Assembly (NCBI GenBank): GCA_964627815.1
Contig: CAZVKE010000008.1
Location: 182,116 to 246,115, forward strand
Source: an uncultured Leptospiraceae bacterium
GTDB taxonomy: Bacteria; Spirochaetota; UBA4802; JAGODF01
DNA length: 64,000 bases
Direction: 5' to 3'
Part shown: positions 1-64,000 of the stretch, piece after piece
How positions within the stretch are numbered: position 1 is the first letter of the stretch
How the letters are laid out: every line of letters begins with the position of its first letter
Notes under the pieces: generated by a model
The model's database searches: none
What the model was told of the DNA's origin: nothing
Seen by the model: only the letters and a program-made list of their open reading frames with translations
Made by a program: the position numbers and the translations under genes

Positions 1-476
1 TCGGTACGGCCCATCCCTTCGGTGAAAAGGGTGTCTCCGGTGAAAACGTGTCCCGGCGTGTAGAGGCAGATGCCTCCTTCAGTGTGGCCGGGAGTGTGGA
101 TCACCCTGAGAGATATGTCGCCGATCGCTATTACATCGCCGTCGGTCAATGTCGTGAGCGGCAGCGGGGATCCCTTTCCTCCCACAACACGGGAAAGCAG
201 CCTGTTTGATATGCTGTTGAGTTTTTTTACTTCGGTTTCATATATGAGAAGCGCCGCCCCGGTCTTCTGTATCACAAAGTCGTTGCCCGACGTGTGATCG
301 AAATGGCCGTGGGTGTTGATGACTTTGGTGATGGAAAGGCCGTGGCGTTCGACTTCTTCGAAAATGAGATCGAAGTCGCCCGCAGGATCAATGAGCGCGC
401 CTTCGCGCGATTTCTCATCTCCGATAAGATAGCAGAATACCGCCATCGATGTCACAAGAATCTGTTCCAGTATCAT
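1..476 (-). CDS. MBL-fold metallo-hydrolase (glyoxalase II-like), C-terminus cut by window edge
   Basis: Not in the ORF track because it is open at the window edge. Minus-strand translation from ATG at 476 reads MILEQILVTSMAVFCYLIGDEKSREGALIDPAGD...VINTHGHFDHTSGND...HTPGHTEGGICLY..GDTLF. The HxHxDH metal-binding motif is present. Confidence 0.8.
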   Translation of the reverse strand, partial: MILEQILVTSMAVFCYLIGDEKSREGALIDPAGDFDLIFEEVERHGLSITKVINTHGHFDHTSGNDFVIQKTGAALLIYETEVKKLNSISNRLLSRVVGGKGSPLPLTTLTDGDVIAIGDISLRVIHTPGHTEGGICLYTPGHVFTGDTLFTEGMGRT

Positions 477-640
477 TGTTTATTCCCAATAACACAGACA
501 CCGCTTTTTTCTGCAGAGCGATGTATGGAATGGCACTCACGCTCCCGGTCGGGAACATTTCTTTATGAGTATAGTGTAGAAGTATGATAGCATGGGATGC
601 GGGATGCGTCAAATCATTTTACAGGATATGTTTCGTACGG

Positions 641-1741
641 CTACAGGCCCTGCAGATACGAAATTATTTCCCTGATGCTCTTGATCATCTCGGCGGCCCC
701 GAGCTTGATGGCCTCACGCGGCATTCCGAATACGACCGAAGAAGACTCATCCTGCGCGACCGTTATCGCGCCCGCCTCTCTCATTTCGAGCAGTCCCGCT
801 GCCCCGTCGGCGCCCATGCCGGTCAGAATGACGCCGATCGATTTTTTTCCGGCAATCTGCGCCACGGAGCGGAACAGGACGTCCACCGACGGACGGTGCC
901 GGTTGACGGGCAGGCCGTCGTTTACCTCGACGTAATATCCCCGACTGTCATACCTTACAAGCAGGTGCCGGTTCCCGGGAGCGATCAGGGCCGATCCCTT
1001 ATTGACGCGATCGCCGTTTTCGGCTTCCTTGACGTAGAGCTTTGAGATCGAATTGACGCGGTTTGCGAACGCTTCGGTGAATTTTTCCGGCATGTGCTGG
1101 ACTATTACGATCCCCGGGAGCGTGTCCGGCAGCGCGCTTAAAATTTCGGCGATAGCTTCGGTACCGCCCGTTGACGCGCCGATCGCGATGAGCGTATCGC
1201 TGGCTTCGGTTCGTATCGTCTTGGCTGGTTTTGCCGGTAAGATAACATCAGCGGAATATTTCTGCTCGACCTTGATCCCGCCGGCGGGAAGCGGCGCTTT
1301 CGCCACGGGTTCCGGGCGCGGGGTTATTCTCCTGCGGACATTGGACGAACCCGAGGCGATCACTTTTTCTATCAGGTCCTCGGAGAACTTTTCCCATGAC
1401 TGGGCGTTGTCGGATTTCGGTTTGAGCACGAAATCGACGGCCCCGCGCTGGAGCGCCTCTATCGTTTTGCTCGCTCCCTCGTCGGTCAGCGCGCTCACCA
1501 TGATTACAGGCATGGGATGGGAAATCATCAGTTTGGAAAGGAAGGTCAGGCCGTCCATGCGCGGCATTTCGATATCAAGGGTAAGAACATCAGGCTCGAG
1601 CTTCTGTATTTTTTGCGCGGCGATATACGGATCGATCGCGGTGCCCACAACTTCTATTTTTTTTGAGCGCGAGAGCGCTTCGGTGAGCGTTTTCCGCATC
1701 ACCGCGGAATCGTCGACGATCAATACTTTTATCGTATCCAT
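641..1741 (-). CDS. cheB: Chemotaxis response regulator protein-glutamate methylesterase CheB
   Basis: 366 aa. N-terminal receiver (VLIVDDSAVMRK, LDIEMPRMDG) plus methylesterase domain (IGASTGG, HRPSVD, GMGADG). Start overlaps the cheD stop (ATGA). Confidence 0.95.
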   Translation of the reverse strand: MDTIKVLIVDDSAVMRKTLTEALSRSKKIEVVGTAIDPYIAAQKIQKLEPDVLTLDIEMPRMDGLTFLSKLMISHPMPVIMVSALTDEGASKTIEALQRGAVDFVLKPKSDNAQSWEKFSEDLIEKVIASGSSNVRRRITPRPEPVAKAPLPAGGIKVEQKYSADVILPAKPAKTIRTEASDTLIAIGASTGGTEAIAEILSALPDTLPGIVIVQHMPEKFTEAFANRVNSISKLYVKEAENGDRVNKGSALIAPGNRHLLVRYDSRGYYVEVNDGLPVNRHRPSVDVLFRSVAQIAGKKSIGVILTGMGADGAAGLLEMREAGAITVAQDESSSVVFGMPREAIKLGAAEMIKSIREIISYLQGL

Positions 1742-2298
1742 CAGCGTTCCTCGTTCCTCCAGGCGAAATGTCTTATTCTGATTTTCCTGTCGCGCAACAG
1801 TTCAATTTTCCGGTTTTTCTTGAGAAACACTCTCCCCGTCGAAGCATCCATCAGCACCTTTCTCGAAAAGTGCCCGTATACATCGGATTCAACGATCGGT
1901 ATGTCCTCAAGTTCCAGCAACACGCGGGCAAGCCGCACATTCTCTTCCTGAATTGTAAGCTTTCTGCCGGTGTGGTCAAGAACAATTCCGCCCCCGAAAA
2001 TCTTTGCGATGAGGTTCTTCTTTTCGGCTCCTGAATCCAGCATGGAATCGACCAGGCGGCGGATCGCGTATATTCCATACTTCGAACCGAGCCCGATGTA
2101 AATGTTTTCTGATACTATCTTGCCGGGAAGCATGAAGTGGTTCATTCCCGAAATCCTTCCCACGGGATCATGAAGACAGACGGCGACGCATGAACCGAGA
2201 AGGGTACCGATCATTTCGTCACGGGGAGTGACGTAGAGCTCACCCGCGTTTATGATTTTCAGCGGTTTCCCGTATTTCATGCTGGTATGCGAATACAT
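1741..2298 (-). CDS. cheD: Chemoreceptor glutamine deamidase CheD (paralog 1)
   Basis: 185 aa with the CheD Cys/His signature LLGSCVAVCL...GMNHFMLPG. ATGA overlaps with both neighbours. Confidence 0.9.
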   Translation of the reverse strand: MYSHTSMKYGKPLKIINAGELYVTPRDEMIGTLLGSCVAVCLHDPVGRISGMNHFMLPGKIVSENIYIGLGSKYGIYAIRRLVDSMLDSGAEKKNLIAKIFGGGIVLDHTGRKLTIQEENVRLARVLLELEDIPIVESDVYGHFSRKVLMDASTGRVFLKKNRKIELLRDRKIRIRHFAWRNEER

Positions 2299-3137
2299 CA
2301 GGTGACCTTCCCGTATACCGACCTGCCCCTGAAATAAAACAGGTTGGACACACTCGTAAGGGTCTCGGAATGCCCGATAAAGAGGTAACCGTCGTTGTTC
2401 AGGTATTTGTAAAACTGTTTAAAGAGCTTGATCTGCGATTCGCGGTCAAAATATATCACGACATTCCTGCAGAAAATGATGTCAAACGTGTTTTTCATCG
2501 GGAAGGAGTCGTCAAGAAGGTTCAGTCTCCGGAAATGGATCAACTGCTTTACCTCGTCCTTCATCCGGTAATAGCCGGCGTTTGCGCCGACTCCCTTGAG
2601 CGCATAGCGGCGAAGCACGTCGCGGTCGATGATCTTCACGACTTCTTCTTTATAAACGCCCTCGGTCGCCGAATCGAGAACCCTGGTGTCGATGTCGGTG
2701 GCGAGGATCTTGATATCGGGGAGCTTCCGGTCCTTGTAATACTCAAGCAGGGTGATGGCGATCGTATACGGCTCCTCTCCGGTAGAGCACCCCGCGCTCC
2801 AGATTCGAAGCGAGGTTTTGCGCTCGCGCTCGTAGCGGGGAAGCGCCTCGTTGTTCAGGTAATCGAAATGACCCGATTCCCTGAAAAAATCGGTCTTGTT
2901 GGTGGTGATGCAGTTGATGAGGTTGATCTTTTCCTCAGTAAAATTCTCCTGAAGGTAGTTATAGTAATCGTGAAAGTCACGCAGGCCGAGCTCTCTCATC
3001 CGGCGCATGAGCCGGGACTGTACCAGCGCCTTTTTCAACGGGGAAAGATTGATCCCGCTCTCCCGGTATATTATTTCGCGGAAAAGATCGAAATCGGCGT
3101 CATTGAGCTCGGCGATAAGGTTTGGATAATTGGCCAT
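2298..3137 (-). CDS. cheR: Chemotaxis protein methyltransferase CheR
   Basis: 279 aa. N-terminal helical CheR domain plus SAM-methyltransferase motifs LRIWSAGCSTGEEPYTIA and DIIFCRNVVIYFD. Confidence 0.95.
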   Translation of the reverse strand: MANYPNLIAELNDADFDLFREIIYRESGINLSPLKKALVQSRLMRRMRELGLRDFHDYYNYLQENFTEEKINLINCITTNKTDFFRESGHFDYLNNEALPRYERERKTSLRIWSAGCSTGEEPYTIAITLLEYYKDRKLPDIKILATDIDTRVLDSATEGVYKEEVVKIIDRDVLRRYALKGVGANAGYYRMKDEVKQLIHFRRLNLLDDSFPMKNTFDIIFCRNVVIYFDRESQIKLFKQFYKYLNNDGYLFIGHSETLTSVSNLFYFRGRSVYGKVT

Positions 3138-3142
3138 GTCTG

Positions 3143-3733
3143 TTACTCGAAAACTATGACTTTTCCGTATTTATCCTTTTCACGGAACGCGCGATTGATA
3201 TATTCCCTCTCCATCCTTGTGAACTCGGAAGATTCACTGTTGTTTTCCAGAATTTTCCGGAACGCCCTTCCGCTGGCGGGCTGAAAATAAACTTTTCTTC
3301 GAAGGACCCCACCCAGGTCTTCGCTGATGATGGGGATTTTCTCCATCTTGAAATACTCGTCGATAAAGGTTAAGATACTGTTTTTAACTCCATCCGACCA
3401 TGAATTTACGTACGGCACGTTCGCAACGCCGAATATTTTTGCGTTCAGGTTTTTTCTGTCCCCCCCGAGCTTGACGATCTCGCCCATGAGGTATTCCATA
3501 TTGGTGATGCCGTGCGTGCCGATCTCGTCGCGGTATATCCCCTCCGTTCCCATGGCGCCGGGTATGATGAAATGCCCCATTCCCCCGATCCGCCGCGTGG
3601 AATCATACAGGCAGATCACCATACAGGAACTGCTCACGGTGCCCAGAATACAATCCTCCCTTGTCGCGAAATATTCGCCGGGGTAGAGGACGTAGAGTGG
3701 CTTCCCGAACTCGCTTTTGTTGCTCTTGATCAT
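3143..3733 (-). CDS. cheD: Chemoreceptor glutamine deamidase CheD (paralog 2, C-terminally extended)
   Basis: 196 aa with VSSSCMVICL...GMGHFIIPG, so the same Cys/His positions as paralog 1. It has an extra ~35-aa charged tail. Confidence 0.85.
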   Translation of the reverse strand: MIKSNKSEFGKPLYVLYPGEYFATREDCILGTVSSSCMVICLYDSTRRIGGMGHFIIPGAMGTEGIYRDEIGTHGITNMEYLMGEIVKLGGDRKNLNAKIFGVANVPYVNSWSDGVKNSILTFIDEYFKMEKIPIISEDLGGVLRRKVYFQPASGRAFRKILENNSESSEFTRMEREYINRAFREKDKYGKVIVFE

Positions 3734-3760
3734 CTCGTTCTGATGTCCACGACATCGATA

Positions 3761-4288
3761 TCAGCCTTTAACGGCCATGTTGTCATCACGGGTCCTTTCG
3801 ATGCGCTCGAGGTCCTCGGAGCTGAGGATCCTGTCAACATCGAGAACGATGATCAGCTGGTCTCCTTTCTTCGCGACTCCCTTGATGTAATCGGTGTCAA
3901 TGTTCGAGCTGAAGTGCGGCGTCTCCTGGATGCTCGACAGGGGAAGCCCCACGACATCGGAAACCGCGTCCACGATCATGCCGACGAGCGAGCCCTTGAC
4001 CTCGATAATGAGTATCACGGTGAATTTTGTGTAGTCCTGCTCCTGCATCTCGAGCTTCAGGCGCATATCGACGACCGGGACCACCGAACCGCGCAGGTTG
4101 ATGACGCCTTTCATGAAATGCATGCTGTTCGGCATGTGGGTGATCTGAGTCATGCCGATGATCTCCTGCACCTTTAGGACCTCGACACCATACACTTCAT
4201 TGCTGATGTTGAAGGTCACGTACTGCTCCATCTGTTCGATTTCAGCCTCGTTCTGCTTACGCTTCAGGCTCTCCTTGATGTTTTCCAT
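3761..4288 (-). CDS. cheW: Chemotaxis coupling protein CheW
   Basis: 175 aa single CheW-like domain (YVTFNISNEVYGVEVLKVQEI, INLRGSVVPVVDMR, LIIVLDVDRIL). Confidence 0.9.
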   Translation of the reverse strand: MENIKESLKRKQNEAEIEQMEQYVTFNISNEVYGVEVLKVQEIIGMTQITHMPNSMHFMKGVINLRGSVVPVVDMRLKLEMQEQDYTKFTVILIIEVKGSLVGMIVDAVSDVVGLPLSSIQETPHFSSNIDTDYIKGVAKKGDQLIIVLDVDRILSSEDLERIERTRDDNMAVKG

Positions 4289-4299
4289 AACTTACTCCT

Positions 4300-4671
4300 T
4301 TATCGCACAAGTTTTTTTACTACGTTAACAAGCTGTTCCGGCTGGAACGGCTTGACGAGCCATCCTGACGCCCCCGCGTCCTTTCCTTCCTTGATTTTCG
4401 TCTCTTCAGATTCCGTGGTCAGCATGATGACGGGCGTAAACCGGTCGTCTTTTCTGAATTCGCGCACGAAACTTATTCCGTCCATTTCAGGCATGTTTAC
4501 GTCAACGACACAGGCGGCAAGATCGTTTCCCTGTTTTTTAAGGGTCTTAACTTTTTCAAGCGCATCTTTTCCGTTTTCCGCCTGCGATATGGGATACCCT
4601 ATTCCCTTGAGGGCGTATTCCACGCTCATACGGATCGTTGCGGAATCATCGATAACAAGAATGTGTTTCAT
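4300..4671 (-). CDS. cheY: Single-domain response regulator CheY
   Basis: 123 aa receiver (ILVIDDSATIRM, VVDVNMPEMDG, LVKPF) inside the che operon. Confidence 0.9.
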   Translation of the reverse strand: MKHILVIDDSATIRMSVEYALKGIGYPISQAENGKDALEKVKTLKKQGNDLAACVVDVNMPEMDGISFVREFRKDDRFTPVIMLTTESEETKIKEGKDAGASGWLVKPFQPEQLVNVVKKLVR

Positions 4672-4685
4672 TATTAATCCTCCCT

Positions 4686-4940
4686 TTATTTAACCAATCC
4701 AGCTATCACGAGCTGCTGCCGCAATTCTGGTGATACTTTCTTGAGTTTGATTATTTTGTTTTCGTTTCTGGCCGTCTTTTGCGCGGCGATCAGCACCTGC
4801 GCGAGAGCGAGATCGACCCGCCCGACCCTTGAGAAATCCAGAGTGATCTCCTGGTTCGTTTCAAGGAGATTCAGAAGAGTGCCGTGAAATTCACGGATCG
4901 TCTTGATCCCCGTGTCCTCTGTCAGTTCTAACAGTGCCAT
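4686..4940 (-). CDS. Short STAS-domain protein (anti-sigma-antagonist fold) without the canonical DSSG phospho-serine
   Basis: 84 aa. The LDFSRVGRVDLALAQVLIAAQK segment aligns to the lDls.v.fiDSSG region of SpoIIAA-like STAS proteins, but Leu/Ala replace Ser-Ser-Gly. Confidence 0.6.
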   Translation of the reverse strand: MALLELTEDTGIKTIREFHGTLLNLLETNQEITLDFSRVGRVDLALAQVLIAAQKTARNENKIIKLKKVSPELRQQLVIAGLVK

Positions 4941-4949
4941 AATCCCTCC

Positions 4950-6731
4950 CTAAAAAATGTATACACGTTCTTCGGGGAGCTGGTGCTGGTATTCCGAAAT
5001 CATGGATATGAGCATTCTGGTGCGGTACTCCCCGTTTTTTTCGCACTCGCTCAGATACTGCCGCATCATGTCCGCGTCGCGGTCGTGTTCCCTGGCCCCG
5101 CCCTGATGCGTTTTTTGGGCTATTCGGGAAACTTTGTCAAACAGCGACTTCAGCGTGTTTTTCAGATCGGTGATGGCCTCTATCTCCCCCGACTCGTTTT
5201 CGATGAAGCCGAGCATTCTGGTACAGGTGCCTCCCACTTCCTCTGAAATGTCCTGGTAATATTTTTTCGATTCATTGAGCTTTACCGATATTTTGCGCAT
5301 TGCCTGGATGCAGTTGTTAAGGGTGCGCTCCTGAACAAGATAGTTTTCCTGATATTCGCGGATAGATGATTCCATATACTGCGCGACCATCGCGTTGGTC
5401 GAAAGTGAACGCTCGATGATTTTCTTCATCTGGGTGGGAAGGTCGCGCACGCCGGTAAGGGCGCCGGTGAGCGTCTTTTTCAGGCTCGAGTGGCGCGCCA
5501 GCTCTATCTTGGTCAGCATGTTGATGATCTCGAAGCGTTTCGCTATCTGTACGAGCTCGTTGAAGAAGATCGAAAATTTGCCGAGTACGTCCAGTATCCT
5601 GCTTGAAAGCTCGAAAAGCTCACGCTTCCCCTCGATGATTTTCTGGATATAGCTGATATACTCGTTTTTCATGTTTTCGAGCTTTTCATATACCGTATCC
5701 AGCTTCTCGCCCTCATAGTACTGTTTGCCGTCACCGTGGGTTCCGTAGAAGCGGCTGATGAACCTGTTGAGAATGTCCTTGATCCGATCGTTGCACTCCG
5801 TGTTTCCCGTAATGAGGTGTTCGATATGGTGCTCGAGCCCCTGTATCTTGCTCATGCTCATCCCGTAGAGCAGTTCGGCGATACGCCCTGCCATGCCCGG
5901 ATCGCCGCTCCTGTCGAAAAGCCGGTCGTTGCCGTTTTCTGCTTCCTCAAGCGCGAATATAACTTTTTCAAGGTCCTGCCTGACAAGGTCCTCGGTCTGG
6001 AGCCATTCCATCACGTTGGTGATCGAACTCTCCACTTCCTCTGAATAGTTCATGATTTCCGCGACGTTCGCCGACAGCCTTCCCAGGTCGGTCAGTATTT
6101 CTCCGAATACCAGGCTGCTTTTCACCTTCATCTGGGTGAGGTAGTTTTCATTGGTGATGTCGATCTTCTCCCTTATCGATGAGAATTCATCGTAGGAAGC
6201 TTCCAGGGTCTGAAGGAGGGAGATGAATTCAGTCGAGATTTTTCCGGCCTTGTCCGAAAGCACCGTCATCTCAGAGGATATCTGCGCCAGCGTTTCCCCT
6301 TCGGTCCCGGCCTTGGTGGATATCAGCATCGTGTTTACCGAATAAATGTCGATTGCCTCTATCATCGTCAGTATTTCATCCACGCTCTTGCGTATTTCCA
6401 GCGTGCGCTGGATCGACTCGGCGATACTGTTGTTGATCCGGCTGTCCCCCTGCATGATCGCGACGGCCTCATCGATGGCGCCGTTCATTTCGTCCCTGCT
6501 TGGAATCACCACATCGCCCGCAAACGACTCGGAGGCCGTTTCCGGGTTGAGCGGATAGAAATAGTTGATATAGGGAGAGATGATCGTCCGGAACTCGCCG
6601 ATCTTCCTTGAGGTCGTTAACATGAAATCGCCCAGCTCCCCGAAAAGGGAGGAAATGTTGTCCTTCAGGACGAGGAGCCTTCCTCTTTCCTCGGCGACCG
6701 TTCCGATATCTGTAACCGTGTCTGTTGACAT
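4950..6731 (-). CDS. Hypothetical 593-aa soluble coiled-coil protein (X593) with two degenerate MCP-signalling-hairpin-like segments
   Basis: Long ORF tightly packed between cheA and the STAS gene. I saw no TM segment. aa 117-168 and aa 391-436 resemble the MCP tip (IAxQTNLLALNAAIEAARAG..GFAVVAxEVRxLA) only loosely, for example IAKRFEIINMLTKIELARHS...TGVRDLPTQ. Confidence 0.5.
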   Translation of the reverse strand: MSTDTVTDIGTVAEERGRLLVLKDNISSLFGELGDFMLTTSRKIGEFRTIISPYINYFYPLNPETASESFAGDVVIPSRDEMNGAIDEAVAIMQGDSRINNSIAESIQRTLEIRKSVDEILTMIEAIDIYSVNTMLISTKAGTEGETLAQISSEMTVLSDKAGKISTEFISLLQTLEASYDEFSSIREKIDITNENYLTQMKVKSSLVFGEILTDLGRLSANVAEIMNYSEEVESSITNVMEWLQTEDLVRQDLEKVIFALEEAENGNDRLFDRSGDPGMAGRIAELLYGMSMSKIQGLEHHIEHLITGNTECNDRIKDILNRFISRFYGTHGDGKQYYEGEKLDTVYEKLENMKNEYISYIQKIIEGKRELFELSSRILDVLGKFSIFFNELVQIAKRFEIINMLTKIELARHSSLKKTLTGALTGVRDLPTQMKKIIERSLSTNAMVAQYMESSIREYQENYLVQERTLNNCIQAMRKISVKLNESKKYYQDISEEVGGTCTRMLGFIENESGEIEAITDLKNTLKSLFDKVSRIAQKTHQGGAREHDRDADMMRQYLSECEKNGEYRTRMLISMISEYQHQLPEERVYIF

Positions 6732-6748
6732 AGTGCCTGCCGGGCCTC

Positions 6749-8857
6749 TTACCTTCTGATCTCGCCTATCAACCCGTGAATGTCGATGATGAGGGCGATG
6801 CTCCCATCGCCGAGTATCGCGGCGCCGGAGATCGACCTGCTTTCAGTGATGCCCTTTTCAAGGCTTTTGATCACGGTCTGGTACTGCCCCAGGAGATCGT
6901 CGACCATGATCGCGATTTTTTCTCCCGACGATTCCACGATGACCAGCAGCGCTTCCCATGGATTGATGTGGTCGGCCTTGATCCCGAAATGCGTGTACAT
7001 CCGGATCAGGGGCACGTAATCTTCGCGGACCATCACCATCTCCCGCTTCCCTTCGATCGTTTTGACGGAATCCTGTTTGGCCTGTATCGTTTCCATGATC
7101 GAGAGGAGCGGAATGATATACCGGTTGGCGCCGATACGCACGAGCATCCCGTCGATTATGGCGAGCGTCAGCGGCAGCTTGATGCGGAAGGTCGTTCCGC
7201 GCCCTTCGAGGGTCTCTATTTCAACGGTACCCCTGAGCGACTCGATGTTGGTCTTGACCACATCCATACCCACGCCGCGCCCGGAAAGGTCTCCCACGGC
7301 CGTGGCTGTTGAGAAACCGGGGAGGAAGATGAGCGAGAGAAGCTTGCTGTCGTGTATCTCCTCATCCGGGCTGATAAGCTCTCTCTTGATCGCCTTCTCG
7401 AGGATCTTCTTCCTGTCGATGCCTCGCCCGTCGTCAGTCACTTCGATGAAGACGCTTCCTTCCTGGTGGTATGCCCTGAGTTTGACTGTCCCGTAAGGAT
7501 ATTTTCCCGCGGCGACGCGCTCCTCGGGAGATTCGATGGCGTGGTCAATGGCGTTGCGGATCATATGTTTCAACGGATCGCTGATCTTTTCGATGACGGT
7601 CTTGTCAAGCTCGGTTTCCTTTCCTTCCATCTCGAGCCGTATGTCTTTTCCCACGTTGTGGGCCGCGTCGCGCACAAAGCGCATGAACTGCTCGAACGTC
7701 GGGCCGATCGGTATCATCCGTATCGACATGATCTGTTCCTGGAACTCGCGCGTCGTGCGGTCCAGCGAATGGAGCGCGTTTTTCATACGGAATGAGATCT
7801 CGTCGTCCTCGATGTCGTCGGCTATACGCGCGATCGACGACTGGCCGATGACAATCTCGCCGAGGAGGTTCATCAGGTTGTCCATCTTTGTCGTGTCGAC
7901 ACGCACCGTGCCGGTATCCACCTTCTTCCTGATCCGCTCCTGCTCGTTGAGGGCGTTGTTGATATCGCCGGGCGTGGCAAAGCCTTTTTCGACGACGATG
8001 TCGCCGAGCTTGCGGTTTTCCTTCTCCTGCGCTTGTATCGCCTCGGCCAGCTCGTTTTCCGAAAGAATGCCCTTGTGGAGAAGAATCTCGCCGATCTTCT
8101 TCTCGGTGACATGCTTCTCGTTCTCGCCGGTAGCGTACTCGGCGGTAATGTCCTCTATTTCGATGTCATTGTCTTCCATGACGAAAAGAAAGGTTTCCTG
8201 AATATCCTTCAGGGGATGCGGGGATTTCATGACCAGCTTCCATCCGAGGTAGCATTTCTCGGGGTCCATCTCGCGGAATTCGGGAAGCTCGTTGCGGTCG
8301 GCGTGTTTGTAGATGACCTCTCCCATCGAGAAAAGGTCTTCCATGATGAGGAGGGGATCAATGCCGTGCTCGAAGGTTGTATCCTTAAACTGGGCCCGTA
8401 TCCGGTAATAACGGGTCCCTTCCTGTTTTGCGGTGCCCTCTTCATCCTCGTCAGCCGGTTTTTTCTCGCCCGGCGAAGTGTAGGATTCTATCCTTTCAAT
8501 AAGCAGCTTTTTTACGTCTTCAAGTTTCGAGCTTTCCCCTGTTTCGATATCAACACCGAACAGATCAAGCTTCATCCAGTCCAGGCTCTGAAGCAGGAGG
8601 TCGATTATGCCCTGGTCAACAGAGAGCTTTTCCGACCGGATCATGTCCATAAGGTTTTCGAGCTTATGATTGAATTCATATAACTCATCAAAACCCGCAA
8701 TGCCGGAACTCCCTTTCAGGGTATGGACATAGCGGAATATGTCATTGATGAGCTCTGCGCTGAAATTTTCCTCAAGACTGACGAGTTCCGACTCGAGCTT
8801 GTCAAGTATCTCTTTTGCTTCTTCCAGAAAAACTTCCCTGATCCCTGTATCGCTCAT
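6749..8857 (-). CDS. cheA: Chemotaxis histidine kinase CheA with an embedded MshEN/T2SSE_N-like module
   Basis: 702 aa. Hpt (FRYVHTLKGSSG), dimerisation, HATPase (HMIRNAIDHAIE, DDGRGID, GRGVGMDVV) and a C-terminal CheW-like domain. aa 254-306 match the two-motif MshEN consensus. Confidence 0.95.
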   Translation of the reverse strand: MSDTGIREVFLEEAKEILDKLESELVSLEENFSAELINDIFRYVHTLKGSSGIAGFDELYEFNHKLENLMDMIRSEKLSVDQGIIDLLLQSLDWMKLDLFGVDIETGESSKLEDVKKLLIERIESYTSPGEKKPADEDEEGTAKQEGTRYYRIRAQFKDTTFEHGIDPLLIMEDLFSMGEVIYKHADRNELPEFREMDPEKCYLGWKLVMKSPHPLKDIQETFLFVMEDNDIEIEDITAEYATGENEKHVTEKKIGEILLHKGILSENELAEAIQAQEKENRKLGDIVVEKGFATPGDINNALNEQERIRKKVDTGTVRVDTTKMDNLMNLLGEIVIGQSSIARIADDIEDDEISFRMKNALHSLDRTTREFQEQIMSIRMIPIGPTFEQFMRFVRDAAHNVGKDIRLEMEGKETELDKTVIEKISDPLKHMIRNAIDHAIESPEERVAAGKYPYGTVKLRAYHQEGSVFIEVTDDGRGIDRKKILEKAIKRELISPDEEIHDSKLLSLIFLPGFSTATAVGDLSGRGVGMDVVKTNIESLRGTVEIETLEGRGTTFRIKLPLTLAIIDGMLVRIGANRYIIPLLSIMETIQAKQDSVKTIEGKREMVMVREDYVPLIRMYTHFGIKADHINPWEALLVIVESSGEKIAIMVDDLLGQYQTVIKSLEKGITESRSISGAAILGDGSIALIIDIHGLIGEIRR

Positions 8858-8905
8858 GGCACACTTCCCTCTGATCTGTAATAGGTGTCACAAAAAAAAC
8901 TGTTC

Positions 8906-10930
8906 TTAAAACTCAACAAATCCCTGGTCGGACATCGTTTTTGCGATGTCTTTAGGGTCTTTCTTTTCTGTTTCGTCGGGCTTTTTATCGCCGCCTGCGG
9001 CCTCAGGTTTTTTCTCATCCTGCTTCTGCGGCGTCGTATGCTCCGCGGCGCGCAGGTGTATTTCATGCCTGTTCGTTCCCATGTCGTCGATGATCGTCCG
9101 GCTTATTTTGAATTTCTCGACCATCGAAAGCATCTCCTGCGCCTGGTTCGCCATCTCTTCGCTTGCCGAGGCGGTCTCTTCCACGAGGGCGGAGTTCTGC
9201 TGTGTCATATTGTCCAGTTCCATTACGGCGATATTGATCTGGTCGAGGCCCTGTTTCTGCTCCTCGCTCGCCGCCGATATCTCCGAAATCAGGGTACCGA
9301 CCCTGTTCACCGACTCGATGATCTCCCTGAGCGCCTCGCCGCTCTGGTTGACAAGCTGTGTGCCGTTCTCGATTTTTTCCACTGAAGACTGGATGAGCAC
9401 GCTGATCTCCTTCGCGGCGGTCCCTGCCCGCTGTGCGAGGTTGCGGACTTCTCCCGCGACGACGGCGAAGCCGCGCCCCTGTTCTCCCGCCCGGGCCGCC
9501 TCGACGGCGGCGTTCAACGCCAGCAGATTAGTCTGGAACGCTATTTCATTGATGACCGATATGATTTCCTCGATCTTGCGGCTCGATTCGTTGATCTCAT
9601 TTATTGAATTTACCGAATCCACGACAATCTGCCCTCCCTGCGAGGCGAGGTGCGACGTGGTCGTCGACATTTTATTGGCTTCCATCGCGTTATCGGCGTT
9701 CTGCCTTATCGTGGCGGTGGCCTCCTCTATGGTCGAGGCGATCTCCTCGAGAGAGGATGCCTGCTCAGAGGTGCGCTGTGAGAGGTTTTCATTGCCGCTC
9801 GCGATTTCCTGGACCGCCTGTGAAAGGTTCTGGGCGCTCAGTACGAGTTCTGAAATGAGTTTCTCGAACTGGTTCATGGATTCGTTCACCGCTTTGGCCA
9901 TATCGCCGATTTCGTCATCGGTGATCGTTCCCGTGTAGCGGCCCCGAAGGTCGCCCTGCGCCATGTCGTTGATGACGTTTCTGCATTCATCGAGCGGCTT
10001 GAGCCGTTTGGCGATTACGTAATAGATCGCGATTGCGGTTAAAATCAGACCGAGAAGGCCGAAAATGACCATCGTCGCCGCCATGGCCCGCGCGCTCTCG
10101 TTGATGTCAGACACGAACATGGTGCTGGCGGTTATGAAGCCGAACCGCGTGTTGCGGGTGAGGGACAGGATCTTTCCTTTACCCTGCCATTCGTACCTGA
10201 TCACCGTTCCGTCCGCGGAGGCCATCGCCCGCTTTCCCCACTCCTCGTCTTTCATATTCAGCTTAAGAATCATATCCTTGCTGGGATGGGCGAATACCAG
10301 GCCGTTTATTTCAGCAACGAACGGATATCCGGTGGCCCCGATTTTAACGCCTTCGATCATTGCCTGTGAAAAAGTACTAACGTCAACGACGAGCCCCAGT
10401 ATCCCGGTAATGGTGTTTCCGTTTTTGATCGGTGCTGCGACAGCTATTATCGGAAGATTGGTGACCATCGATTTCTGGGGGGAGGATATAGCGGTTTTGC
10501 CTTCGAGCGCGTTTTTGATAATTTCATGGTATGCCGGATTATTGCTCACCCTGGTCCCCACCGCTTTCGGATTCGTCGCGGCGATGATATCGCAGTTGTT
10601 GTCGGCCGAGCCGATAAATATGTACTGATAGATACCGTGACGGTCCTGGAAGTCTTTCAGCATGCGTATGGCCTCGCCGAGATTTCCTTTTGATACCGAG
10701 TCGGTGCTTGCAAGAAACTCGGCGGTGTTTTCCTGCTGAATGTAAAAAAGCTCAAGCTGCTGGGCGATGTCTTTATTGAAGTTCTGCAGCTGGTTCAGGT
10801 AGGCGTTTTCCACAGCGTCATACGATGCGTTGTACGATATCGCGACAAGAATGATCGTAAGGACCGCAACGATTCCGACAACAATTCCGGCCAGTATCGC
10901 CTTCAGGCTTCTGAACATTCTGATATTCAT
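8906..10930 (-). CDS. mcp: Methyl-accepting chemotaxis protein (N-terminal TM, Cache-like periplasmic domain, HAMP, MCP signalling domain)
   Basis: 674 aa. Canonical tip IAFQTNLLALNAAVEAARAGEQGRGFAVVAGEVRNLAQR. Ends in a charged linker plus GFVEF. Confidence 0.9.
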   Translation of the reverse strand: MNIRMFRSLKAILAGIVVGIVAVLTIILVAISYNASYDAVENAYLNQLQNFNKDIAQQLELFYIQQENTAEFLASTDSVSKGNLGEAIRMLKDFQDRHGIYQYIFIGSADNNCDIIAATNPKAVGTRVSNNPAYHEIIKNALEGKTAISSPQKSMVTNLPIIAVAAPIKNGNTITGILGLVVDVSTFSQAMIEGVKIGATGYPFVAEINGLVFAHPSKDMILKLNMKDEEWGKRAMASADGTVIRYEWQGKGKILSLTRNTRFGFITASTMFVSDINESARAMAATMVIFGLLGLILTAIAIYYVIAKRLKPLDECRNVINDMAQGDLRGRYTGTITDDEIGDMAKAVNESMNQFEKLISELVLSAQNLSQAVQEIASGNENLSQRTSEQASSLEEIASTIEEATATIRQNADNAMEANKMSTTTSHLASQGGQIVVDSVNSINEINESSRKIEEIISVINEIAFQTNLLALNAAVEAARAGEQGRGFAVVAGEVRNLAQRAGTAAKEISVLIQSSVEKIENGTQLVNQSGEALREIIESVNRVGTLISEISAASEEQKQGLDQINIAVMELDNMTQQNSALVEETASASEEMANQAQEMLSMVEKFKISRTIIDDMGTNRHEIHLRAAEHTTPQKQDEKKPEAAGGDKKPDETEKKDPKDIAKTMSDQGFVEF

Positions 10931-10955
10931 ATCATTCTCCTTATATCCCGCATTC

Positions 10956-12971
10956 CTAAAATTCGACGAACCCGTCGTCTTTGAGGGTCCTGGCGGTTCC
11001 CCCCTTTTGCGGTTTTACGGGGCTTTTCCGCGCAATCCTTGATGCCGCCGGTGAAGATTCGGCTGATCGTGCAGCCTTGATGTGAACCTCGCGGTGCTTG
11101 GTTGAATAGGAGGCCGTTTCGACAGTCTCGCGTACCTTGAAGCGTTCCATCATCGAGAGCAGTTCCTGGGCCTGGTTCGCCATCTCTTCGCTTGCGGACG
11201 CCGTTTCCTCGACGAGCGCGGCATTCTGCTGGGTCATGTTGTCAAGCTCCGAAACGGCAACGGTGATCTGGTCCATACCCTGTTTCTGTTCCTGGCTCGC
11301 GGCCGAAATTTCCGAAATCAGCGCGCCCACCTGATTGACCGCATCGATAATCTTGCGCAGCGCCTGCCCGCTTTCGTTGACGAGCCGGGTCCCGTTTTCG
11401 ACCTTCCCGATAGATGTCTTGATAAGATCGGCGATCTCTTTAGCCGCGGTGCCGGAGCGTTGCGCGAGATTGCGCACCTCGCCGGCAACGACCGCGAACC
11501 CTCTTCCATGATCGCCCGCACGCGCGGCCTCGACCGCGGCGTTAAGCGCGAGAAGGTTGGTCTGAAACGAGATTTCATTAATGACGGATATAATATCGCC
11601 GATTTTCTTGCTTGTGCTGTTTATCTCATTTATCGCCACCACCGATTCGTCGATGATCTTTCCGCCGCTTTCGGCGAGCTGCGAGGTCCTGCCGGACATT
11701 TCATTGGCTTCCACAGAGTTTTCCGCGTTCTGGTTGATGGTGGAGCTTGACTCTTCGAGGGTCGACGCGATCTCTTCCAGCGAGGATGCCTGTTCGGTCG
11801 TCCGCTGTGACAGGTTCTGATTGCCGCTCGAAATTTCGCTTACCGCCTGTGCGAGGTTCTGTGCGCTCACGACCAGCTCCGCGATGAGCTTTTCGAACTG
11901 GTCAAGTGAGTTGTTCACCGCATGCGAGATATCCCCGATCTCATCGCGGGTCTGACGGCCTTCGTAGCGGCGCGTGAAATCGCCGCGCGCCATCTGGCCC
12001 ATTATGTCCCGGCACACTTCAAGCGGTTTTAGCCTGCTTGCGATCACGAAGTAGATAAGCAGTCCCGCCGCGATCACGCCCAGTAAGGTAAAGAGAATCA
12101 TCTGCAGCGCCATAACTCTCGCCTGGCTGTTGATATCCGACATGAACATCGTCGAGCCGACGATAAAATGGAACCGGTCGCTCACGATAAAGGTCTGGAT
12201 CTTCTCCAGCCCCTGGAACTCGTACTTCAGCACGCTTCCCGATGGCATTGAGAGGAGTTTTCTGCCCCAGTCGAATGTCTTGATATCCATCTTCAGGATA
12301 AGATCTTCCTGCGGGTGTGCGAAGGTGAGCCCGTCGGCCCTCATGATGTAGGCGTAGCCGGTATTTCCTATTTTCACGTTTTTGATAAGGTTCTGTGAAA
12401 ACTTGCTCAGCTCTACCGCGAGTCCGACAATCCCGACGATCCGGTTATTGTCCATGATCGGCGCCGAAACGAGCACAACCGGGAGGCCGGTAATCGGGGA
12501 CTTCTGGGCCTGGCTCACCCAGGATTTTCCCTCCAGCGCCTTAGTGATGTTCTCGTCGTACCCGATCCCCCCCCATCGCGTTCCGGCGCCCTTGCGTGAG
12601 CCGGACACGATTACCTGCGGGTTCTGTTCGGCGCTTGAAAGGAATACGTTCTCATATGTTCCGTACTTATCGAAGAAATTATTCAGTGTCGGCGCGGCCA
12701 TCCCGAAATTTTTAGTGATTGCGGCAGTTACGACCGCGGGTGTGGCGGCCAGAAATTCCGCATGCCGCATTTCTGAATCGAAAAATCCGGTCAACTGCCG
12801 GTCGAGATCTTTGTTTATGTTGGTAAGCTGGTTGACAAATGCGCTTTCAACGGATCTGCGTGCGGCGTTATATGATATGAGCACCAGAATTATTGAAAGC
12901 AGAATGATAATGGCAACAACAATGGACGATAACACAATTTTGAGACTGCGAAACTTTTCTTTAATGTTCAT
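10956..12971 (-). CDS. mcp: Methyl-accepting chemotaxis protein, tandem paralog of the preceding MCP
   Basis: 671 aa with the same architecture and tip (ISFQTNLLALNAAVEAARAGDHGRGFAVVAGEVRNLAQR). Also ends in GFVEF. Confidence 0.9.
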   Translation of the reverse strand: MNIKEKFRSLKIVLSSIVVAIIILLSIILVLISYNAARRSVESAFVNQLTNINKDLDRQLTGFFDSEMRHAEFLAATPAVVTAAITKNFGMAAPTLNNFFDKYGTYENVFLSSAEQNPQVIVSGSRKGAGTRWGGIGYDENITKALEGKSWVSQAQKSPITGLPVVLVSAPIMDNNRIVGIVGLAVELSKFSQNLIKNVKIGNTGYAYIMRADGLTFAHPQEDLILKMDIKTFDWGRKLLSMPSGSVLKYEFQGLEKIQTFIVSDRFHFIVGSTMFMSDINSQARVMALQMILFTLLGVIAAGLLIYFVIASRLKPLEVCRDIMGQMARGDFTRRYEGRQTRDEIGDISHAVNNSLDQFEKLIAELVVSAQNLAQAVSEISSGNQNLSQRTTEQASSLEEIASTLEESSSTINQNAENSVEANEMSGRTSQLAESGGKIIDESVVAINEINSTSKKIGDIISVINEISFQTNLLALNAAVEAARAGDHGRGFAVVAGEVRNLAQRSGTAAKEIADLIKTSIGKVENGTRLVNESGQALRKIIDAVNQVGALISEISAASQEQKQGMDQITVAVSELDNMTQQNAALVEETASASEEMANQAQELLSMMERFKVRETVETASYSTKHREVHIKAARSAESSPAASRIARKSPVKPQKGGTARTLKDDGFVEF

Positions 12972-13049
12972 GTCCTTCCCCCGAAAACGATCTCATGTAG
13001 ATTCCTCCTCAATTTGTTGTCGCCATTACCATTCATCAGGTTATGATGA

Positions 13050-13078
13050 TATATATAAAAAAAACAAATGGTGGTCAA
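13050..13078 (-). promoter_or_regulatory. Candidate sigma70-type promoter of the mcp-che operon
   Basis: Minus strand reads TTGACC (13078..13073), a 17-nt spacer, then TATATA (13055..13050), about 80 nt upstream of the mcp ATG. Confidence 0.3.
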
Positions 13079-13169
13079 TACAGGACAGTGTTATTTTGGT
13101 ATAATAGGAACACCTTAAATAAAGTAGGGGAATCCCTTACTCGTTATGTCGCATGGATCGGGTGGTGGA

Positions 13170-13865
13170 TTATTTCATGTTTGTGGTCTGGATCCAGTGT
13201 ACCGCGACCTGAATAAGCTCTGCTGAATCCTGGAGGTTCATCTTCTGTTTTATATTCTGGCGGTGGGTCTCGATGGTCTTGATGCTGAGGTTGAGCTGCT
13301 TGGCGATCCTTCTGGTGCTGAAGCCGCGCCCTATCAGGCGGAAGACCTCGAGCTCTCTGTTGGTGAGCCCTTCGACAAGCGTGTAGTTGCTGTCCTCGGA
13401 TTTCATCGCATCCCCGCGCAACAGGCGCTGCAACAGGCGCGATTTTATCCGTTCGCTGACGAAAATTTCGCCCTTCATCACCTGGTGGATCGCCTTGATG
13501 AGCGTATCGGTTGCTTCCTGTTTCATCACGTATCCCATGGAGCCGGATCTTATCGCCCGCTCGGCATACAGGTTTTCATCGTGCATCGAGAGTACGAGGA
13601 GGGTGATATCGGGACGGCGCGAATGGATTGCCTTGATCAGGTCCAGACCGCTGTCCTCCTCGAGAGAGAGGTCCACCAGCACCAGCTTCGGCTCGGTTTC
13701 CTTGATGACTTCCCATCCCTCCGAGGAGTTTTTTGCCTCGCCGCACACGATCATATCCTCCTGCATGTTGATGAGCTGGGCGATCCCGTGGCGTACGATA
13801 GGATGGTCGTCTACGATGACGATCCTTATCTTTTTTTCGGTTTTCACGCCGTTTCGGTCTGCCAT
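13170..13865 (-). CDS. NarL/LuxR-family response regulator
   Basis: 231 aa. Receiver (IVIVDDHPIVRHG, VLVDLSLEEDSG) plus LuxR HTH (LTNRELEVFRLIGRGFSTRRIAKQLNLSIKTIETHRQNI). Confidence 0.9.
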   Translation of the reverse strand: MADRNGVKTEKKIRIVIVDDHPIVRHGIAQLINMQEDMIVCGEAKNSSEGWEVIKETEPKLVLVDLSLEEDSGLDLIKAIHSRRPDITLLVLSMHDENLYAERAIRSGSMGYVMKQEATDTLIKAIHQVMKGEIFVSERIKSRLLQRLLRGDAMKSEDSNYTLVEGLTNRELEVFRLIGRGFSTRRIAKQLNLSIKTIETHRQNIKQKMNLQDSAELIQVAVHWIQTTNMK

Positions 13866-13878
13866 TTAAGCGCTCCTG

Positions 13879-16848
13879 TCATGAATCTCGGGACGTACGT
13901 TTCCTGTTCCTGAATGAACAGCTTACGATCGTGCCCCCGTTTTCCGGGTGAAGGATTTCGAAGGTCGCGTTGATGATGTCGGCCCGGTGCCTCATGAGGT
14001 TGAGGCCCAGGCCCTTTCCCGCCCTTGTGCCTTCGTGGAATCCCGTTCCGTCATCCCGGACCATAAAACTGACGGTATCTTTATCCTGGTGGAATGCAAT
14101 TTCAATCACTTTTGCGTGGCTGTGTTTGACGGCGTTGTTCACCGCTTCCTTTACGATGTAGTAAACGTGAAGCGCCACGCTGCTCTCCTGGATCTGGATC
14201 GGGCAGTCGCAGTGAAGCCTGCACGATATCCCGAAAAGCTCTTCAGTGTTCATGGCCAGTTCCTCGAGCGCGTCCATGAGGCCGCGTTTTTCGAGGCTGA
14301 CCGGATTGAGCCCTTTCGAAAGGATGCGCGTCACGTCGATGGCCATGTTGATCAGGTCGGTGATTTTCGTGGCGTCCTCGATCTCGCCGAGTTTTTTTTC
14401 CTTGAGCTTGCTTTCCAGCACCTTGCTCATGAAGGCGATGCCCGTAAGGTGCTGGCCCAGGCCGTCGTGCAGGTCGCGGCCGATACGCTGCTGCTCTTCG
14501 GCGCTGATCTGGAGGATTTCCCTCGTGAGCTTGCGTCTCTCGGTGATGTCAAGGATCGAGCCGACATGGAGGTTGGTGTCGGAAATGATGGAGAAATTTC
14601 CGATACACTCTCGCACCTCGCCCGATTTGTTGATATAGGAGAACTCGACCTGAAATGGCGCCGATTTAGGGTCCTTCATGCTGCGTTTCTGGTACTTCAT
14701 CAGCATGTCGAGCTCTTCTTCCTGCACGAAGTCGGTCCATTTTCGTTTTCCCTCGATTTCCTCGCGGGAGAAGCCGGTCAGCTGCTCCATTCTCCTGTTC
14801 ATGAGCGTGATGGTCATCCTGTTGTCGAAGATGATCATCGCGGTGCCCGAGGTTTCGAAAATCGTGCGGTATTTCTCTTCGGACATGCGAAGTTCCGCCT
14901 CCATGTATTTGCGGACCGTGATGTCGCGGCAGGCGGCATGGAACAGCTTCTTGCCGTGGACCGATATCGTAGTGAGGGTTATCTCGATCGGAATGATGCG
15001 CCCGTTTGACTGGAAGAAATCCCACTCGAAGTTTACGCTTCCCTTCCGGAGCGCCTGGGTGATGTTGTTCCTGTCCTGTATCACGGAAAGCGTGCCGTCA
15101 GGCTGGTGTTCGGGGGAGATATCGGAAGGGTGTTTTCCCAGAATGTCTTTCTTGTCGGAGTAGCCCAGGAGCCGCAACGCCGAATGGTTGCAGTCAATGA
15201 ATACGTTGTCTTCAAGGATCAGCTGCCCGTCTTCGGACTGGTCGAAGAGGCGGTGAAACTTCTCCTCGCTCTCCTTGAGCGCCTTTTCCGTCTCCTTCAG
15301 CGCCGTGATGTCCCTGATTGCCTCTATCCCCCCCACCATGTTGCCGCTCGAATCGCGGATCGGTGACGCTTTCCCCCAGAGGTACGCGCCGGACCCGCTG
15401 CGCAGAAGGGGCGAATACGATTCGGCGTACAGGATGTTTCCTTCCTTTGCTACATTTTCATATCCCATGTCGTCGAGCCGCTCGGGGGAATCGAGGAGAT
15501 CGATAAGGATCGGGCGGATGTACCCGTAAAGAGGAAGGGAATACTCATGGCCGGACTTGCCGAGTATGTCTGCCTTGTGAACGCCGGTTAAAAGCTCCAT
15601 TGCCCGGTTCCACGCGATGACCCGTTTGTTGCGGTCGATAACAAACGTCGCGTCGGGAAGGAACTCGATGATGTCATTGAGGCGGCCGATCGCCTCTTTC
15701 CGCTCCTCATGCGCCTTTCGCAGCTCGGTGATGTCGCGGATTATCGAGATCAGGCACGGACGGCCTTCGATCTCGATCCTTTCGGCCGAGAAGAGCGTGT
15801 CCAGCGTTCCCTCTTTCAGGTTGAATTTGATCTCGAGGTTTCGGATCGGTTCGCCTTTACTGATCTTATTAAGTATATCCCCGCGTATTGATTTTTCGGG
15901 CCACAGGTTGAGTTCAATCGAGGTTTTCCCTATGATCTCCTCGCGTGAGTATCCTGTTTTCCTGATAAACTCCTCGTTAACGTCGATAAGCGTCCCGCTA
16001 TCGATAGTGCTTATCGCCATTGAATCGGGGCTCGACTGGAATATTTTATAGAATTTATCTTCCGAGCGACGGAGGTTTTCCTCGAGGATTCTTCTTTTGG
16101 TGATGTCGATCCCCACGCAGAGGATCTCTTTCATTCCTGTCTCGGGATCGGTAATGACGCGGTTGTTCCACGATATCCAGGCGCGTTCGCCGCTCTTTTT
16201 GATGTTCTCGTTTTCGTTGCTCGAATACTTTTCGGGGTTTTGTATTATGTCCTGTAATAATTCGGACAGATCCCGCCCCTGCGAATCGATCATCGGCACA
16301 ATTGTTCCCAGCCCGCTTTTGCCGAGCACTTCTTCGGCGGTATATCCGAAAAATGACTGCGCGAATTCATTAAAGAAAGTTATTTTCCATTCAGCATCCA
16401 TTCGCAGAATGATGCTGTTGGCGTTTTCCACCAGCTCGCGGTACTTCTTTTCGCTTTCCTTGAATTTTTTCTCGATCCCGTGCTTGTGCAGCGCCATCTC
16501 GATAGCGGAGAAAAGCTCGTCGTCCTTGAACGGCTTGACAATGTATCCGTACGGGACCGCGGATTTTGCCCGTTTCAGTGTCTGCCTGTCGGCGTGCGCG
16601 GTCAGGAAAATGACAGGAATGGCGAACTCGGTTTGTATGATACGGGCGGTCTCAATGCCGTCGATATTCCCCTGGATGACAATATCCATAAGGACGAGGT
16701 CGGGCCTCTGAAGGGTGACGGACGCTATTGCTTCCTGGCTGGTTGTGGCGATCGAGGTGATGGAGTATCCAAATGTCTCCAGCTTCTCCCTTATATCAAG
16801 CGCGGTAATGCTCTCATCCTCGGTGATGAGGATCGCTGGTCTTTTCAT
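13879..16848 (-). CDS. Hybrid sensor kinase: N-terminal receiver, multiple PAS domains, HisKA_3 and HATPase
   Basis: 989 aa. REC (ILITEDE...LVLMDI...VKPF), repeated PAS-like blocks, NarX-type H-box (QRIGRDLHDGLGQHLTG), and ATPase N/G boxes (EAVNNAVKHS, DDGTGF, GLGLNLM). Confidence 0.9.
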   Translation of the reverse strand: MKRPAILITEDESITALDIREKLETFGYSITSIATTSQEAIASVTLQRPDLVLMDIVIQGNIDGIETARIIQTEFAIPVIFLTAHADRQTLKRAKSAVPYGYIVKPFKDDELFSAIEMALHKHGIEKKFKESEKKYRELVENANSIILRMDAEWKITFFNEFAQSFFGYTAEEVLGKSGLGTIVPMIDSQGRDLSELLQDIIQNPEKYSSNENENIKKSGERAWISWNNRVITDPETGMKEILCVGIDITKRRILEENLRRSEDKFYKIFQSSPDSMAISTIDSGTLIDVNEEFIRKTGYSREEIIGKTSIELNLWPEKSIRGDILNKISKGEPIRNLEIKFNLKEGTLDTLFSAERIEIEGRPCLISIIRDITELRKAHEERKEAIGRLNDIIEFLPDATFVIDRNKRVIAWNRAMELLTGVHKADILGKSGHEYSLPLYGYIRPILIDLLDSPERLDDMGYENVAKEGNILYAESYSPLLRSGSGAYLWGKASPIRDSSGNMVGGIEAIRDITALKETEKALKESEEKFHRLFDQSEDGQLILEDNVFIDCNHSALRLLGYSDKKDILGKHPSDISPEHQPDGTLSVIQDRNNITQALRKGSVNFEWDFFQSNGRIIPIEITLTTISVHGKKLFHAACRDITVRKYMEAELRMSEEKYRTIFETSGTAMIIFDNRMTITLMNRRMEQLTGFSREEIEGKRKWTDFVQEEELDMLMKYQKRSMKDPKSAPFQVEFSYINKSGEVRECIGNFSIISDTNLHVGSILDITERRKLTREILQISAEEQQRIGRDLHDGLGQHLTGIAFMSKVLESKLKEKKLGEIEDATKITDLINMAIDVTRILSKGLNPVSLEKRGLMDALEELAMNTEELFGISCRLHCDCPIQIQESSVALHVYYIVKEAVNNAVKHSHAKVIEIAFHQDKDTVSFMVRDDGTGFHEGTRAGKGLGLNLMRHRADIINATFEILHPENGGTIVSCSFRNRKRTSRDS

Positions 16849-17171
16849 GTGGTTCCCCGGTAGAACGGCGCCCAGTATAGGGCCGCGTAAGATGAAGCCC
16901 GCCCTTCTTTTTGTTGAAAGATAGCATGAAAGTCCGCTCCCGTAAAGCGATAAATTCCGTTTTCGGGCTGCCGTGGTGCGTTTTATTGCGCCGTAGCGGA
17001 GGATTCACCAGAGAAAGCGGCACAGGCAAAGACAAATTTTAATATAAATAATCGCGATCATAATCAAATATTTTTTCTCAATATAGTTATTGACAGAAAT
17101 ATTTTTATAGGTTCTATTTCTTAATACGCCGCGGTCGGAAAAGATCGGAGCCGTGTGCGCTATTCTCCGCG

Positions 17172-17201
17172 CTGTCATGCGCGAGGCCTTTCTTATATAA
17201 T
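17172..17201 (+). promoter_or_regulatory. Candidate sigma70 promoter for gap
   Basis: CTGTCA (17172..17177), an 18-nt spacer, then a perfect TATAAT (17196..17201), about 50 nt upstream of the gap ATG. Confidence 0.3.
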
Positions 17202-17211
17202 ATAGAAATAG

Positions 17212-18261
<1,050 letters not shown>

Positions 18262-18364
18262 GAGCGCGGATTCGTGCCGCCCCTGCGCACGGGCTCAGGG
18301 ATACTGAAAATAAGCTCCTGTCCGGTCCCGGAAGAGGACGGGGGCGGTGTGGAGCATTAATGTA

Positions 18365-19117
18365 ATGAAAAGAAGGGAAATTTTCGCCGGCAACTGGAAA
18401 ATGTATACGAATGCCGCCGAGGCTGCCGGCCTTGTCGAAGGTATTGTGAAAGGGCTCGGGGATATCGGTACTCGCGAGGTGGTGGTTTTCCCGCCGGCGC
18501 TTTATATTCGCGAGGTTGTATCCGCCGCAAAAGGGAAACTTTCGGTGGGCGCGCAGAACATCTATTTCGAGAAGGAAGGCGCGTTTACCGGTGAAACCTC
18601 TCCGGCAATGGTTAAGGATTGCGGCGCGGCCTTCGCGCTCATCGGACATTCGGAACGCCGGCACATCTTCGGCGAAACGGACGCCATGGTGAATAAAAAG
18701 GTCCACGCGGCCTACAAATTCGGGCTGGAGCCGATGGTGTGCGTCGGCGAGCTCCTCGAGGAGCGCGAAGCGGGCAGGTCCGAGGCGGTAGTGGAAACTC
18801 AGATCAGGGAGGGGCTTGCGAACATTTCGGCCGACCAGATGAAGCGCCTTGTTATCGCCTATGAGCCGGTCTGGGCAATCGGCACAGGAAAGGTCGCCAC
18901 CCCGGAAATCGCGGCGGCGATGCACGCCTTTATAAGGAAGATTGTGGAGAACCTGTACGGGAAGGAGATCGCCGAAACGGTGCCGTTGCTGTACGGGGGA
19001 TCGGTCAAGCCCGACAACATCGCCGGCCTGTACGCGGTCCCCGATATCGATGGTGTGCTTGTCGGCGGAGCGAGCCTGAAGAGTGATTCTTTCCTTGACA
19101 TTATTCATGTCAGATAA
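18365..19117 (+). CDS. tpiA: Triosephosphate isomerase
   Basis: MKRREIFAGNWKM..., IGHSERR, AYEPVWAIGTG, YGGS. The internal ATG at 18365 gives the canonical N-terminus. Confidence 0.95.
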   Translation: MKRREIFAGNWKMYTNAAEAAGLVEGIVKGLGDIGTREVVVFPPALYIREVVSAAKGKLSVGAQNIYFEKEGAFTGETSPAMVKDCGAAFALIGHSERRHIFGETDAMVNKKVHAAYKFGLEPMVCVGELLEEREAGRSEAVVETQIREGLANISADQMKRLVIAYEPVWAIGTGKVATPEIAAAMHAFIRKIVENLYGKEIAETVPLLYGGSVKPDNIAGLYAVPDIDGVLVGGASLKSDSFLDIIHVR

Positions 19118-19205
19118 ATAATTGTCTCTTTTCAGCATATAGTTCGCTATCTGGTGAGCATATCCTCCAGTGGTTTGATATTTTTTACGGGACAGGAAAG
19201 CGTAT

Positions 19206-19646
19206 ATGGGTATTCTTACGAGCATCTTGACGGTGTTGTTTTTTATTCTCTGCCTTCTTCTTATTATTATTATCCTCCTGCAGTCCGATAAAAGCGCAGG
19301 GATGGGAATTCTCGGCGGCTCGAGCCAGACCACATTCGGTTCCTCGACTGCCGACGTGATCACCAAGATCACCGCGGTCATGACGGGGCTTTTCATGGTG
19401 GGATCGCTCGGGCTTTCGGCGATTGAGGCGTATCGCGCCAGGGAATTCGATCCCAACACCGCCAAAGTGCGCGGCGGAGTGGAAAGACCCGTGGCGCCGG
19501 CCGAACGGAGCGAGGGCGCGGAGAAGCAGGGTGTAGGTGACGCAGTGAAAGCTGATGAAGGCGCCGGAAAAGACCTTCCCGCCACTGAAAAGAACGTCAT
19601 GAAAGAGCGCGAAAGCGGCCGTAGAGACGCCAACGAGCGCAGATGA
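19206..19646 (+). CDS. secG: Preprotein translocase subunit SecG with a long charged C-terminal tail
   Basis: N-terminal ~75 aa has the SecG pattern (LLIIIILLQSDKSAGMG..GGSS..FG). It follows tpiA, as in many bacteria. Confidence 0.8.
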   Translation: MGILTSILTVLFFILCLLLIIIILLQSDKSAGMGILGGSSQTTFGSSTADVITKITAVMTGLFMVGSLGLSAIEAYRAREFDPNTAKVRGGVERPVAPAERSEGAEKQGVGDAVKADEGAGKDLPATEKNVMKERESGRRDANERR

Positions 19647-19764
19647 TCTTCGCGATTGTCCGCGTGATAACTCCCGGTGCCGGGGGTCATACCTGGGTAT
19701 GACGTGCGGCATTTCTTCGGGATATCAGGATCAGTAACATATAAAGAAGATGAGGAGGAAGAAT

Positions 19765-19956
19765 ATGGCGAAGATAGTGTATGTCGATCAGGCTGAATGT
19801 ACCGGATGCGAGTTTTGCGTCGATCTGCTTCCCGAGGTCTTCGAGATGACGCCCGAAGGGGTCAGTCATGTTCGCGATCCGAAGGGAGCAAGCGAGGAAA
19901 AAATACAGGAATGCATAGACGGGTGTCCCGCGGAGTGCATCCACTGGGAAGAGTAG
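19765..19956 (+). CDS. Small ferredoxin (single Fe-S cluster type)
   Basis: MAKIVYVDQAECTGCEFC...CPAECI. GAGGAGG lies 6 nt upstream of the ATG at 19765. Confidence 0.75.
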   Translation: MAKIVYVDQAECTGCEFCVDLLPEVFEMTPEGVSHVRDPKGASEEKIQECIDGCPAECIHWEE

Positions 19957-20043
19957 GGGCGTGACCGGCCCGAATCTGGTATTCCAGGGCCGGATATGCG
20001 CATTTCGGCGGATTGTCCGCAGCATAAAAGAATCAAGGAGTGA

Positions 20044-21204
20044 ATGATGGCTGTTAAGGATTATTTGTTTACATCGGAGTCGGTTTCCGAGGGGCATCCC
20101 GACAAGGTTGCCGACCAGATTTCGGACGGCGTGCTCGATGAGCATCTGAAGGGCGATAAGAAGTCGAGGGTGGCGCTCGAAACCCTGGTGACGACCAACC
20201 GGATAGTCCTGTCCGGTGAGATTACCTCTTCGGTAAAAGTTGATTACGAAAAAATCGCGCGCGATGTCGTGACGCAGATCGGCTATACCGATCCGGAAAT
20301 CGGTTTTGACGCGAAGACCTGCGATGTCGAAGTGTATGTGCACGCGCAGTCGGCGGACATATCCCAGGGAGTGACCGAAGGCGAGGGCCTTTTCAAGGAG
20401 CAGGGCGCCGGAGACCAGGGGATGATGTTCGGTTACGCGGTCGCGGAGAGCGACGTGCTGATGCCGATGCCGATCTACTACGCGCACAGCCTGGTGCGCC
20501 ATCTGGCAAAACTCAGGAAAAACGGGGAGCTGCCCTTTATCCGTCCTGACGCGAAATCGCAGGTGACGGTTGAGTATGTCGACGGAAAGCCGAAGCGCGT
20601 TGACGCGATCGTTATATCGACACAGCATACGCCTGAAGTCGAGTATGATACTATCCGCGGCGCGATGGTGGAATCGGTCATTAAAAAGGTCATTCCGGCC
20701 AATCTTATCGACAACAATACCAAAATTTATATCAACCCGACCGGCCGCTTCGTTATCGGCGGCCCCCACGGCGATACGGGCCTTACCGGCAGGAAGATCA
20801 TCGTCGACACCTACGGCGGTATGGGACGCCACGGTGGTGGGGCGTTTTCCGGCAAGGATCCATCCAAGGTTGACCGCTCTGCGGCCTACATGGGCAGATA
20901 CATCGCGAAAAATGTCGTCGCGGCCGGGCTTGCTTATCGCTGCGAAGTGCAGATCGCGTACGCGATCGGAGTTGCCGATCCGGTATCGGTGATGGTGGAG
21001 ACCTTCGGTACGGGAACGGTGTCGGATGAGGAGATCGTAAAGCGGATCAAGAAGGTGTTCAACCTGAAGCCTTCAGGCATTATCGAGACGCTCAACCTCC
21101 TGCGGCCGATTTATCTTCAGACTGCGGCCTACGGCCATTTCGGAAGGAAAGAAGGCGATTTCCCCTGGGAAAAGACCGACAAGGTCGACCAGCTCAAGGG
21201 ATAG
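20044..21204 (+). CDS. metK: S-adenosylmethionine synthase
   Basis: [51 protein letters not shown]. The start could equally be the adjacent ATG at 20047. Confidence 0.97.
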
Positions 21205-21235
21205 ATCCGCAATCAACAGAAGTGATCGCAACAAA

Positions 21236-21266
21236 GGCCGTATGGCGTGTGCCATGCGGCCTTTTT
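21236..21266 (+). terminator. Rho-independent terminator after metK
   Basis: 10-bp stem ggccgtatgg/ccatgcggcc (one G-U pair), loop cgtgtg, then TTTTT. Confidence 0.7.
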
Positions 21267-21357
21267 ACGTTCTTCCGGCCAGTGATTGTTCTATCCGAAA
21301 GACGCGATACTGCCGATACTAACAGTATAATGATTGCAACCGCTGAAGGGGCTAACA

Positions 21358-21498
21358 ATGAAGAGTTACCAGGTGAAAACATTCGCGTATAAATGCAACT
21401 GCGGTTTCCAGCTCAATGTGTTCGTCGATTATGGGATACCGCAGGAGTCGGTGCGCTGCCGCAACTGCTCCCGCGAGGTCGCGCGAAAAGACATGTAG
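21358..21498 (+). CDS. Candidate 46-aa zinc-ribbon mini-protein
   Basis: Below the ORF-track length cutoff. ATG is preceded by GAAGGGG. Translation is MKSYQVKTFAYKCNCGFQLNVFVDYGIPQESVRCRNCSREVARKDM, with CxC...CxxC. Confidence 0.4.
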   Translation: MKSYQVKTFAYKCNCGFQLNVFVDYGIPQESVRCRNCSREVARKDM

Positions 21499-21537
21499 GC
21501 GGATATACTGCCTGTGCGGCGGTACCGCCCGCTGTTG

Positions 21538-22293
21538 TTATTTTGCCGTGAATTCGAGATAGTACTGGTCCGTAAGGAACTCCCGCTCTTTTATCTTTCT
21601 GTATCCGGCGCGGTCGAACTCCGTGATAACTTCCTCTTTCGAAAGCCGCAGGTGCAACGGGGGGCCGTTTTTCGCGTGCCGGTGATAATCCAGAATGACG
21701 AACCTGCCGCCTTTTTTCAGTCCTTTGCCCGCCTGTGAAATATAGGGAATCCTGTCGGATATGTGATGGTACGTGTTTGACATGAAGATGAGCGTAAAAT
21801 ATCCTCCCGGCAGCTTCGGCGCGCTGCGGTCAATGAGCTCGGCGCGGAAACAGGAAAGCCCGCGCTTTTCGGCGTCCTTTCTCATGTGTTCGACGAATCC
21901 GGGCGTTACGTCATATCCGACCACCATCCCTTTCGGCGCGACCGCTTTGGCGAAGCGCCTTGCGAAAAAGCCGCTGCCCGCGCCGATGTCGGCGATCGTG
22001 TCCCCGTTTTTGATATTCATCTCGGCGACGACCCGGTCCGGCTTCTGTGATTCGATGCGCCCGGGGTCCTCAAAGCGCTTTACATAGTAGTCAGTATCGG
22101 CGAATTCGTGATCGCGTTTCTGCGCGAAGTGCGGGTCGTGGGCGCATCCCGCGTCAAGCGAGAGTATGGCGACCGCGACAAGCATGATACCGGGCGCGAG
22201 CCGTACAGCGCGTTTTTTTACGGTTTTCGGATAGATGGGTGCGGTGATCATGGCATTTCCCCCGGGCGATATATGCGGGCGCCGCGCCGGCAT
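21538..22293 (-). CDS. Class I SAM-dependent methyltransferase with N-terminal signal/lipobox-like peptide
   Basis: IADIGAGSGFFARRFA (motif I) and FMSNTYHHI. N-terminal hydrophobic segment ends in LSLDAGC. Confidence 0.75.
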   Translation of the reverse strand: MPARRPHISPGGNAMITAPIYPKTVKKRAVRLAPGIMLVAVAILSLDAGCAHDPHFAQKRDHEFADTDYYVKRFEDPGRIESQKPDRVVAEMNIKNGDTIADIGAGSGFFARRFAKAVAPKGMVVGYDVTPGFVEHMRKDAEKRGLSCFRAELIDRSAPKLPGGYFTLIFMSNTYHHISDRIPYISQAGKGLKKGGRFVILDYHRHAKNGPPLHLRLSKEEVITEFDRAGYRKIKEREFLTDQYYLEFTAK

Positions 22294-22469
22294 GCGCGGA
22301 AGGCCTGCTTCCGGGACGAATGGTGTGAGACAGGCCCGCGTCTGTCAATTCTTTACCGTTTCAGCGGCCGGCGCGCGGATGCGGGAATGTCCCGTCAAGA
22401 GAGCAAAATCCCCCCGTATCCGATAAAAGAATTGAAAAAAACGGATATTTTTTGCCATGTGTGTATTCT

Positions 22470-23942
22470 ATGAAACGGTTTCTGATTCTGATGATGGCGC
22501 TTTTCCTTCTCGCGGGCGGATCGCTCCTTGCCGATGACCGACCGGTTGAGCCTGTTGTGGTGGCGCCGCAAACTGAGCGGCCGGCAGCCGAAAAGAAGGT
22601 GCCGCAGTCGAAGAGCATGAACATCGACATGAAGGTCATTTACGGGCAATACAACAGCATGCTCTCGGCCATCAGCCTTTCTCAGGAACAGGAAAATTTT
22701 GTTTACCTGCTGAGTTCTTCATTCAAGCGGTCGAACGATTTCGGATATAACGGCGAGATCTACGAAAATTCGAGCTATTATCAGAACAATCTCGGGTTTA
22801 CGGGAAACCTGCAGGTATCGGACAGGTACCGTTTCGGGTTTGACGCCGAGGTAAACGGGGAATCACGGGGGATGTTCGATAATCCCGTGTATTCGCGCGA
22901 GGAGCAGGAAAAGGCCAAGCTTTCGGTCAAAAACACGTTTCGCTTCTCGCCTTCGTTCGAGGGTTTCTGCAATATCGGCGGCGCGCAGTACGTGCACCGG
23001 CTGCGCCCCATCGGGACGGTCGAGGACGGCAACAGCAGGCTCAACCAGGCGAACGTCGAGGCGGGCGGCGAGTATATCTGGTCGCCGACGAACCGCGTCC
23101 GTTTCAATTCTAACTTTTACGGCTATTTCTACTCCGATCCGCGGGTCAGGAACGACCGGTTTGTGGACTCGGAGATCATCGATGATTTCTATATCACCAG
23201 AAATATCGGTTTTTCTCTGGGGGCCAATTTTGACTATAATCGGGACGATACGTATCTGTTCTCACCGATAATAAGCTTTCTCATCAAGGATTACCAGTCT
23301 GCATCCATCATACTCAGTTACCGGTATGACATGGTCCCGTTCAGGCCCGAGGTTTTTTATCTTCAGCAGAAGTATATAATGCCGACCTACGACCTGCCGC
23401 CGTCACGGGTGCATCACGGCGACCTGCGGATGGAATTCCGCCTGAACAGCTTTCTCGATCTGAAATCGGTGTTCATGGCCGAGCACTGCAGCGCCTTTTA
23501 CAATTACTATCCGGTCACCGGCAACCTCCTGAGCGCCGATACGGTGCGCCTTACCCTTTATCAGTCGAAGATCGATGTCAACCTCTATCTCTTCGACCGT
23601 ATTTTAGAGTGCTCGCTGGGCTGCGAATATTCACTGTATGATGTCGATGTCAATATTACCTACCACCCGGTTCACATGCTTACCGGCGGTATCCGCTATA
23701 ATGGTGATGCGTGGAAGATCCTCTGGATGAACAGGTACAGGGGAGAGGTGTATGTCGATCCGGCCAGTGAGCGCCAGATGGGCGGCTCGATCGTCGGTGA
23801 ATTCAGCATACAGAGAAAAATGCTTGAAAGCTTTTACGGCTATATAAGAATTGAAAATCTTTACAACAGCAGGTATTATTTGCGCGACGGCTACCCCGAA
23901 CAGGGCATCAGCGTTCTCGGCGGGGTTCGTATCCTGATATAG
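22470..23942 (+). CDS. Outer-membrane beta-barrel protein (TonB-dependent-receptor-like barrel end, no recognisable plug)
   Basis: Signal peptide MKRFLILMMALFLLAGGSLLA, alternating beta-strand pattern rich in Y/F/N/D, and C-terminal IENLYNSRYYLRDGYPEQGISVLGGVRILI. Confidence 0.5.
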   Translation: MKRFLILMMALFLLAGGSLLADDRPVEPVVVAPQTERPAAEKKVPQSKSMNIDMKVIYGQYNSMLSAISLSQEQENFVYLLSSSFKRSNDFGYNGEIYENSSYYQNNLGFTGNLQVSDRYRFGFDAEVNGESRGMFDNPVYSREEQEKAKLSVKNTFRFSPSFEGFCNIGGAQYVHRLRPIGTVEDGNSRLNQANVEAGGEYIWSPTNRVRFNSNFYGYFYSDPRVRNDRFVDSEIIDDFYITRNIGFSLGANFDYNRDDTYLFSPIISFLIKDYQSASIILSYRYDMVPFRPEVFYLQQKYIMPTYDLPPSRVHHGDLRMEFRLNSFLDLKSVFMAEHCSAFYNYYPVTGNLLSADTVRLTLYQSKIDVNLYLFDRILECSLGCEYSLYDVDVNITYHPVHMLTGGIRYNGDAWKILWMNRYRGEVYVDPASERQMGGSIVGEFSIQRKMLESFYGYIRIENLYNSRYYLRDGYPEQGISVLGGVRILI

Positions 23943-24201
23943 CTGTCTGCGGCCCTTCATGCTGATAACGCGTGAACACGGTGCCATACCGCAAAAAATA
24001 TGCTAACATACCGCGCGTATCTCACTCTAAAGAAAAGAGATGTAGCAGGGCGGATTGAACTGAATTTTCTCGAAGTGTGCGGGAGGCCGGGAGGGCGTCA
24101 AAAGCCCGGCGATCGGGGCTCCCGCGCAGCAGATTGCATCTTTCAATACCCGGCAGCGCTTTGCGGCGGTGACTTCAAACAGGTGGAACGGCTTGCGTAC
24201 T

Positions 24202-26754
24202 ATGAAAAGAATATGGCTCTTATTCGGCGTGCTGGGGATTGTGCTCTCCGTCCTTGCGGGACATCAGGGCGGGTTTTCCCAGCCGTCGCGCTACGAGGGG
24301 AAGACCGTCAGAAAGATTGAATTCACCGGTTTGAAGAACAACGATGCGAGGGACCTTGTCGATGAGATGTTCACCGTAGAAGGATATCCGCTCAAGGAAA
24401 AGGAGATCAGGCAGGACATCAAGTCGGTGTTCAAGCAGGGCCAGCTTGAGAATGTCGTCGTCGAGGTAGAGGACTTCCGCGACGGCGTCGCGGTGAAATT
24501 CGTCTGCAAGGAGCGGCCGCTTATCCGGCAGATAGAATTTCTCGGGACCGAGGAGATCAACGAAACCGAGCTTACCAACCTGATTCCCGTCAAGGAAAAC
24601 GACGTGCTGCGCCGCGATCTCCTCGAAAAAAGCATCAAGCTCATCAAGAAGAAGTACAACGACCAGGGACTTTTCAACGCTGTCGTGCGATACCAGGTCA
24701 AGAAGGAGACGAGAGACACCAATTCGGTCAAGGTGCTCTTCAGGATAGATGAAGGCGAGGAGATACGCATCGCCAAAATATCGATCATGGGCGCGCGGCT
24801 GGTCCCCGCGAAAAAGCTCCGCTCGGTCATGGAGACCGACGAGACCGGGATATTCGGCAGCGGCGGAGAGTTCAAGAAGGACATCTACGCCCAGGACAAG
24901 GCAAAGATCGAGGGATACTACAAGGAGCTCGGTTATCTCGATGCGCACATCATCGAGGACAGCGTCGAGTACGAATGGAAGGACCCGAGAAAGCAGGATG
25001 CCCGATCGATCTTTATCACCCTGAAAGTCCACGAAGGCGAGAAGTACTATTTCGACAAATATACTGTTGCCGGCAACAAGATATTTGAGACGAAAGTGTT
25101 CGAAAATAATTTCGAGCAGCGTACCCGCGGTGATATCTTCAACTATACATCCTTCCAGCGCGACATGCAGATGATCGCGGCGCGGTACGCCGAAAAGGGA
25201 TATATCTTCGCGCGCGTTGTCCCGAAAAAGACAGTCGAAGAGCAGATAGTCGATATTAGCGGAAGAAAGGAAACCAGAAAATACGTAAAAATTGACTTCA
25301 CCATTTCGGAAGGCAGCAAGGTCCGGATTGAGAATATCATCGTAAAGGGCAATAAAAAGACCAATGACCGGGTAATACGGCGCGAGGTGCTCCTCAAGGA
25401 AAACGAGCTCTTTGATTCCTTCAAGGTGCAGCGGTCGCGTGAAAGGGTCTATAACCTCGGTTTCTTCAAGGAGGTCAACGTCAACGTCCGTCCGGGAAGC
25501 CAGGACGGATACGTCAACCTTGTGGTTGAGGTTGAAGAACAGCCTTCCGGCACAATTTCGCTTGGCGGCGGTTACGGCACCACGACCGGATTTTCCATCT
25601 TTGCGGACGTCGCGGAGAATAATCTTCTCGGAAACGGCCAGCGGGTGGGCACGCGGGTTGAGTACGGTCCCTACCGCAGTGCGGTAACCTTGAGTTTTCA
25701 GGACCTCTGGTTTGCCGACACCTGTTTCCACAACAATCTGCCGCTCGGACTGGATGCCGATGTCTTTTATCAACTGAATACCATCTACACTTCATCGATG
25801 TTTGCAAATTCAAGCAGCAGGGCGACATACCATCGTCAGCGGGTCGGTTACACGGTGGGAACCAGCTACCGGTTCTGGGATTACTACGGTATCGGCCTGC
25901 GATGGACGCATTCGTTCAGCAGGTATGTCGATCCTACCGGAAACTGTTCCGATGATATCTTCATACAGGAAGAGCGCGGCATTCAGGAAAAGCGGACGGT
26001 GACGATCTACGGCTTCCGCAACTCGCGGGATAATTACATGAACCCGACCAGAGGTATTTTCACGCGCCTTGCTGTCGGATTCACCGGCGGCGTCCTGGGA
26101 GGAGACAGCAACTATATCAAGTATTCGCCCGATATCTACATGTATTACAGCCCCTTCCATCTCCCGGCGCTGCGGTCGCACCCGGTGGTAGTTGAGCTTC
26201 GCGGGAACGCCGACTTCATGAGACCGCCTCTCGGAAGGGACATGGTAAGGGATGAGATAAGCCCGCTGACTCACCCGTGGATCGAGCCTGAGGACCGTCT
26301 TCGGATCGGCGGGCCTGAAACCCTTCGGGGATGGGATTATTACGACTCTTCGTTCCCCGACTCCTGGAGGATAGGACTTTTCGACCGGGTGCTCTACGGC
26401 GCCGAGCTTCGCATACCCGTGCATCCGCAGATACTCTGGCTGGTGGCCTTCTTCGACGCGGGATCGGTGTGGACCGACCGTTATTTCGAGAAAGGGCTCA
26501 TTGAAGATTATGTGACTACCATCAACAGCGACAAGGCAAACGGCGATCTGTACGACATCCGCAACTGGCGCGATGTCAACCTCGCGTCATATTTCCGCTA
26601 TTCGTACGGATTCGGCTTCAAGATACAGATACCGATGATGCCGCTGCGTTTCTGGTTCGGACGCAAGCTCGAATGGTCCGGCCGGGACAACGGCTGGTTC
26701 AGGCCGATCAGCGGCTTCAACTTCCAGTTCGGAATCGGTGACATGCGGTTTTAG
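24202..26754 (+). CDS. bamA: Outer membrane protein assembly factor BamA
   Basis: Signal peptide, repeated POTRA-like units (I.F.G......L, EG..Y.I) and an Omp85 barrel ending GFNFQFGIGDMRF. Confidence 0.9.
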   Translation: MKRIWLLFGVLGIVLSVLAGHQGGFSQPSRYEGKTVRKIEFTGLKNNDARDLVDEMFTVEGYPLKEKEIRQDIKSVFKQGQLENVVVEVEDFRDGVAVKFVCKERPLIRQIEFLGTEEINETELTNLIPVKENDVLRRDLLEKSIKLIKKKYNDQGLFNAVVRYQVKKETRDTNSVKVLFRIDEGEEIRIAKISIMGARLVPAKKLRSVMETDETGIFGSGGEFKKDIYAQDKAKIEGYYKELGYLDAHIIEDSVEYEWKDPRKQDARSIFITLKVHEGEKYYFDKYTVAGNKIFETKVFENNFEQRTRGDIFNYTSFQRDMQMIAARYAEKGYIFARVVPKKTVEEQIVDISGRKETRKYVKIDFTISEGSKVRIENIIVKGNKKTNDRVIRREVLLKENELFDSFKVQRSRERVYNLGFFKEVNVNVRPGSQDGYVNLVVEVEEQPSGTISLGGGYGTTTGFSIFADVAENNLLGNGQRVGTRVEYGPYRSAVTLSFQDLWFADTCFHNNLPLGLDADVFYQLNTIYTSSMFANSSSRATYHRQRVGYTVGTSYRFWDYYGIGLRWTHSFSRYVDPTGNCSDDIFIQEERGIQEKRTVTIYGFRNSRDNYMNPTRGIFTRLAVGFTGGVLGGDSNYIKYSPDIYMYYSPFHLPALRSHPVVVELRGNADFMRPPLGRDMVRDEISPLTHPWIEPEDRLRIGGPETLRGWDYYDSSFPDSWRIGLFDRVLYGAELRIPVHPQILWLVAFFDAGSVWTDRYFEKGLIEDYVTTINSDKANGDLYDIRNWRDVNLASYFRYSYGFGFKIQIPMMPLRFWFGRKLEWSGRDNGWFRPISGFNFQFGIGDMRF

Positions 26755-26764
26755 GGGGACAGGT

Positions 26765-27277
26765 TTGGGGTCTTCGGCAAAATCCGCGGCGATCATTTTC
26801 GCGACGCTGGCAATCGCGGCTGCTCTGTCCGCATGTAAAAGCGCTGACCGTGTCGACGAGCGGGCGTTGCGGATACGCTACTGCAGCCTTTCGCTGGCGC
26901 TCGAGTATCTCGTCACCGGCGATCCCGAGGCGCGCGCGCTCAGAGAGCGCAAACGGCAGATCATATCCGCATCATCAGATATCGAAAGGAAGCTTCTCAC
27001 CGAAAAGGACATAAAGGCGCGGGAAAGCATTGTCGCGCAGATCAGGGAATACAGGGACCAGGCGGCGCGGCTTGCCGCGGATGAAAACCGCTACAAGGAA
27101 AAATTTTACACTGAGATCAACAGGGCCATCGAGAGCGTGGCGTCAAGAATGCGGATAGACTTTGTCTACAACATGGGAGAGGGGCTCGTGTACTCCAGGA
27201 GGGAGTACGACATCACCGAGGACATACTCAAGGAGCTCGGCAGCGTCAGGAAGCGGAACGCGCCCCCTTCACGGTGA
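26765..27277 (+). CDS. Skp/OmpH-like periplasmic chaperone (lipobox-type signal)
   Basis: Immediately downstream of bamA. Helical and charged, with coiled-coil character. TTG at 26765 is preceded by AGGGGGA; the track start GTG 26738 lies inside bamA. Confidence 0.5.
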   Translation: MGSSAKSAAIIFATLAIAAALSACKSADRVDERALRIRYCSLSLALEYLVTGDPEARALRERKRQIISASSDIERKLLTEKDIKARESIVAQIREYRDQAARLAADENRYKEKFYTEINRAIESVASRMRIDFVYNMGEGLVYSRREYDITEDILKELGSVRKRNAPPSR

Positions 27278-27282
27278 GATCA

Positions 27283-27960
27283 ATGAAAAAACAGCTGATA
27301 CTGTTCATGCTCGCAATCGTCGTTGCGGCCGCGTGCGTATCCTGCGCGGATGCGCGAAAGGACGCCGTGAAGCGCGCGTTTTCCGGGTTTCGCGGGCGCT
27401 ACGTCTTCCTCGTCAGCAAAAAGGAGTTCGCGCTTTACGTGTATGACCGCAATCTCGCCGTGATGAAAAAGTACCTTATCGCCTACGGGCTCAATCCTGA
27501 CAGAAAAACCAAACTGCATGCTGGGGACGACCGGACGCCCGAAGGCGAATACCATGTGGTCGAGATACTGAGCATGGACGCTGACAGGACATCGCCGGGA
27601 TACCGCAAACTCCGTGCGATGAACGGCGTCTACTTCCGCGCCCGCGACGGCCACTACCGTTACGGCGACAGGAAAGCCGATCTGGGAGATAACGCGTACG
27701 GCCCGCGCTTTTTTCTTATCGATTATCCCGCCGCGCATGACAGGGCGCGTTATGACAGGGCGCTGGCTTCGGGGCTTATTCCGCTGAAAGGCGGCGTGCC
27801 GGCGCCGATAGGGCACGGGATCGCCATTCACGGCAACAACGACGCGGCATCGATCGGGCATCTGGCCACGAGCGGGTGCGTCAGGATGTATAACGAGGAC
27901 ATCCTTGAGCTTGACCGGTTCGTTGAAATCGGCACTCCGGTAATTATTTCATCCGACTGA
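27283..27960 (+). CDS. L,D-transpeptidase (YkuD family)
   Basis: Signal peptide plus catalytic signature HGIAIHGNND...GHLATSGCVRM. Confidence 0.85.
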   Translation: MKKQLILFMLAIVVAAACVSCADARKDAVKRAFSGFRGRYVFLVSKKEFALYVYDRNLAVMKKYLIAYGLNPDRKTKLHAGDDRTPEGEYHVVEILSMDADRTSPGYRKLRAMNGVYFRARDGHYRYGDRKADLGDNAYGPRFFLIDYPAAHDRARYDRALASGLIPLKGGVPAPIGHGIAIHGNNDAASIGHLATSGCVRMYNEDILELDRFVEIGTPVIISSD

Positions 27961-28100
27961 ATGTTAAAGTGTTGACATAATAGATAAATGTACGAGAGTG
28001 TGATGGCTATCTGTATCGGTTGACGGGGCGCACGCGCAGTCTTTTCCCCGACGTATTGCGCCGTACGAAACTCAATATGACTATTTCATCGGAGGTTTCC

Positions 28101-28430
28101 GTGTTACATTTAATCACTGCCGCATTCGCTCAGACCCAGACCGCCGCGCCGCAGGCCGGACAGGGAGGCTCGATGTGGACGAGCTTTATTCCGATCATCC
28201 TGATGATCGTAATTTTTTATTTTCTGCTGATCCGTCCCTCCCAGAAGAAAGAGAAAGAGCGCAAAAAGATGCTCGAGGCAATCCAGAAGGGAGACAAAGT
28301 GATAACGGTGGGCGGCATGTATGGTGTTGTCGTCAGCGTGAAGCCGGAAGAAGGAAAGGTGGTTCTCAAAATCGCCGAGAACACGAAAGCGGAGTTTTCC
28401 AAATCCGCGATCCAGTCAAAAGTTTCCTGA
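28101..28430 (+). CDS. yajC: Preprotein translocase subunit YajC
   Basis: IPIILMIVIFYFLLIRPSQKKEKERKKML..IQKGDKVITVGGMYGVV. GTG at 28101 is preceded by GGAGG at 5-nt spacing and gives a typical ~110-aa YajC. Confidence 0.85.
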   Translation: MLHLITAAFAQTQTAAPQAGQGGSMWTSFIPIILMIVIFYFLLIRPSQKKEKERKKMLEAIQKGDKVITVGGMYGVVVSVKPEEGKVVLKIAENTKAEFSKSAIQSKVS

Positions 28431-28439
28431 AAAGTAAAA

Positions 28440-29012
28440 ATGATGAAAAACCTGAAAACCAAACTTAGTGTTGCCGTCATAGCGCTTGTGTTTGTGATGG
28501 CAGGATCTTTTTTATATTCCCAGGACGCTCCTGATGCGGGACCGTCTCCGCAACCGGAAGCAGCGAAAACCGATGACGCTCCCGCGGCGCAGGCCGTACC
28601 CGCGAAAGAAGTACGCCAGAACAGGCCCGCTCGCAGGGCAGCCGCCGACGCGCAGGCCAGGGGCGAGAAGAAAAGCGAAAAAGAAAAAAAGAAAGAGGAA
28701 AAAGCCGCGCCGCAGCCTGAAGAAACGGCGGGCGGTCTTCTCGAAATCACCGAAGGTGAATTCAAATATGCCCGTATTCCCGAAAGGAAATCCGTACCGA
28801 TGATATCCGAGAGCATATCCATCGGCCAGGAGGGCGCCGAAACGGCAGCGCCGGCGGCGGGTGAAAACCGTCAGGGCCTTTTCGGGCTCAGTCCCGGCGC
28901 GTCAAATCGACTCGCGGTTGGCGTGCTCGTGTCGCTGATCGTCGTAATCTTTCTGCTTTACAGGATCAGGTCAAGATCGAGAAACAGCAGCGTATTAAAG
29001 CGGTTCCCCTGA
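28440..29012 (+). CDS. Hypothetical low-complexity (A/P/K/E-rich) protein with N-terminal signal and C-terminal TM helix
   Basis: 190-aa ORF between yajC and secD. Hydrophobic N-terminus, KKSEKEKKKEEK tract, C-terminal LAVGVLVSLIVVIFLLY. Confidence 0.5.
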   Translation: MMKNLKTKLSVAVIALVFVMAGSFLYSQDAPDAGPSPQPEAAKTDDAPAAQAVPAKEVRQNRPARRAAADAQARGEKKSEKEKKKEEKAAPQPEETAGGLLEITEGEFKYARIPERKSVPMISESISIGQEGAETAAPAAGENRQGLFGLSPGASNRLAVGVLVSLIVVIFLLYRIRSRSRNSSVLKRFP

Positions 29013-29087
29013 TATGAATCGACGCGAAGCACTGACGTGCAAATCCGATCGTTATATCATACTCTAAAATTATAGAAGAGGATTTTA

Positions 29088-30752
29088 ATGACCCGCGGAA
29101 TGATATATAAAGGAATTTTTATTGTCGCGCTGAATATCTTTGCGGTAATTCTCATGCTTCCGACCGTGGGTCAGCGTGAAATGAATATCGGGTTCCGGCC
29201 CGATGCGACGCCGGAGCAGATCGCGCTTGTAGCCGCGCGGTTCCCGGCGGAGAGGTACCAGGTTGAAAGAACGTCATCCGGAATGACCGTAACCGGGTAC
29301 GGGCTCAATGACGCGATCATGAATGCGGTGAAGACCGTTCAGGGCGTTTCAGAGGTAAGGTTTGTCACGCACTGGTCGGAGCGAAAGCCGATATCGGCGA
29401 AGCGAATCAACCTTGGCCTTGATCTTCAGGGCGGCATGCAGCTTGTTCTCATGCCTGATTTCCCCTCGCTTGAAAGGCGTCTCGGCAGGAAGCTTAACAG
29501 CGAAGAAAAGAGTGACGCGTCGCAGCAGGCGCTCGAACTGCTCCGCGGCCGTGTCGACCAGTTCGGCGTTTCAGAGCCGCAACTCAGAAGGCGCGAGTCG
29601 GGCGCCATTGAAATACAACTTCCCGGCGTTCGCGATCCTGAAGGGGTAAAGCGCCTTATCGGTACGACAGGACGGGTTGAATACAGGATCGTGAATGAAG
29701 CTTTTACCAAGAAGGCTGAAGAGTGGTTCCAGAACAAAGCCGAATTCCGTGAAAAGGGACTCCCCGTTGACACCAAGGACCAGATGGACCTTCTTACCCA
29801 GATATCAAAGGATATTGAACTTCCCGATGACCACGAGCTTCTTTTCTTTTACGACAGGGACAAGAGCGCGAAAAAACTTGTTCCCACGCACCCGGTCGCT
29901 CTGCAGCGACAGGCGGCGCTCGCGGGCAGCGATATAAAGAAGGCATACCGCGGGTATGACGACTACAACCGGCTTGCCGTCCACTTCAACACAACCGACG
30001 AGGGCGCGGTCAAGTTTGCCGAAGCGACCTCGAAAAAGAACCACGGCAAGCGCCTGGCCATCGTCATCGACAACAAGGTGCGCAGCGCCCCGCTTATGAA
30101 TGTGCAGATCACGACCGGAAGCGCGATGATCCAGGGCGACTTCAGCAAGGAGGAGCTTGATACGCTCGTCGGCATCATCAAAGAGGGAGCCCTTCCTGTT
30201 GACCTTGAGCGGATAGAGGAACGCAGTGTCGGTCCTTCGCTTGGAATTGACTCGATCAACTCCGGTATCAAGGCGCTGACCGTTGCCATGATCGCGGTAA
30301 TTGTTTTCATGATCATCTACTATAAGCTTGCCGGCATCATCGCGTCGATAGGACTGGTCATGCACCTCATCTTCATGGTGGCGGTACTGTCATGGCTGAA
30401 TTTCACATTGACGCTTCCCGGTATCGCCGGATTCGTCCTCACCGTCGGTATGGCGGTTGACGCGAACGTTCTCATCTATGAACGGATAAAGGAAGAGCTG
30501 TCCCACGGCAAGTCGCCGCATGCGGCCATCGTTACCGGTTTCGACAGGGCCTTCTGGACGATCTTTGACTCCAACCTGACCGCGCTCATAGCCGCGTTTG
30601 TGCTCACGCAGTTCGGCACGGGTCCGATAAAAGGTTTCGCGGTGACACTGGCGATCGGTATTCTTGCGAGTATGTTTACGGCGCTGTATGTATCAAAATA
30701 TATTTACTCGCTTATCTCCCTGAAGAAGAATCTTCATAAACTGAGCATTTAA
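29088..30752 (+). CDS. secD: Protein translocase subunit SecD
   Basis: 554 aa. LGLDLQGG, periplasmic domain, and C-terminal 6-TM block with TLPGIAGFVLTVGMAVDANVLIYERIKEE. Confidence 0.95.
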   Translation: MTRGMIYKGIFIVALNIFAVILMLPTVGQREMNIGFRPDATPEQIALVAARFPAERYQVERTSSGMTVTGYGLNDAIMNAVKTVQGVSEVRFVTHWSERKPISAKRINLGLDLQGGMQLVLMPDFPSLERRLGRKLNSEEKSDASQQALELLRGRVDQFGVSEPQLRRRESGAIEIQLPGVRDPEGVKRLIGTTGRVEYRIVNEAFTKKAEEWFQNKAEFREKGLPVDTKDQMDLLTQISKDIELPDDHELLFFYDRDKSAKKLVPTHPVALQRQAALAGSDIKKAYRGYDDYNRLAVHFNTTDEGAVKFAEATSKKNHGKRLAIVIDNKVRSAPLMNVQITTGSAMIQGDFSKEELDTLVGIIKEGALPVDLERIEERSVGPSLGIDSINSGIKALTVAMIAVIVFMIIYYKLAGIIASIGLVMHLIFMVAVLSWLNFTLTLPGIAGFVLTVGMAVDANVLIYERIKEELSHGKSPHAAIVTGFDRAFWTIFDSNLTALIAAFVLTQFGTGPIKGFAVTLAIGILASMFTALYVSKYIYSLISLKKNLHKLSI

Positions 30753-30765
30753 GAGGTGGATTGCC

Positions 30766-31716
30766 TTGAAAAAAATGATAAAATTTGTGGAGTACCGCTT
30801 CATCTCCTATGCGATAACGATCGTTCTTTTTACCGTATTCGGTGTGGGAACGTATTTAAATGGAGGATTCAACTGGGGGATAGACTTCATGGGTGGCATA
30901 AAAGTCATCGCGGGCTTTCCGCGCGGCGTCGATGTCCATAGAATCCGCCAGGTCCTGCATGCCGGCAACATCAATGCCGAGGTGCAGCAGTATGGCGATG
31001 AAGCGCTGAACCAGTATGTTATTTCCGCCAAGCTTACCCAGGTAAACGCCGCGGCCGTCCAGGAACCGAAAGCGGTCACTGAAACCCCGGGCGCCGCCCC
31101 CGGGCAGGACAACGTATCCAATGTACAGCGGTCGAACAGGCTCATTGTCCTGCTCCAGCAGGGATTTCCCGAGGTTTCGATAGTCAACTCCGAGGAGGTC
31201 GGACCTGCTATCGGTGATTATCTGAAAAAATCCGCGCTTTACCTTATCGCGTGGTGTATTGGCCTTATGGGTGTGTACCTTGCCTTCAGGTTCGAGTACC
31301 GATTTGCCGTTACGGCGATGATCGGACTGGTTCATGATGTTATGCTTTCCTTCCTCTTCTGCGGAATGATGGGAATTGAGATCAATATCCCGATCGTCGC
31401 GGGCGTCCTTACCATATTCGGCTACTCGATAAACGACACCGTGGTGGTGTACGACCGAATTCGGGAAAATATGACCAACATGGCGAAGAAGTCGTTCCTT
31501 GAAATCTGTGATGTCTCGATAACACAGACCCTGAAACGGACGATCCTGACGACGTTTACCACGTTGATCGGTACGTTCTGCCTTTACATGATAGGGGTGG
31601 AAATAATAAATGACTTTGCGCTGATGCTCCTGTTCGGCTTCTCGCTCGGAGTCTTCTCCACGGTGGGCGTGTCGACCCCATTGATATATGAATGGCAGCG
31701 GATCAGAGCTAAATAG
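30766..31716 (+). CDS. secF: Protein translocase subunit SecF
   Basis: 316 aa. GIDFMGG, FGYSINDTVVVYDRIREN. TTG start is preceded by GAGGTGGA. Confidence 0.95.
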   Translation: MKKMIKFVEYRFISYAITIVLFTVFGVGTYLNGGFNWGIDFMGGIKVIAGFPRGVDVHRIRQVLHAGNINAEVQQYGDEALNQYVISAKLTQVNAAAVQEPKAVTETPGAAPGQDNVSNVQRSNRLIVLLQQGFPEVSIVNSEEVGPAIGDYLKKSALYLIAWCIGLMGVYLAFRFEYRFAVTAMIGLVHDVMLSFLFCGMMGIEINIPIVAGVLTIFGYSINDTVVVYDRIRENMTNMAKKSFLEICDVSITQTLKRTILTTFTTLIGTFCLYMIGVEIINDFALMLLFGFSLGVFSTVGVSTPLIYEWQRIRAK

Positions 31717-31723
31717 CGTCAGT

Positions 31724-32671
31724 ATGAACCGTTATCTTCTTTCACGGCGGCGCCTCCTTCGAATCGGTGGCGCCGTTCTGTCTTGTGCGCTCATCCTGGC
31801 CATTCTCTCCGCTCCGGCCATGCCCGGTCCGCTCGAAGAGGAATATTCTCCCGGCGCGATCCGCGGCTTTGCCGCGGGCCTGCTGTCGGCGCGGGAATAT
31901 TACCGGGCGATCGTTGAGCTGCGGCGCCTGTCATCGCTTCATCCCGATTCATTGAGCAGGGAAAGGCTGTATATATCCGAACTCTATCTGCTGTACATGG
32001 GCGGGCAGTACGCCGCGCTGGATTCACTCGAGTATACGGGCGGGGACATATCTGTCGCCTGCGCGGCATCGCTGTTACGGACCGACGCGCTCTTTATGCG
32101 TGAATCGCCTCTTTCCGGAAATCCTCCCATCGTTTCGGCCGTCTGCGGCGATCCTCTTGACTCGTATCTCTGGAAGCGAAGGCTCATCTCGCGCCTGCTG
32201 AGCCGCGATCTCCCCGGCGCGGAAACGCTTTTCGCGACTGACCGGATGCCGGCGGGAGTGCGTAACGATCGTCAGAAATATCTCGATCTTGTCGCTTCCG
32301 CGCGCGAGCGTTCGTCCGCCTGGTCGGACCCGTACATCGCGCTCTGGGCGGGTATCGCCCCCGGCATGGGGTATGTGTACGCCGGCAATACGTCAACGGG
32401 GATCGTCGCGCTTATCGTGATATCGGTATTTTCCGCGATCACGGTGGCCTCATTCCGGACTGACAACCAGCCGCTCGGCATCGTGACCGGCGCGGTGACC
32501 GCTTTTTTTTACGGCGGGAGCATGGCGGGGGGATACATGGAGTCGCGGCGGCACAATGCCCTGATGATGTCGTCGCTTCGCGACCGGCTCTCCGAGGAGA
32601 TGTCGCTCCAGGAGGACAGGGACGCGGTTTTCAGAAATTACGGCGCGGGACTTCCCGCGCCGGCGCGATAG
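31724..32671 (+). CDS. Hypothetical membrane protein
   Basis: ORF with an N-terminal signal/TM and two C-terminal TM helices (GIVALIVISVFSAITVA, GIVTGAVTAFFYGG). I recognised no family motif. Confidence 0.5.
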   Translation: MNRYLLSRRRLLRIGGAVLSCALILAILSAPAMPGPLEEEYSPGAIRGFAAGLLSAREYYRAIVELRRLSSLHPDSLSRERLYISELYLLYMGGQYAALDSLEYTGGDISVACAASLLRTDALFMRESPLSGNPPIVSAVCGDPLDSYLWKRRLISRLLSRDLPGAETLFATDRMPAGVRNDRQKYLDLVASARERSSAWSDPYIALWAGIAPGMGYVYAGNTSTGIVALIVISVFSAITVASFRTDNQPLGIVTGAVTAFFYGGSMAGGYMESRRHNALMMSSLRDRLSEEMSLQEDRDAVFRNYGAGLPAPAR

Positions 32672-32686
32672 AGGAGAAGATGCCGC

Positions 32687-33913
32687 ATGTCTGATTCCGT
32701 CCGGTTCATGACGCGGGCCCTCGAGCTCGGATTTTCCGCGATGGGGATAACATCACCCAATCCGGCGGTGGGCGCGCTCATCGTCCGCGGAGCGGAGGTG
32801 ATCGCCGAAGGGAGGACCGGGCCGTGCGGATCGGATCACGCGGAGGCCTGCGCGCTTAAAAACGCGCGCGCCGAAACAGCCGGCGCCGAGATGTTCGTAT
32901 CCCTCGAGCCCTGCTGCCATTACGGGAAGACGCCGCCCTGCACCGACGCGATCATCCGAGCCGGCATACGGCGCGTGTATATCCCCATCCTCGATCCTAA
33001 CCCGCTTGTGGCCGGCAAAGGCGTGCTTGCGCTGAAAAACGCGGGTGTGGAAGTCGTGACCATGAATGAGATGGCATCCGCCGCGTCCGACCTCATACGG
33101 CCGTTCAGAAAATTCATCATGAGAAAACGTCCCTTCGTCATCCAGAAACTCGCGGTGACCCTTGACGGCAGGATCGCGACGCGCACGGGCGACTCGCGGT
33201 GGATTTCATCCGAGGCTTCGCGCTGCCTGGTGCACCGCCTGCGCGCGGTCAGCGACGCCGTGATCGTCGGCAAAAACACCATGGAGCGTGACGATCCCTC
33301 GCTTACGGTGCGGCCCGGGGATTTTTCCGATGAAGCGCGCGTGAAACTTTCGGCGGCATCTGAACTCATAACCGGGTACGATAATTTTTTTCTTAAAATG
33401 CTGCTGCGCGAAGATGTCGGCGCGTCACGAAACGCGTCGGAGCGGATAGTGATAGGACTTCCCGACCGCATCGACCGGCAGTGCCGCTTTTTAGGCGATG
33501 AAAATTATCTTTTCTTTGCAGATGCGCGCAAAAGGGATCAGGTCGAAAAACGGGATGACAGCGCCTTCCTCCACGAATGCATTGAGAGGGAGAAGCTTGT
33601 TTTTATCAGCGGAGAGAACCGTGCCGAGCAGGTTGAAGCGGTGCTTGCCGAGCTGTACAGGCGGGGAAGGATGGTCCTTCTCCTTGAGGGCGGCAGCGCG
33701 CTGTCCGGGAGTTTTTTCGACGCGGGCGCCATCGACCAGTATCTTTACTTCATCGCGCCGAAGGTGATCGGCCATGGCACCTCCGCGATGGAAGGGCGCG
33801 GAGTCCATTTGATCAGCGACGCGGTCTATCTGCGCGACGTGTCGACGGTGCGTATCGCCGAAGACCTTCTGTATTCCGGCTATGGAGCGCCGTATAATTT
33901 TGAAATGATGTGA
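32687..33913 (+). CDS. ribD: Bifunctional riboflavin biosynthesis protein RibD (deaminase/reductase)
   Basis: Deaminase zinc motifs HAEACAL and LEPCCHYGKTPPC. Reductase part QKLAVTLDGRIATRTGDSRWISS...LLLEGGSALSGSF. Confidence 0.9.
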   Translation: MSDSVRFMTRALELGFSAMGITSPNPAVGALIVRGAEVIAEGRTGPCGSDHAEACALKNARAETAGAEMFVSLEPCCHYGKTPPCTDAIIRAGIRRVYIPILDPNPLVAGKGVLALKNAGVEVVTMNEMASAASDLIRPFRKFIMRKRPFVIQKLAVTLDGRIATRTGDSRWISSEASRCLVHRLRAVSDAVIVGKNTMERDDPSLTVRPGDFSDEARVKLSAASELITGYDNFFLKMLLREDVGASRNASERIVIGLPDRIDRQCRFLGDENYLFFADARKRDQVEKRDDSAFLHECIEREKLVFISGENRAEQVEAVLAELYRRGRMVLLLEGGSALSGSFFDAGAIDQYLYFIAPKVIGHGTSAMEGRGVHLISDAVYLRDVSTVRIAEDLLYSGYGAPYNFEMM

Positions 33914-33920
33914 GGCAGAT

Positions 33921-34574
33921 GTGTTTACCGGATTGATCGAAGAGACGGGAACGATAGGAAAAATCGAAGCCGCGGGCGAGGGGAGGTATCTGACCGTACT
34001 CTCGAAAATGGTGCTGGAAGGAACGAAGGTCGGCGATTCGATATCGGTCGACGGCGTGTGCCTGACGGTCACCGCGCTCTCGCGTGATTCCTTTACCGCC
34101 TTCGCCTCGCAGGTGACCTGCTCGCTTACCACTGTCGGCAGGGCAAAGGCCGGAACGCGGGTCAATCTCGAGCGGGCCCTCTCGCTCGGCTCGCGCATGG
34201 GCGGGCACATCGTGCAGGGGCATGCTGACGGCACGGGCGCGATACGGGGCATCGAGCGCGACGCCAACGGCATCAGGATAAGGATAGCCCTCCCGGGCCC
34301 GCTGCTTCATCAGGTTGTGCCGAAAGGATCGATCGCCGTGGACGGCATTTCCCTGACCGTAGTCTCGCTCGAGGCGGACGGTCTGGAGCTCTATCTCATT
34401 CCCGAAACCATGAGCAATACGACGCTCGGCGGCAAAAAGATCGGCGATCAGGTGAATATCGAGACCGATATCCTCGCGAAATACATAGAGCGCTTCATGC
34501 AGGGGCGCGATGAATCCGGACGGGGAAATGATGAAAGCCTGATGAAAAAGCTGGCGGAAGGCGGGTTTATCTGA
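33921..34574 (+). CDS. ribE: Riboflavin synthase alpha chain
   Basis: MFTGLIEETG..., duplicated lumazine-binding repeats (GDSISVDGVCLTV and GSIAVDGISLTV), and MGGHIVQGHADG. Confidence 0.9.
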   Translation: MFTGLIEETGTIGKIEAAGEGRYLTVLSKMVLEGTKVGDSISVDGVCLTVTALSRDSFTAFASQVTCSLTTVGRAKAGTRVNLERALSLGSRMGGHIVQGHADGTGAIRGIERDANGIRIRIALPGPLLHQVVPKGSIAVDGISLTVVSLEADGLELYLIPETMSNTTLGGKKIGDQVNIETDILAKYIERFMQGRDESGRGNDESLMKKLAEGGFI

Positions 34575-34578
34575 CCGG

Positions 34579-34917
34579 TTACGAGCGCTTCCTTTCGAGA
34601 AACTCAGCTTTCCCTGAAATGGTGAAAAATTTGTCGAGATAGGCTATCTTGAAAACGTTGTGGATATCGGGCTGAAGGTCAAGAAGCACCAGCTCGACGT
34701 TGTTGTTCTTGGTGATGTTCATGGTTTTGATGAGCGAACCTATGCCGGACGAGTCGATATACTTCAGTTCGGATAGATCAAGCCCCATCGTCGGTATCTT
34801 CTTCTCGATGTATTCCCGGCAGGCGTTCTCGAAGTTCAGCACTTCCTCAATGTTGAACTTTCCCGCGAGCCTTATGATAACGGTGCGGTCGTCTATCTGT
34901 TTGACGGATATATCCAT
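34579..34917 (-). CDS. STAS-domain anti-sigma-factor antagonist (SpoIIAA-like, canonical DSSG)
   Basis: 112 aa with LDLSELKYIDSSGIGSLI, so the phosphorylatable Ser motif is present. Confidence 0.8.
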   Translation of the reverse strand: MDISVKQIDDRTVIIRLAGKFNIEEVLNFENACREYIEKKIPTMGLDLSELKYIDSSGIGSLIKTMNITKNNNVELVLLDLQPDIHNVFKIAYLDKFFTISGKAEFLERKRS

Positions 34918-35010
34918 ATAAATTCCGGCAAAAGTCCTATTCTCTATTTACTGGCTGTATTTCACGCATGAGCGTTTGCGGTCACTTCCAACAGGAATCC
35001 AATATTGTTC

Positions 35011-36132
35011 TTACAACTTGAAAATCGAACGCAGATCAATAGTAGCAGGTTTTACGGGTAAATCAACCCTTTTTCGCAAAAATGAGGATAAATAAAGCGC
35101 ATGGATTGCTTCAAGCGCCCGGTACCCGTCCTCGCCGGTTGACGTGATCGTCGCTTCGCTCCCGTTCCAGAGGGAGCTGACTTCGGCATATATCCGTTTG
35201 AAACAGTACATCCCGGCCGGTACCCTGAGCGGCTGCTCTTTCAGGTCCCTGAAATTCGCGTACAGAGTGGATTTTTTTGAGAGATAGAGCCGCTCGTATC
35301 CGTTGCCGATCACGATCCTTCCGTCTGAGCCGGAGATGTCGAGCTCGAACTCGAAATAGCGGCGGTTGCCTCCCGCTTCGAGGAAAACATCGACATCCGA
35401 ATCGGTCCGCAGCCAGCCGACGGCGCGGTCTTCAAAGCCTTTCTTTCTTCCGACGCGTTCAATTGACCCTTCGACGGAGCGGATATCGCCGAAGAAAAAA
35501 CGGATGATGTCGATCAGGTGGGTGCCGTCGTGAAGGAGCGGGCCGCCGCCTTCGCGGATATGCGAAGGGCCCCGGTATCCCCCCGTGAGCACCGAGGCTC
35601 GTACCGTTCGCACTTTTCCTATCTTTCCCTGGTCAATGAGCCGCTTCACCTCGCGGTAGCGACGGTCGTAACGCCGCTCGTGGTTTATGATGAGCTTTGT
35701 GCCGTGCCTTTTGCAGGTTTCGATCAGCTTCCTCGCTTCGGCGAGGTCCGGGGCGACCGGTTTTTCGCAGATGATAATTTTCGCGCCACGCCGGGCGGCC
35801 TCGATGCCGATTTCAGAATGGCTTTCCGTCCAGGTGGCAATGATGGCTATATCGGGCGCCGCTTCCTTGAAAAGCGCGCGGTAATTATTGAAACAGTTTT
35901 CGGTCGGGATGCCGGCGTAATCGCTGAAGCGCTTGAGGCGATCGGGGTTGCTGTCGCATGCGTAACTGACGGGAATGCCGGCGCTGCGCGCGCCGCCGTA
36001 GTGCGTACACGGCTTATAGCGCAGAGGATCGGATTCAAGCAGAAACGCGATCCGTCCGCAGCCGATCAGGGCGGTCCGGGGCTTTGTCCCCGATGGGGGC
36101 TTGGTCCCCTGTGGGAGCTTTTTTGACGGCAT
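35011..36132 (-). CDS. Gfo/Idh/MocA-family NAD(P)-dependent oxidoreductase
   Basis: Rossmann N-terminus ALIGCGRIA and EKPVAP motif. Start overlaps the glnA stop (ATGA). Confidence 0.8.
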   Translation of the reverse strand: MPSKKLPQGTKPPSGTKPRTALIGCGRIAFLLESDPLRYKPCTHYGGARSAGIPVSYACDSNPDRLKRFSDYAGIPTENCFNNYRALFKEAAPDIAIIATWTESHSEIGIEAARRGAKIIICEKPVAPDLAEARKLIETCKRHGTKLIINHERRYDRRYREVKRLIDQGKIGKVRTVRASVLTGGYRGPSHIREGGGPLLHDGTHLIDIIRFFFGDIRSVEGSIERVGRKKGFEDRAVGWLRTDSDVDVFLEAGGNRRYFEFELDISGSDGRIVIGNGYERLYLSKKSTLYANFRDLKEQPLRVPAGMYCFKRIYAEVSSLWNGSEATITSTGEDGYRALEAIHALYLSSFLRKRVDLPVKPATIDLRSIFKL

Positions 36133-37457
36133 CAGAGGATTGGCAGATATTCGTTTATCTCATAATCGGTGATATATGAGTTGTATTTTTCGATCTCCAG
36201 CATTTTGTTCTCGATGAACTTGTCGACGATAAAGTCGCCCAGCGCTTCCCGCATGAGCGCGCTGTGGTCGAGGTGTTGTATCGCCTCGTTGAGCTGGCTC
36301 GGTATAGGGTTCAGGCCGAGCTTCTGCATGTCCCTGCGGTTCTTGATGGTCTGGTCAAGCGATACCGGGTCGGGAAGGTCGTACTGTTCCTCGATGCCCT
36401 TCAGGCCGCTCGCCAGAATCGCCGAGAACGCCAGATATGGATTCGCGGATGAGTCTGGATTTTTCAATTCAATGCGCAGGGAGTCCGGTTTGTTGGGCCT
36501 GCACGAGGGAATGCGCACCAGGTCGGTGTGTCCGCCGGTGCCCCATGAGATGTGCAGGGGCGATTCAAATCCGAACTGCAGCCGCTTGTATGAGTTGATC
36601 CACTGGTTGGTGATGGCAAAGAACTCCGGGCAGTGCCTCAGTATCCCCGCCACGTAATGCTTTCCCGTTTTTGACAGGTGGAGAGGATCTTTCTTGTCGA
36701 AGAAAATGTTGGTTTCGTCTTTGAAGAGCGACTGGTGAATGTGCATTCCCGATCCGTTCTGCTTCGAAAGCGGCTTGGGCATGAAGGAAGCGTAGACGTT
36801 GTTCAGGAACCCGATCTCCTTGGCGATGATCTTGAACGTCATGATATTGTCGGCGGTCGTCAGCGCGTCCTCGTGTCGCAGGTCGATTTCGTGCTGGCTG
36901 TTGGCCGCTTCGTGATGGGATGATATCACGCCGATTCCCATCTCCTCAAGCGTGAGGACGATCTGGCGGCGAAGGTCACTTGCCACATCGAGGGGCGTCA
37001 GGTCGAAGTATCCCCCGCGGTCGAGTATCTCGGGGGTCTGTGAATTCTTGAAGAAGAAAAACTCGATCTCGGGGCCGGTGTAGAATGTAAATCCCTTCTC
37101 CGAAGCCTTAAGGAGGTTCTTTTTCAGGATATATCTCGAGTCTCCCTCGAACGGCTTCATGTCGTTTGTGTAGATGTCGCAGAAGACCCTTGCCACAGAG
37201 TCCTGTTTCGGCCGCCAGGGAAGTATTTTGAAAGTCGACACGTCGGGAATGGCGAGCATCTCGCGCTCGTTTGCCCTGATAAACCCGAGCGTGGTCGTGC
37301 CGTCGAAACGGACTCCTTCGACCAGGGCGTCCTCGAACTCATCGATGGTAATCGCGTAGCTTTTCAGGAAACCGAGAATATCGGTAAACCAGAGGCGTAC
37401 GAACTTGACGTTGTTGCTGTGCGCAAGCTTTAAGATAAATTCCTTGTCTTCCTGCAT
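36132..37457 (-). CDS. glnA: Glutamine synthetase, type I (about 440-aa form)
   Basis: FVRLWFTDILG, GPEIEFFFF, MPKPL...NGSGMHIHQSL, NPYLAF. Confidence 0.95.
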   Translation of the reverse strand: MQEDKEFILKLAHSNNVKFVRLWFTDILGFLKSYAITIDEFEDALVEGVRFDGTTTLGFIRANEREMLAIPDVSTFKILPWRPKQDSVARVFCDIYTNDMKPFEGDSRYILKKNLLKASEKGFTFYTGPEIEFFFFKNSQTPEILDRGGYFDLTPLDVASDLRRQIVLTLEEMGIGVISSHHEAANSQHEIDLRHEDALTTADNIMTFKIIAKEIGFLNNVYASFMPKPLSKQNGSGMHIHQSLFKDETNIFFDKKDPLHLSKTGKHYVAGILRHCPEFFAITNQWINSYKRLQFGFESPLHISWGTGGHTDLVRIPSCRPNKPDSLRIELKNPDSSANPYLAFSAILASGLKGIEEQYDLPDPVSLDQTIKNRRDMQKLGLNPIPSQLNEAIQHLDHSALMREALGDFIVDKFIENKMLEIEKYNSYITDYEINEYLPIL

Positions 37458-37586
37458 TTATCGGATTCCGTTTTTCCTTATTCCGTGTAGTATCGCCGCT
37501 TTTTCAACCGCCGAGCGGTATTCGATGCCTGATATTCTGCCCGACAGCATTTCCTCATGCAAAAGTCTCAAAAGGAGATAAAACAT
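37458..37586 (-). CDS. Candidate 42-aa upstream ORF translationally coupled to glnA
   Basis: Minus strand reads GAAGGAGG-tgcgcc-ATG..., translating to MFYLLLRLLHEEMLSGRISGIEYRSAVEKAAILHGIRKNGIR, then TAA immediately followed by the glnA ATG (cgaTAAATGcag). Below the ORF-track cutoff. Confidence 0.4.
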   Translation of the reverse strand: MFYLLLRLLHEEMLSGRISGIEYRSAVEKAAILHGIRKNGIR

Positions 37587-37665
37587 GGCGCACCTCCTTC
37601 ATTCCCTTTTTCTTTTATTATCGGAATGAATGCGCCTATTTATAAGAGCATTTGAGCCGGCCGTT

Positions 37666-38619
37666 TTACAGGCTGAGATAGATGAGAAGGACGAAAATAA
37701 CAAGTATCAGCGCAAAAAGGCCTATTATCAGATAGGTTGATTTATTAAAGCCGCTCGATGGCTCCGCCGCGGCCTGCTCGGCTTTTGCAACGGCCTTTTT
37801 TGCCTGGCTCGCCTTGACGGGCGGCGCGTCGGTGCTGGGGTCATATATCCTGAGTTTGACCTGTTTTTCGTCCTCGCTGCATTTTCCGTAAATGCCTGGC
37901 CCGATCTGGGTCAGGATTTCGATCGGTGAGTTTTTGCCGGTCGATTTAATGTCAATGACTTCACAGGGTGTCGGCCGTATTCCCCCGTCGTAGCGCAGGT
38001 CGAGAAGATCGATAAAATAGTTCGCACGGTCGGAATTGGGGATTATTTTTGCCATGATTTTATCGCCGATCTTGAGTTCGAAAATCGGCTTGCCCTTGAC
38101 CGGCGAGAGGATCGGTTCAACGGGCAGAATGGCGGACCCGTCCTCCACGGGGGCCTCTCTGGGCTCATCGGGGGATTTTGAGCGCTTTTCCTTCACATCA
38201 CGGAATTCTTCTGGCGTAACTTCCTGTATCCCCACCTCGAGAATCAGGTTTTTGTCATGAATAATGCGATTGATGGCGTCAAACATGAATGTCTCAACAT
38301 TATCATAGTCATAGTTGTTGAGATAGTCATAAAGCTGGTTTTTCATGTTCACGTCGCGGCCGATTGTGGAAATCTGGTTCATGAGTGAAGCGGTCATACT
38401 GTTGTTAAAATTCCCTTTCCACTTGAGCTCCATGATGGCTTCTTCGAATTTTTCCCAGCCGATATGCGGTTCCGTTTCATAGATGGTTGAATAGGTCGAT
38501 ACAACGGTATTGAATGAGTCAAGATCCTGGCTCCGGTTGAAGATCATCAGGAGGATGCCGTAAAGGCTCATCGAGTTGGACTTGAAGCGGGACTTGAGAA
38601 TTAGAATGCTGTTTTCCAC
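37666..38619 (-). CDS. Hypothetical tail-anchored membrane protein
   Basis: 317-aa ORF. Single C-terminal TM (YLIIGLFALILVIFVLLIYL) preceded by an A/K/P-rich linker. I recognised no family motif. Confidence 0.55.
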   Translation of the reverse strand: MENSILILKSRFKSNSMSLYGILLMIFNRSQDLDSFNTVVSTYSTIYETEPHIGWEKFEEAIMELKWKGNFNNSMTASLMNQISTIGRDVNMKNQLYDYLNNYDYDNVETFMFDAINRIIHDKNLILEVGIQEVTPEEFRDVKEKRSKSPDEPREAPVEDGSAILPVEPILSPVKGKPIFELKIGDKIMAKIIPNSDRANYFIDLLDLRYDGGIRPTPCEVIDIKSTGKNSPIEILTQIGPGIYGKCSEDEKQVKLRIYDPSTDAPPVKASQAKKAVAKAEQAAAEPSSGFNKSTYLIIGLFALILVIFVLLIYLSL

Positions 38620-39072
38620 GAGAGGAGTACCTCGTTTTCTGGTTTTCGGGATACCGTTCGACTGGAGTCAGGTTCGGAGCGCTACGCCGCTTTTGGTTCC
38701 GTCACGGTTGTCGCCGGTAGTTACTCGATTACTTCACTGCTGTTTGAACATCCCTGCCGCATTGCGTTAAACGTCATTGATTCAGCGTTGTCAGCCGCAT
38801 TAATGAAATCAAGAATATTACATATTGTATCAAAATTTGTAAATAAAAAAACATGAGGTTGTCAAGAGAAAAAAGGGCATGTCGCCCCGGGAAACATTTT
38901 TGTGTTATTAAGGTATTTTCGACGGGTTGTGGATTTTTTGAGAAGGGTGCGGTGAAATAGTTGACTTTTTTAACGGGAAGGAGGACATTATTTGGACAGG
39001 AATTACCATATAAAAACCGAAATTTAAATAAAATCTTTTAATGATGTAATTTCTTCTTTCAGGGGGCTTCCC

Positions 39073-40329
39073 GTGCGCGCCATCATTTATTCTCTGTTTC
39101 TGCTGGTTCTTTTTTCTTCGTCCCTTTTTGCTTTTTCCGATCAGACGACGACCGAGAGAATTGTAGGGGAAAACAAGGAATTTATCAATTTTCTGAATAT
39201 CTGCGTGACCAATTTCGGAAAGGACCAGATACCCGACGCGGAGAAGCGGTTCAGGGAAATTTATCAGACCCATTTTAACGCCCAGGTTTCATATCTTCAG
39301 GGGGAATACAAGAACTCCTTCTACAATATCCGCCTTTCACAGGAGAAGCAGGTGGCGTTTTCGGGAGATGTGCTGAAAAAAGTGTATCTCGAGGAAGCGA
39401 AGGTCATGCTCGATAAACTTGCCCCCGAAATAATCCGGTCGAAGAACGCCCGTGCGAGGCTTTATCTCACGCTTGGCTATCGCGACAGGGCCGTCGGCAG
39501 GAATTTTGAAACGGTCTCAGACGCGTCAAATCCAAAGCTGTTCTCATATAAAGTTTACCGTTATCTTGAGGGTATCAAGCTGGCCAGACGTGCCAAGCGC
39601 TACGGGATGCTCGCCCTTTACGAAAGCCGTGACGCTAAGGTTAAAAAGGAAATATTTGACAATCTGTTGAAGACCGAAAATGAGGGAGGAAACAAGTTCT
39701 TCGCCCGCTTTGTCAGCAAGTCGGAACAGGATATTTTCCGTGAGCTGAACAAGACCTATGAGGAGTCGGAGGCGGCGAAAAAGACAGAAGGGCAGCAGCC
39801 GAAAGACGCCCAGCAGGCGGCCGCGCAGGCGCCAAAGGAAGCCGCCCAGGCCGCAGCCGCCGAACAGCAAAAAGCGGTCAGCGAGTATGAAAGCAGGATA
39901 GAACAGCGGGTCCGGTTCAGGAAGGAAAAGACGGCGATGCAGTTTCTCCTTCATGCCGAATATGACAGGGCGGAAGAGGTCATCAGGGAATACATTGATG
40001 ATTTCAATTTCAAACTGATTCTTTCGACTTTAAAGGTCCTCTCGGGAAAGAGCGGACAGGAAACACAGGGCCTTGATCTGGCAGGATATGTCGTGCATCA
40101 TTATGATAATTACAGCCGGGTATATAAATCGTATGACCAGCCCGCGGATAAAGGCGCACAGCCTCAGCCGGGCGCTCCGATTGTGCCGAGGACCATGCTT
40201 GACGTGATCTCGGAGAGCGTTAAAGTCACGAGCGACATTCCGAAGGGTAAAGACAGGACCGCTCCTCCCGAGAGCGCGGCGCCGGTCCGGACAGAGGAAA
40301 AGAGTGGCAGCCAGACGGCTCCAAAATAA
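39073..40329 (+). CDS. Hypothetical secreted helical protein with Q/A-rich low-complexity insert
   Basis: 418 aa. GTG start after AGGGGG, signal peptide MRAIIYSLFLLVLFSSSLFAFS, and a QQPKDAQQAAAQAPKEAAQAAAAEQQ tract. Confidence 0.55.
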   Translation: MRAIIYSLFLLVLFSSSLFAFSDQTTTERIVGENKEFINFLNICVTNFGKDQIPDAEKRFREIYQTHFNAQVSYLQGEYKNSFYNIRLSQEKQVAFSGDVLKKVYLEEAKVMLDKLAPEIIRSKNARARLYLTLGYRDRAVGRNFETVSDASNPKLFSYKVYRYLEGIKLARRAKRYGMLALYESRDAKVKKEIFDNLLKTENEGGNKFFARFVSKSEQDIFRELNKTYEESEAAKKTEGQQPKDAQQAAAQAPKEAAQAAAAEQQKAVSEYESRIEQRVRFRKEKTAMQFLLHAEYDRAEEVIREYIDDFNFKLILSTLKVLSGKSGQETQGLDLAGYVVHHYDNYSRVYKSYDQPADKGAQPQPGAPIVPRTMLDVISESVKVTSDIPKGKDRTAPPESAAPVRTEEKSGSQTAPK

Positions 40330-40347
40330 TGATCGTTGAGAGAATAA

Positions 40348-40608
40348 ATGGATAATTCCGATCTGTTGAAGCGTGTACACAACCGCATGGTGAGCGAGCT
40401 CCTGAAGGCTCAGGGCAATGACGCTCCCAATGCGGTGATTCTGAAGCAAATTATCGACAAAGACCAGAACCTGAGGAAGGCGATTGCCGAACTCTACTTC
40501 TCGCTCGAAAAAGTAAACGACCCCAAACTCGCGGTCGAGCTTCTTGCGGACCATATCGCGATGATGGTTGACATGCTGAATCAGCTCAAGGGCGGTTCTT
40601 CCCGCTGA
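40348..40608 (+). CDS. Hypothetical small helical protein
   Basis: 86-aa ORF 18 nt downstream of the preceding gene. No recognisable motif. Confidence 0.45.
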   Translation: MDNSDLLKRVHNRMVSELLKAQGNDAPNAVILKQIIDKDQNLRKAIAELYFSLEKVNDPKLAVELLADHIAMMVDMLNQLKGGSSR

Positions 40609-40623
40609 TCCTGAAGGAGCGTG

Positions 40624-41199
40624 TTATCCGCAGGCCTTTTCCAGGTCCTCCGCCAGCTTCTTCGCTTCTTCTCTGGTAAGAGAAACGGTGACCGTCCCGC
40701 CGCCGGGATGGGGAAGTTCTATTCTGCATCCGTCAGGGTTTTTATTCACGGCCCATTTTCTTCCTTCCCGCATCCTCATCGACCGGGCGATCCAGTCATC
40801 GGGCCTGAATTCCGCGATCTGTATCAGCACGCCGAACGCGTCTCTCGGATGGATGAACAATTCCTTCCACGCGTCGCCGTATTCATGAAATCCGAAATAC
40901 GGAATGCCGTGCTTTTCCAGGTGCACCTTTGCTTTCCGTATATCCGGCGTCTGGAGGGTGATATGATGCGCGCCGCCATCACGGTTTTTGAGGAAATTGT
41001 CGAGGAAGCTGCCGCTGCCGGTCGGCGTGAGCAGTTCGAGCCGCGTGAGGTCTCCAAGCGCGAGATTCTGCCAGTAGTATTTCATCCGCTCATCGGCAGC
41101 GCCCGCCCCCTCGACCGCGCCGAGAATGTCCTTGAAAAATCCGAGCGCCGCTTCATAATCCCTGACCGCGATCGCGATATGGTCTATGCGTGAAATCAT
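40624..41199 (-). CDS. VOC/glyoxalase-family protein (methylmalonyl-CoA-epimerase-like) with C-terminal extension
   Basis: MISRIDHIAIAVRDYEAALGFFKDILG... and HHITLQT, the typical paired beta-alpha-beta-beta-beta VOC signature. Confidence 0.7.
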   Translation of the reverse strand: MISRIDHIAIAVRDYEAALGFFKDILGAVEGAGAADERMKYYWQNLALGDLTRLELLTPTGSGSFLDNFLKNRDGGAHHITLQTPDIRKAKVHLEKHGIPYFGFHEYGDAWKELFIHPRDAFGVLIQIAEFRPDDWIARSMRMREGRKWAVNKNPDGCRIELPHPGGGTVTVSLTREEAKKLAEDLEKACG

Positions 41200-41399
41200 G
41201 GATCAACCTCCATCTGGATGGTTCAGCATCCATGAAATATTCCGCGTGCGGGTAATATTTGCAAGAGAAAAAACAGCTGTATCCATCATGGTCCCGAATC
41301 GCGTTGCGGATAATGAATTTAAAAATTATTCTTGCATAAAATCGCGTCATGGAAATGTATGCACGAGTACAATAAATACCGGCGGTATGGAGGAAAACA

Positions 41400-42359
41400 G
41401 TGAACGACGTGGTTGGCATCGGATCGGCGCTTCTTGATCTTACCTTCGAGGTAAAGGAATCTGTTTTATCGGACCTCGGGCTGAAAAAAGGCACCATGCA
41501 CCTTATCGACGAGGCGCGCAGCAAAGAGATCCTCGATCACATGAAAGGCTATCCCGTCCAGATCACTCCGGGCGGAAGCGCGGCAAACACGATGGCCGGC
41601 GTGGCCAACCTCGGCGGGAGCAGCATGTTCGTTGGAAAAGTCGGAATTGACCCCCATGGGAAGCGCTATACCGAAGATACCGCCAAAACAGGAGTAGTGC
41701 CGCGGATAGTAACCCATCGTTCCATGACAGGGCACGCGATCACCTTTATCACTCCCGATTCCGAAAGGACCTTCGCCACCCACCTGGGCGCCGCGCTTCA
41801 CCTGAGCAGCGAGGATATCGCCGAGGATGATATCAGGCAGAGCAAAATCCTGCATATCGAAGGATATATCCTCGAAGGCGAGCTGAAGAAAGCAAGCGTC
41901 CACGCGATGGAAATCGCGAAAAAGCACGGCGTGAAGATTTCGATCGACCTTGCGGACCCTTCCCTCATCACGCGCAATCTCGGAGAATTCAAAGGTATCG
42001 TCCGCAACTACGCCGATATCGTGTTCGCCAACGAGGACGAAGCGCAGGCGTTTTCCGGTGAACGCGGCGCCGACGCGCTCGAGTACCTTCACCGCCTCTG
42101 CGAAGTGGCCGTGGTGAAGCTGGGCGCCGACGGAAGCCTCATCAAATCCGGAGATCAGGTCCACGCCATTCAGGCATACAAAACAAAAGTGATCAACACC
42201 AACGGCGCGGGCGACATGTACGCCGCCGGAGTGCTGTACGGCATTTCCCATGACCTGCCCCTCGACAGGGCAGGGCGTATCGGAAGCTATGCCGCCTCGC
42301 TGGTGGTCGCCGGTGTCGGGGCGAGATTCGACGGCAGGATCGATATCAGCGCGGTGTGA
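41400..42359 (+). CDS. PfkB-family carbohydrate/nucleoside kinase
   Basis: GGSAANT near the N-terminus and NTNGAGDMYAAG near the C-terminus. GTG start is preceded by GGAGGA. Confidence 0.8.
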   Translation: MNDVVGIGSALLDLTFEVKESVLSDLGLKKGTMHLIDEARSKEILDHMKGYPVQITPGGSAANTMAGVANLGGSSMFVGKVGIDPHGKRYTEDTAKTGVVPRIVTHRSMTGHAITFITPDSERTFATHLGAALHLSSEDIAEDDIRQSKILHIEGYILEGELKKASVHAMEIAKKHGVKISIDLADPSLITRNLGEFKGIVRNYADIVFANEDEAQAFSGERGADALEYLHRLCEVAVVKLGADGSLIKSGDQVHAIQAYKTKVINTNGAGDMYAAGVLYGISHDLPLDRAGRIGSYAASLVVAGVGARFDGRIDISAV

Positions 42360-42381
42360 TGGGGGATATATCCCCGATAGA

Positions 42382-43299
42382 CTACGAAATCCGGTACGTG
42401 CCGTTTTTATCTCTCACGACGAAACCTTCTCGTTCCAGCTCATCCAGAATGCCGGATATATCATGCTTCCCGCCCTGGGGGCCGGCGGCGTGGCAGAGCT
42501 CATCTTTGCTTCGCGCCGATTCCACCAGCGCCGCGATAATTTTTCCGCGCAGCTGCCGCCTCGATCCGCTGAATGATGACTGCTTCCGGTACCGCGCGCT
42601 CTTTCTCCCGGGATTCGTGTGGCGCTTCTTGAGCATCACGCCGTAGTCCATCAGCGCGTTATACCAGCGAGCCGGATGCGCGCGGTCGAGCATCTTCCCT
42701 CCCGTCTCAATGAGGTCGCTGTCCTCCACCATCTCCCGGTCCCTGAAAAAAAAGAATATGAAAACAGTGCGGATATTGGTCTCCAGAAAAACAACGGGTT
42801 TATTGAAGGCGAACGTGGCGATGGATGCAGCGGTTGCCTTGCCGATGCCGGGAAGGAGGGCGAGCTCATCCGGGTTCTGCGGAAGCATGCCATCGTGTTC
42901 CTCGACGATTGTCCGCGCGCATTTTTGCAGGTTGAGCGCCCTTCGGTTATACCCGAGGCCCTGCCATGCGGTCAGCACATCGTGCAGCGGCGCGCGTGCG
43001 AGCGATTCGAAATCAGGAAACGATGCTGTGAACCTCTCGTATTTTTCAGTCACCCGCTGTGTCTGGGTCTGCTGCAGCATTATCTCGGACACGAGGATAT
43101 GGTACGGATTGTCGGTGTTTCTCCACGGGAAGTCCCGCCCCAGCGTTTCATAATGATGATAGATCAGCCGGCGGAACCGTTGTTTAACCTTCGATGGATT
43201 TTCGCCGTTCCGGATCAGGTCAAGAAGTGATGCCTCCTCGGCAATAATCCGTTGAAGCTCCTGAGAAGGGCTGTTGGCCGTATGTTTTATGGTCACCAT
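42382..43299 (-). CDS. HhH-GPD base-excision glycosylase-like protein (endonuclease III/MutY superfamily) with C-terminal winged-helix-like tail
   Basis: ILVSEIMLQQTQ, the helix-hairpin-helix LLPGIGKATAASIATFAF, and a C-terminal ILDELEREGFVVRDKNGTYRI. Confidence 0.7.
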   Translation of the reverse strand: MVTIKHTANSPSQELQRIIAEEASLLDLIRNGENPSKVKQRFRRLIYHHYETLGRDFPWRNTDNPYHILVSEIMLQQTQTQRVTEKYERFTASFPDFESLARAPLHDVLTAWQGLGYNRRALNLQKCARTIVEEHDGMLPQNPDELALLPGIGKATAASIATFAFNKPVVFLETNIRTVFIFFFFRDREMVEDSDLIETGGKMLDRAHPARWYNALMDYGVMLKKRHTNPGRKSARYRKQSSFSGSRRQLRGKIIAALVESARSKDELCHAAGPQGGKHDISGILDELEREGFVVRDKNGTYRIS

Positions 43300-43602
43300 A
43301 ATGATTAACGCAAGGTCAGGATCAGTCGTACCTGCAATATAATAGATTGAAATAGATGTTTAATGAGACAGAATCAGGCGCGAGGGTCATTTTTTCAACA
43401 ATAAGGCGACATTTCACGTCTGTTGTGCTTCAAATGGGGGATAAATTTCTTGACAAAGTATTACAATATCATAGTATAACTTCAAATACATTTTTTCCCG
43501 GATATGTTAATCGGCCCGATGGCGATCGGATTTCATGGAGGATGAGGTTCGCCCGGCCGGGGAGGAAGGCGGCTTTTTGGCAGGGGTGGAGATAATTATA
43601 GT

Positions 43603-43629
43603 TAATTTTTTACGCTATACCACCGATAA
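43603..43629 (+). promoter_or_regulatory. Candidate sigma28 (FliA)-type promoter upstream of flaA
   Basis: TAAT (43603..43606), a 15-nt spacer, then aCCGATAA (43622..43629), against the consensus TAAA-N15-GCCGATAA. About 150 nt upstream of the flaA ATG. Confidence 0.3.
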
Positions 43630-43779
43630 TTAATTATAGTAGATTCTCAGGCGTACCGTAGTGATCTGCTCCGATACATGAATATCCATGAGGTCGTGTA
43701 ACGGATGCACTCTAGGAAGTTGCCAGGGCAGCAGGTTTGATTCAGGTGCATTATATTTTTAATTAAAAGGAGTTTACTC

Positions 43780-44574
43780 ATGAAAAGGGAGGTCAAAGCC
43801 GTAATATTGTCAGTTCTGGTCGTCCTGATGATTTTTATGGTGGGTAATGGGAATATTAATATATCCGCACAGACACAGGATCAAGCGGCCAAGGGACAGC
43901 AGGCCGAAAAGCAGAGTACACTGGCCAAAGAGGGACTTGTCTGGGACTGGATGAACGATTTTGAGAGCTGTGAAGACTGGCGAGCTGTTGCCACCTGTCC
44001 CCTCGGCGAGACTAAAATAAGGAAGATTGACGGGAGGCCGATTACCGTTGACGATAACGGAACGAGTCAGACCGTTACGATCGAAGACCTCGGGCTGCAG
44101 AAAAACAATGAAACCAGCGGCAAGGACGAAAACGGTTACGATCATGACGTGAAATATGTACTCGGCGTACGTACCTATTTCATGGACAGGGGATTTGATC
44201 GCGTGGAAGTTTTCCCGCCGAACGAATATGTGGTCCGGGGAAAAGCGAAGGAAATACGGGTATGGGCGCTGGGAAGAAAATTCAGGCACACGCTCTATGT
44301 CAAATTGAGAGATTACCGCGGCGATATCCATAAACTGAAAGTCGGAAGGCTCGATTTCTGGGGATGGAAAGAATTATCGGTGGTTATCCCGGGGTGGTTG
44401 CCGCAATCCACACGATACGCGTTGCTTGATAAGAACCTTCATTTTGTATCTTTCTTCGTTGAATCCGATAATTATGAGGTGCCCGGAACGTTCTACTTCT
44501 ATCTGGATAATTTCAGAATACGGACTGACCTCTCTGAGTTTACCGGGGATGAATCGATCAGGGACAACTGGTAA
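43780..44574 (+). CDS. flaA: Flagellar filament outer-layer (sheath) protein FlaA, paralog 1
   Basis: 264 aa. Signal peptide, then FlaA-family pattern YVLGVRTYF..., IRVWALGRKFRHTLYVKLRDYRGDIHKLKVGRLDFWGWKELSVVIP, FYLDNFRIRTD. Confidence 0.75.
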   Translation: MKREVKAVILSVLVVLMIFMVGNGNINISAQTQDQAAKGQQAEKQSTLAKEGLVWDWMNDFESCEDWRAVATCPLGETKIRKIDGRPITVDDNGTSQTVTIEDLGLQKNNETSGKDENGYDHDVKYVLGVRTYFMDRGFDRVEVFPPNEYVVRGKAKEIRVWALGRKFRHTLYVKLRDYRGDIHKLKVGRLDFWGWKELSVVIPGWLPQSTRYALLDKNLHFVSFFVESDNYEVPGTFYFYLDNFRIRTDLSEFTGDESIRDNW

Positions 44575-44607
44575 AATTTGAGGAAACAGGAAAGAATGGA
44601 GGCTTTT

Positions 44608-45468
44608 ATGAAAATGAAATATACCGCATTTATAATTATGGTGTTGTTCATCACGGGATACCTTCTGATTCCCCAGCGGGGTTTCTCGAGGATACAGACA
44701 AATGTGGCGCCTGATATCAGCGCTGATCAGTTGAAGGCTTTCGTCGTTGAGGATTTTGAAGATGAAAGCAAAATCGGTTCTGAGGACGGATGGCGCCTTA
44801 CAAGCGTGCCACGCCAGTTAAAAGAAGACAGCAAGAAGATGAAAAATCCTGTTCCGGTGCTAGAACAGAAAATTATAGCCGGACGCCCCAATGATATGAG
44901 GCCGGATGTATGGTCCGCTAACGAGAAGGGAATCAAGAACGACCGCGTTGATAAAGTTCAGAAAGTGTACGGAGTACATTTCAGGTTCCAGTATCCTGGC
45001 GACAATTCGGTTCATTTTGAGCCGCCGGTAAATCCCGAGCTCACTCCGGCCGGAAGCAATGAAAAATTCAGAGGCATCAAGCTTCCGGGACGTGCTCGTG
45101 CTCTGTCGATGTGGGTACACGGAAGAGGCAACGATTACAACCTCGAAGCGTGGATCAAGGATTATACGGGAAGGGTTCACATCATCTCGTTCGGTTCCCT
45201 CAACTTTGTCGGTTGGAGACCGATGAGGGCATATATCCCGGTTAACATCCCGCAATCGGTTGATTCCTATCCTCAGACCAAGTTCCTTCGGGTAGAGCGT
45301 TTTGTCCTTCGCGCGACGCCTAACGCGAGTACAGAGGATACCTACTTCTTCTTTGACCAGTTGAAGCTGCTTACCGACGACTTTGAAGTCAATTTTGACG
45401 GTCAGGAGCTTGACAAGGCGTTCAGGGGCGACACCGAAAGCAAGGCGGGTGCTCAGCAGAAGCAGTAA
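44608..45468 (+). CDS. flaA: Flagellar filament outer-layer (sheath) protein FlaA, paralog 2
   Basis: Same pattern: YGVHFRF..., LSMWVHGRGNDYNLEAWIKDYTGRVHIISFGSLNFVGWRPMRAYIP, FFFDQLKLLTD. ATG at 44608 follows GGAGG at 5-nt spacing. Confidence 0.75.
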   Translation: MKMKYTAFIIMVLFITGYLLIPQRGFSRIQTNVAPDISADQLKAFVVEDFEDESKIGSEDGWRLTSVPRQLKEDSKKMKNPVPVLEQKIIAGRPNDMRPDVWSANEKGIKNDRVDKVQKVYGVHFRFQYPGDNSVHFEPPVNPELTPAGSNEKFRGIKLPGRARALSMWVHGRGNDYNLEAWIKDYTGRVHIISFGSLNFVGWRPMRAYIPVNIPQSVDSYPQTKFLRVERFVLRATPNASTEDTYFFFDQLKLLTDDFEVNFDGQELDKAFRGDTESKAGAQQKQ

Positions 45469-45494
45469 TCGCAACAGTGCATAGGCAGATGACA

Positions 45495-45525
45495 ATACCC
45501 CCTGAAAATTCAGGGGGTATTTTAT
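45495..45525 (+). terminator. Rho-independent terminator after flaA paralog 2
   Basis: Perfect 11-bp stem ataccccctga/tcagggggtat, a 4-nt loop, then TTTAT. Confidence 0.75.
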
Positions 45526-46072
45526 CAAAAAGGCTGTCTGAAAGGTATTCGAGCGGCCGGGGTCAATAAATAATCAATAACCGCTCCCTTATCATATCCA
45601 TAAATAAATTGCTTGCAAAATAAACAGGATATGATTGAATAACGCCTTACAGTGGCATTTTCCTTTCTCCCTTGCCGTTTCAATTCTTCCTTGTGTCAGC
45701 GTGGATGAAATGTCTGGTGCGGTTAATTATCCGGCGGATTGTTCCGGTTGCGGCGGTAATTAATAAGAAAGGAAATAATGACGCTTTTGCACTATATTTT
45801 ATTGTCATAAAGTTTTCTTTTAAATAGAAAAATTTACTTATGCCTGAAAATACATACAGTCAAGGCGTTCAATACTTTTGAAGAATTGTACCGTTTTCAA
45901 ACGGCATTGCGTTTATAATTCGTATGGCTAATGCGCCGCACCAGTGTCGTACAGGGATTCCATCCGTTCGAAGACAGCACCCCGCATATCGGAGCGCCGC
46001 TGTGCGGTTGAGGGGAGGGCCAGGTCAGGGCCTTGCTTTCAGAGAAAATACCCGTGATTACAGGATGCTGAT

Positions 46073-48778
46073 ATGAAGAAAGAAAAAATTCTCGAAAAGC
46101 TGAATTCTCTTTTTAAAGAAGAATTATGGGGCAGAATAGAGCCGAAAGATGTCGGTATCTCGAAATTCAAGATCCTTGACGACCTTTTTAACGGGATCGT
46201 GAGCGAGGGTATCTTTCAGGAGACGCTTGATGTATGCAAAAAGCACCTTGAGGAGCATCCTAAATCGGTATGTTCGGCGTATCTTCTCGGCACTATCGGC
46301 TATCAGACAGGCGCGATCGAGCATACCGTTCAACTCCGGAAACTGATAGACCTCTTCGCCGAGCACCACAAATGGGCGGTCGTTGAGCGGATCGCCGAGA
46401 AAATCCTTGAGTACGGCGAGAACAGGGTCGCGCTCAAATCGCTGGCGATAAGCCTGGAGCGACTGGGAAAGAACAAGGAGGCGATTCCTGTCTGGGAAAG
46501 CCTGCTCAAGATCGACCGTTTTGACGCCGAGGTTGCCAAGAAACTTGCCTATGCGCTTGTCGACGAGGACAATGATAAAAGCATTCAGTATATGAAGCTT
46601 TCAATAGAAGGCTTCATTAAAAACGGCGATTTCAGCGAAATCCAGCCGCTCTGGAACAAGCTTGTATCCATCACGCAGGATGATATTCAGTTCTTTGAAA
46701 GGATAGAGCGGATGCTGGTGGACGCGAAACAGCTTGAGCTTACGGCGACTCTGCTGAAATCGCTGTTGCACAAGTATCGTGACGAACAGAACCCGGAACA
46801 GTCGATCGAGATACTGAAGCGGATACTCGAGTACATGCCGGACGATAATTCGTCACGGCGGGAGCTTATCCGGTTTTACGAGAAGAAGTACGGCGAGCAT
46901 TCCCAGTATCAGCAGTTTCTCAAAATATCCAAACTTAACAACCTGAAAAGCCATGTCAAAACGGCCATTGTCAATTTTGAACGGAACATCGTCTTCGACC
47001 AGGGGAACTATGTGTTCCACCGCTCGTGGGGAGTGGGGAAAATCGCCGATATCAACAGCGAATTTATCGTAATTAATTTCAAGGAGAAGCCCGAGCACAA
47101 GATGTCGATCCAGATGGCGCTCCAGTCGCTCCAGCCTGTCAACAAGGACCACATCTATGTTATGGAATTCGAGGATCCCGATACGCTGAAGGACCTTTTT
47201 GAAAAGGATTTCAGGCAGTTCTTCGAGCTCCTCATCCGCTCGTATGATTCGCAGATTACGCTTAATGATGTGAAAAAAGAGCTGATCCCGAAATTTATCG
47301 ATGCGAAATCATGGGCGAAATGGTGGAGCAGGAAGCGCACCGAGATCAAGAAGGACCCGCATTTCGCGTTTTCCGAGAAAAAAAAGGACCTTATCTACAT
47401 GCGTGATAAGCCGGTAACCTTCGCCGACGAACTTATAGACCGGTTCACGTCCGCGACGTCATTCAGCGAACACCTGAGCCTTGCGATCGAATTCGTCAAT
47501 AATATCGAGCCGGCCGAGGGCGAGGAGTACGCGCCTTACTTTGTGGACTACTTCACCGATCAGCTCAAGGAGAGTTCGGCGACGAAGCAGGTACTCTCGT
47601 ATTTTATCCTCCGGAGCCTCTCGAAATTCGTCGATCCGAAGAAGCTCAAACTTGATTCGATCAGGGGAAAAATCATTGATCTTATCAAGGAGAGGAATCA
47701 GGACCTGCCGATGATTTCCTTCAAGATCAGCTCGTACGATTATAAAAAGGACTTTGTGGCGCTCATCGAGGAAAGCCGCGAGGACTGGCCTTCGGTCGTT
47801 GCTGAAATTCTGTTCGAAACTCCGGTGCGGATACACAAGTATATCGTCAACGATCTTATCCGCGCTCACGCGTATAATATCATCAATAATTTTATCGACC
47901 GGGTAATCACCGGCGCTAAGCAGTACCCCGAAATATTTTTCTGGGTCGCGCGTAATATCTTTTCGCGGGCATGGGACTATGAATGGATTGACTATTCGAA
48001 AGAGATGCTCGTGCTTGCGTTCTTCAGGGTCATGAACGAACTCAAGAAGATCGAAACAAAGGGCAACCGCCTTAAAAACATGACGCTTGAAACGCTGTTT
48101 GACAATGACGCCGCGGTGCTGCGCTCGATCGTCGATGAAAGCTCGCCGGTATTTTTAGGCAAGCTGTATGATATATTTGCCAATCTCCCGTACGTTGAAG
48201 ATTCGCACCGCGACAGGTTCTATTCGATCGTAAAGAACAGGTACAGCGATTTCAGGCAGGCGGAGCAGGTGAAAGAAGGCGAGGAGTGGGAAGTCGTCGC
48301 GGAAAAACTCATTGTTACGCAGGCCGGCTACGCGCGGATGCAGGCAGAGCTTGAGCACATGACCGGCGACCTCGGAAAGCTTTCAAAGGAATTGAAGGAT
48401 GTGGCCGATGTATCGGGCGATCCGCGAGAGAATGTCGAATATAACCGCCTTATGGAAAACCAGAAGATCCTTGAGATGTCGATCAAAAAGCTCCAGGATG
48501 AGATTAAGAAGGCGGAGATCCTCAACCTGTCCACGGTTTCCACTGAGGCCGTTAATATCGGAACAGCCGTCACGTTTGAGGACATGACAACCGGTGAGAA
48601 AAACCATTATGTGATTCTCGGGCCCTGGGACGCGGATTTTGAGAAGAAGATACTCTCATACCGGTCGCCGATAGCCCGTGTATTTCTCGGCAAAAAAGTC
48701 GGCGATGAGGTTGGCATGCTGGTGGGAGAAGAGAATAAAAAATTCAAAATACTTTCAATCGAAGAGTACAGGCAATGA
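46073..48778 (+). CDS. greA: Transcription elongation factor GreA, long spirochete-type form
   Basis: 901 aa. The C-terminal ~160 aa are a canonical GreA (coiled coil with GDPRENVEY acidic tip, FKBP-like globular domain SYRSPIARVFLGKKVGDEV). The N-terminal ~740 aa are a helical extension. Confidence 0.85.
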   Translation: MKKEKILEKLNSLFKEELWGRIEPKDVGISKFKILDDLFNGIVSEGIFQETLDVCKKHLEEHPKSVCSAYLLGTIGYQTGAIEHTVQLRKLIDLFAEHHKWAVVERIAEKILEYGENRVALKSLAISLERLGKNKEAIPVWESLLKIDRFDAEVAKKLAYALVDEDNDKSIQYMKLSIEGFIKNGDFSEIQPLWNKLVSITQDDIQFFERIERMLVDAKQLELTATLLKSLLHKYRDEQNPEQSIEILKRILEYMPDDNSSRRELIRFYEKKYGEHSQYQQFLKISKLNNLKSHVKTAIVNFERNIVFDQGNYVFHRSWGVGKIADINSEFIVINFKEKPEHKMSIQMALQSLQPVNKDHIYVMEFEDPDTLKDLFEKDFRQFFELLIRSYDSQITLNDVKKELIPKFIDAKSWAKWWSRKRTEIKKDPHFAFSEKKKDLIYMRDKPVTFADELIDRFTSATSFSEHLSLAIEFVNNIEPAEGEEYAPYFVDYFTDQLKESSATKQVLSYFILRSLSKFVDPKKLKLDSIRGKIIDLIKERNQDLPMISFKISSYDYKKDFVALIEESREDWPSVVAEILFETPVRIHKYIVNDLIRAHAYNIINNFIDRVITGAKQYPEIFFWVARNIFSRAWDYEWIDYSKEMLVLAFFRVMNELKKIETKGNRLKNMTLETLFDNDAAVLRSIVDESSPVFLGKLYDIFANLPYVEDSHRDRFYSIVKNRYSDFRQAEQVKEGEEWEVVAEKLIVTQAGYARMQAELEHMTGDLGKLSKELKDVADVSGDPRENVEYNRLMENQKILEMSIKKLQDEIKKAEILNLSTVSTEAVNIGTAVTFEDMTTGEKNHYVILGPWDADFEKKILSYRSPIARVFLGKKVGDEVGMLVGEENKKFKILSIEEYRQ

Positions 48779-50031
48779 ACAGTTTTGATACGTATTTTTC
48801 ATACCAGGGAGATGACCTGACCTGCGAAAGAGTGCAGGTGAAAAAGCTGGCGGATGAGTTCGGCACGCCGCTGTATGTGTATTCAGAGCGGGGCTTTCGC
48901 GACCGCTTCGCTGAAATTGAGAACGCCCTGCAGGGAGTTCCGCACCTTGTGTGCTATTCCATTAAAACAAACTCAAACCTTTCAATTATCCGGCTCATGC
49001 GCGAGCTCGGTTCCGGGTTCGATGTTGTTTCCGGCGGCGAGCTCTACCGGGCGCTCAGGGCGGGCGCGGAACCGTCGAAGATCGTGTTTGCGGGCGTCGG
49101 AAAAACGGCGGAGGAGATAGGCTTTGCAATCGATTCGAAGATACTCATGTTCAACTGCGAATCGATACAGGAGATTGAATCGATCGACGCTATCTCGCGC
49201 GAAAAGGGGGTTGTGACCGATATCGCGATCCGTATCAACCCCGACGTCGACGCCGACACCCATCATTACATCACGACAGGCAAAAAGGAGAACAAGTTCG
49301 GCATTCCCATCGACCAGATCCAGCAGTACCTGAATGTCATCAAAGGGCATTCGGGTGTGCGTCTGAGGGGGATACATACCCACATCGGTTCCCAGATCAC
49401 CACGGTTGATCCTTACAGGAAGACGATCGCGAAAATCGTGGACCTCATTACGGACCTGAAAAAGTCCGGTTTTGCCGACATCGCCTATTTCAATCTTGGC
49501 GGCGGATACGGGATTATCTATAACGACGAGAATCCCTTTGACTTCACCGCGTGGGCCGATGAGATCAGGAAGCGGATCGTGCCGATGGGCCTGACGCTCG
49601 TGATCGAGCCCGGCCGCTTCATCGCCGGAAACAACGGGATATTCATCGCGCGCGTGCAGTACCGGAAATCCGGGGAGAACAAAACTTTCATCATTACCGA
49701 CGGCGGAATGAATGACCTCATCAGGCCCTCGCTGTACGGGGCGTTTCAGAACGTATTGAACTGCGTGCGCCGCGCCGGCTCCGAGAAAGTGGATGTCGTC
49801 GGACCGGTCTGTGAGTCGGGAGATTTTTTTGCCAAGGACCGTGAGATCACCCTTACGGAAAAAGGCGACTGTGTCGCGGTGATGTCGGCCGGCGCCTACT
49901 GCATGTCGATGGCGTCGCGCTATAACTCGCGGCGGCTGCCTGCCGAGATCATGGTGGCGCCGGACGGATCGTACCGTGTCATCAGAAAGCGCGAGTCGTG
50001 GGACGATATGATCGCGCATGAACTGGTTTAG
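48775..50031 (+). CDS. lysA: Diaminopimelate decarboxylase
   Basis: 418 aa. TPLYVY, PLP-lysine region YSIKTNSN, LGGGYG, EPGRFIAG, CESGD. Start overlaps the greA stop (ATGA). Confidence 0.93.
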   Translation: MNSFDTYFSYQGDDLTCERVQVKKLADEFGTPLYVYSERGFRDRFAEIENALQGVPHLVCYSIKTNSNLSIIRLMRELGSGFDVVSGGELYRALRAGAEPSKIVFAGVGKTAEEIGFAIDSKILMFNCESIQEIESIDAISREKGVVTDIAIRINPDVDADTHHYITTGKKENKFGIPIDQIQQYLNVIKGHSGVRLRGIHTHIGSQITTVDPYRKTIAKIVDLITDLKKSGFADIAYFNLGGGYGIIYNDENPFDFTAWADEIRKRIVPMGLTLVIEPGRFIAGNNGIFIARVQYRKSGENKTFIITDGGMNDLIRPSLYGAFQNVLNCVRRAGSEKVDVVGPVCESGDFFAKDREITLTEKGDCVAVMSAGAYCMSMASRYNSRRLPAEIMVAPDGSYRVIRKRESWDDMIAHELV

Positions 50032-50055
50032 CTTTTTTCAAAAGCTAAAAATTTA

Positions 50056-50087
50056 TTTGACAAAATACCGGTATCACTCGCTTATAC
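50056..50087 (+). promoter_or_regulatory. Candidate promoter for tRNA-Leu
   Basis: Perfect TTGACA at 50056..50061. Only weak -10 candidates (GCTTAT/TTATAC, 50079..50087) at 17-19 nt. The tRNA starts at 50104. Confidence 0.3.
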
Positions 50088-50103
50088 ATACTACGTTCAG
50101 CAA

Positions 50104-50187
50104 GCCGCGATGGCGGAATTGGTAGACGCGCCAGGTTCAGGGTCTGGTAGGTGTACGCCTGTGGGGGTTCAAATCCCCCTCGCGGCA
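50104..50187 (+). tRNA. tRNA-Leu (anticodon CAG)
   Basis: Hand-folded cloverleaf. Acceptor GCCGCGA/TCGCGGC, D-loop AATTGGTAGA, anticodon stem CCAGG/TCTGG with loop TTCAGGG, long variable arm, T-arm GGGGG-TTCAAAT-CCCCC, discriminator A. CCA is not encoded. Confidence 0.9.
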
Positions 50188-50198
50188 GATTGCTGAAA

Positions 50199-51803
50199 TC
50201 ACCACTTTTTATGAGCGCTCAGGTTTATGTTGTACTGCTCTTCGCCTGTCGAGAAAAGGTGGTCCCTTCCGAAATACACGTTGATCTCAAACTGATCGAA
50301 GACAATGAAATGTCCCCCGACGCCGTAGGCGATCCCCTGCTGTGTTCCGGTAAGATCGTATCCTGATCCCTCAAATGCCGTGTAATCGAAAAAAATACCG
50401 GTGTAGATATAGTCGCGGTACACCGATATCTGGTATTCGTTTGACACGCGCGCTATCCGTCTCGAGTGATAGCTTTTCCCCATGAATCCCTTGAAGGTGT
50501 CCCCGTCGACAGCAACCTCATAATAAAACGGGCAGTACGGCCAGATGAGCGTTGAATCAAAATTGAGGGAATATATATCGAAGTTGGGGAATTCGAAATC
50601 AAGATTTCCTGTGACCTGGAACACGTTGAACGACCTGCCGTTCCGGTAATGGGCATACACGGTCTTTATATTCCGCGTGATCGGCCTGATGCGGTTCCAC
50701 GGAATGAGATCGAGCACGGCGCGCACTTCAAAGAAATTCCAGTAATCAACCTGGGCCTCTATATCGGCAATATACGAAGCGCCTGTATCCACCCTGCTGT
50801 TGTATGTTTCGACCCGCTCGCCGCCGTATCCGGCGTATATCTTCAACTTTTTGAGAAGTGTAACGCCGGGCTCCAGCGTTCCCCGCAGTATCAGGTATTC
50901 GTATTGCTCGATGCCGATATCGCTTCGGGAGCTCCATGAGCGGTAGGCGTACCCGCGGACCATCGGAGTAAAGTAGTTCTGGAGCGTTGGAGTAAAACTG
51001 TAATTCGAAGAGAGTTCCATAAAAGTCCAGTGAGGCGGTCTTGCGAACTTAAGATCGAAACCGTAATAAATGCCGGCCGAGACTTTGGTGGACAGGAGGT
51101 CTCCCTCGCTGATAAGAGAAGGGTAGTCATATGCCACATAGGGAATGAATCCCTTTGAGTAGCTGGTGCGGATCCCGTAACGAAATCCTTTTTTCTCCTG
51201 CGGCGCATAAGTTTCAAAGAAGACGTTCAGGTCGTACCGCGGCGGATACTGTTCAAAGAACGGAAGCTGGGCCTTCCCGAGCAGGGGGATTTCGAGAGGG
51301 CGGTTGATCTGAAAGAATGACTTGTCATAATCGCGCACAGGCCGGACTTCGGCATACACCCTTTTGAAATCAAACCGCTGCCTGATGAATTCCAGCCTGG
51401 CTTTGAACTCCATTTCATTGTACACGTCATGATCAAGCGAAAGGCGGTAACGCATTTTCACCACATCAATCGCGTTTAATCTGCGGTAGACAATTTTTTC
51501 GATCCGGCCTTCGTCGACAAACAGCTTCAGGGATTTCGGCGTCTCTTCGATAAGAAAAGCTTTTGCGAGCGTGTACCCCCGTGTGTGGTAATAGTGTTCG
51601 ATGGCCGCTGTAACCGCCCCGGTTCGCTGCTGCGCCGCGGGGAGTTTGCTGACACCGGCCTCGGCGATCACCTTTCCCGGTTCGTAGATTCTGAGGCCGA
51701 AAAGCTCGATTTCCCTGTGCGCCTGAGCGTTTAAGGCGCCTGCGGTAAGAAATACCATGGTAAGGGCCAGCATTGCTCGCCGGCGGGGATTTCCGCTATT
51801 CAT
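50199..51803 (-). CDS. Omp85/BamA-family outer-membrane protein (POTRA-like N-terminus plus surface-antigen barrel)
   Basis: 534 aa. Signal peptide, POTRA-like IEHYYHTRGYTLAKAFLIEETPKSLKLFVDEGRIEKI, and barrel end FKGF...FFDYTAF...GVGGHF...SAHKKW. Confidence 0.6.
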   Translation of the reverse strand: MNSGNPRRRAMLALTMVFLTAGALNAQAHREIELFGLRIYEPGKVIAEAGVSKLPAAQQRTGAVTAAIEHYYHTRGYTLAKAFLIEETPKSLKLFVDEGRIEKIVYRRLNAIDVVKMRYRLSLDHDVYNEMEFKARLEFIRQRFDFKRVYAEVRPVRDYDKSFFQINRPLEIPLLGKAQLPFFEQYPPRYDLNVFFETYAPQEKKGFRYGIRTSYSKGFIPYVAYDYPSLISEGDLLSTKVSAGIYYGFDLKFARPPHWTFMELSSNYSFTPTLQNYFTPMVRGYAYRSWSSRSDIGIEQYEYLILRGTLEPGVTLLKKLKIYAGYGGERVETYNSRVDTGASYIADIEAQVDYWNFFEVRAVLDLIPWNRIRPITRNIKTVYAHYRNGRSFNVFQVTGNLDFEFPNFDIYSLNFDSTLIWPYCPFYYEVAVDGDTFKGFMGKSYHSRRIARVSNEYQISVYRDYIYTGIFFDYTAFEGSGYDLTGTQQGIAYGVGGHFIVFDQFEINVYFGRDHLFSTGEEQYNINLSAHKKW

Positions 51804-52089
51804 CTTTGCAGAAAAGTTCTTTCATTGTCTTCATGAGGACTTTCACGTTCTTATCCTTTATTGAATAATACATGAAATTCGCTTCCTTGCGCCTCGTGAT
51901 GACGTTGGCCTTTCTCAGGATTGTCAGGTGCTGTGAGATGTTCGAGATCGTCGATTTGAACTGCTTCTCAATTTCACTCACATTCTTTTCATCATCCATG
52001 AGAAAGCAGAGTATTTCAAGGCGGATCGGATGGGATATGGATTTCAACAGTTCCGCGGTGGAATGTACCTGTTCCTCAGAAAATAGCAT
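51796..52089 (-). CDS. ArsR/SmtB-family transcriptional regulator
   Basis: 97 aa. LLKSISHPIRLEILCFL...NVSEIEKQFKSTISNISQHLTILRKANVI. Its 3' end overlaps the Omp85-like start by 8 nt. Confidence 0.8.
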   Translation of the reverse strand: MLFSEEQVHSTAELLKSISHPIRLEILCFLMDDEKNVSEIEKQFKSTISNISQHLTILRKANVITRRKEANFMYYSIKDKNVKVLMKTMKELFCKDE

Positions 52090-52229
52090 AACCCCTCTCG
52101 TAAGGATAGTGCGGCATTATCATTTCAGTATTAAACGAATTTATGAAACTGTGTACGTAATGTCAATATTTTTATCATGATTTCGGCAGGAACTCCAACA
52201 CTGTTTTTCCTGCCGAAGCGTGCGGATCA

Positions 52230-52568
52230 CTATTGAAAGGCAAGCTGGGGGGCTGAATCTACATTCAAATGTTTACGTGTTTCGCTCTTTTCTACTTTAA
52301 ACGCGGGTGTGAAATAATCCGCAATTTTCATCATTATGAAAAGACGGTGGAGTGAAGGGGATATTTTGAGAACAAGGGTTCCTCCCCTCTCATCAACAAG
52401 TCCTTTTACATGTATGAGAAATCCGATGAATGAGGAGTGTATTTTCTCTGTTCCTGTCAGATCGAATATTATGACCTGGGGGGCCGCTTCCCTTTCAATC
52501 CTTTTGACGTACTGGGGAACGAGACAGAAGTCTATTTCTTTCGGAAACGTCCATGTTATCTGGTTCAT
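52230..52568 (-). CDS. STAS-domain protein (anti-sigma-antagonist-like, HSS in place of DSS)
   Basis: 112 aa. VIIFDLTGTEKIHSSFIGFLI aligns to the STAS phospho-loop region. Confidence 0.6.
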   Translation of the reverse strand: MNQITWTFPKEIDFCLVPQYVKRIEREAAPQVIIFDLTGTEKIHSSFIGFLIHVKGLVDERGGTLVLKISPSLHRLFIMMKIADYFTPAFKVEKSETRKHLNVDSAPQLAFQ

Positions 52569-52867
52569 GTGAACTCTCGCTATGGTTAATTCACTCAGCG
52601 CAACGTCCTTTTTGCGCTTTCAGGATATGTTTCTTTATTTCCTGATATTATTATTATCGAATGTTTTTTAAAACGGATTAAGACTTTTTTTCTGAAAAAT
52701 GCGGCGATAATGTCAGGAATGGCGGTATCAACTTTTTAAAATTTAATATTTAATTTTTGTAGTATTGTATCAAAAATAGTTGAAAAAAAAGCTTTCCAAT
52801 AATTATTGGATTTAGTGTTCCCTAAATGCTATCTTAATGGTAATTCTCTCTACGCGAAGGCCTGAAT

Positions 52868-54580
52868 ATGAGACTTCTTAAGCCCAGGGAAATAAAAAAA
52901 GAGATGAATGTCGTTGCGGACCTTGAGCATTTAAGGAAGCTCTTTATCATGCCCGATTCGCCCGATAAATTTCTCCAGTTCGGGCATGAACTGCTTGACC
53001 TCATCCACAATTTTTTCAAGGAGAAAGGCGGTATTCACAGCGAGATAGCCCTTCCCGAGCTCGCGAAGCTTTTTTCCAATATCGACATTCCCGACCAGCC
53101 GCACCTCTGGAAAGACATTCTCCAGGAAATAAAAAACAACATCATCGCGCATTCCGTGAAGGTGGGGAGCCCCTATTATGTCGGGCACATGACGAGCGCA
53201 ATACCGTACTTCATGATCCTGCTTGAGATGATCATCGCGGCGCTCAACCAGAACCAGGTCAAGATCGAAACGGCCAAGGCCTCGACCTTCCTGGAGCGCG
53301 AGTTTGTTTCGTGGATACATCGCCTGGTGTTCAACAGATCGGAGCGTTTTTACCGGCAGAATATTCAGAACCCGAGGATCGCGATAGGCAACGTGACGAC
53401 CGACGGGACTATATCCAACCTGACCGCGCTCATGGTTGCGCGCAACAGGGCGTTCCCGGCCGACGGCCGTTTCCCCGGTATCAGGAAAGCGGGGCTTTTC
53501 GAGGCGTACCGGTATTATAACTGCGAGAAAGCGGTGCTGATCGTATCCAAACGCGGCCACTATTCAATCGACAAGGTGGCGCGGATACTTGGGATCGGTG
53601 AAAATAATGTCATCAAGATCCCCGTCGATGCCCACAACAAGATCGATATCGAGAAGCTGCGCCAGACCTGCAATGATATCCGCGAACACAACCGCAACAA
53701 CGCGCAGAAGATCAAGATCATCTCCCTGATCGGGATCGCGGGAACGACCGAAACCGGCAATATCGACAATCTCCTTGAGCTGAAACAGGTAGCCGACGAG
53801 CATGACGCCTACTTCCACGTTGATGCGGCGTGGGGCGGATCGCTCCTGATGGTCGAAAAATACCGGCACCTCTTCAAGGGAATAGAATGCGCCGATTCGG
53901 TAAGTTTCGATGCCCATAAGCTGCTCTATTCGCCGCTCTCGATGGGCGTGGTGATATTCCGGAAGGAGACGGACTGCTATTACCTGAAGCACACCTCGAA
54001 TTATATCATCCGGCAGGACTCTATCGACCAGGGCCGTTTCACGGTTGAAGGATCGCGGCCCTTCTCCTGCCTGAAACCCTGGGTGACCGTCAAGATGTTC
54101 GGGACCGAGGGATTCAAGGTGCTCTTCGACCACGCGTTCGACCTGACCTACGTCCTTCGGGGTCTTGTCGAAGCGCACAATAACTTCGAACAGATGAATT
54201 ACCCCGAAATTTTTATCTTCAACTACCGCTTCGTGCCGAAAAAGGTCCGCGAAAAGCTGGACGCGCTCATGCGCGACAGGGACAATACCAACGAGAAAAA
54301 GCGCAACGCGGCCGAGATCCGGATCAAGCGCATCAACCACGCGCTCAACCAGCTCAACATCGAGCTGCACAGGGCCATCCGGCAGGAAGACAACAGCTTC
54401 GTGTCGAGAACCATTCTCGAGTCAACACGGTACGCGCCGCAGAACATCGTGGTGCTGCGCTCGCTGACCATCAATCCCCTGACGACGCCCGATATCCTCA
54501 GGGAGATTATCGACGAACAGAACAGGCTGGGGATGAAGATCTATAAAAATGAATTTGAAAAGCAACTCGAGAATCTGTAG
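52868..54580 (+). CDS. Pyridoxal-phosphate-dependent group II amino-acid decarboxylase
   Basis: 570 aa. GTISNLTALMVAR, HVDAAWGG, PLP-lysine motif SFDAHKLLYSP. Substrate cannot be assigned from sequence alone. Confidence 0.8.
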   Translation: MRLLKPREIKKEMNVVADLEHLRKLFIMPDSPDKFLQFGHELLDLIHNFFKEKGGIHSEIALPELAKLFSNIDIPDQPHLWKDILQEIKNNIIAHSVKVGSPYYVGHMTSAIPYFMILLEMIIAALNQNQVKIETAKASTFLEREFVSWIHRLVFNRSERFYRQNIQNPRIAIGNVTTDGTISNLTALMVARNRAFPADGRFPGIRKAGLFEAYRYYNCEKAVLIVSKRGHYSIDKVARILGIGENNVIKIPVDAHNKIDIEKLRQTCNDIREHNRNNAQKIKIISLIGIAGTTETGNIDNLLELKQVADEHDAYFHVDAAWGGSLLMVEKYRHLFKGIECADSVSFDAHKLLYSPLSMGVVIFRKETDCYYLKHTSNYIIRQDSIDQGRFTVEGSRPFSCLKPWVTVKMFGTEGFKVLFDHAFDLTYVLRGLVEAHNNFEQMNYPEIFIFNYRFVPKKVREKLDALMRDRDNTNEKKRNAAEIRIKRINHALNQLNIELHRAIRQEDNSFVSRTILESTRYAPQNIVVLRSLTINPLTTPDILREIIDEQNRLGMKIYKNEFEKQLENL

Positions 54581-55613
54581 CGCCGCCTGCTTTTTCCTGC
54601 TGTCAGCCGTTTCATTGTTCATCTCCGGTACGCTGTCCGGCGCACAGCCGGAGGGGGACACATACGTTCTCCACGAAGGCAGGCTCTATCATCATACGCC
54701 GGATTCGGTCACGCCCGTCAGGATAGACGGCAGGGTTGACGCGTTTTACTCGAAAGGCAAAACCGTTGTATACCTGCGCGCGTCGAATGGCGATGAGCGT
54801 CGGTATTATATCGGAATAAAAAAGCCTGTCGATCAGCGCCCCGCCGAGAAGGAGTTCGCCTTCGATACCGCTCCCGCTGATATCAGGAAATTTGCCGCAA
54901 AAGATGACGCGGCGTATATTCTCCTCACGGAAAAGAGTGGTCCCGAAAACGCGCCTTTGCTTTTTACCGTTGATCTCGCCTCGATGAGTGTCACGCGGCT
55001 CGCCGGTATTGCAGATTTTTACCTCGCCGGAAGTTCTCTTATCCTGCTCGAAAAAAAAGGGAGAGGCTATTCCGTCAGATCGGACGCAGGCAGCATGCCG
55101 GTGAGCGTTTCAGGTGTCCCGCGCTTTGTAGACTGCGCGGGGGGCAGGCTTTTGATGGTTTCCGGCGGTGATGAAATTGAAGCGGTTGATATCATCCGGA
55201 TGAAAAGCGTTTACCTGTATTCGTCGGCCAGGAGGGTAAAGGAGCCGAAAGACCACAATCTGATCATTGAAGCGTCGGATACGGCCGGATCCCGCCGGAT
55301 CGAAAAAATGGTATTCTACAAGGTCTTTATCGACGGAGTGAACGCCGGCAGGACCGACAGCGGCATCGCGCAGCTGCCGGTTTCGTGCAGGTCCATGACG
55401 GAAGCCGGCAGGGACCATATTGTGCGCATCGAGCGCTGGGAGCTGAAGCGCGCGCTGGAAAAATATGAGCGCGTTAACAATATCCATCAGCCCGAATCCG
55501 TGAAGCTGTATATTCCCGTGGACCGGGTTATAAAATTAGGGTTTGTCTTTGACGGAAAGAAATACGCCGTTACACAATCGGTTGTCTTTGAGGAAGAAGG
55601 AGAAAATAAATGA
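54549..55613 (+). CDS. Hypothetical secreted protein
   Basis: 354-aa ORF overlapping the decarboxylase 3' end by 32 nt. N-terminal signal-like CSAACFFLLSAVSLFISG. No family motif recognised. Confidence 0.5.
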   Translation: MNLKSNSRICSAACFFLLSAVSLFISGTLSGAQPEGDTYVLHEGRLYHHTPDSVTPVRIDGRVDAFYSKGKTVVYLRASNGDERRYYIGIKKPVDQRPAEKEFAFDTAPADIRKFAAKDDAAYILLTEKSGPENAPLLFTVDLASMSVTRLAGIADFYLAGSSLILLEKKGRGYSVRSDAGSMPVSVSGVPRFVDCAGGRLLMVSGGDEIEAVDIIRMKSVYLYSSARRVKEPKDHNLIIEASDTAGSRRIEKMVFYKVFIDGVNAGRTDSGIAQLPVSCRSMTEAGRDHIVRIERWELKRALEKYERVNNIHQPESVKLYIPVDRVIKLGFVFDGKKYAVTQSVVFEEEGENK

Positions 55614-55637
55614 TCCGCCGTCGGAACGGCGGATCAT
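55610..55637. terminator. Bidirectional terminator hairpin between convergent genes
   Basis: Perfect 12-bp stem atgatccgccgt/acggcggatcat with loop cgga. A T-rich run follows on the minus strand (tttattttc). The stem includes the TGA of the plus-strand gene. Confidence 0.6.
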
Positions 55638-55658
55638 TACGTTGTTTCGATCTGATGC

Positions 55659-56549
55659 TTACTGGTAATCGTTAAGCCTTTCAGTTCTCATCTCATCCCG
55701 CTCGACCACTTCTTTTATGTGCTTGTATTCCGGAGATTTCACCCCATATTCGATCTGGACGGCCATCAGCAGGTATTCGTTCTTTTTCTGGCGATGGTGA
55801 ATGATCTGATCTTCCGAAACGCCGCGTGAGCGTGAGAGCACGCCTTCGAGATAGCCGTAGCAGCTGGCGAGATACTTGTATGCCCACACATCGTCCTTGG
55901 TTTTTGTATCGATCGCGATGTAGCGCTCGAGTATCGGGATACACGGCCTGTAGTTTCGTATATCGTGCTGGGTAGACACGTAGACCTGATAAAGATGGAC
56001 CTTGAAGTTTTTGAACGCCGCGTTTTTTGTAATATATTCTTTGTTTACTTCCTCGATCTCATCAATAAAATTGATCGATTTGGTAAGGTAGGTCACGGCC
56101 TTCGTTTTCGCCTCGTCCTTTCTCGCGACAATCCTGCGCCGCATCTGGTTCAGCCTGTCAACTTCCTGCCAGTGCCAGCGCTCGCTCAGGTGTTTTCCTT
56201 TTTTGTTCTGCTCGATCAGGCGCTGAACATCCTGTTCGGCGTCTTCAAGGAGATCAATGGCCTTGGCGTATTCGTCGCGGGCCAGCTGAAGCCGCTCATC
56301 GGCGTATTTAATGTTGAATCTCTCCAGGTCTTTCATCGCCTTGATGTAGGGCTGAAAGTCTTTGATCCTCCACCCGGCGATTCCGTTGGCTGATTCATCC
56401 AGGTTCTCGGTCTGTTTTCCGGGTTCCTTGGCGGTCTGGGCTTGCGCCTGGGCCTGTGCGTAGCTCTTTATCGGCAGTATGCACATCGCGATAAAAAGCG
56501 CGCATACTGCTATTCTCGCGATATTAATGAGCGGAATTAGATTTTTCAT
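55659..56549 (-). CDS. Hypothetical secreted helical protein
   Basis: 296-aa ORF. Signal peptide ending KSYAQAQAQAQ, then a helical charged body. No family motif recognised. Confidence 0.5.
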   Translation of the reverse strand: MKNLIPLINIARIAVCALFIAMCILPIKSYAQAQAQAQTAKEPGKQTENLDESANGIAGWRIKDFQPYIKAMKDLERFNIKYADERLQLARDEYAKAIDLLEDAEQDVQRLIEQNKKGKHLSERWHWQEVDRLNQMRRRIVARKDEAKTKAVTYLTKSINFIDEIEEVNKEYITKNAAFKNFKVHLYQVYVSTQHDIRNYRPCIPILERYIAIDTKTKDDVWAYKYLASCYGYLEGVLSRSRGVSEDQIIHHRQKKNEYLLMAVQIEYGVKSPEYKHIKEVVERDEMRTERLNDYQ

Positions 56550-56641
56550 AAAAAATAACCCTGTCCTTGAGTTCTGGTAATAGTACTATCATTTTTAATT
56601 TTCGGCAGATCAAGCATAAAAATTGATTTTTTTATTGGATA

Positions 56642-56682
56642 CCGGGGCAAATTAGGCCCGATATCAGGCCCCGGCTTTTTTT
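56642..56682 (+). terminator. Terminator-like hairpin plus T7 tract in a divergent intergenic region
   Basis: ccggggc (56642..56648) pairs with gccccgg (56668..56674), with a 19-nt loop, then c + TTTTTTT. No plus-strand gene lies immediately upstream. Confidence 0.35.
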
Positions 56683-56748
56683 CATTGACATACCTGTTAT
56701 TTGTGGTAAATAAGAAAGTGAAATTGGATTCGTGTACAGGGGCCCAGC

Positions 56749-57426
56749 ATGGACGAGTTACGAAAGGCGATAGAGGAGAACAGGCCAGTCCGACTCGTCG
56801 CCTATTCGGTAAGCCCGGCGATTGAGGGGAAAATAAAGGAAATTCTGCTTCTTCACCTGAGCATACACCGGTGTGAGGTGCTGCATGATTCCCTTTATAC
56901 GGCAATAAAGGAGCTTCTTATTAACGCGGTGAAGGCGAATTATAAGAATATTTATTTTGAAAACTATTCGCCTAAAAACAATCTTTCCGAAAAATTTGAC
57001 TATGCTACGGCTCTCGAGCTTTTCAAGCTTGAGCTTGCCAGAAACGAGGGGAGCTATCTCGCCGAAATAGCGAAGAAAAAAAACCTGAACGCCGAAATCG
57101 TCTGGAGGCTTTTTGAAGAAACGCTTTCGGTCTACGTCATAAATCCCGTTTCCATGACAGAAATAGAGTTGCGGAATGTCCAGAAAAAGCTTGAATTCGC
57201 GCGGAACTGCACGGATATAAGCGAATACTTCCTGATAGAAGAAGAAGATGAAAATCAGGAAGGCGCAGGGCTCGGGCTCATTCTCATCATGATGATTTTG
57301 AAAAGCCTCGGCGGTGGCGAAGAAAATTTAAACATCAAATCTGCGAACGGAAAGACCGTGGCGGCGCTCACCATACCCCTGACCGAAACCACGCTGTCGC
57401 ATTATCGCAGGAAGACATCTAATTAA
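56749..57426 (+). CDS. GHKL/HATPase-like protein with degenerate G1 box
   Basis: 225 aa. N-box-like AIKELLINAVKAN and G2-like EGAGLGLILIMMILKSLGG. Where DxGxG is expected the sequence reads VYVINPVSMTE. TTGACA at 56685..56690 lies upstream. Confidence 0.5.
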   Translation: MDELRKAIEENRPVRLVAYSVSPAIEGKIKEILLLHLSIHRCEVLHDSLYTAIKELLINAVKANYKNIYFENYSPKNNLSEKFDYATALELFKLELARNEGSYLAEIAKKKNLNAEIVWRLFEETLSVYVINPVSMTEIELRNVQKKLEFARNCTDISEYFLIEEEDENQEGAGLGLILIMMILKSLGGGEENLNIKSANGKTVAALTIPLTETTLSHYRRKTSN

Positions 57427-57509
57427 ATACCGCCGTTGCGCGGGCAATGTACCGGGGTTCACAAAAGAACGGAGTACGGGCCGCTGTGGCGGGGGATACG
57501 ATTCTACCC

Positions 57510-58322
57510 ATGACTGAAATGATTTCCGCTTTTTCCTCATGTCCCAATGATACCTTCATTTTTCACGCGCTGCTGCACGGAGCGGTGGATACGGGGCGGT
57601 TTCGCTTTGCTCCGTATATCAGCGATGTTGAAGAGCTCAACGCGTTTGCCGCGCGCAAGCGCTTCCCGCTTACCAAGCTCTCCTTTCACGCGTATCTTCG
57701 CCTGAAAAGCGAGTACACGGCGCTCGACGCGGGATCGGCCCTCGGCTTCGGATGCGGCCCGCTCCTCATCGCTCCTGAGGGCAGCGATCTGATCAGGCAT
57801 CCTGATGGAATCGTGAAGGGAATTGTCGCGGTGCCGGGCGAATACACGACCGCGAACCTCCTGCTCCGGCTCTGGAACCCTGACGTCAGGACGGCCAGTG
57901 TGCGCTTCGACCGCATCATGCCGGGCGTACAGGCGGGAGAATACGACGCCGGGGTGATAATCCATGAAGGGAGGTTCATCTATCCTTCGTACGGCCTCTC
58001 GAAGATCATAGATCTGGGCGAGTGGTGGGAGCGTGAGACGGGCCTTCCTATCCCCCTTGGCTGTATCGCAATCCGTAACGACTTTCGTGAAGCGTATGGT
58101 GAGCTCAACAGGATTATGGGCGATTCGGTCCGTTACGCGATGGAGCACCCGCTCGCGTCGCGTGAGTTCGTGAAGACGCACGCGCAGGAGATGGATGACG
58201 CGGTGATCGACGAGCACATCCGCCTCTACGTGAATGAATTTACGCTGCGGCTCGGGGATGCCGGAATGAAGGCCGCTGCGAAACTCGAGGAGATGGCGCG
58301 ATGCCGCAGGATAATCCCGTAG
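57510..58322 (+). CDS. mqnD: 1,4-dihydroxy-6-naphthoate synthase (futalosine pathway, MqnD; MqnA-like not excluded)
   Basis: N-terminus MTEMISAFSSCPNDTFIFHALLHG matches the SxCPNDTFxF signature I recall for MqnD. About 270 aa of periplasmic-binding-protein-like fold. Confidence 0.65.
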   Translation: MTEMISAFSSCPNDTFIFHALLHGAVDTGRFRFAPYISDVEELNAFAARKRFPLTKLSFHAYLRLKSEYTALDAGSALGFGCGPLLIAPEGSDLIRHPDGIVKGIVAVPGEYTTANLLLRLWNPDVRTASVRFDRIMPGVQAGEYDAGVIIHEGRFIYPSYGLSKIIDLGEWWERETGLPIPLGCIAIRNDFREAYGELNRIMGDSVRYAMEHPLASREFVKTHAQEMDDAVIDEHIRLYVNEFTLRLGDAGMKAAAKLEEMARCRRIIP

Positions 58323-58948
58323 GCCTTGTCATGGCAACTTCGCTTGAGGCGCAGCCGGTAATCGAAAGATTTTCCCTGCGCGAGGAAGCGTCAAAGCCGT
58401 TCCGCGTATACGCCGGCGACGGTGTCGTGCTCGCCATTTCCGGTATCGGCAAAGCCTGCGCGGCGATGGCGTCCTCCTTTCTCATCTGGCGCCATGATGT
58501 CCGCGTCGTGGTGAACGCGGGCGCGGCGGGATCGACGGTCGATGCGGAGCTCGGGGATATTTTTCAGATCGAACGCGCGATCGAGTTCGACCGGCCGACG
58601 CTTGCGAACAGGGGGATTCGGGTTCATCTTCCCGATACGATCGAAGGCTTTCGAAACGCGGTCCTTGCCACGCAGGACGTGCCTGTCGTGACGGCGGAAG
58701 AGCGGGCGCGCGTGGCGGTCCATGCCGCGCTTGTGGATATGGAAGGCGCGGCGGTCGTCCAGGCGTGCCGTCTTTCCGGCGCGAGGTGCCATCTATTCAA
58801 AATAGTCAGCGACACTCCCGCGCACCGCTGCGACCGGGACATCGTGGAAAGCATCAGGTTCGTCAGGGGGACGCTTGCCGACTTTCTGGCGGACGGTCTT
58901 TTCGCGCGCCATATCGCGCTTCTGCGCGGGGATGCGGGACAGGTCTGA
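58301..58948 (+). CDS. mqnB: Futalosine hydrolase / MTA-SAH-nucleosidase-family protein (MqnB-like)
   Basis: 215 aa, PNP_UDP-type pattern (GIGKACAA, VVNAGAAG, LVDMEGAAV). Overlaps the mqnD 3' end by 22 nt. Confidence 0.6.
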   Translation: MPQDNPVGLVMATSLEAQPVIERFSLREEASKPFRVYAGDGVVLAISGIGKACAAMASSFLIWRHDVRVVVNAGAAGSTVDAELGDIFQIERAIEFDRPTLANRGIRVHLPDTIEGFRNAVLATQDVPVVTAEERARVAVHAALVDMEGAAVVQACRLSGARCHLFKIVSDTPAHRCDRDIVESIRFVRGTLADFLADGLFARHIALLRGDAGQV

Positions 58949-59220
58949 ATGCCCTTTCTCTGCGTATGGCTAATATAAGATCAAAAAAAAAATGGAAATG
59001 TTTTATCCTTGACGGATCAGGGCCCCGTTTCTAATGTCTGTAAGTGAACAGCGCGCCGAAAGTGTCAGGCGGGCGTGGATATATCCGCCGCCCGTACCCG
59101 GGGCCGGACGCGGATGATATGTGCCGTCTGTCCCTGCCTTGACGGGTGTTCCTGTACAGCGCGCTGCCGGCCGCCAGCGGCATATCGGGGATGCCGCTGC
59201 TTGTATCCATACCTCTTTAA

Positions 59221-59985
59221 ATGTGGACTGCCGCCATGAACGACCATGAGAGGACACAGGACCTGATCATTAAAAGGATAGGTAAAACGCCCCACATACC
59301 GGGCATGGTTGTGGAGCAGATCGTCGGGATGATTGCCGACGGCATCCTCAAGGCCGGCGACAAACTTCCCTCGGAACTCGAAATGACAAGGCGGTTCGGC
59401 ATTTCGCGGATATCACTGCGTGAGGCGATGAAGCTGCTCGAGGCGAAGGGGTATATTGAGTCGCTCGGGCGCAAGGGAAAGAGGGTGCGTTCGGTCGTTG
59501 AAAACGCGCTGATCACGCCGATTGCCGGTCTTATTTCGAACGATCCGGGAAAGGTGTGGGAGCTTTTCCAGGTGAGGAAAATAATCGACTCCGAGGCGGC
59601 ATATATCGCCGCGTATCACGGAAGCGCCGAGCAGTTCGAACGCCTTCAGGGCATGATGGAAAACTGCGAGCGTATCGGAATTGACCATCTCCTCAACAAA
59701 AAAGAGAGCGGCATACTCTACTGCGATTTTTACAAATGCCTGGGAGAGGCGACGAACAATACCGTGTTTGCTCATCTCATGCGCTCGGTCTCGTCGATGC
59801 TGCGCGCCGCGCTTCCCGGCGGCAGAACCATGCTCGGCGGCATTAACGGCGGCTCGCGGAAAATCTACGAACAGCATATATCCCTCGTTGCGGCCCTCCG
59901 GAACAGGCGGCAGAAGGAGGCCAAGAACGCCATCATCGACCACATCGACTGGCTTGAAGCTGCCCTGCGCTCCGTGGTGAAGTAA
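59221..59985 (+). CDS. GntR-family (FadR-subfamily) transcriptional regulator
   Basis: N-terminal wHTH (LKAGDKLPSELEMTRRFGISRISLREAMKLLEAKGYIES) plus an all-helical FCD-like C-terminal domain. The start may be the ATG at 59236. Confidence 0.85.
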   Translation: MWTAAMNDHERTQDLIIKRIGKTPHIPGMVVEQIVGMIADGILKAGDKLPSELEMTRRFGISRISLREAMKLLEAKGYIESLGRKGKRVRSVVENALITPIAGLISNDPGKVWELFQVRKIIDSEAAYIAAYHGSAEQFERLQGMMENCERIGIDHLLNKKESGILYCDFYKCLGEATNNTVFAHLMRSVSSMLRAALPGGRTMLGGINGGSRKIYEQHISLVAALRNRRQKEAKNAIIDHIDWLEAALRSVVK

Positions 59986-60171
59986 AAACGCCGACTGCAT
60001 GGCCGGTTTTACGCTTCCACGCCCTCTTCCTCCAAAAAAGCTGTTTTTAGTATTGACTTTTTGCCGCGTTTCTATAGTTTTGCAACAGATTTCATAGAGC
60101 CCATGATTGTTGTATACCGCACGTCCGGCGGAGCATCCCTTGAGTGATTGTAATTTACTGGTGATCTGATT

Positions 60172-60873
60172 ATGCAATGTAAGAAAGTGAAGGTCTTCCT
60201 GGCCGTCGTAGTGTGCTGCCTGCTGTTGCCTGCCTATTCCGGAAACGCCTATAATTTCGATTTCGTTACCGTGACCGATATCGTGAAGAAGGTAAAAAAG
60301 CGATTTTCGGAAATCGATTCATATCAGGCGGATTTCATTGTTAATTCCTCCAAGCTGGGGCGCCAGCTGCGCCAGACGGGCATGGTGAAATACAAATCGG
60401 CAAATAAGATGATGGTGGATTTTTCCTCGCCGCAGCAGCACCGTATTGTATCCAACGGAAAGACGATGTGGATCTATATACCTTCGATGAACGTGGTCGC
60501 CGAGCAGTCGCTCAAGTCGGATTCCTCATCGATTTTTTCCTCCGGCACCAAGAGCGGCCTGCGGAGGCTTTTCTCGAAGTACCATTACAAGTTCGCGAGC
60601 AAGGACCAGCCGGTACAGATGGCGGACGGATCCAAGCGGTACATCCTCGACCTGAAACAGAAGGAAGCGAGCGGCGGATTCAGGACACTCAAGCTCTGGA
60701 TATCGGAAAATTTCCTGATCACCAAGGCGGCGGGCCAGACCGCGGCGGGCAAGGATGTTGAGATCGAATTCAATAACATACGAACGGACGTCTCGTTCCC
60801 CAACAGCATGTTCAAATTCGACATCCCCTCGGGGGCGCGTGTGATAAAAAATCCCATGATATCAGAGGAGTAG
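60172..60873 (+). CDS. LolA-like outer-membrane lipoprotein carrier/sorting protein
   Basis: 233 aa. Signal peptide, then SYQADF....G.V.YK..NKM.VDF......IVSNGKTMWIYIP, typical of the LolA fold family. Confidence 0.65.
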   Translation: MQCKKVKVFLAVVVCCLLLPAYSGNAYNFDFVTVTDIVKKVKKRFSEIDSYQADFIVNSSKLGRQLRQTGMVKYKSANKMMVDFSSPQQHRIVSNGKTMWIYIPSMNVVAEQSLKSDSSSIFSSGTKSGLRRLFSKYHYKFASKDQPVQMADGSKRYILDLKQKEASGGFRTLKLWISENFLITKAAGQTAAGKDVEIEFNNIRTDVSFPNSMFKFDIPSGARVIKNPMISEE

Positions 60874-60876
60874 AAC

Positions 60877-62010
60877 GTGGAGAGCATTGGAGAAAAGCTG
60901 AAAAACGCGCGGGAGGCGAAGAAGCTTTCCCTCAAGGACGTTGCCAAGGATTCCAATATACCGCCGAAATACCTTGAGGCGCTGGAGGACGAGGAGTTCG
61001 ACCGGTTCCCCGGAGAAACCTATGTGATCGGCTTTCTTCGCTCGTATGCCGATTTCCTGAAACTTGATTCGGAAGAGATCATCCAGTCGTACAAGGGATA
61101 CAAGATCGGCGAGAGCGCGACGCCAATCGCCGAGCTGACCAGGCCGACCCGCTCACCGATGATGATCAATATCTCGACATTCTATAACAACTACAAGAAT
61201 TATATCTACATCGGCGGTATCGCCGCGGCGGTGCTGTTCATCATCATCCTTTTCAGTTCGATCTATTCATCCAACGTCCGCGTCCATGACGGCGACGCCC
61301 TTTCCGACGTCAAGAACGGCGCGGGGAAAAATCAGAACGCATATATCGGGAATTACAACAAGCTCATTCTGCAGAACGATGTCGGATACGCAATCGTAGC
61401 CAAAAGCGAAGGCGTGTTCTTCTCCGTCGATCAGCGCGACGCGATGTTCATTCTCCGCGAGATCAAGGACCGCAACACCGTGGTACTCGAAATATCCCCC
61501 GGCAACATGATGGAAACGATAGTGAAGGACCAGCCGAAGACCGTTAACATCAAGGGATGCCCGCGTGAGGTCGAGTTCACGCTGAAAGCGGTCGCCGAAA
61601 ACAGCGCCAACATCAAGGTGAAGCTCGGCAAGGGGCTGGCCACTGAAGCGGTGGCCACCGACGATGAATCGCAGAAAAAGGTCGAGGCGAACGCGTCGCA
61701 GGTGATCGCCCGCAACGAAAAGAACCTGAATATCGTATTCGACGCGGAGTTCGCGCAGAAATCGTTCATCGAAGTCTATCTTGACGGCATGCTCAAGCGC
61801 AGGGGAATGGTACAGCAGGGCATCAAGGAGCGGTGGGAGGCGACAAGCCACATCCAGGTGCGGATAGGGAACGCCGGCGGCGTGAAAGTCAAGATCAACA
61901 ACCAGGACTACAACTGGGGCGGCCCGGGCGCGGTGGCAAACAAGATCATAACCTGGAAAAAGGACGCGGCGAACCCGAACGTGTATCATATCGTAGTGAA
62001 AGACTGGTAA
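60877..62010 (+). CDS. rodZ: RodZ-like cytoskeleton protein (HTH, TM, C-terminal DUF4115-like domain)
   Basis: IGEKLKNAREAKKLSLKDVAKDSNIPPKYLEALEDEEFDRFPGETYVIGFLRSYADFL, a single TM (IYIGGIAAAVLFIIILF), and C-terminal ...VRIGNAGGVKVKINN. Confidence 0.7.
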   Translation: MESIGEKLKNAREAKKLSLKDVAKDSNIPPKYLEALEDEEFDRFPGETYVIGFLRSYADFLKLDSEEIIQSYKGYKIGESATPIAELTRPTRSPMMINISTFYNNYKNYIYIGGIAAAVLFIIILFSSIYSSNVRVHDGDALSDVKNGAGKNQNAYIGNYNKLILQNDVGYAIVAKSEGVFFSVDQRDAMFILREIKDRNTVVLEISPGNMMETIVKDQPKTVNIKGCPREVEFTLKAVAENSANIKVKLGKGLATEAVATDDESQKKVEANASQVIARNEKNLNIVFDAEFAQKSFIEVYLDGMLKRRGMVQQGIKERWEATSHIQVRIGNAGGVKVKINNQDYNWGGPGAVANKIITWKKDAANPNVYHIVVKDW

Positions 62011-62013
62011 GCA

Positions 62014-63360
62014 TTGTTTTTTTCGCAGGACCTTTCGTTTTATATCATCTCGCTTGGCTGTTCAAAAAACCTCGTCGATTCCGAGTATCTCAACGGAGCG
62101 CTTGTTTCGGCGGGGTTCCACCCGGCCGAATCCGGCGAAGACGCCGATATCATCATCGTCAACACCTGCGGTTTTATCGAGGACGCGAAGAAGGAGTCGA
62201 TCGACGTAATCTTCGATGTCCTCTCGCGGACCGCGGACGTATCCGGAGGGACGAAGGTTCCTGCCGCCCGCGGCGCTTCCGGCTTTACGAAAAAATCAGT
62301 GGCGCTCGGTTGCCTCGTATCCCGCTACGCCGGGGAAATAAAAAAGGAGATCCCGGAGATCGATTTTCTGTATGGCCTTGTCGATGAGGGGTTCGTCCCC
62401 GCCCTCTGCCGCGCGCTCGACATATCACCCGGCCGGCGCATCGGCTTTGAAAGAAGGCCTCTCGACGCCGGCGCGCCGTTCTCTTACATCAAGATCGCCG
62501 ACGGCTGTTCCAACCGGTGCAGCTACTGCGCCATTCCGCTGATCAGGGGGCCGCAGCGCTCCTTCGCGCCGGAGGCGATCATCGCCGACGCGGAAAGGGC
62601 CGTCCGGGCTGGCGCGCGCGAGCTCATAATCGTCGCGCAGGACATCGCCTCCTACTGCCACAGAACCGTTGACCTTCCGGAGCTCGTAAACGGCATCAGC
62701 CGGATAGAAGGCGTCGAATGGATACGGCTCATGTACTGCCATCCCGACCATATATCCGACAGCCTGATAGAGCTTCTGCGCCGCAACGATCGCGTGGTGA
62801 AATACCTGGACATCCCGTTCCAGCACGCAAGCGGGAGGATACTTCGCTCGATGAACCGGAAGGGCGACCGCGCCTCGTACACCGCGCTTGTCGAAAAGCT
62901 TCGCGACCGCGTGCCGGGGATACATATCCGCTCGACCTTCCTTGTCGGATTTCCCGGAGAGACCGAGGAGGATTTCCATGAGCTTGCCGGTTTTCTGAAA
63001 GATGTCAGGCTTGAGCGCGTCGGCTGTTTCGCCTATTCCCCCGAGGAGAACACTCCCGCCGCATCCCTCGGCGATGCGCTGCCGGCCAGGACGAAAAGAA
63101 AGCGCTACAACGCGGTGATGACCCTCCAGAAGAAGATATCGACCGGGCGGCTGCGCGAAATGGTAGGCTCGACGGTAAGGGTGCTTGTGGAAGAGAAGGT
63201 CGACGCGGACACATGGGCGGGGCGCACCGAGTTCGACGCGCCTGAAGTGGACGGTATTTTTTACTTGACCGCCCATAACGTCTCTGTTAATACCATCGTC
63301 AACGCTCTGATCACCGATGCCGTCGAATACGACCTGGTTGGCGTACTGGCCGGCCGATGA
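62014..63360 (+). CDS. rimO: Ribosomal protein S12 methylthiotransferase RimO
   Basis: 448 aa. MTTase N-domain (IISLGCSKNLVDSE, IIVNTCGFI), radical-SAM CSNRCSYC, and a C-terminal TRAM. TTG start. Confidence 0.9.
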   Translation: MFFSQDLSFYIISLGCSKNLVDSEYLNGALVSAGFHPAESGEDADIIIVNTCGFIEDAKKESIDVIFDVLSRTADVSGGTKVPAARGASGFTKKSVALGCLVSRYAGEIKKEIPEIDFLYGLVDEGFVPALCRALDISPGRRIGFERRPLDAGAPFSYIKIADGCSNRCSYCAIPLIRGPQRSFAPEAIIADAERAVRAGARELIIVAQDIASYCHRTVDLPELVNGISRIEGVEWIRLMYCHPDHISDSLIELLRRNDRVVKYLDIPFQHASGRILRSMNRKGDRASYTALVEKLRDRVPGIHIRSTFLVGFPGETEEDFHELAGFLKDVRLERVGCFAYSPEENTPAASLGDALPARTKRKRYNAVMTLQKKISTGRLREMVGSTVRVLVEEKVDADTWAGRTEFDAPEVDGIFYLTAHNVSVNTIVNALITDAVEYDLVGVLAGR

Positions 63361-63444
63361 CCGGGGCCCGGTCCCGCTTCAAGCGGGAACGCGGGCGCGC
63401 CGGGGTGGTATATCGGGCGTATCTTCTCTTCCCGGGGGACGGAT

Positions 63445-64000
63445 TTGTTCAATATACCAAACATGCTTTCGGTGCTGCGGATCATCCTTATCCCCCTGTT
63501 TATCTATCTGATTGCCCGCAGGACGAGTGGCGCGATCATCTGGGGCATGGTTGTGTTTTCGATCGCCTCGCTTACCGACCTTCTCGACGGATGGAGCGCG
63601 CGCAAGCTCAAGCAGGAGACCGACGTCGGGCGTTTTCTCGACCCGCTGGCGGACAAGTTCCTGGTCATTTCGACCTTCATCGCGTTTCTCTACCTCGATC
63701 CGCTCATTCCGTTCTGGATGATTGTGGTCATCATCGCGCGCGACCTGCTCATCACCCTGATGCGCTCCCTTGCGCTGAAAAAAGGGATGACGCTCCGCAC
63801 GAGCAGGTTCGGCAAGGTGAAAACGGCCTTCCAGATGGTTTCCATCCTTCTTATCCTCATGGTGTTTTACGTGCGCCACACCGGCGTCACTGTCGTGCAT
63901 AACTATGAGACGGACGGATATATGAAATTCGATCTCATATACCGCATACTGTTATCGGACGATCCGAACAAATACCTTGTCGTAACCCCGTATTTCCTGA
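63445..64000 (+). CDS. pgsA: CDP-diacylglycerol--glycerol-3-phosphate 3-phosphatidyltransferase, C-terminus cut by window edge
   Basis: Not in the ORF track (open at edge). Frame reads (L/M)FNIPNMLSVLRIILIPLF... with the complete CDP-alcohol motif DLLDGWSARKLKQETDVGRFLDPLAD. TTG at 63445 follows GGGGGA; the alternative ATG is at 63463. Confidence 0.85.
   Translation, partial: MFNIPNMLSVLRIILIPLFIYLIARRTSGAIIWGMVVFSIASLTDLLDGWSARKLKQETDVGRFLDPLADKFLVISTFIAFLYLDPLIPFWMIVVIIARDLLITLMRSLALKKGMTLRTSRFGKVKTAFQMVSILLILMVFYVRHTGVTVVHNYETDGYMKFDLIYRILLSDDPNKYLVVTPYFL

Follow-up and report, generated by a model that had tools for sequence, protein, structure and literature searches.

Among the closest described relatives of the chemosensory locus analyzed here are the ancestral F7 clusters. 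As set out by Ortega et al. (2020), a stage-1 F7 cluster has the composition antagonist-cheY-cheA-cheW-36H mcp-cheR-cheD-cheB; late-stage F7 systems govern flagella, and the function of the ancestral clusters is described there as "still unknown" (PMC7184735). Receptors of heptad class 36H are associated with F7 and those of class 34H with F8 (PMC11253619; PMC7184735). In the Borrelia cheA1 operon, CheA1, CheW2, and CheY2 are described as dispensable for chemotaxis in vitro, and CheA1 as affecting RpoS stability and virulence, not chemotaxis (PMC10703414). BB0569, described as an atypical MCP (PMC10703414), is reported to be polar and essential for Borrelia chemotaxis (PMC10703414, PMC5318424). 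The STAS protein CheS binds CheA (PMC12654446). Wang et al. (2016) catalogued CheA proteins with an embedded MshEN_N domain, their list naming only Actinobacteria and Proteobacteria, and gave a c-di-GMP Kd of 2.6 µM for Aeromonas veronii MshEN_N-CheA-P3, in which R30K was tolerated (PMC5013675).

We analyzed a 64,000-nucleotide stretch of DNA (the window) from an uncultured Leptospiraceae bacterium, in which a chemosensory operon of eleven co-oriented genes with gaps of 50 nt or less had been predicted. All eleven open reading frames were confirmed at the positions named earlier (641 to 12971), all on the minus strand. The intergenic gaps, from mcp1 to cheB, are 25, 48, 17, 9, 14, 11, 27, 5, -1, and -1 nt, so the claim on spacing holds; instead of several ATGA overlaps, we found two 1-nt TGATG overlaps (cheR/cheD2 and cheD2/cheB). 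The operon opens with mcp1 (10956 to 12971) and mcp2 (8906 to 10930), tandem paralogs with 57% identity that both encode dCache-HAMP-MCPsignal receptors with a C-terminal GFVEF tail; Mcp1 is a transmembrane protein with two hydrophobic segments. Then come cheA (6749 to 8857; 702 aa), a gene that we call X593 (4950 to 6731; 593 aa), a gene for a single-domain STAS protein (4686 to 4940; 84 aa), cheY (4300 to 4671; a single-domain response regulator that Pfam and identity comparison assign to the Borrelia CheY2 type), cheW (3761 to 4288; Pfam), cheD1 (3143 to 3733), cheR (2298 to 3137; Pfam), cheD2 (1741 to 2298), and cheB (641 to 1741; REC plus methylesterase by Pfam). Of the two cheD genes, cheD2 is the canonical copy and cheD1 a diverged one that keeps Thr/Cys/His. 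A cheD1-type copy also occurs at the equivalent position in another genome (G011). In line with the original prediction, Pfam searches found no flagellar gene and no CheC, CheX, or CheZ within the eleven-gene operon. Judged from its sequence, the gene set is an intact, putative chemoreceptor-kinase signaling operon of a sludge spirochete.

Both receptors align without gaps to E. coli Tar and Tap, from the HAMP domain through the end of the signaling domain, and are therefore 36H, which settles the heptad class that had been left to be determined. In the same alignment, a receptor from another cluster of this genome (C5) is short by 7+7 residues (34H), and ACF-like receptors are 14+14 residues longer (40H). 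The remaining ancestral F7 content is all present (STAS, cheY, cheA, cheW, cheR, cheD, and cheB). In a 15-row CheA tree with several long branches, the window CheA pairs with a non-F2 CheA of Brachyspira (support of 88/95), and E. coli CheA (F7) sits in an unresolved polytomy. That Brachyspira genome has only two CheAs, one with a long F2-type P3; the F7 label for the other was reached by elimination together with the published report of F7 and F2 in Brachyspirae (PMC7666581). In our view, the locus is likely to represent a full ancestral F7-type chemosensory pathway in a spirochete form; this assignment draws on receptor heptad class, cluster content, and the Brachyspira pairing in the CheA tree. 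The ACF class was considered and rejected: the window CheA has no REC domain, the receptors are 36H and not 40H, and the output regulator is a plain CheY.

The composition of the operon had been called noncanonical, a view that we do not share. Its contents match the ancestral F7 list, the order cheA-X-STAS-cheY-cheW-cheD is repeated in 20 of 29 related loci, and CheA proteins with MshEN_N have been catalogued before. The operon probably belongs to an already known class of unsolved function. The counterexample foreseen in the original prediction, a known flagellar class that routinely carries such accessory genes with known roles, applies in part: the class can be named and the extras are routine in its old members, but known roles for them are missing. 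As in the clusters described as stage 1/2 F7 (V. cholerae cluster III and P. aeruginosa Che2), the 36H receptors are cluster encoded, an anti-sigma-antagonist (STAS) gene lies by cheY and cheA, cheW, cheR, cheD, and cheB are present with no phosphatase, and there is a further receptor-like gene that cannot be classified by heptads (PMC7184735). The ancestral 36H receptor is, however, the cytoplasmic PAS-HAMP protein Aer2, whereas those of the window are membrane dCache receptors; the window has two cheD genes, lacks the serine phosphatase and the second antagonist, and has MshEN_N in its CheA. Its heptad-unclassifiable member is soluble and BB0569-like.

CheA has the Pfam domains Hpt, H-kinase_dim, HATPase_c, and CheW, and in the PDB it matches E. 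coli CheA best (6s1k; 392.5 bits). Pfam and NCBIfam together give the order P1, P2-like, MshEN_N, P3, P4, P5. In the AlphaFold2 model (mean pLDDT, 74.2), the P2-like alpha/beta domain (aa 149 to 241; positions 8135 to 8413, minus strand), where the STAS protein is predicted to dock, consists of four strands plus helices; its match to Pfam P2 is weak (E = 0.03). Between P2 and P3 lies the MshEN_N-type module (aa 254 to 306; positions 7940 to 8098, minus strand), a putative c-di-GMP binder with two 24-residue motifs, KIGEILLHKGILSENELAEAIQAQ and KLGDIVVEKGFATPGDINNALNEQ, both of which begin with K and not R. The NCBIfam model NF053729 ("c-di-GMP motif, MshE-related") scored 56.7 and 61.5 bits here against a cutoff of 38, aa 252 to 314 match PilF in the PDB (6f8l_G; E = 7.5e-13), and the model places four helices at residues 252 to 315. 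The module was found in 18 of the 18 orthologous cheA stretches examined, and it is absent from the CheA of Brachyspira, the nearest outside the order, and from Borrelia CheA1, which differs from the window CheA in this respect. The A. veronii protein has the same arrangement (HPT, CheY-binding, MshEN_N, P3, P4, P5), with the module directly before P3 at about aa 260 to 340 (PMC5013675); it is a measured binder, whereas the window CheA is a putative one with both motifs K-initial. By this likeness, MshEN_N of the window CheA would bind c-di-GMP. The genome has 31 GGDEF matches.

X593 had been described as an unclassifiable coiled-coil protein, and no Pfam family, nor any curated family overall, passes its threshold (MCPsignal, PF00015, gives 13.2 bits, below the gathering score of 34.6). 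Profile comparisons now place it. When the family profile was compared with MCP cytoplasmic domains by hhalign, aa 114 to 267 (positions 5931 to 6392, minus strand) were found to be homologous to the receptor kinase-control tip (95.9%, E = 5.1e-9; second run, 96.5%, E = 8.3e-10), and the pattern SLNA..KAG..G.AFS..ELK.LS parallels ALNAAVEAARAGE.GRGFAVVAGEVRNLA of the receptors. A C-terminal "second tip" was not significant against MCPs (1.4%); the N- and C-terminal halves matched each other at 79.7%. The protein is all helical and soluble, with no transmembrane segment. The BB0569 family model (NF052273) scores 17.2 bits on X593 (E = 0.0014) against a cutoff of 1000, and X593 is not among its three weak matches in its own genome. 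This cutoff is passed in only 8 of 401 genomes, all of one genus and including a Borrelia genome (G220). In 11 of 12 genomes with NF052273 matches below the cutoff, that model and the X593 profile pick the same open reading frames. Intermediates from Treponemataceae and Spirochaeta connect X593 to Borrelia BB0569, and X593 is collinear with six Borrelia BB0569 sequences over 313 columns (hhalign; E = 8.6e-5; probability, 60%), a remote likeness only. Its top Atlas match is a "BB0569 family" cluster (score, 0.98). Relatives at E values of ≤0.001 number 819 representatives, mostly of 570 to 640 aa among the 150 listed. These profiles identify X593 as an MCP-derived, BB0569-like protein within a wider BB0569 superfamily, which would place it within the receptor array. 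We regard it as very unlikely that X593 is instead a coiled-coil scaffold that resembles receptors by chance and stays outside the CheA/CheW assembly. A scaffold would agree with the failure of every curated family to reach threshold, with a Foldseek search that gave no match at E values of ≤0.001 and otherwise only generic long helices, and with a model in which a single 132-residue helix, not a hairpin, spans the putative tip. It agrees poorly with the tip match and its sequence pattern, with the presence of a che gene next to the X593 ortholog in 29 of 29 loci, and with the description of BB0569 itself.

The STAS protein (STAS_2; E = 8e-17) is the counterpart of BB0566 and a putative CheS-like protein; its gene adjoins the X ortholog in 19 of 29 loci. 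A predicted complex with CheA gave ipSAE values of 0.70, 0.68, and 0.70 (best control, 0.00), which pass a mark attained by 116 of 157 solved complexes and by 2 of 215 mismatched pairs; these scores express model confidence, and the calibration is only roughly valid because our own alignments were fed to the prediction. Contact agreement was at least 98%, and partner pLDDT was at least 81. The predicted interface, at CheA residues 162 to 204, contains invariant residues of both partners; 16 CheAs share F162, G165, I166, P168, L169, P192, C202, and Y203 without exception. The STAS protein is therefore predicted to dock on the P2-like domain, where it would influence phosphotransfer. CheS reportedly binds residues 163 to 256 of its CheA (Dogra et al. 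2012). Like CheS of Sinorhizobium and Agrobacterium, a comparison drawn from published description, the window protein is a small STAS-only product of a che cluster, and CheS binds CheA at the CheY-docking region, as is only predicted for the window protein (PMC12654446). The CheS systems differ in having two CheYs, where the window operon has one, and in their chemosensory class. An anti-sigma-factor antagonist like SpoIIAA was also considered. The phosphorylation site of SpoIIAA, which we take to be the Ser after the conserved Asp, maps to Ala in the DLAL motif of the window protein, in contrast to DLSV in most orthologs; Pfam showed no HATPase_c_2 anti-sigma gene in the operon, and this candidate was rejected.

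The same gene set recurs in Borrelia (cheW2-STAS-cheA1-cheB2-BB0569-cheY2), in a Treponemataceae genome, in Brachyspira, and in the genome's own C5 cluster, which has the STAS and X pair of the window. The Borrelia operon shares the STAS protein, a short-P3 CheA, a BB0569-type protein, a CheY2-type CheY, CheW, and CheB (PMC10703414). Unlike the window operon, it lacks mcp, cheR, and cheD; no REC domain was seen in its CheB2, and its CheA1 groups in a sister lineage with the C5 (34H) cluster and not with the window CheA.

Directly upstream of the operon and on the same strand, as originally described, lie genes for a NarL/LuxR-type response regulator (13170 to 13865; 231 aa; Pfam REC plus GerE) and a hybrid sensor kinase with an N-terminal receiver (13879 to 16848; 989 aa; REC, five PAS, HisKA_3, and HATPase_c by Pfam). 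The 198-nt gap before mcp1 contains a candidate sigma-70-like promoter (13050 to 13078, minus strand; TTGACC-17 nt-TATATA), read from the sequence. The motif is present as claimed, but it is absent from the list of a consensus promoter scan, which returned 14 promoter-like sites where shuffled sequences gave 8.8 ± 3.1, so the site is at most plausible. Homologs of the NarL-type regulator adjoin the X593 ortholog or the che cluster at several loci (L063, L061/L018, L015, and L016), being found near a related cluster or X ortholog in four other genomes (G238, G263, G385, and G164); in two genomes, a PAS kinase homolog is found upstream of the related che cluster (L063 in G238 and L061 in G263).

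What the operon controls has to be weighed against the other systems of the cell. The genome encodes flagella, with a single FliM, and has four che loci including the window operon. It is rather unlikely, in our estimation, that the operon is the main flagellar chemotaxis pathway, with CheY~P binding the switch and the STAS protein, X593, and MshEN_N doing mere fine-tuning. Its F class, membrane receptors with a tether-like C-terminal tail, full adaptation set, and single-domain CheY would suit such a role, as would the flagellar control exerted by late-stage F7 systems (PMC7184735); the reported requirement for BB0569 in Borrelia chemotaxis gives a motor-linked role some weight (PMC10703414, PMC5318424). 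However, a separate F1-like locus (CheA-CheC/CheX, CheB, and CheY) has the sole phosphatase domain found among the four che loci, and the window CheY is only 31% identical to the CheY of that locus, against 45 to 53% to the CheY2-type proteins of STAS/X clusters. No che locus adjoins FliM (contig C7 for FliM; C4, C5, and C8 for the che loci), the Borrelia counterparts are dispensable in vitro (PMC10703414), and the ancestral F7 function is an unsolved one (PMC7184735).

An output outside motility, such as gene expression through the PAS kinase and NarL-type regulator or a c-di-GMP-dependent behavior, is possible, although we would not bet on it. The recurrence of the regulator and kinase homologs beside related clusters, the putative c-di-GMP module in CheA, and the effect of Borrelia CheA1 on RpoS stability and virulence (PMC10703414) point that way. 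Against it, the hallmarks of ACF systems (CheA-REC and 40H receptors) are missing here and occur at the genome's C4 locus, which has a REC-cyclase output; a plain CheY serves as output protein; and the upstream pair may simply control transcription of the operon. Taken over all readings, we lean toward a modulatory or nonmotor role, and direct flagellar control has a somewhat less than even chance. It is reasonable to hold that the operon probably does not serve as the core flagellar pathway, and the earlier idea of an alternative function is plausible.

In the mechanism that we propose for this ancestral F7-type pathway, the two membrane 36H dCache receptors with GFVEF tails would assemble with CheW and CheA, and X593, a soluble chemoreceptor derivative that keeps the kinase-control tip, would join or organize this assembly. 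The 84-aa STAS protein would dock on the P2-like CheY-docking domain of CheA and, like CheS of Sinorhizobium, might tune the choice of response regulator or its rate. The four-helix MshEN_N module, directly before the dimerization domain, may let c-di-GMP modulate the kinase. Receptor adaptation would fall to CheR, CheB, and two CheD deamidases, with CheY~P as the presumed output.

The two odd genes of the operon are related to BB0566 and BB0569 from the Lyme disease spirochete. As a speculation that we consider doubtful, the BB0569-like relic and the STAS protein, joined in most lineages by the MshEN_N insert, may form one conserved regulatory module across spirochetal F7-like and F8-like pathways, including the Borrelia cheA1 operon. 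In such a module, the STAS protein would cap the CheY-docking P2 domain, c-di-GMP would act on the adjoining P3 domain, the duplicated, double-tip soluble relic would organize a separate array, and the output would not be motor reversal. If this is true, the roles of Borrelia BB0566, BB0569, and CheA1 and the function of ancestral F7 systems would share one mechanism, which would be testable in vitro.

The predicted eleven-gene operon is present: eleven minus-strand open reading frames (ORFs) lie within positions 641-12971, in the order that had been described, and Pfam and NCBIfam together named ten of them. These are two dCache-HAMP-MCPsignal receptors (mcp1 and mcp2), CheA, a STAS_2 protein, CheY, CheW, CheD, CheR, a second CheD, and CheB. 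The exception is the 593-residue product of the gene at 4950-6731 (X593), which has no curated family in either collection. Spacing is within the expected 50 nt throughout (25, 48, 17, 9, 14, 11, 27, 5, -1, and -1 nt), although both overlaps read TGATG and not ATGA as first stated. Pfam searches agreed that the operon has neither a flagellar gene nor a phosphatase gene. The Thr, Cys, and His residues of the Thermotoga protein are conserved in both CheD copies. The NarL-type regulator and a REC-5xPAS-HisKA_3 kinase were found upstream on the same strand, as anticipated; the genes beyond this pair are divergent and of housekeeping type (GAPDH, SAM synthetase, and BamA). The candidate promoter fared less clearly: TTGACC-17-TATATA is present but absent from the list of a consensus promoter scan, which itself performed barely above shuffled sequences (14 sites versus 8.8 +/- 3.1). 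No minus-strand terminator-like site was listed by the promoter/terminator scan of positions 1-14000. An 11-codon upstream ORF (12960-12995, minus strand), with its ATG at 12995 and a strong Shine-Dalgarno sequence (GAGGAGG), terminates just within the mcp1 start in a different frame; it could act on mcp1 translation by coupling or attenuation.

The part of the original prediction that was not supported was the "non-canonical" composition; the alternative function suggested with it is plausible. The gene content agrees with that of the oldest F7 clusters, which Ortega et al. 2020 (PMC7184735) describe as an anti-sigma-factor antagonist, cheY, cheA, one or more cheW genes, a 36H receptor, cheR, cheD, cheB, and an unclassifiable McpA-like receptor; the same authors call the ancestral F7 function "still unknown." When aligned with Escherichia coli Tar and Tap, mcp1 and mcp2 (57% identical to each other) showed no gap along the entire signalling domain. 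Both are therefore 36H receptors, which answers the earlier call for a heptad class. In the same alignment, ACF-like receptors have 14 residues more per arm (40H), and the receptor of a second cluster, on contig C5 of the same genome, has 7 fewer (34H). After a long linker, mcp1 and mcp2 end in GFVEF (10956-10973 and 8906-8923, respectively), where E. coli has its NWETF tether for CheR/CheB; the C5 counterpart terminates in EFERY.

A CheA tree of 15 rows placed the window kinase in a pair with the non-F2 CheA from a Brachyspira genome (support, 88/95). That genome has just two CheAs, one of them with a long P3, and Brachyspirae are reported as F7/F2 (PMC7666581). F2 kinases with a long P3 formed a separate clade with a CheA-CheX fusion as its sister, and E. 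coli CheA branched in no resolved position. The C5 kinase fell into a group (83/85; inner node, 98/97) that contained Borrelia CheA1, three Spirochaeta africana kinases, and one from Treponemataceae. Among solved structures, the best match of the window CheA was E. coli CheA (392.5 bits), with Thermotoga P3-P5 at 316-317 bits. Given the gene content, the pairing with the non-F2 kinase of Brachyspira, and the E. coli match, we call the operon F7-type, a provisional, sequence-based assignment judged by content, receptors, and kinase comparison. Considered in isolation, this operon is unremarkable for its class.

The window CheA also passes the 38-bit cutoff of NF053729, an MshEN_N-type c-di-GMP model, and Thermus PilF matches it at residues 252-314. 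In the CheA structure model, an alpha/beta domain (residues 149-241) precedes four helices (residues 252-315) that run into P3, an order that places the MshEN module between P2 and P3 instead of in place of P2. Since a phmmer search of the PDB with residues 145-245 gave no match at an E value of <=10, the P2-like call rests on this model and a weak Pfam match. Both MshEN motifs occur in all 18 orthologous CheA stretches examined (12 found by pattern search and 6 by visual inspection), and the Treponemataceae cluster kinase matches NF053729 as well. S. africana (G210; loci L058, L059, and L060) has three non-F2 CheAs, each with an MshEN-type motif directly before P3; they score 44, 53.8, and 28.3 bits, two of the three above the cutoff. 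Half a motif is present in the C5 kinase (19 bits). We considered an MshEN module hidden in the long P2-P3 linker of Borrelia CheA1 and rejected it (no match at an E value of <=1 in Borrelia genome G220); Brachyspira genome G041 likewise gave no match at that threshold. Wang et al. 2016 list a CheA-MshEN architecture and measured c-di-GMP binding at 2.6 µM for an Aeromonas fragment (PMC5013675). MshE, T2SSE, and c-di-GMP have no mentions in a 2023 survey of CheA architectures. Elsewhere in the genome, three tiny ORFs (open frames of 72, 82, and 96 amino acids) comprise little beyond the MshEN_N motif pair, all above the model cutoff (matches at G000:C5:325530-325688, C5:147500-147655, and C7:219509-219661).

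Folding of the STAS protein with full-length CheA gave ipSAE values of 0.70, 0.68, and 0.70, compared with 0.00 for each of three controls. Among 157 solved complexes, 116 reach the mark used, and among 215 mismatched pairs, 2 do; these counts are only rough here because our own alignments were used. Contact agreement among the runs was at least 98%, with a partner pLDDT of at least 81. The predicted interface joins CheA residues 162-204 to STAS residues 12-26, 42-56, and 75-81, and the invariant CheA residues F162, G165, P168, L169, P192, C202, and Y203 fall within it. All 23 STAS sequences compared share D43 and Q48, and the window protein has Ala at the presumed phospho-Ser position. STAS is predicted from these models to dock at a specific CheA site, with invariant residues of both proteins at the interface. 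We know of no solved STAS-P2 complex. A CheA-binding STAS protein, CheS, is described for Sinorhizobium, where it alters the dealings of CheA with CheY (PMC12654446).

X593 has no hydrophobic segment. Its model is all-helical (pLDDT, 80.3; pTM, 0.59), and a Foldseek search of the PDB returned nothing at an E value of <=0.001, only generic long-helix proteins. A word-indexed protein search found 19 proteins, those with a named source coming from Spirochaetota MAGs. A 17-sequence profile matched 115 of 401 Spirochaetota genomes, with ordinary receptors as its weakest matches, and 819 representatives of a large library at an E value of <=0.001 (most of the 150 listed were 570-640 amino acids long). 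Several comparisons point toward Borrelia BB0569, described as an atypical MCP, polar in location and required for chemotaxis (PMC10703414 and PMC5318424). A direct profile comparison with six BB0569 sequences was collinear along 313 columns (E value, 8.6e-5; probability, 60%), and the first Atlas match of X593 was a "BB0569 family" cluster (score, 0.98). The BB0569 family model NF052273 scored above its cutoff in 8 genomes only, all of the genus containing Borrelia G220. Below the cutoff it reached an E value of <=1e-10 in 12 genomes, in 11 of them on an ORF that the X593 profile also matched; in the window's own genome it had three weak matches, X593 not among them. A 61-sequence family profile matched the receptor tip at 95.9%, and its N-terminal half alone matched at 96.5%. 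By hhalign, the C-terminal half had no significant match to MCPs (1.4%), and the two halves matched each other at 79.7%.

A che gene adjoins the X593 homologue in all 29 orthologue loci; cheA lies directly upstream of it in 20, and STAS is present in 19. Where the flank is long enough, the order downstream is STAS-cheY-cheW-cheD, and one genome (G011) has two cheD copies at the same positions as in the window. The set of STAS, CheA, X593-type protein, and CheY also occurs in Borrelia, Treponemataceae, and Brachyspira. A Borrelia-type CheB2 (L047, 7514-8665; 383 amino acids) has a methylesterase match and no receiver-domain match at an E value of <=0.001. In the literature searched on the accessory genes, outside subscription papers and bioRxiv supplements, no listing or passage covered ties BB0566 (the Borrelia STAS protein) or BB0569 to the antagonist or unclassified receptor of ancestral F7. 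Comparison of the neighbors at 13170-16848 with loci L063, L061, L015, and L016 showed that four further genomes (G238, G263, G385, and G164) have a NarL-type regulator homologue next to a related che cluster or an orthologue of X593, and that G238 and G263 have a PAS-kinase homologue upstream of the che cluster. This adjacency suggests a functional link.

The 4.36-Mb genome (13 contigs) has four CheA-type genes (that of the window operon and three others), one FliM, and 31 GGDEF matches. A 1,071-residue CheA-CheC/CheX fusion (L010, 9173-12388), followed by CheB and CheY, has a layout reported for F1 CheAs of Leptospirae (PMC10782961) and probably belongs to the flagellar (F1-like) system. A CheA-REC locus (L011, G000:C4:110000-129999) encodes CheA-REC together with a REC-adenylate/guanylate cyclase, two Cache receptors (40H), CheB, and a long CheR; it is ACF-like, with the cyclase as its likely output. 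The C5 cluster (L009, G000:C5:163000-182999) encodes a ParA-like protein, a 1,141-residue poly-HAMP 34H receptor, CheR, CheB, CheW, CheY, STAS, CheA, and a 523-residue X593 paralogue. This cluster, probably F8-like in class, corresponds more closely to the Borrelia cheA1 operon than the window operon does.

Sludge metagenome runs contain the stretch, and one of them may be its source; two runs marked "RNA?" probably duplicate that DNA data. A single genuine metatranscriptome (X11) yielded ten short contigs, on cheW/cheY, cheA, mcp2, and mcp1; the eight listed were 148-383 nt long with 3-20 differing letters each. Neither a transcript nor its ends or strand can be read from such contigs, the library may contain DNA, and the absence of contigs over the kinase and regulator genes carries no weight.

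Across the window and roughly 30 related loci, one kind of CheA has STAS and BB0569-type proteins as conserved partners across spirochaetes. According to the models, the putative c-di-GMP module of this kinase adjoins the predicted STAS docking site. The ancestral F7 pathways, like the second pathway of Borrelia (that of CheA1), are known systems that lack a known mechanism or output, and for these the locus offers a specific, testable, predicted STAS docking site on CheA.

Follow-up and report, generated by a model that had tools for sequence, protein, structure and literature searches.

An MshEN_N-type module predicted between the P2 and dimerisation domains of CheA in an uncultured spirochaete lineage

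Does the chemotaxis kinase CheA of this spirochaete carry a c-di-GMP receptor of its own? In most bacteria c-di-GMP chooses between swimming and settling, and the usual view is that chemotaxis receives this signal indirectly, at the motor or via PilZ adaptors. With a receptor inside the kinase, c-di-GMP could rescale the output of the whole pathway at its source. The question is raised by the cheA gene of the window (the whole 64-kb stretch of DNA that was analysed), for which the first-pass annotation had proposed a complete MshEN-type module in place of the CheY-docking P2 domain.

The gene product is recognised by the NCBIfam CheA equivalog models (E 6e-143), and its Pfam matches, all above cutoff, comprise Hpt (residues 6-93), H-kinase_dim (317-379), HATPase_c (426-564) and CheW (570-699). 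The best Foldseek matches to the AF2 model of the full-length protein (mean pLDDT 81) are the CheA cores of E. coli and T. maritima, with E values of 1e-34 to 1e-37 for the core against 6S1K, 3JA6 and 1B3Q; since the full-length model gave solely CheA-core and histidine-kinase matches, residues 145-320 were modelled separately. The kinase-core Gly/Asp/Asn positions (P4 motif) are, like H45, invariant among 70 relatives of 55-73% overall identity and, judged by its residues, the protein is catalytically intact. Its domains are arranged as follows, majority-residue fractions being taken over the same 70 relatives.

6749..8857, minus strand: cheA, 702 aa, P1(Hpt)-P2-MshEN_N-P3-P4-P5 (open reading frame; Pfam, NCBIfam, AF2, Foldseek)
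8477..8851, minus strand: P1/Hpt five-helix bundle, aa 3-127, phospho-acceptor His45 (Pfam Hpt E 3.6e-16); AF2 helices 3-30, 34-54, 57-74, 82-100 and 109-127
8414..8476, minus strand: P1-P2 linker, aa 128-148, predicted disordered (pLDDT <50 at 131-146; majority-residue fraction 0.23)
8129..8413, minus strand: divergent P2-like, putatively CheY-docking domain, aa 149-243 (predicted βαββαβ, pLDDT ~90; Foldseek; Pfam P2)
8099..8128, minus strand: short P2-MshEN_N linker, aa 244-253 (pLDDT <50 at 243-249; majority fraction 0.35)
8027..8098, minus strand: MshEN_N motif 1, aa 254-277, KIGEILLHKGILSENELAEAIQAQ, helices α1-α2 (regex; aligns with VcMshE R9-Q32)
8012..8026, minus strand: 5-residue spacer between the motifs, aa 278-282, EKENR
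7940..8011, minus strand: MshEN_N motif 2, aa 283-306, KLGDIVVEKGFATPGDINNALNEQ, helices α3-α4 (regex; aligns with VcMshE R38-Q61)
7895..7939, minus strand: aa 307-321, conserved connector that joins α4 of MshEN_N to the first helix of P3 (AF2; majority fraction 0.70)
6752..7894, minus strand: kinase core, with P3 dimerisation (aa 322-380), P4 ATP-binding (381-565) and P5 CheW-like (566-702) domains (Pfam; Foldseek)

Residues 254-306 correspond exactly, by arithmetic, to positions 8098..7940 of the minus strand, and the peptide KIGEILLHKGILSENELAEAIQAQ-EKENR-KLGDIVVEKGFATPGDINNALNEQ is a perfect 24+5+24 tandem of the MshEN_N motif spanning 53 residues; coordinates (7940-8098), residues, peptide and layout had all been given correctly in the first-pass annotation, and its claim of a complete MshEN_N-type module is borne out by a profile match, the predicted fold and the conserved contact residues. 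NCBIfam NF053729 ('cyclic di-GMP-binding domain, MshE-related') aligns to these same residues over its entire length (profile 1-53 of 53), scoring 56.7 bits (E 1.5e-15) in the full CheA and 61.5 bits (E 4.7e-17) in an 81-aa fragment alone, against a curated cutoff of 38 bits. Among PDB sequences, phmmer retrieved PilF of T. thermophilus (E 7.7e-16) and MshE of V. cholerae (5HTL, E 4.8e-7). The relaxed 24-residue motif of Wang et al., sought as [RK]hGxxhhxxGhhxxxxhxxxhxxQ and as two such units in tandem with about 5 residues between, occurs twice in the six frames of the window, and the two occurrences are the two CheA halves; 30 shuffles yielded a mean of 0.33 single matches and 0 tandem matches. 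Sub-threshold Pfam cross-matches from the module were to FumaraseC_C, DUF4388 and NHase_alpha.

The VcMshE contacts R9, L10, G11, L25, L29, Q32, R38, L39, G40, L54, L58 and Q61 are retained or conservatively replaced in CheA, their counterparts being, in order, K254, I255, G256, L270, I274, Q277, K283, L284, G285, I299, L303 and Q306. The first-pass annotation had already remarked the Lys at position 1 of both motifs and the Ala at position 12 of motif 2; in MshE the former residue is an Arg that stacks on guanine and the latter a Leu. The Ala is shared by 69 of the 70 relatives; Lys and Arg are interchangeable at position 1 among the relatives, and the relaxed motif permits K there (PMC5013675).

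Within the module, AF2 predicts helices at 255-261, 267-280, 284-290 and 296-315 (pLDDT 76-89), and the predicted structure overlays c-di-GMP-bound MshE (5HTL) at 0.8 Å over 56 columns and T. thermophilus PilF GSPII-B (8PDK) at 0.9 Å over 54 columns, with 36-44% identity. The likeness to MshEN structures that the first-pass annotation had anticipated is found in sequence and predicted fold alike, and the model indicates that residues 254-306 form a four-helix MshEN_N-type bundle, with Gly-mediated turns from α1 to α2 and from α3 to α4. Pfam and AF2 also uphold its proposed place, after the N-terminal domains and ahead of the dimerisation domain: α4 is predicted to extend to residue 315, followed by a short low-confidence hinge (316-318) and by the P3 helix from 322.

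Pfam PF05157 (T2SSE_N/MshEN), by which the module had been expected to be recognised, gave no match to CheA or to residues 240-320 even at E up to 10. In a PilB-type protein, the same family matched 90 residues that follow an MshEN_N stretch; PF05157 appears to model the C-terminal subdomain and not the 53-residue motif, and its silence on CheA is therefore no refutation. The MshEN_C α/β subdomain, which in MshE supplies one possible ligand contact, D108 (PMC5013675), is absent in CheA according to AF2 and Pfam, the predicted bundle running straight into P3; of the full MshEN domain, the protein carries the MshEN_N module alone. The MshEN-CheA combination goes unmentioned in a 2023 survey of the domain architectures of CheA (PMC10782961), and the likely reason for such neglect is that the 53-residue module escapes the common Pfam model.

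Whether CheA homologs share the insertion, which the first-pass annotation had left as a question, can be answered for the clade. Among the 70 relatives, motif 1 has K/R at 254 in 66, G256 in 70, G263 in 69, L270 in 64 and Q277 in 65, and motif 2 has K/R at 283 in 69, G285 in 69, G292 in 70, L303 in 69 and Q306 in 70; contact positions are near-invariant and the intervening ones drift freely. The connector (307-321), at a majority fraction of 0.70, is more conserved than MshEN_N (0.62), P2 (0.61) and both flexible linkers. The tandem motif is kept in 103 of the best 120 homologs, with a spacer of 5 residues in 101 of these and of 4 in 2. A genome-contig scan with a single narrow peptide pattern, L[ML]NLLGEIV, which samples the clade of the window CheA only, found the same module-P3 junction in at least 72 genomes of uncultured Spirochaetota, counted at species level; the CheA lies there in a conserved che operon. 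Judged from these alignments, a whole clade of spirochaete CheAs conserves the module under strong constraint. The relatives are labelled as Spirochaetota or Leptospirales metagenome-assembled genomes, and some of the genomes in the scan hold two such CheA operons. A search of a representative library, which gives a qualitative picture of spread only, had mostly multi-repeat MshEN_N proteins among its best matches, the CheAs found there coming from Deltaproteobacteria and Ca. Adiutrix; the deltaproteobacterial CheAs bear one or more such modules immediately before P3. MshEN_N modules were also seen in non-enzymatic or repeat settings, including proteins with 3-8 tandem copies.

The cheA gene belongs to a complete chemosensory operon (641-12971, minus strand; MCP-MCP-CheA-X-CheY-CheW-CheD-CheR-CheD-CheB) that is syntenic in related loci, where the downstream gene order (641..4671) is conserved.

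10956-12971, minus strand: transmembrane chemoreceptor gene upstream of cheA (open reading frame; NCBIfam MCP models)
8906-10930, minus strand: transmembrane chemoreceptor gene upstream of cheA (open reading frame; NCBIfam MCP models)
4950..6731, minus strand: gene for a 593-aa protein, lying between cheA and cheY (no family in Pfam)
4300-4671, minus strand: cheY (Pfam)
3761-4288, minus strand: cheW (Pfam)
3143-3733, minus strand: cheD-like (Pfam)
2298-3137, minus strand: cheR (Pfam)
1741-2298, minus strand: cheD (Pfam)
641-1741, minus strand: cheB (Pfam)

Both chemoreceptors (8906..12971) match the NCBIfam MCP models at E 1e-80 to 1e-106. The 593-aa protein, for which the Pfam search returned no match, aligns weakly and colinearly with the NCBIfam 'BB0569 family chemotaxis protein' (E 1.4e-3, far under cutoff) and weakly with MCP chains in PDB (E 0.24-0.5); it is possibly a BB0569-like or MCP-like cytoplasmic chemotaxis protein, and its gene was found at 12 of 74 related loci, in 10 at the same position and in 2 upstream of cheA. 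Diguanylate cyclase, phosphodiesterase or PilZ genes were not detected in the 64-kb window (Pfam on ~50 ORFs plus motif regex), and it is therefore by analogy with its relatives that the organism is assumed to use c-di-GMP signalling.

We consider it probable that each CheA subunit binds one c-di-GMP by means of the module, and that the short conserved connector to P3 relays this to change kinase output; both the binding by the window CheA and the effect on its kinase activity are what we infer. The predicted affinity would be roughly micromolar or better, in the mode known from the structure of V. cholerae MshE: a Leu/Ile cluster on one side and the aliphatic portion of the position-1 Lys/Arg on the other would enclose each guanine, whose edge would be read by backbone amides at the Gly-Asp/Glu turn, while the ribose-phosphate would be held by the terminal Gln. 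Most of the normally long, floppy P2-P3 tether is replaced by the module, a short conserved connector joining it to the first dimerisation helix. Ligand may then stiffen or re-orient the module-P3 junction, which would alter the ease with which P1 and P2 gain access to the ATP-binding domain and CheY, and kinase output would follow the c-di-GMP level of the cell on top of the chemoreceptor input; as to direction, inhibition at high c-di-GMP is a guess. The coupling of the module to P3 is read from an AF2 model of the monomer, in which the hinge (316-318) has low confidence.

Three other readings were weighed. That MshEN replaced P2, leaving a CheA devoid of a CheY-docking domain and opening a previously unknown c-di-GMP route to chemotaxis, would suit the position of the module after Hpt and the absence of an above-threshold Pfam P2 match in the window CheA. 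Residues 149-243, however, are predicted to form a P2-like domain, fitting also in its position between P1 and P3, for which Foldseek ranks T. maritima CheA P2 (1U0S_A) first in PDB, a marginal match (E 4.1e-3, TM 0.62 on target, 98 columns), and Pfam P2 aligns to them over profile positions 2-80 of 81 with a sub-threshold score (E 0.02-0.03). Among relatives, 9 of 29 match Pfam P2 (best E 1.8e-4) and 2 of 29 the CheY-binding model, these models forming the Pfam clan of PF07194 and PF09078. A sequence-profile search of PDB with residues 145-320 found MshE and PilF and no P2 structure, so the case for P2 rests on the fold and the weak Pfam matches. The model places the module between the P2-like domain and P3, so that the 'in place of P2' of the first-pass annotation is not supported, and neither is the novelty implied there, as this architecture and a measured affinity of a CheA fragment for c-di-GMP both date from a 2016 paper (PMC5013675); the replacement of P2 is very improbable.

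The module might instead be a structural relic or spacer that sets the length or stiffness of the P2-P3 tether, or aids subunit packing, with no nucleotide bound. Many MshEN domains have lost binding, such as XpsE (PMC5013675), and here position 1 is Lys for Arg, MshEN_C is missing and 17 of the best 120 homologs fail the strict tandem regex. Non-binding MshEN domains, however, are disrupted at Gly, Leu and Gln, which in this clade are kept in 64-70 of 70 relatives while other positions drift, a pattern that tracks the ligand-contact map beyond mere helix packing; moreover, the isolated 65-residue VcMshEN_N binds c-di-GMP without MshEN_C (KD 0.35 µM; PMC5013675), and the less canonical module of A. 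veronii CheA still binds, all of which makes a non-binding spacer quite unlikely. A module that binds c-di-GMP and governs localisation, array assembly or partner recruitment (e.g., as a tether to the pole or to another c-di-GMP-bound protein), and not catalysis, would agree with the occurrence of MshEN_N in non-enzymatic contexts, with the duplicated CheA operons, which might need sorting, and with the dispensability of P2 and the tethers for basic catalysis in E. coli CheA (PMC10782961). We regard it as unlikely, given that the characterised modules named in the sources used regulate their own fused enzyme (the ATPases MshE and PilB, and NfrB, which NCBIfam names a c-di-GMP-activated glycosyltransferase), that the short conserved connector suggests intramolecular coupling, and that no partner gene is evident in the operon.

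The reading in which c-di-GMP binds the module and modulates the kinase through the connector is the one that we favour. In its strongest form, c-di-GMP would directly switch CheA throughout a large, almost wholly uncultured spirochaete lineage, MshEN_N being rigidly coupled to the dimerisation helix; we hold this as a tentative proposal, at somewhat less than even chances. If true, CheA itself would for the first time be shown to be gated by a second messenger, and the clade would provide a clean system for how the geometry of the tether between P1/P2 and the core sets CheA output. A literature search on c-di-GMP and CheA activity found no study of any CheA whose activity changes with c-di-GMP; where 'MshEN' and 'CheA' occurred together, they were mostly author surnames. 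The clade-wide conservation and constraint of the module justify a functional test and indicate a gap in annotation.

The closest known system is that of Wang et al. 2016 (PMC5013675; Nat Commun 7:12481), who list the MshEN-CheA fusion in their main text and give exactly the P2-module-P3 architecture in Supplementary Table 4, together with a c-di-GMP KD of 2.6 µM for A. veronii CheA residues 261-390 (Supplementary Table 6). The layout was catalogued at that time, and the window CheA is a new, clean example and no discovery. It shares with A. veronii CheA the order of domains, the module following P2 (P2-like in the window CheA) and preceding P3, whereas the A. veronii module is less canonical, with a motif 1 that starts M-L-G and a longer spacer; because of the near-perfect motif and the conserved connector, the spirochaete clade is the better test case. 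The published phyletic range of the fusion is 'Actinobacteria, Proteobacteria' (PMC5013675), and the window CheA is from Spirochaetota.

With V. cholerae MshE (5HTL) and T. thermophilus PilF GSPII (8PDK, 6F8L), the window CheA has in common the two-motif four-helix bundle and the same contact residues; in those proteins the modules are N-terminal in secretion or pilus ATPases and are followed by MshEN_C (PF05157), whereas the window CheA lacks MshEN_C and has a histidine kinase as output. At E 1e-6 to 1e-7, the 81-aa fragment is also recognised by the models for NfrB (NF008411, NF012033) and EpsG (TIGR03029), within their MshEN_N parts. In NfrB/EpsG-type proteins the module would likewise be a portable c-di-GMP input to an enzyme, the output there being a glycosyltransferase or tyrosine kinase and the module lying elsewhere in the protein.

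The histidine kinase CckA, which is not a CheA, is directly controlled by c-di-GMP. Binding to the kinase itself is also known for ShkA (PMC6969517) and SgmT (PMC3509222), neither of them a CheA. The sites in ShkA, SgmT and CckA differ from MshEN_N, being a pseudo-receiver or linker, a degenerate GGDEF domain or the catalytic domain. Within chemosensory pathways, the first-pass annotation had c-di-GMP acting solely through separate adaptors, which is incomplete, as there are chemoreceptors with a built-in PilZ domain, e.g., Cbp1, at least as outlined in PMC6454048. Cbp1, the MapZ-CheR adaptor and V. cholerae PlzC-CheX (PMC12799141) provide a second-messenger input to a chemosensory pathway, as proposed here; in these systems PilZ domains act on receptors, methyltransferase or phosphatase, whereas in the window CheA an MshEN_N fold is predicted inside the kinase polypeptide.

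The product of the minus-strand ORF 6749..8857 is, judged from its sequence, a CheA, with E 6e-143 for the NCBIfam CheA equivalog models over the 702-residue protein and four Pfam domains above threshold. The surrounding che operon reads, on the minus strand, two MCP genes, cheA, the gene for a 593-aa protein, cheY, cheW, a cheD-like gene, cheR, cheD and cheB.

Features of the upstream part of the che operon and of CheA
10956-12971, minus strand: MCP gene of the che operon
8906-10930, minus strand: MCP gene of the che operon
6749..8857, minus strand: cheA ORF, 702 residues
4950-6731, minus strand: 593-aa protein of no family, between cheA and cheY
CheA residues 6-93: Hpt (P1)
CheA residues 317-379: H-kinase_dim (P3)
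CheA residues 426-564: HATPase_c (P4)
CheA residues 570-699: CheW (P5)
CheA residues 149-156, 180-187, 205-212 and 231-236: strands of domain 149-243 (AlphaFold2 models)
CheA residues 161-176 and 216-221: helices of the same domain (AlphaFold2 models)

The first-pass annotation had placed a complete MshEN-type c-di-GMP-binding module in this CheA, in place of P2, and the module itself was borne out. NCBIfam NF053729 (53 positions) aligns over its whole length to residues 254-306 (56.7 bits, E 1.5e-15; curated cutoff, 38 bits), and an 81-residue fragment alone scores 61.5 bits, also matching the NfrB models and EpsG in their MshEN_N parts. Since residue n spans window positions 8857-3(n-1) down to 8857-3n+1, residues 254-306 correspond exactly to 8098..7940, as originally reported, and the peptide is likewise the one then read (KIGEILLHKGILSENELAEAIQAQ / EKENR / KLGDIVVEKGFATPGDINNALNEQ). 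A PDB sequence search with the fragment retrieved T. thermophilus PilF (E 7.7e-16), V. cholerae MshE (5HTL, E 4.8e-7) and several PilB proteins. Furthermore, the relaxed 24-residue pattern of Wang et al. (2016; PMC5013675) matches twice in the six frames of the 64-kb window, both matches being the CheA halves, whereas 30 shuffles averaged 0.33 single matches and yielded 0 tandem matches.

PF05157, the Pfam profile that had been put forward for testing the module, has no match on CheA. In a PilB-like protein, this profile aligned to 90 residues after an MshEN_N stretch; therefore, it appears to cover the C-terminal subdomain rather than the 53-residue motif, and its silence on CheA shows only that the N-terminal module stands alone. 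This is an annotation gap, which is probably why CheA surveys miss the module. Residues 249-320 of CheA and 29 relatives also give sub-threshold cross-matches to FumaraseC_C (29/29 relatives), DUF4388 (22/29) and NHase_alpha (17/29).

The replacement of P2, by contrast, was not supported and is very improbable. AlphaFold2 models were built for full-length CheA (70 homologs; mean pLDDT 81) and for residues 145-320 (pLDDT 84), and between a disordered linker (residues 131-146) and the module they place a domain at 149-243 with pLDDT about 90. Among PDB structures, Foldseek pairs the segment model best with the P2 domain of T. maritima CheA from its complex with CheY (1U0S_A), although this match is marginal (E 4.1e-3, TM 0.62 on target, 98 columns). 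The Pfam P2 profile aligns over positions 2-80 of 81 at sub-threshold scores (E 0.03 with full-length CheA, 0.02 with the fragment); when relatives were scanned individually, it was matched in 9/29 (best E 1.8e-4) and a related CheY-binding model in 2/29. P2 domains show low conservation and often escape detection by HMMER (PMC10782961). The P2-like fold, the marginal profile scores and the relatives' Pfam matches point to a predicted architecture of P1-P2-MshEN_N-P3-P4-P5, in which MshEN_N would occupy the position of the usual flexible P2-P3 tether.

Both models predict four helices in the module region (255-261, 267-280, 284-290 and 296-315). On superposition, the segment model deviates by 0.8 Å from c-di-GMP-bound MshE 5HTL (56 columns, 36% identity) and by 0.9 Å from c-di-GMP-bound PilF GSPII-B (8PDK, 8PFA, 9GL5; 54 columns, 42-44% identity); weight was placed on rmsd and identity, because the small size of the module keeps Foldseek E at only ~1e-2. 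In the MshEN_N fold, one c-di-GMP is bound chiefly by hydrophobic contacts that sandwich each guanine; backbone amides recognise O6/N7, and a pair of Gln residues holds the ribose-phosphate (PMC5013675). Residue equivalences were taken from the PDB sequence alignment and the contact map of Wang et al. (PMC5013675), and conservation was counted in 70 relatives of 55-73% overall identity.

Residues of V. cholerae MshE, equivalent CheA residues and conservation among relatives
R9 / L10 / G11: K254 / I255 / G256; K or R at 254 in 66/70, G256 kept in 70/70
G18: G263; kept in 69/70
L25 / L29 / Q32: L270 / I274 / Q277; L270 kept in 64/70, Q277 in 65/70
R38 / L39 / G40: K283 / L284 / G285; K or R at 283 in 69/70, G285 kept in 69/70
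G47: G292; kept in 70/70
L54 / L58 / Q61: I299 / L303 / Q306; L303 kept in 69/70, Q306 in 70/70

The module exists, is under constraint and adjoins P3. That it is a non-binding spacer is unlikely, since the contact positions are near-invariant while the residues between them differ widely among the 70 relatives, a signature of selection that acts on a ligand site, beyond mere maintenance of a helical spacer. A role in localisation or recruitment is only slightly less doubtful. We consider it likely that this CheA binds c-di-GMP, and give about even chances to binding altering its kinase output. The structural case for coupling to P3 is that the usual long P2-P3 tether is cut to a 10-residue linker between P2 and the bundle, and that the 15-residue connector 307-321 is more conserved (majority fraction 0.70) than the bundle (0.62), P2 (0.61) or the flexible linkers (0.35 and 0.23); α4 is predicted to reach residue 315, and the first P3 helix to start at 322 (AlphaFold2). 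Ligand-dependent stiffening of the bundle would change how far P1 and P2 extend and how they are oriented towards P4; our tentative guess is that high c-di-GMP would lower output.

No GGDEF, EAL, HD-GYP or PilZ genes were found in the 64-kb window. The 593-aa protein has no Pfam family; its match to the NCBIfam model 'BB0569 family chemotaxis protein' is colinear but weak (E 1.4e-3, far under cutoff), and in the PDB it faintly resembles MCP signalling-domain chains. Its homologs occur in 12/74 related loci (10 in the same position, 2 upstream of cheA), and the protein may represent a diverged, MCP-like component of the cytoplasm. Two CheD-family genes (1741-2298 and 3143-3733, both minus strand) flank cheR, each kept in 54/74 related loci. 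Directly upstream of the operon (13170-16848, minus strand), a REC-5×PAS-HisKA_3-HATPase kinase (989 aa) and a LuxR-type response regulator may form a linked regulatory pair; the regulator has a homolog in 11 related loci, which lies upstream of cheA wherever the flanking sequence is long enough. Elsewhere, a 901-aa protein (46073-48778, plus strand) has GreA/GreB domains in its last ~155 residues only, after a ~745-residue N-terminal extension without Pfam match, and several long ORFs of 317-534 aa give no Pfam match at E ≤ 1e-4, at 18248-20832 (minus), 22452-23942 (plus), 37666-38619 (minus), 39073-40329 (plus) and 50199-51803 (minus).

The closest CheA homologs are all from Spirochaetota metagenome bins, and the tandem motif is present in 103 of the best 120, with the 5-residue spacer in 101; of the 17 remaining, 16 have a single matching half and 1 has none. 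In a one-genome-per-species scan, 72 loci matched in full across the module and on into P3, and 2 more matched in P3 only. Two of the 72 come from records that carry no taxon; all the rest are labelled as bins of uncultured Spirochaetota or Leptospirales. The che operon order is kept across these loci. Several genomes hold two MshEN_N-CheA genes (locus pairs L019/L051, L050/L060, L015/L053 and L044/L061; L020 and L027 share contig MIBJ01000031.1); thus, this putative c-di-GMP-sensing kinase has been duplicated within the clade. In the cultured species L. interrogans, the single MshEN protein is reported to be GspE (PMC12943098), so that species does not share the feature. Among 1.84 billion representative proteins searched with a profile, there are also CheAs of 900-1079 residues (Deltaproteobacteria and Ca. 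Adiutrix) in which one to several MshEN_N stretches stand directly before P3, so the module-P3 junction recurs in unrelated CheA lineages. This library also holds proteins with 3-8 tandem MshEN_N stretches, for instance P0121 and P0142 (tandem MshEN_N with Hpt domains and TSP3 or dockerin repeats, without a kinase core) and P0185 and P0186 (CheAs of 980-1080 aa that have two Hpt stretches and in which several MshEN_N copies precede P3); we know of no previous description of these multi-module architectures.

Our literature search found no test of a c-di-GMP effect on an MshEN_N-bearing CheA, and a 2023 survey of CheA architectures makes no mention of MshE or c-di-GMP (PMC10782961). The module would be unsurprising to a c-di-GMP specialist, and the function of such kinases is a directly testable question. 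The novelty implied by the first-pass annotation was not upheld: residues 261-390 of A. veronii CheA (EKB11881) bind c-di-GMP with a KD of 2.6 µM, isolated V. cholerae MshEN_N 1-65 with 0.35 µM (Supplementary Table 6, PMC5013675), and MshEN_N binds without its C-terminal subdomain (PMC5013675), so the idea itself, this very architecture and the in-vitro binding of a CheA fragment had already been published in 2016. New here are the phylum, a motif in cleaner form and the large clade in which it is conserved.
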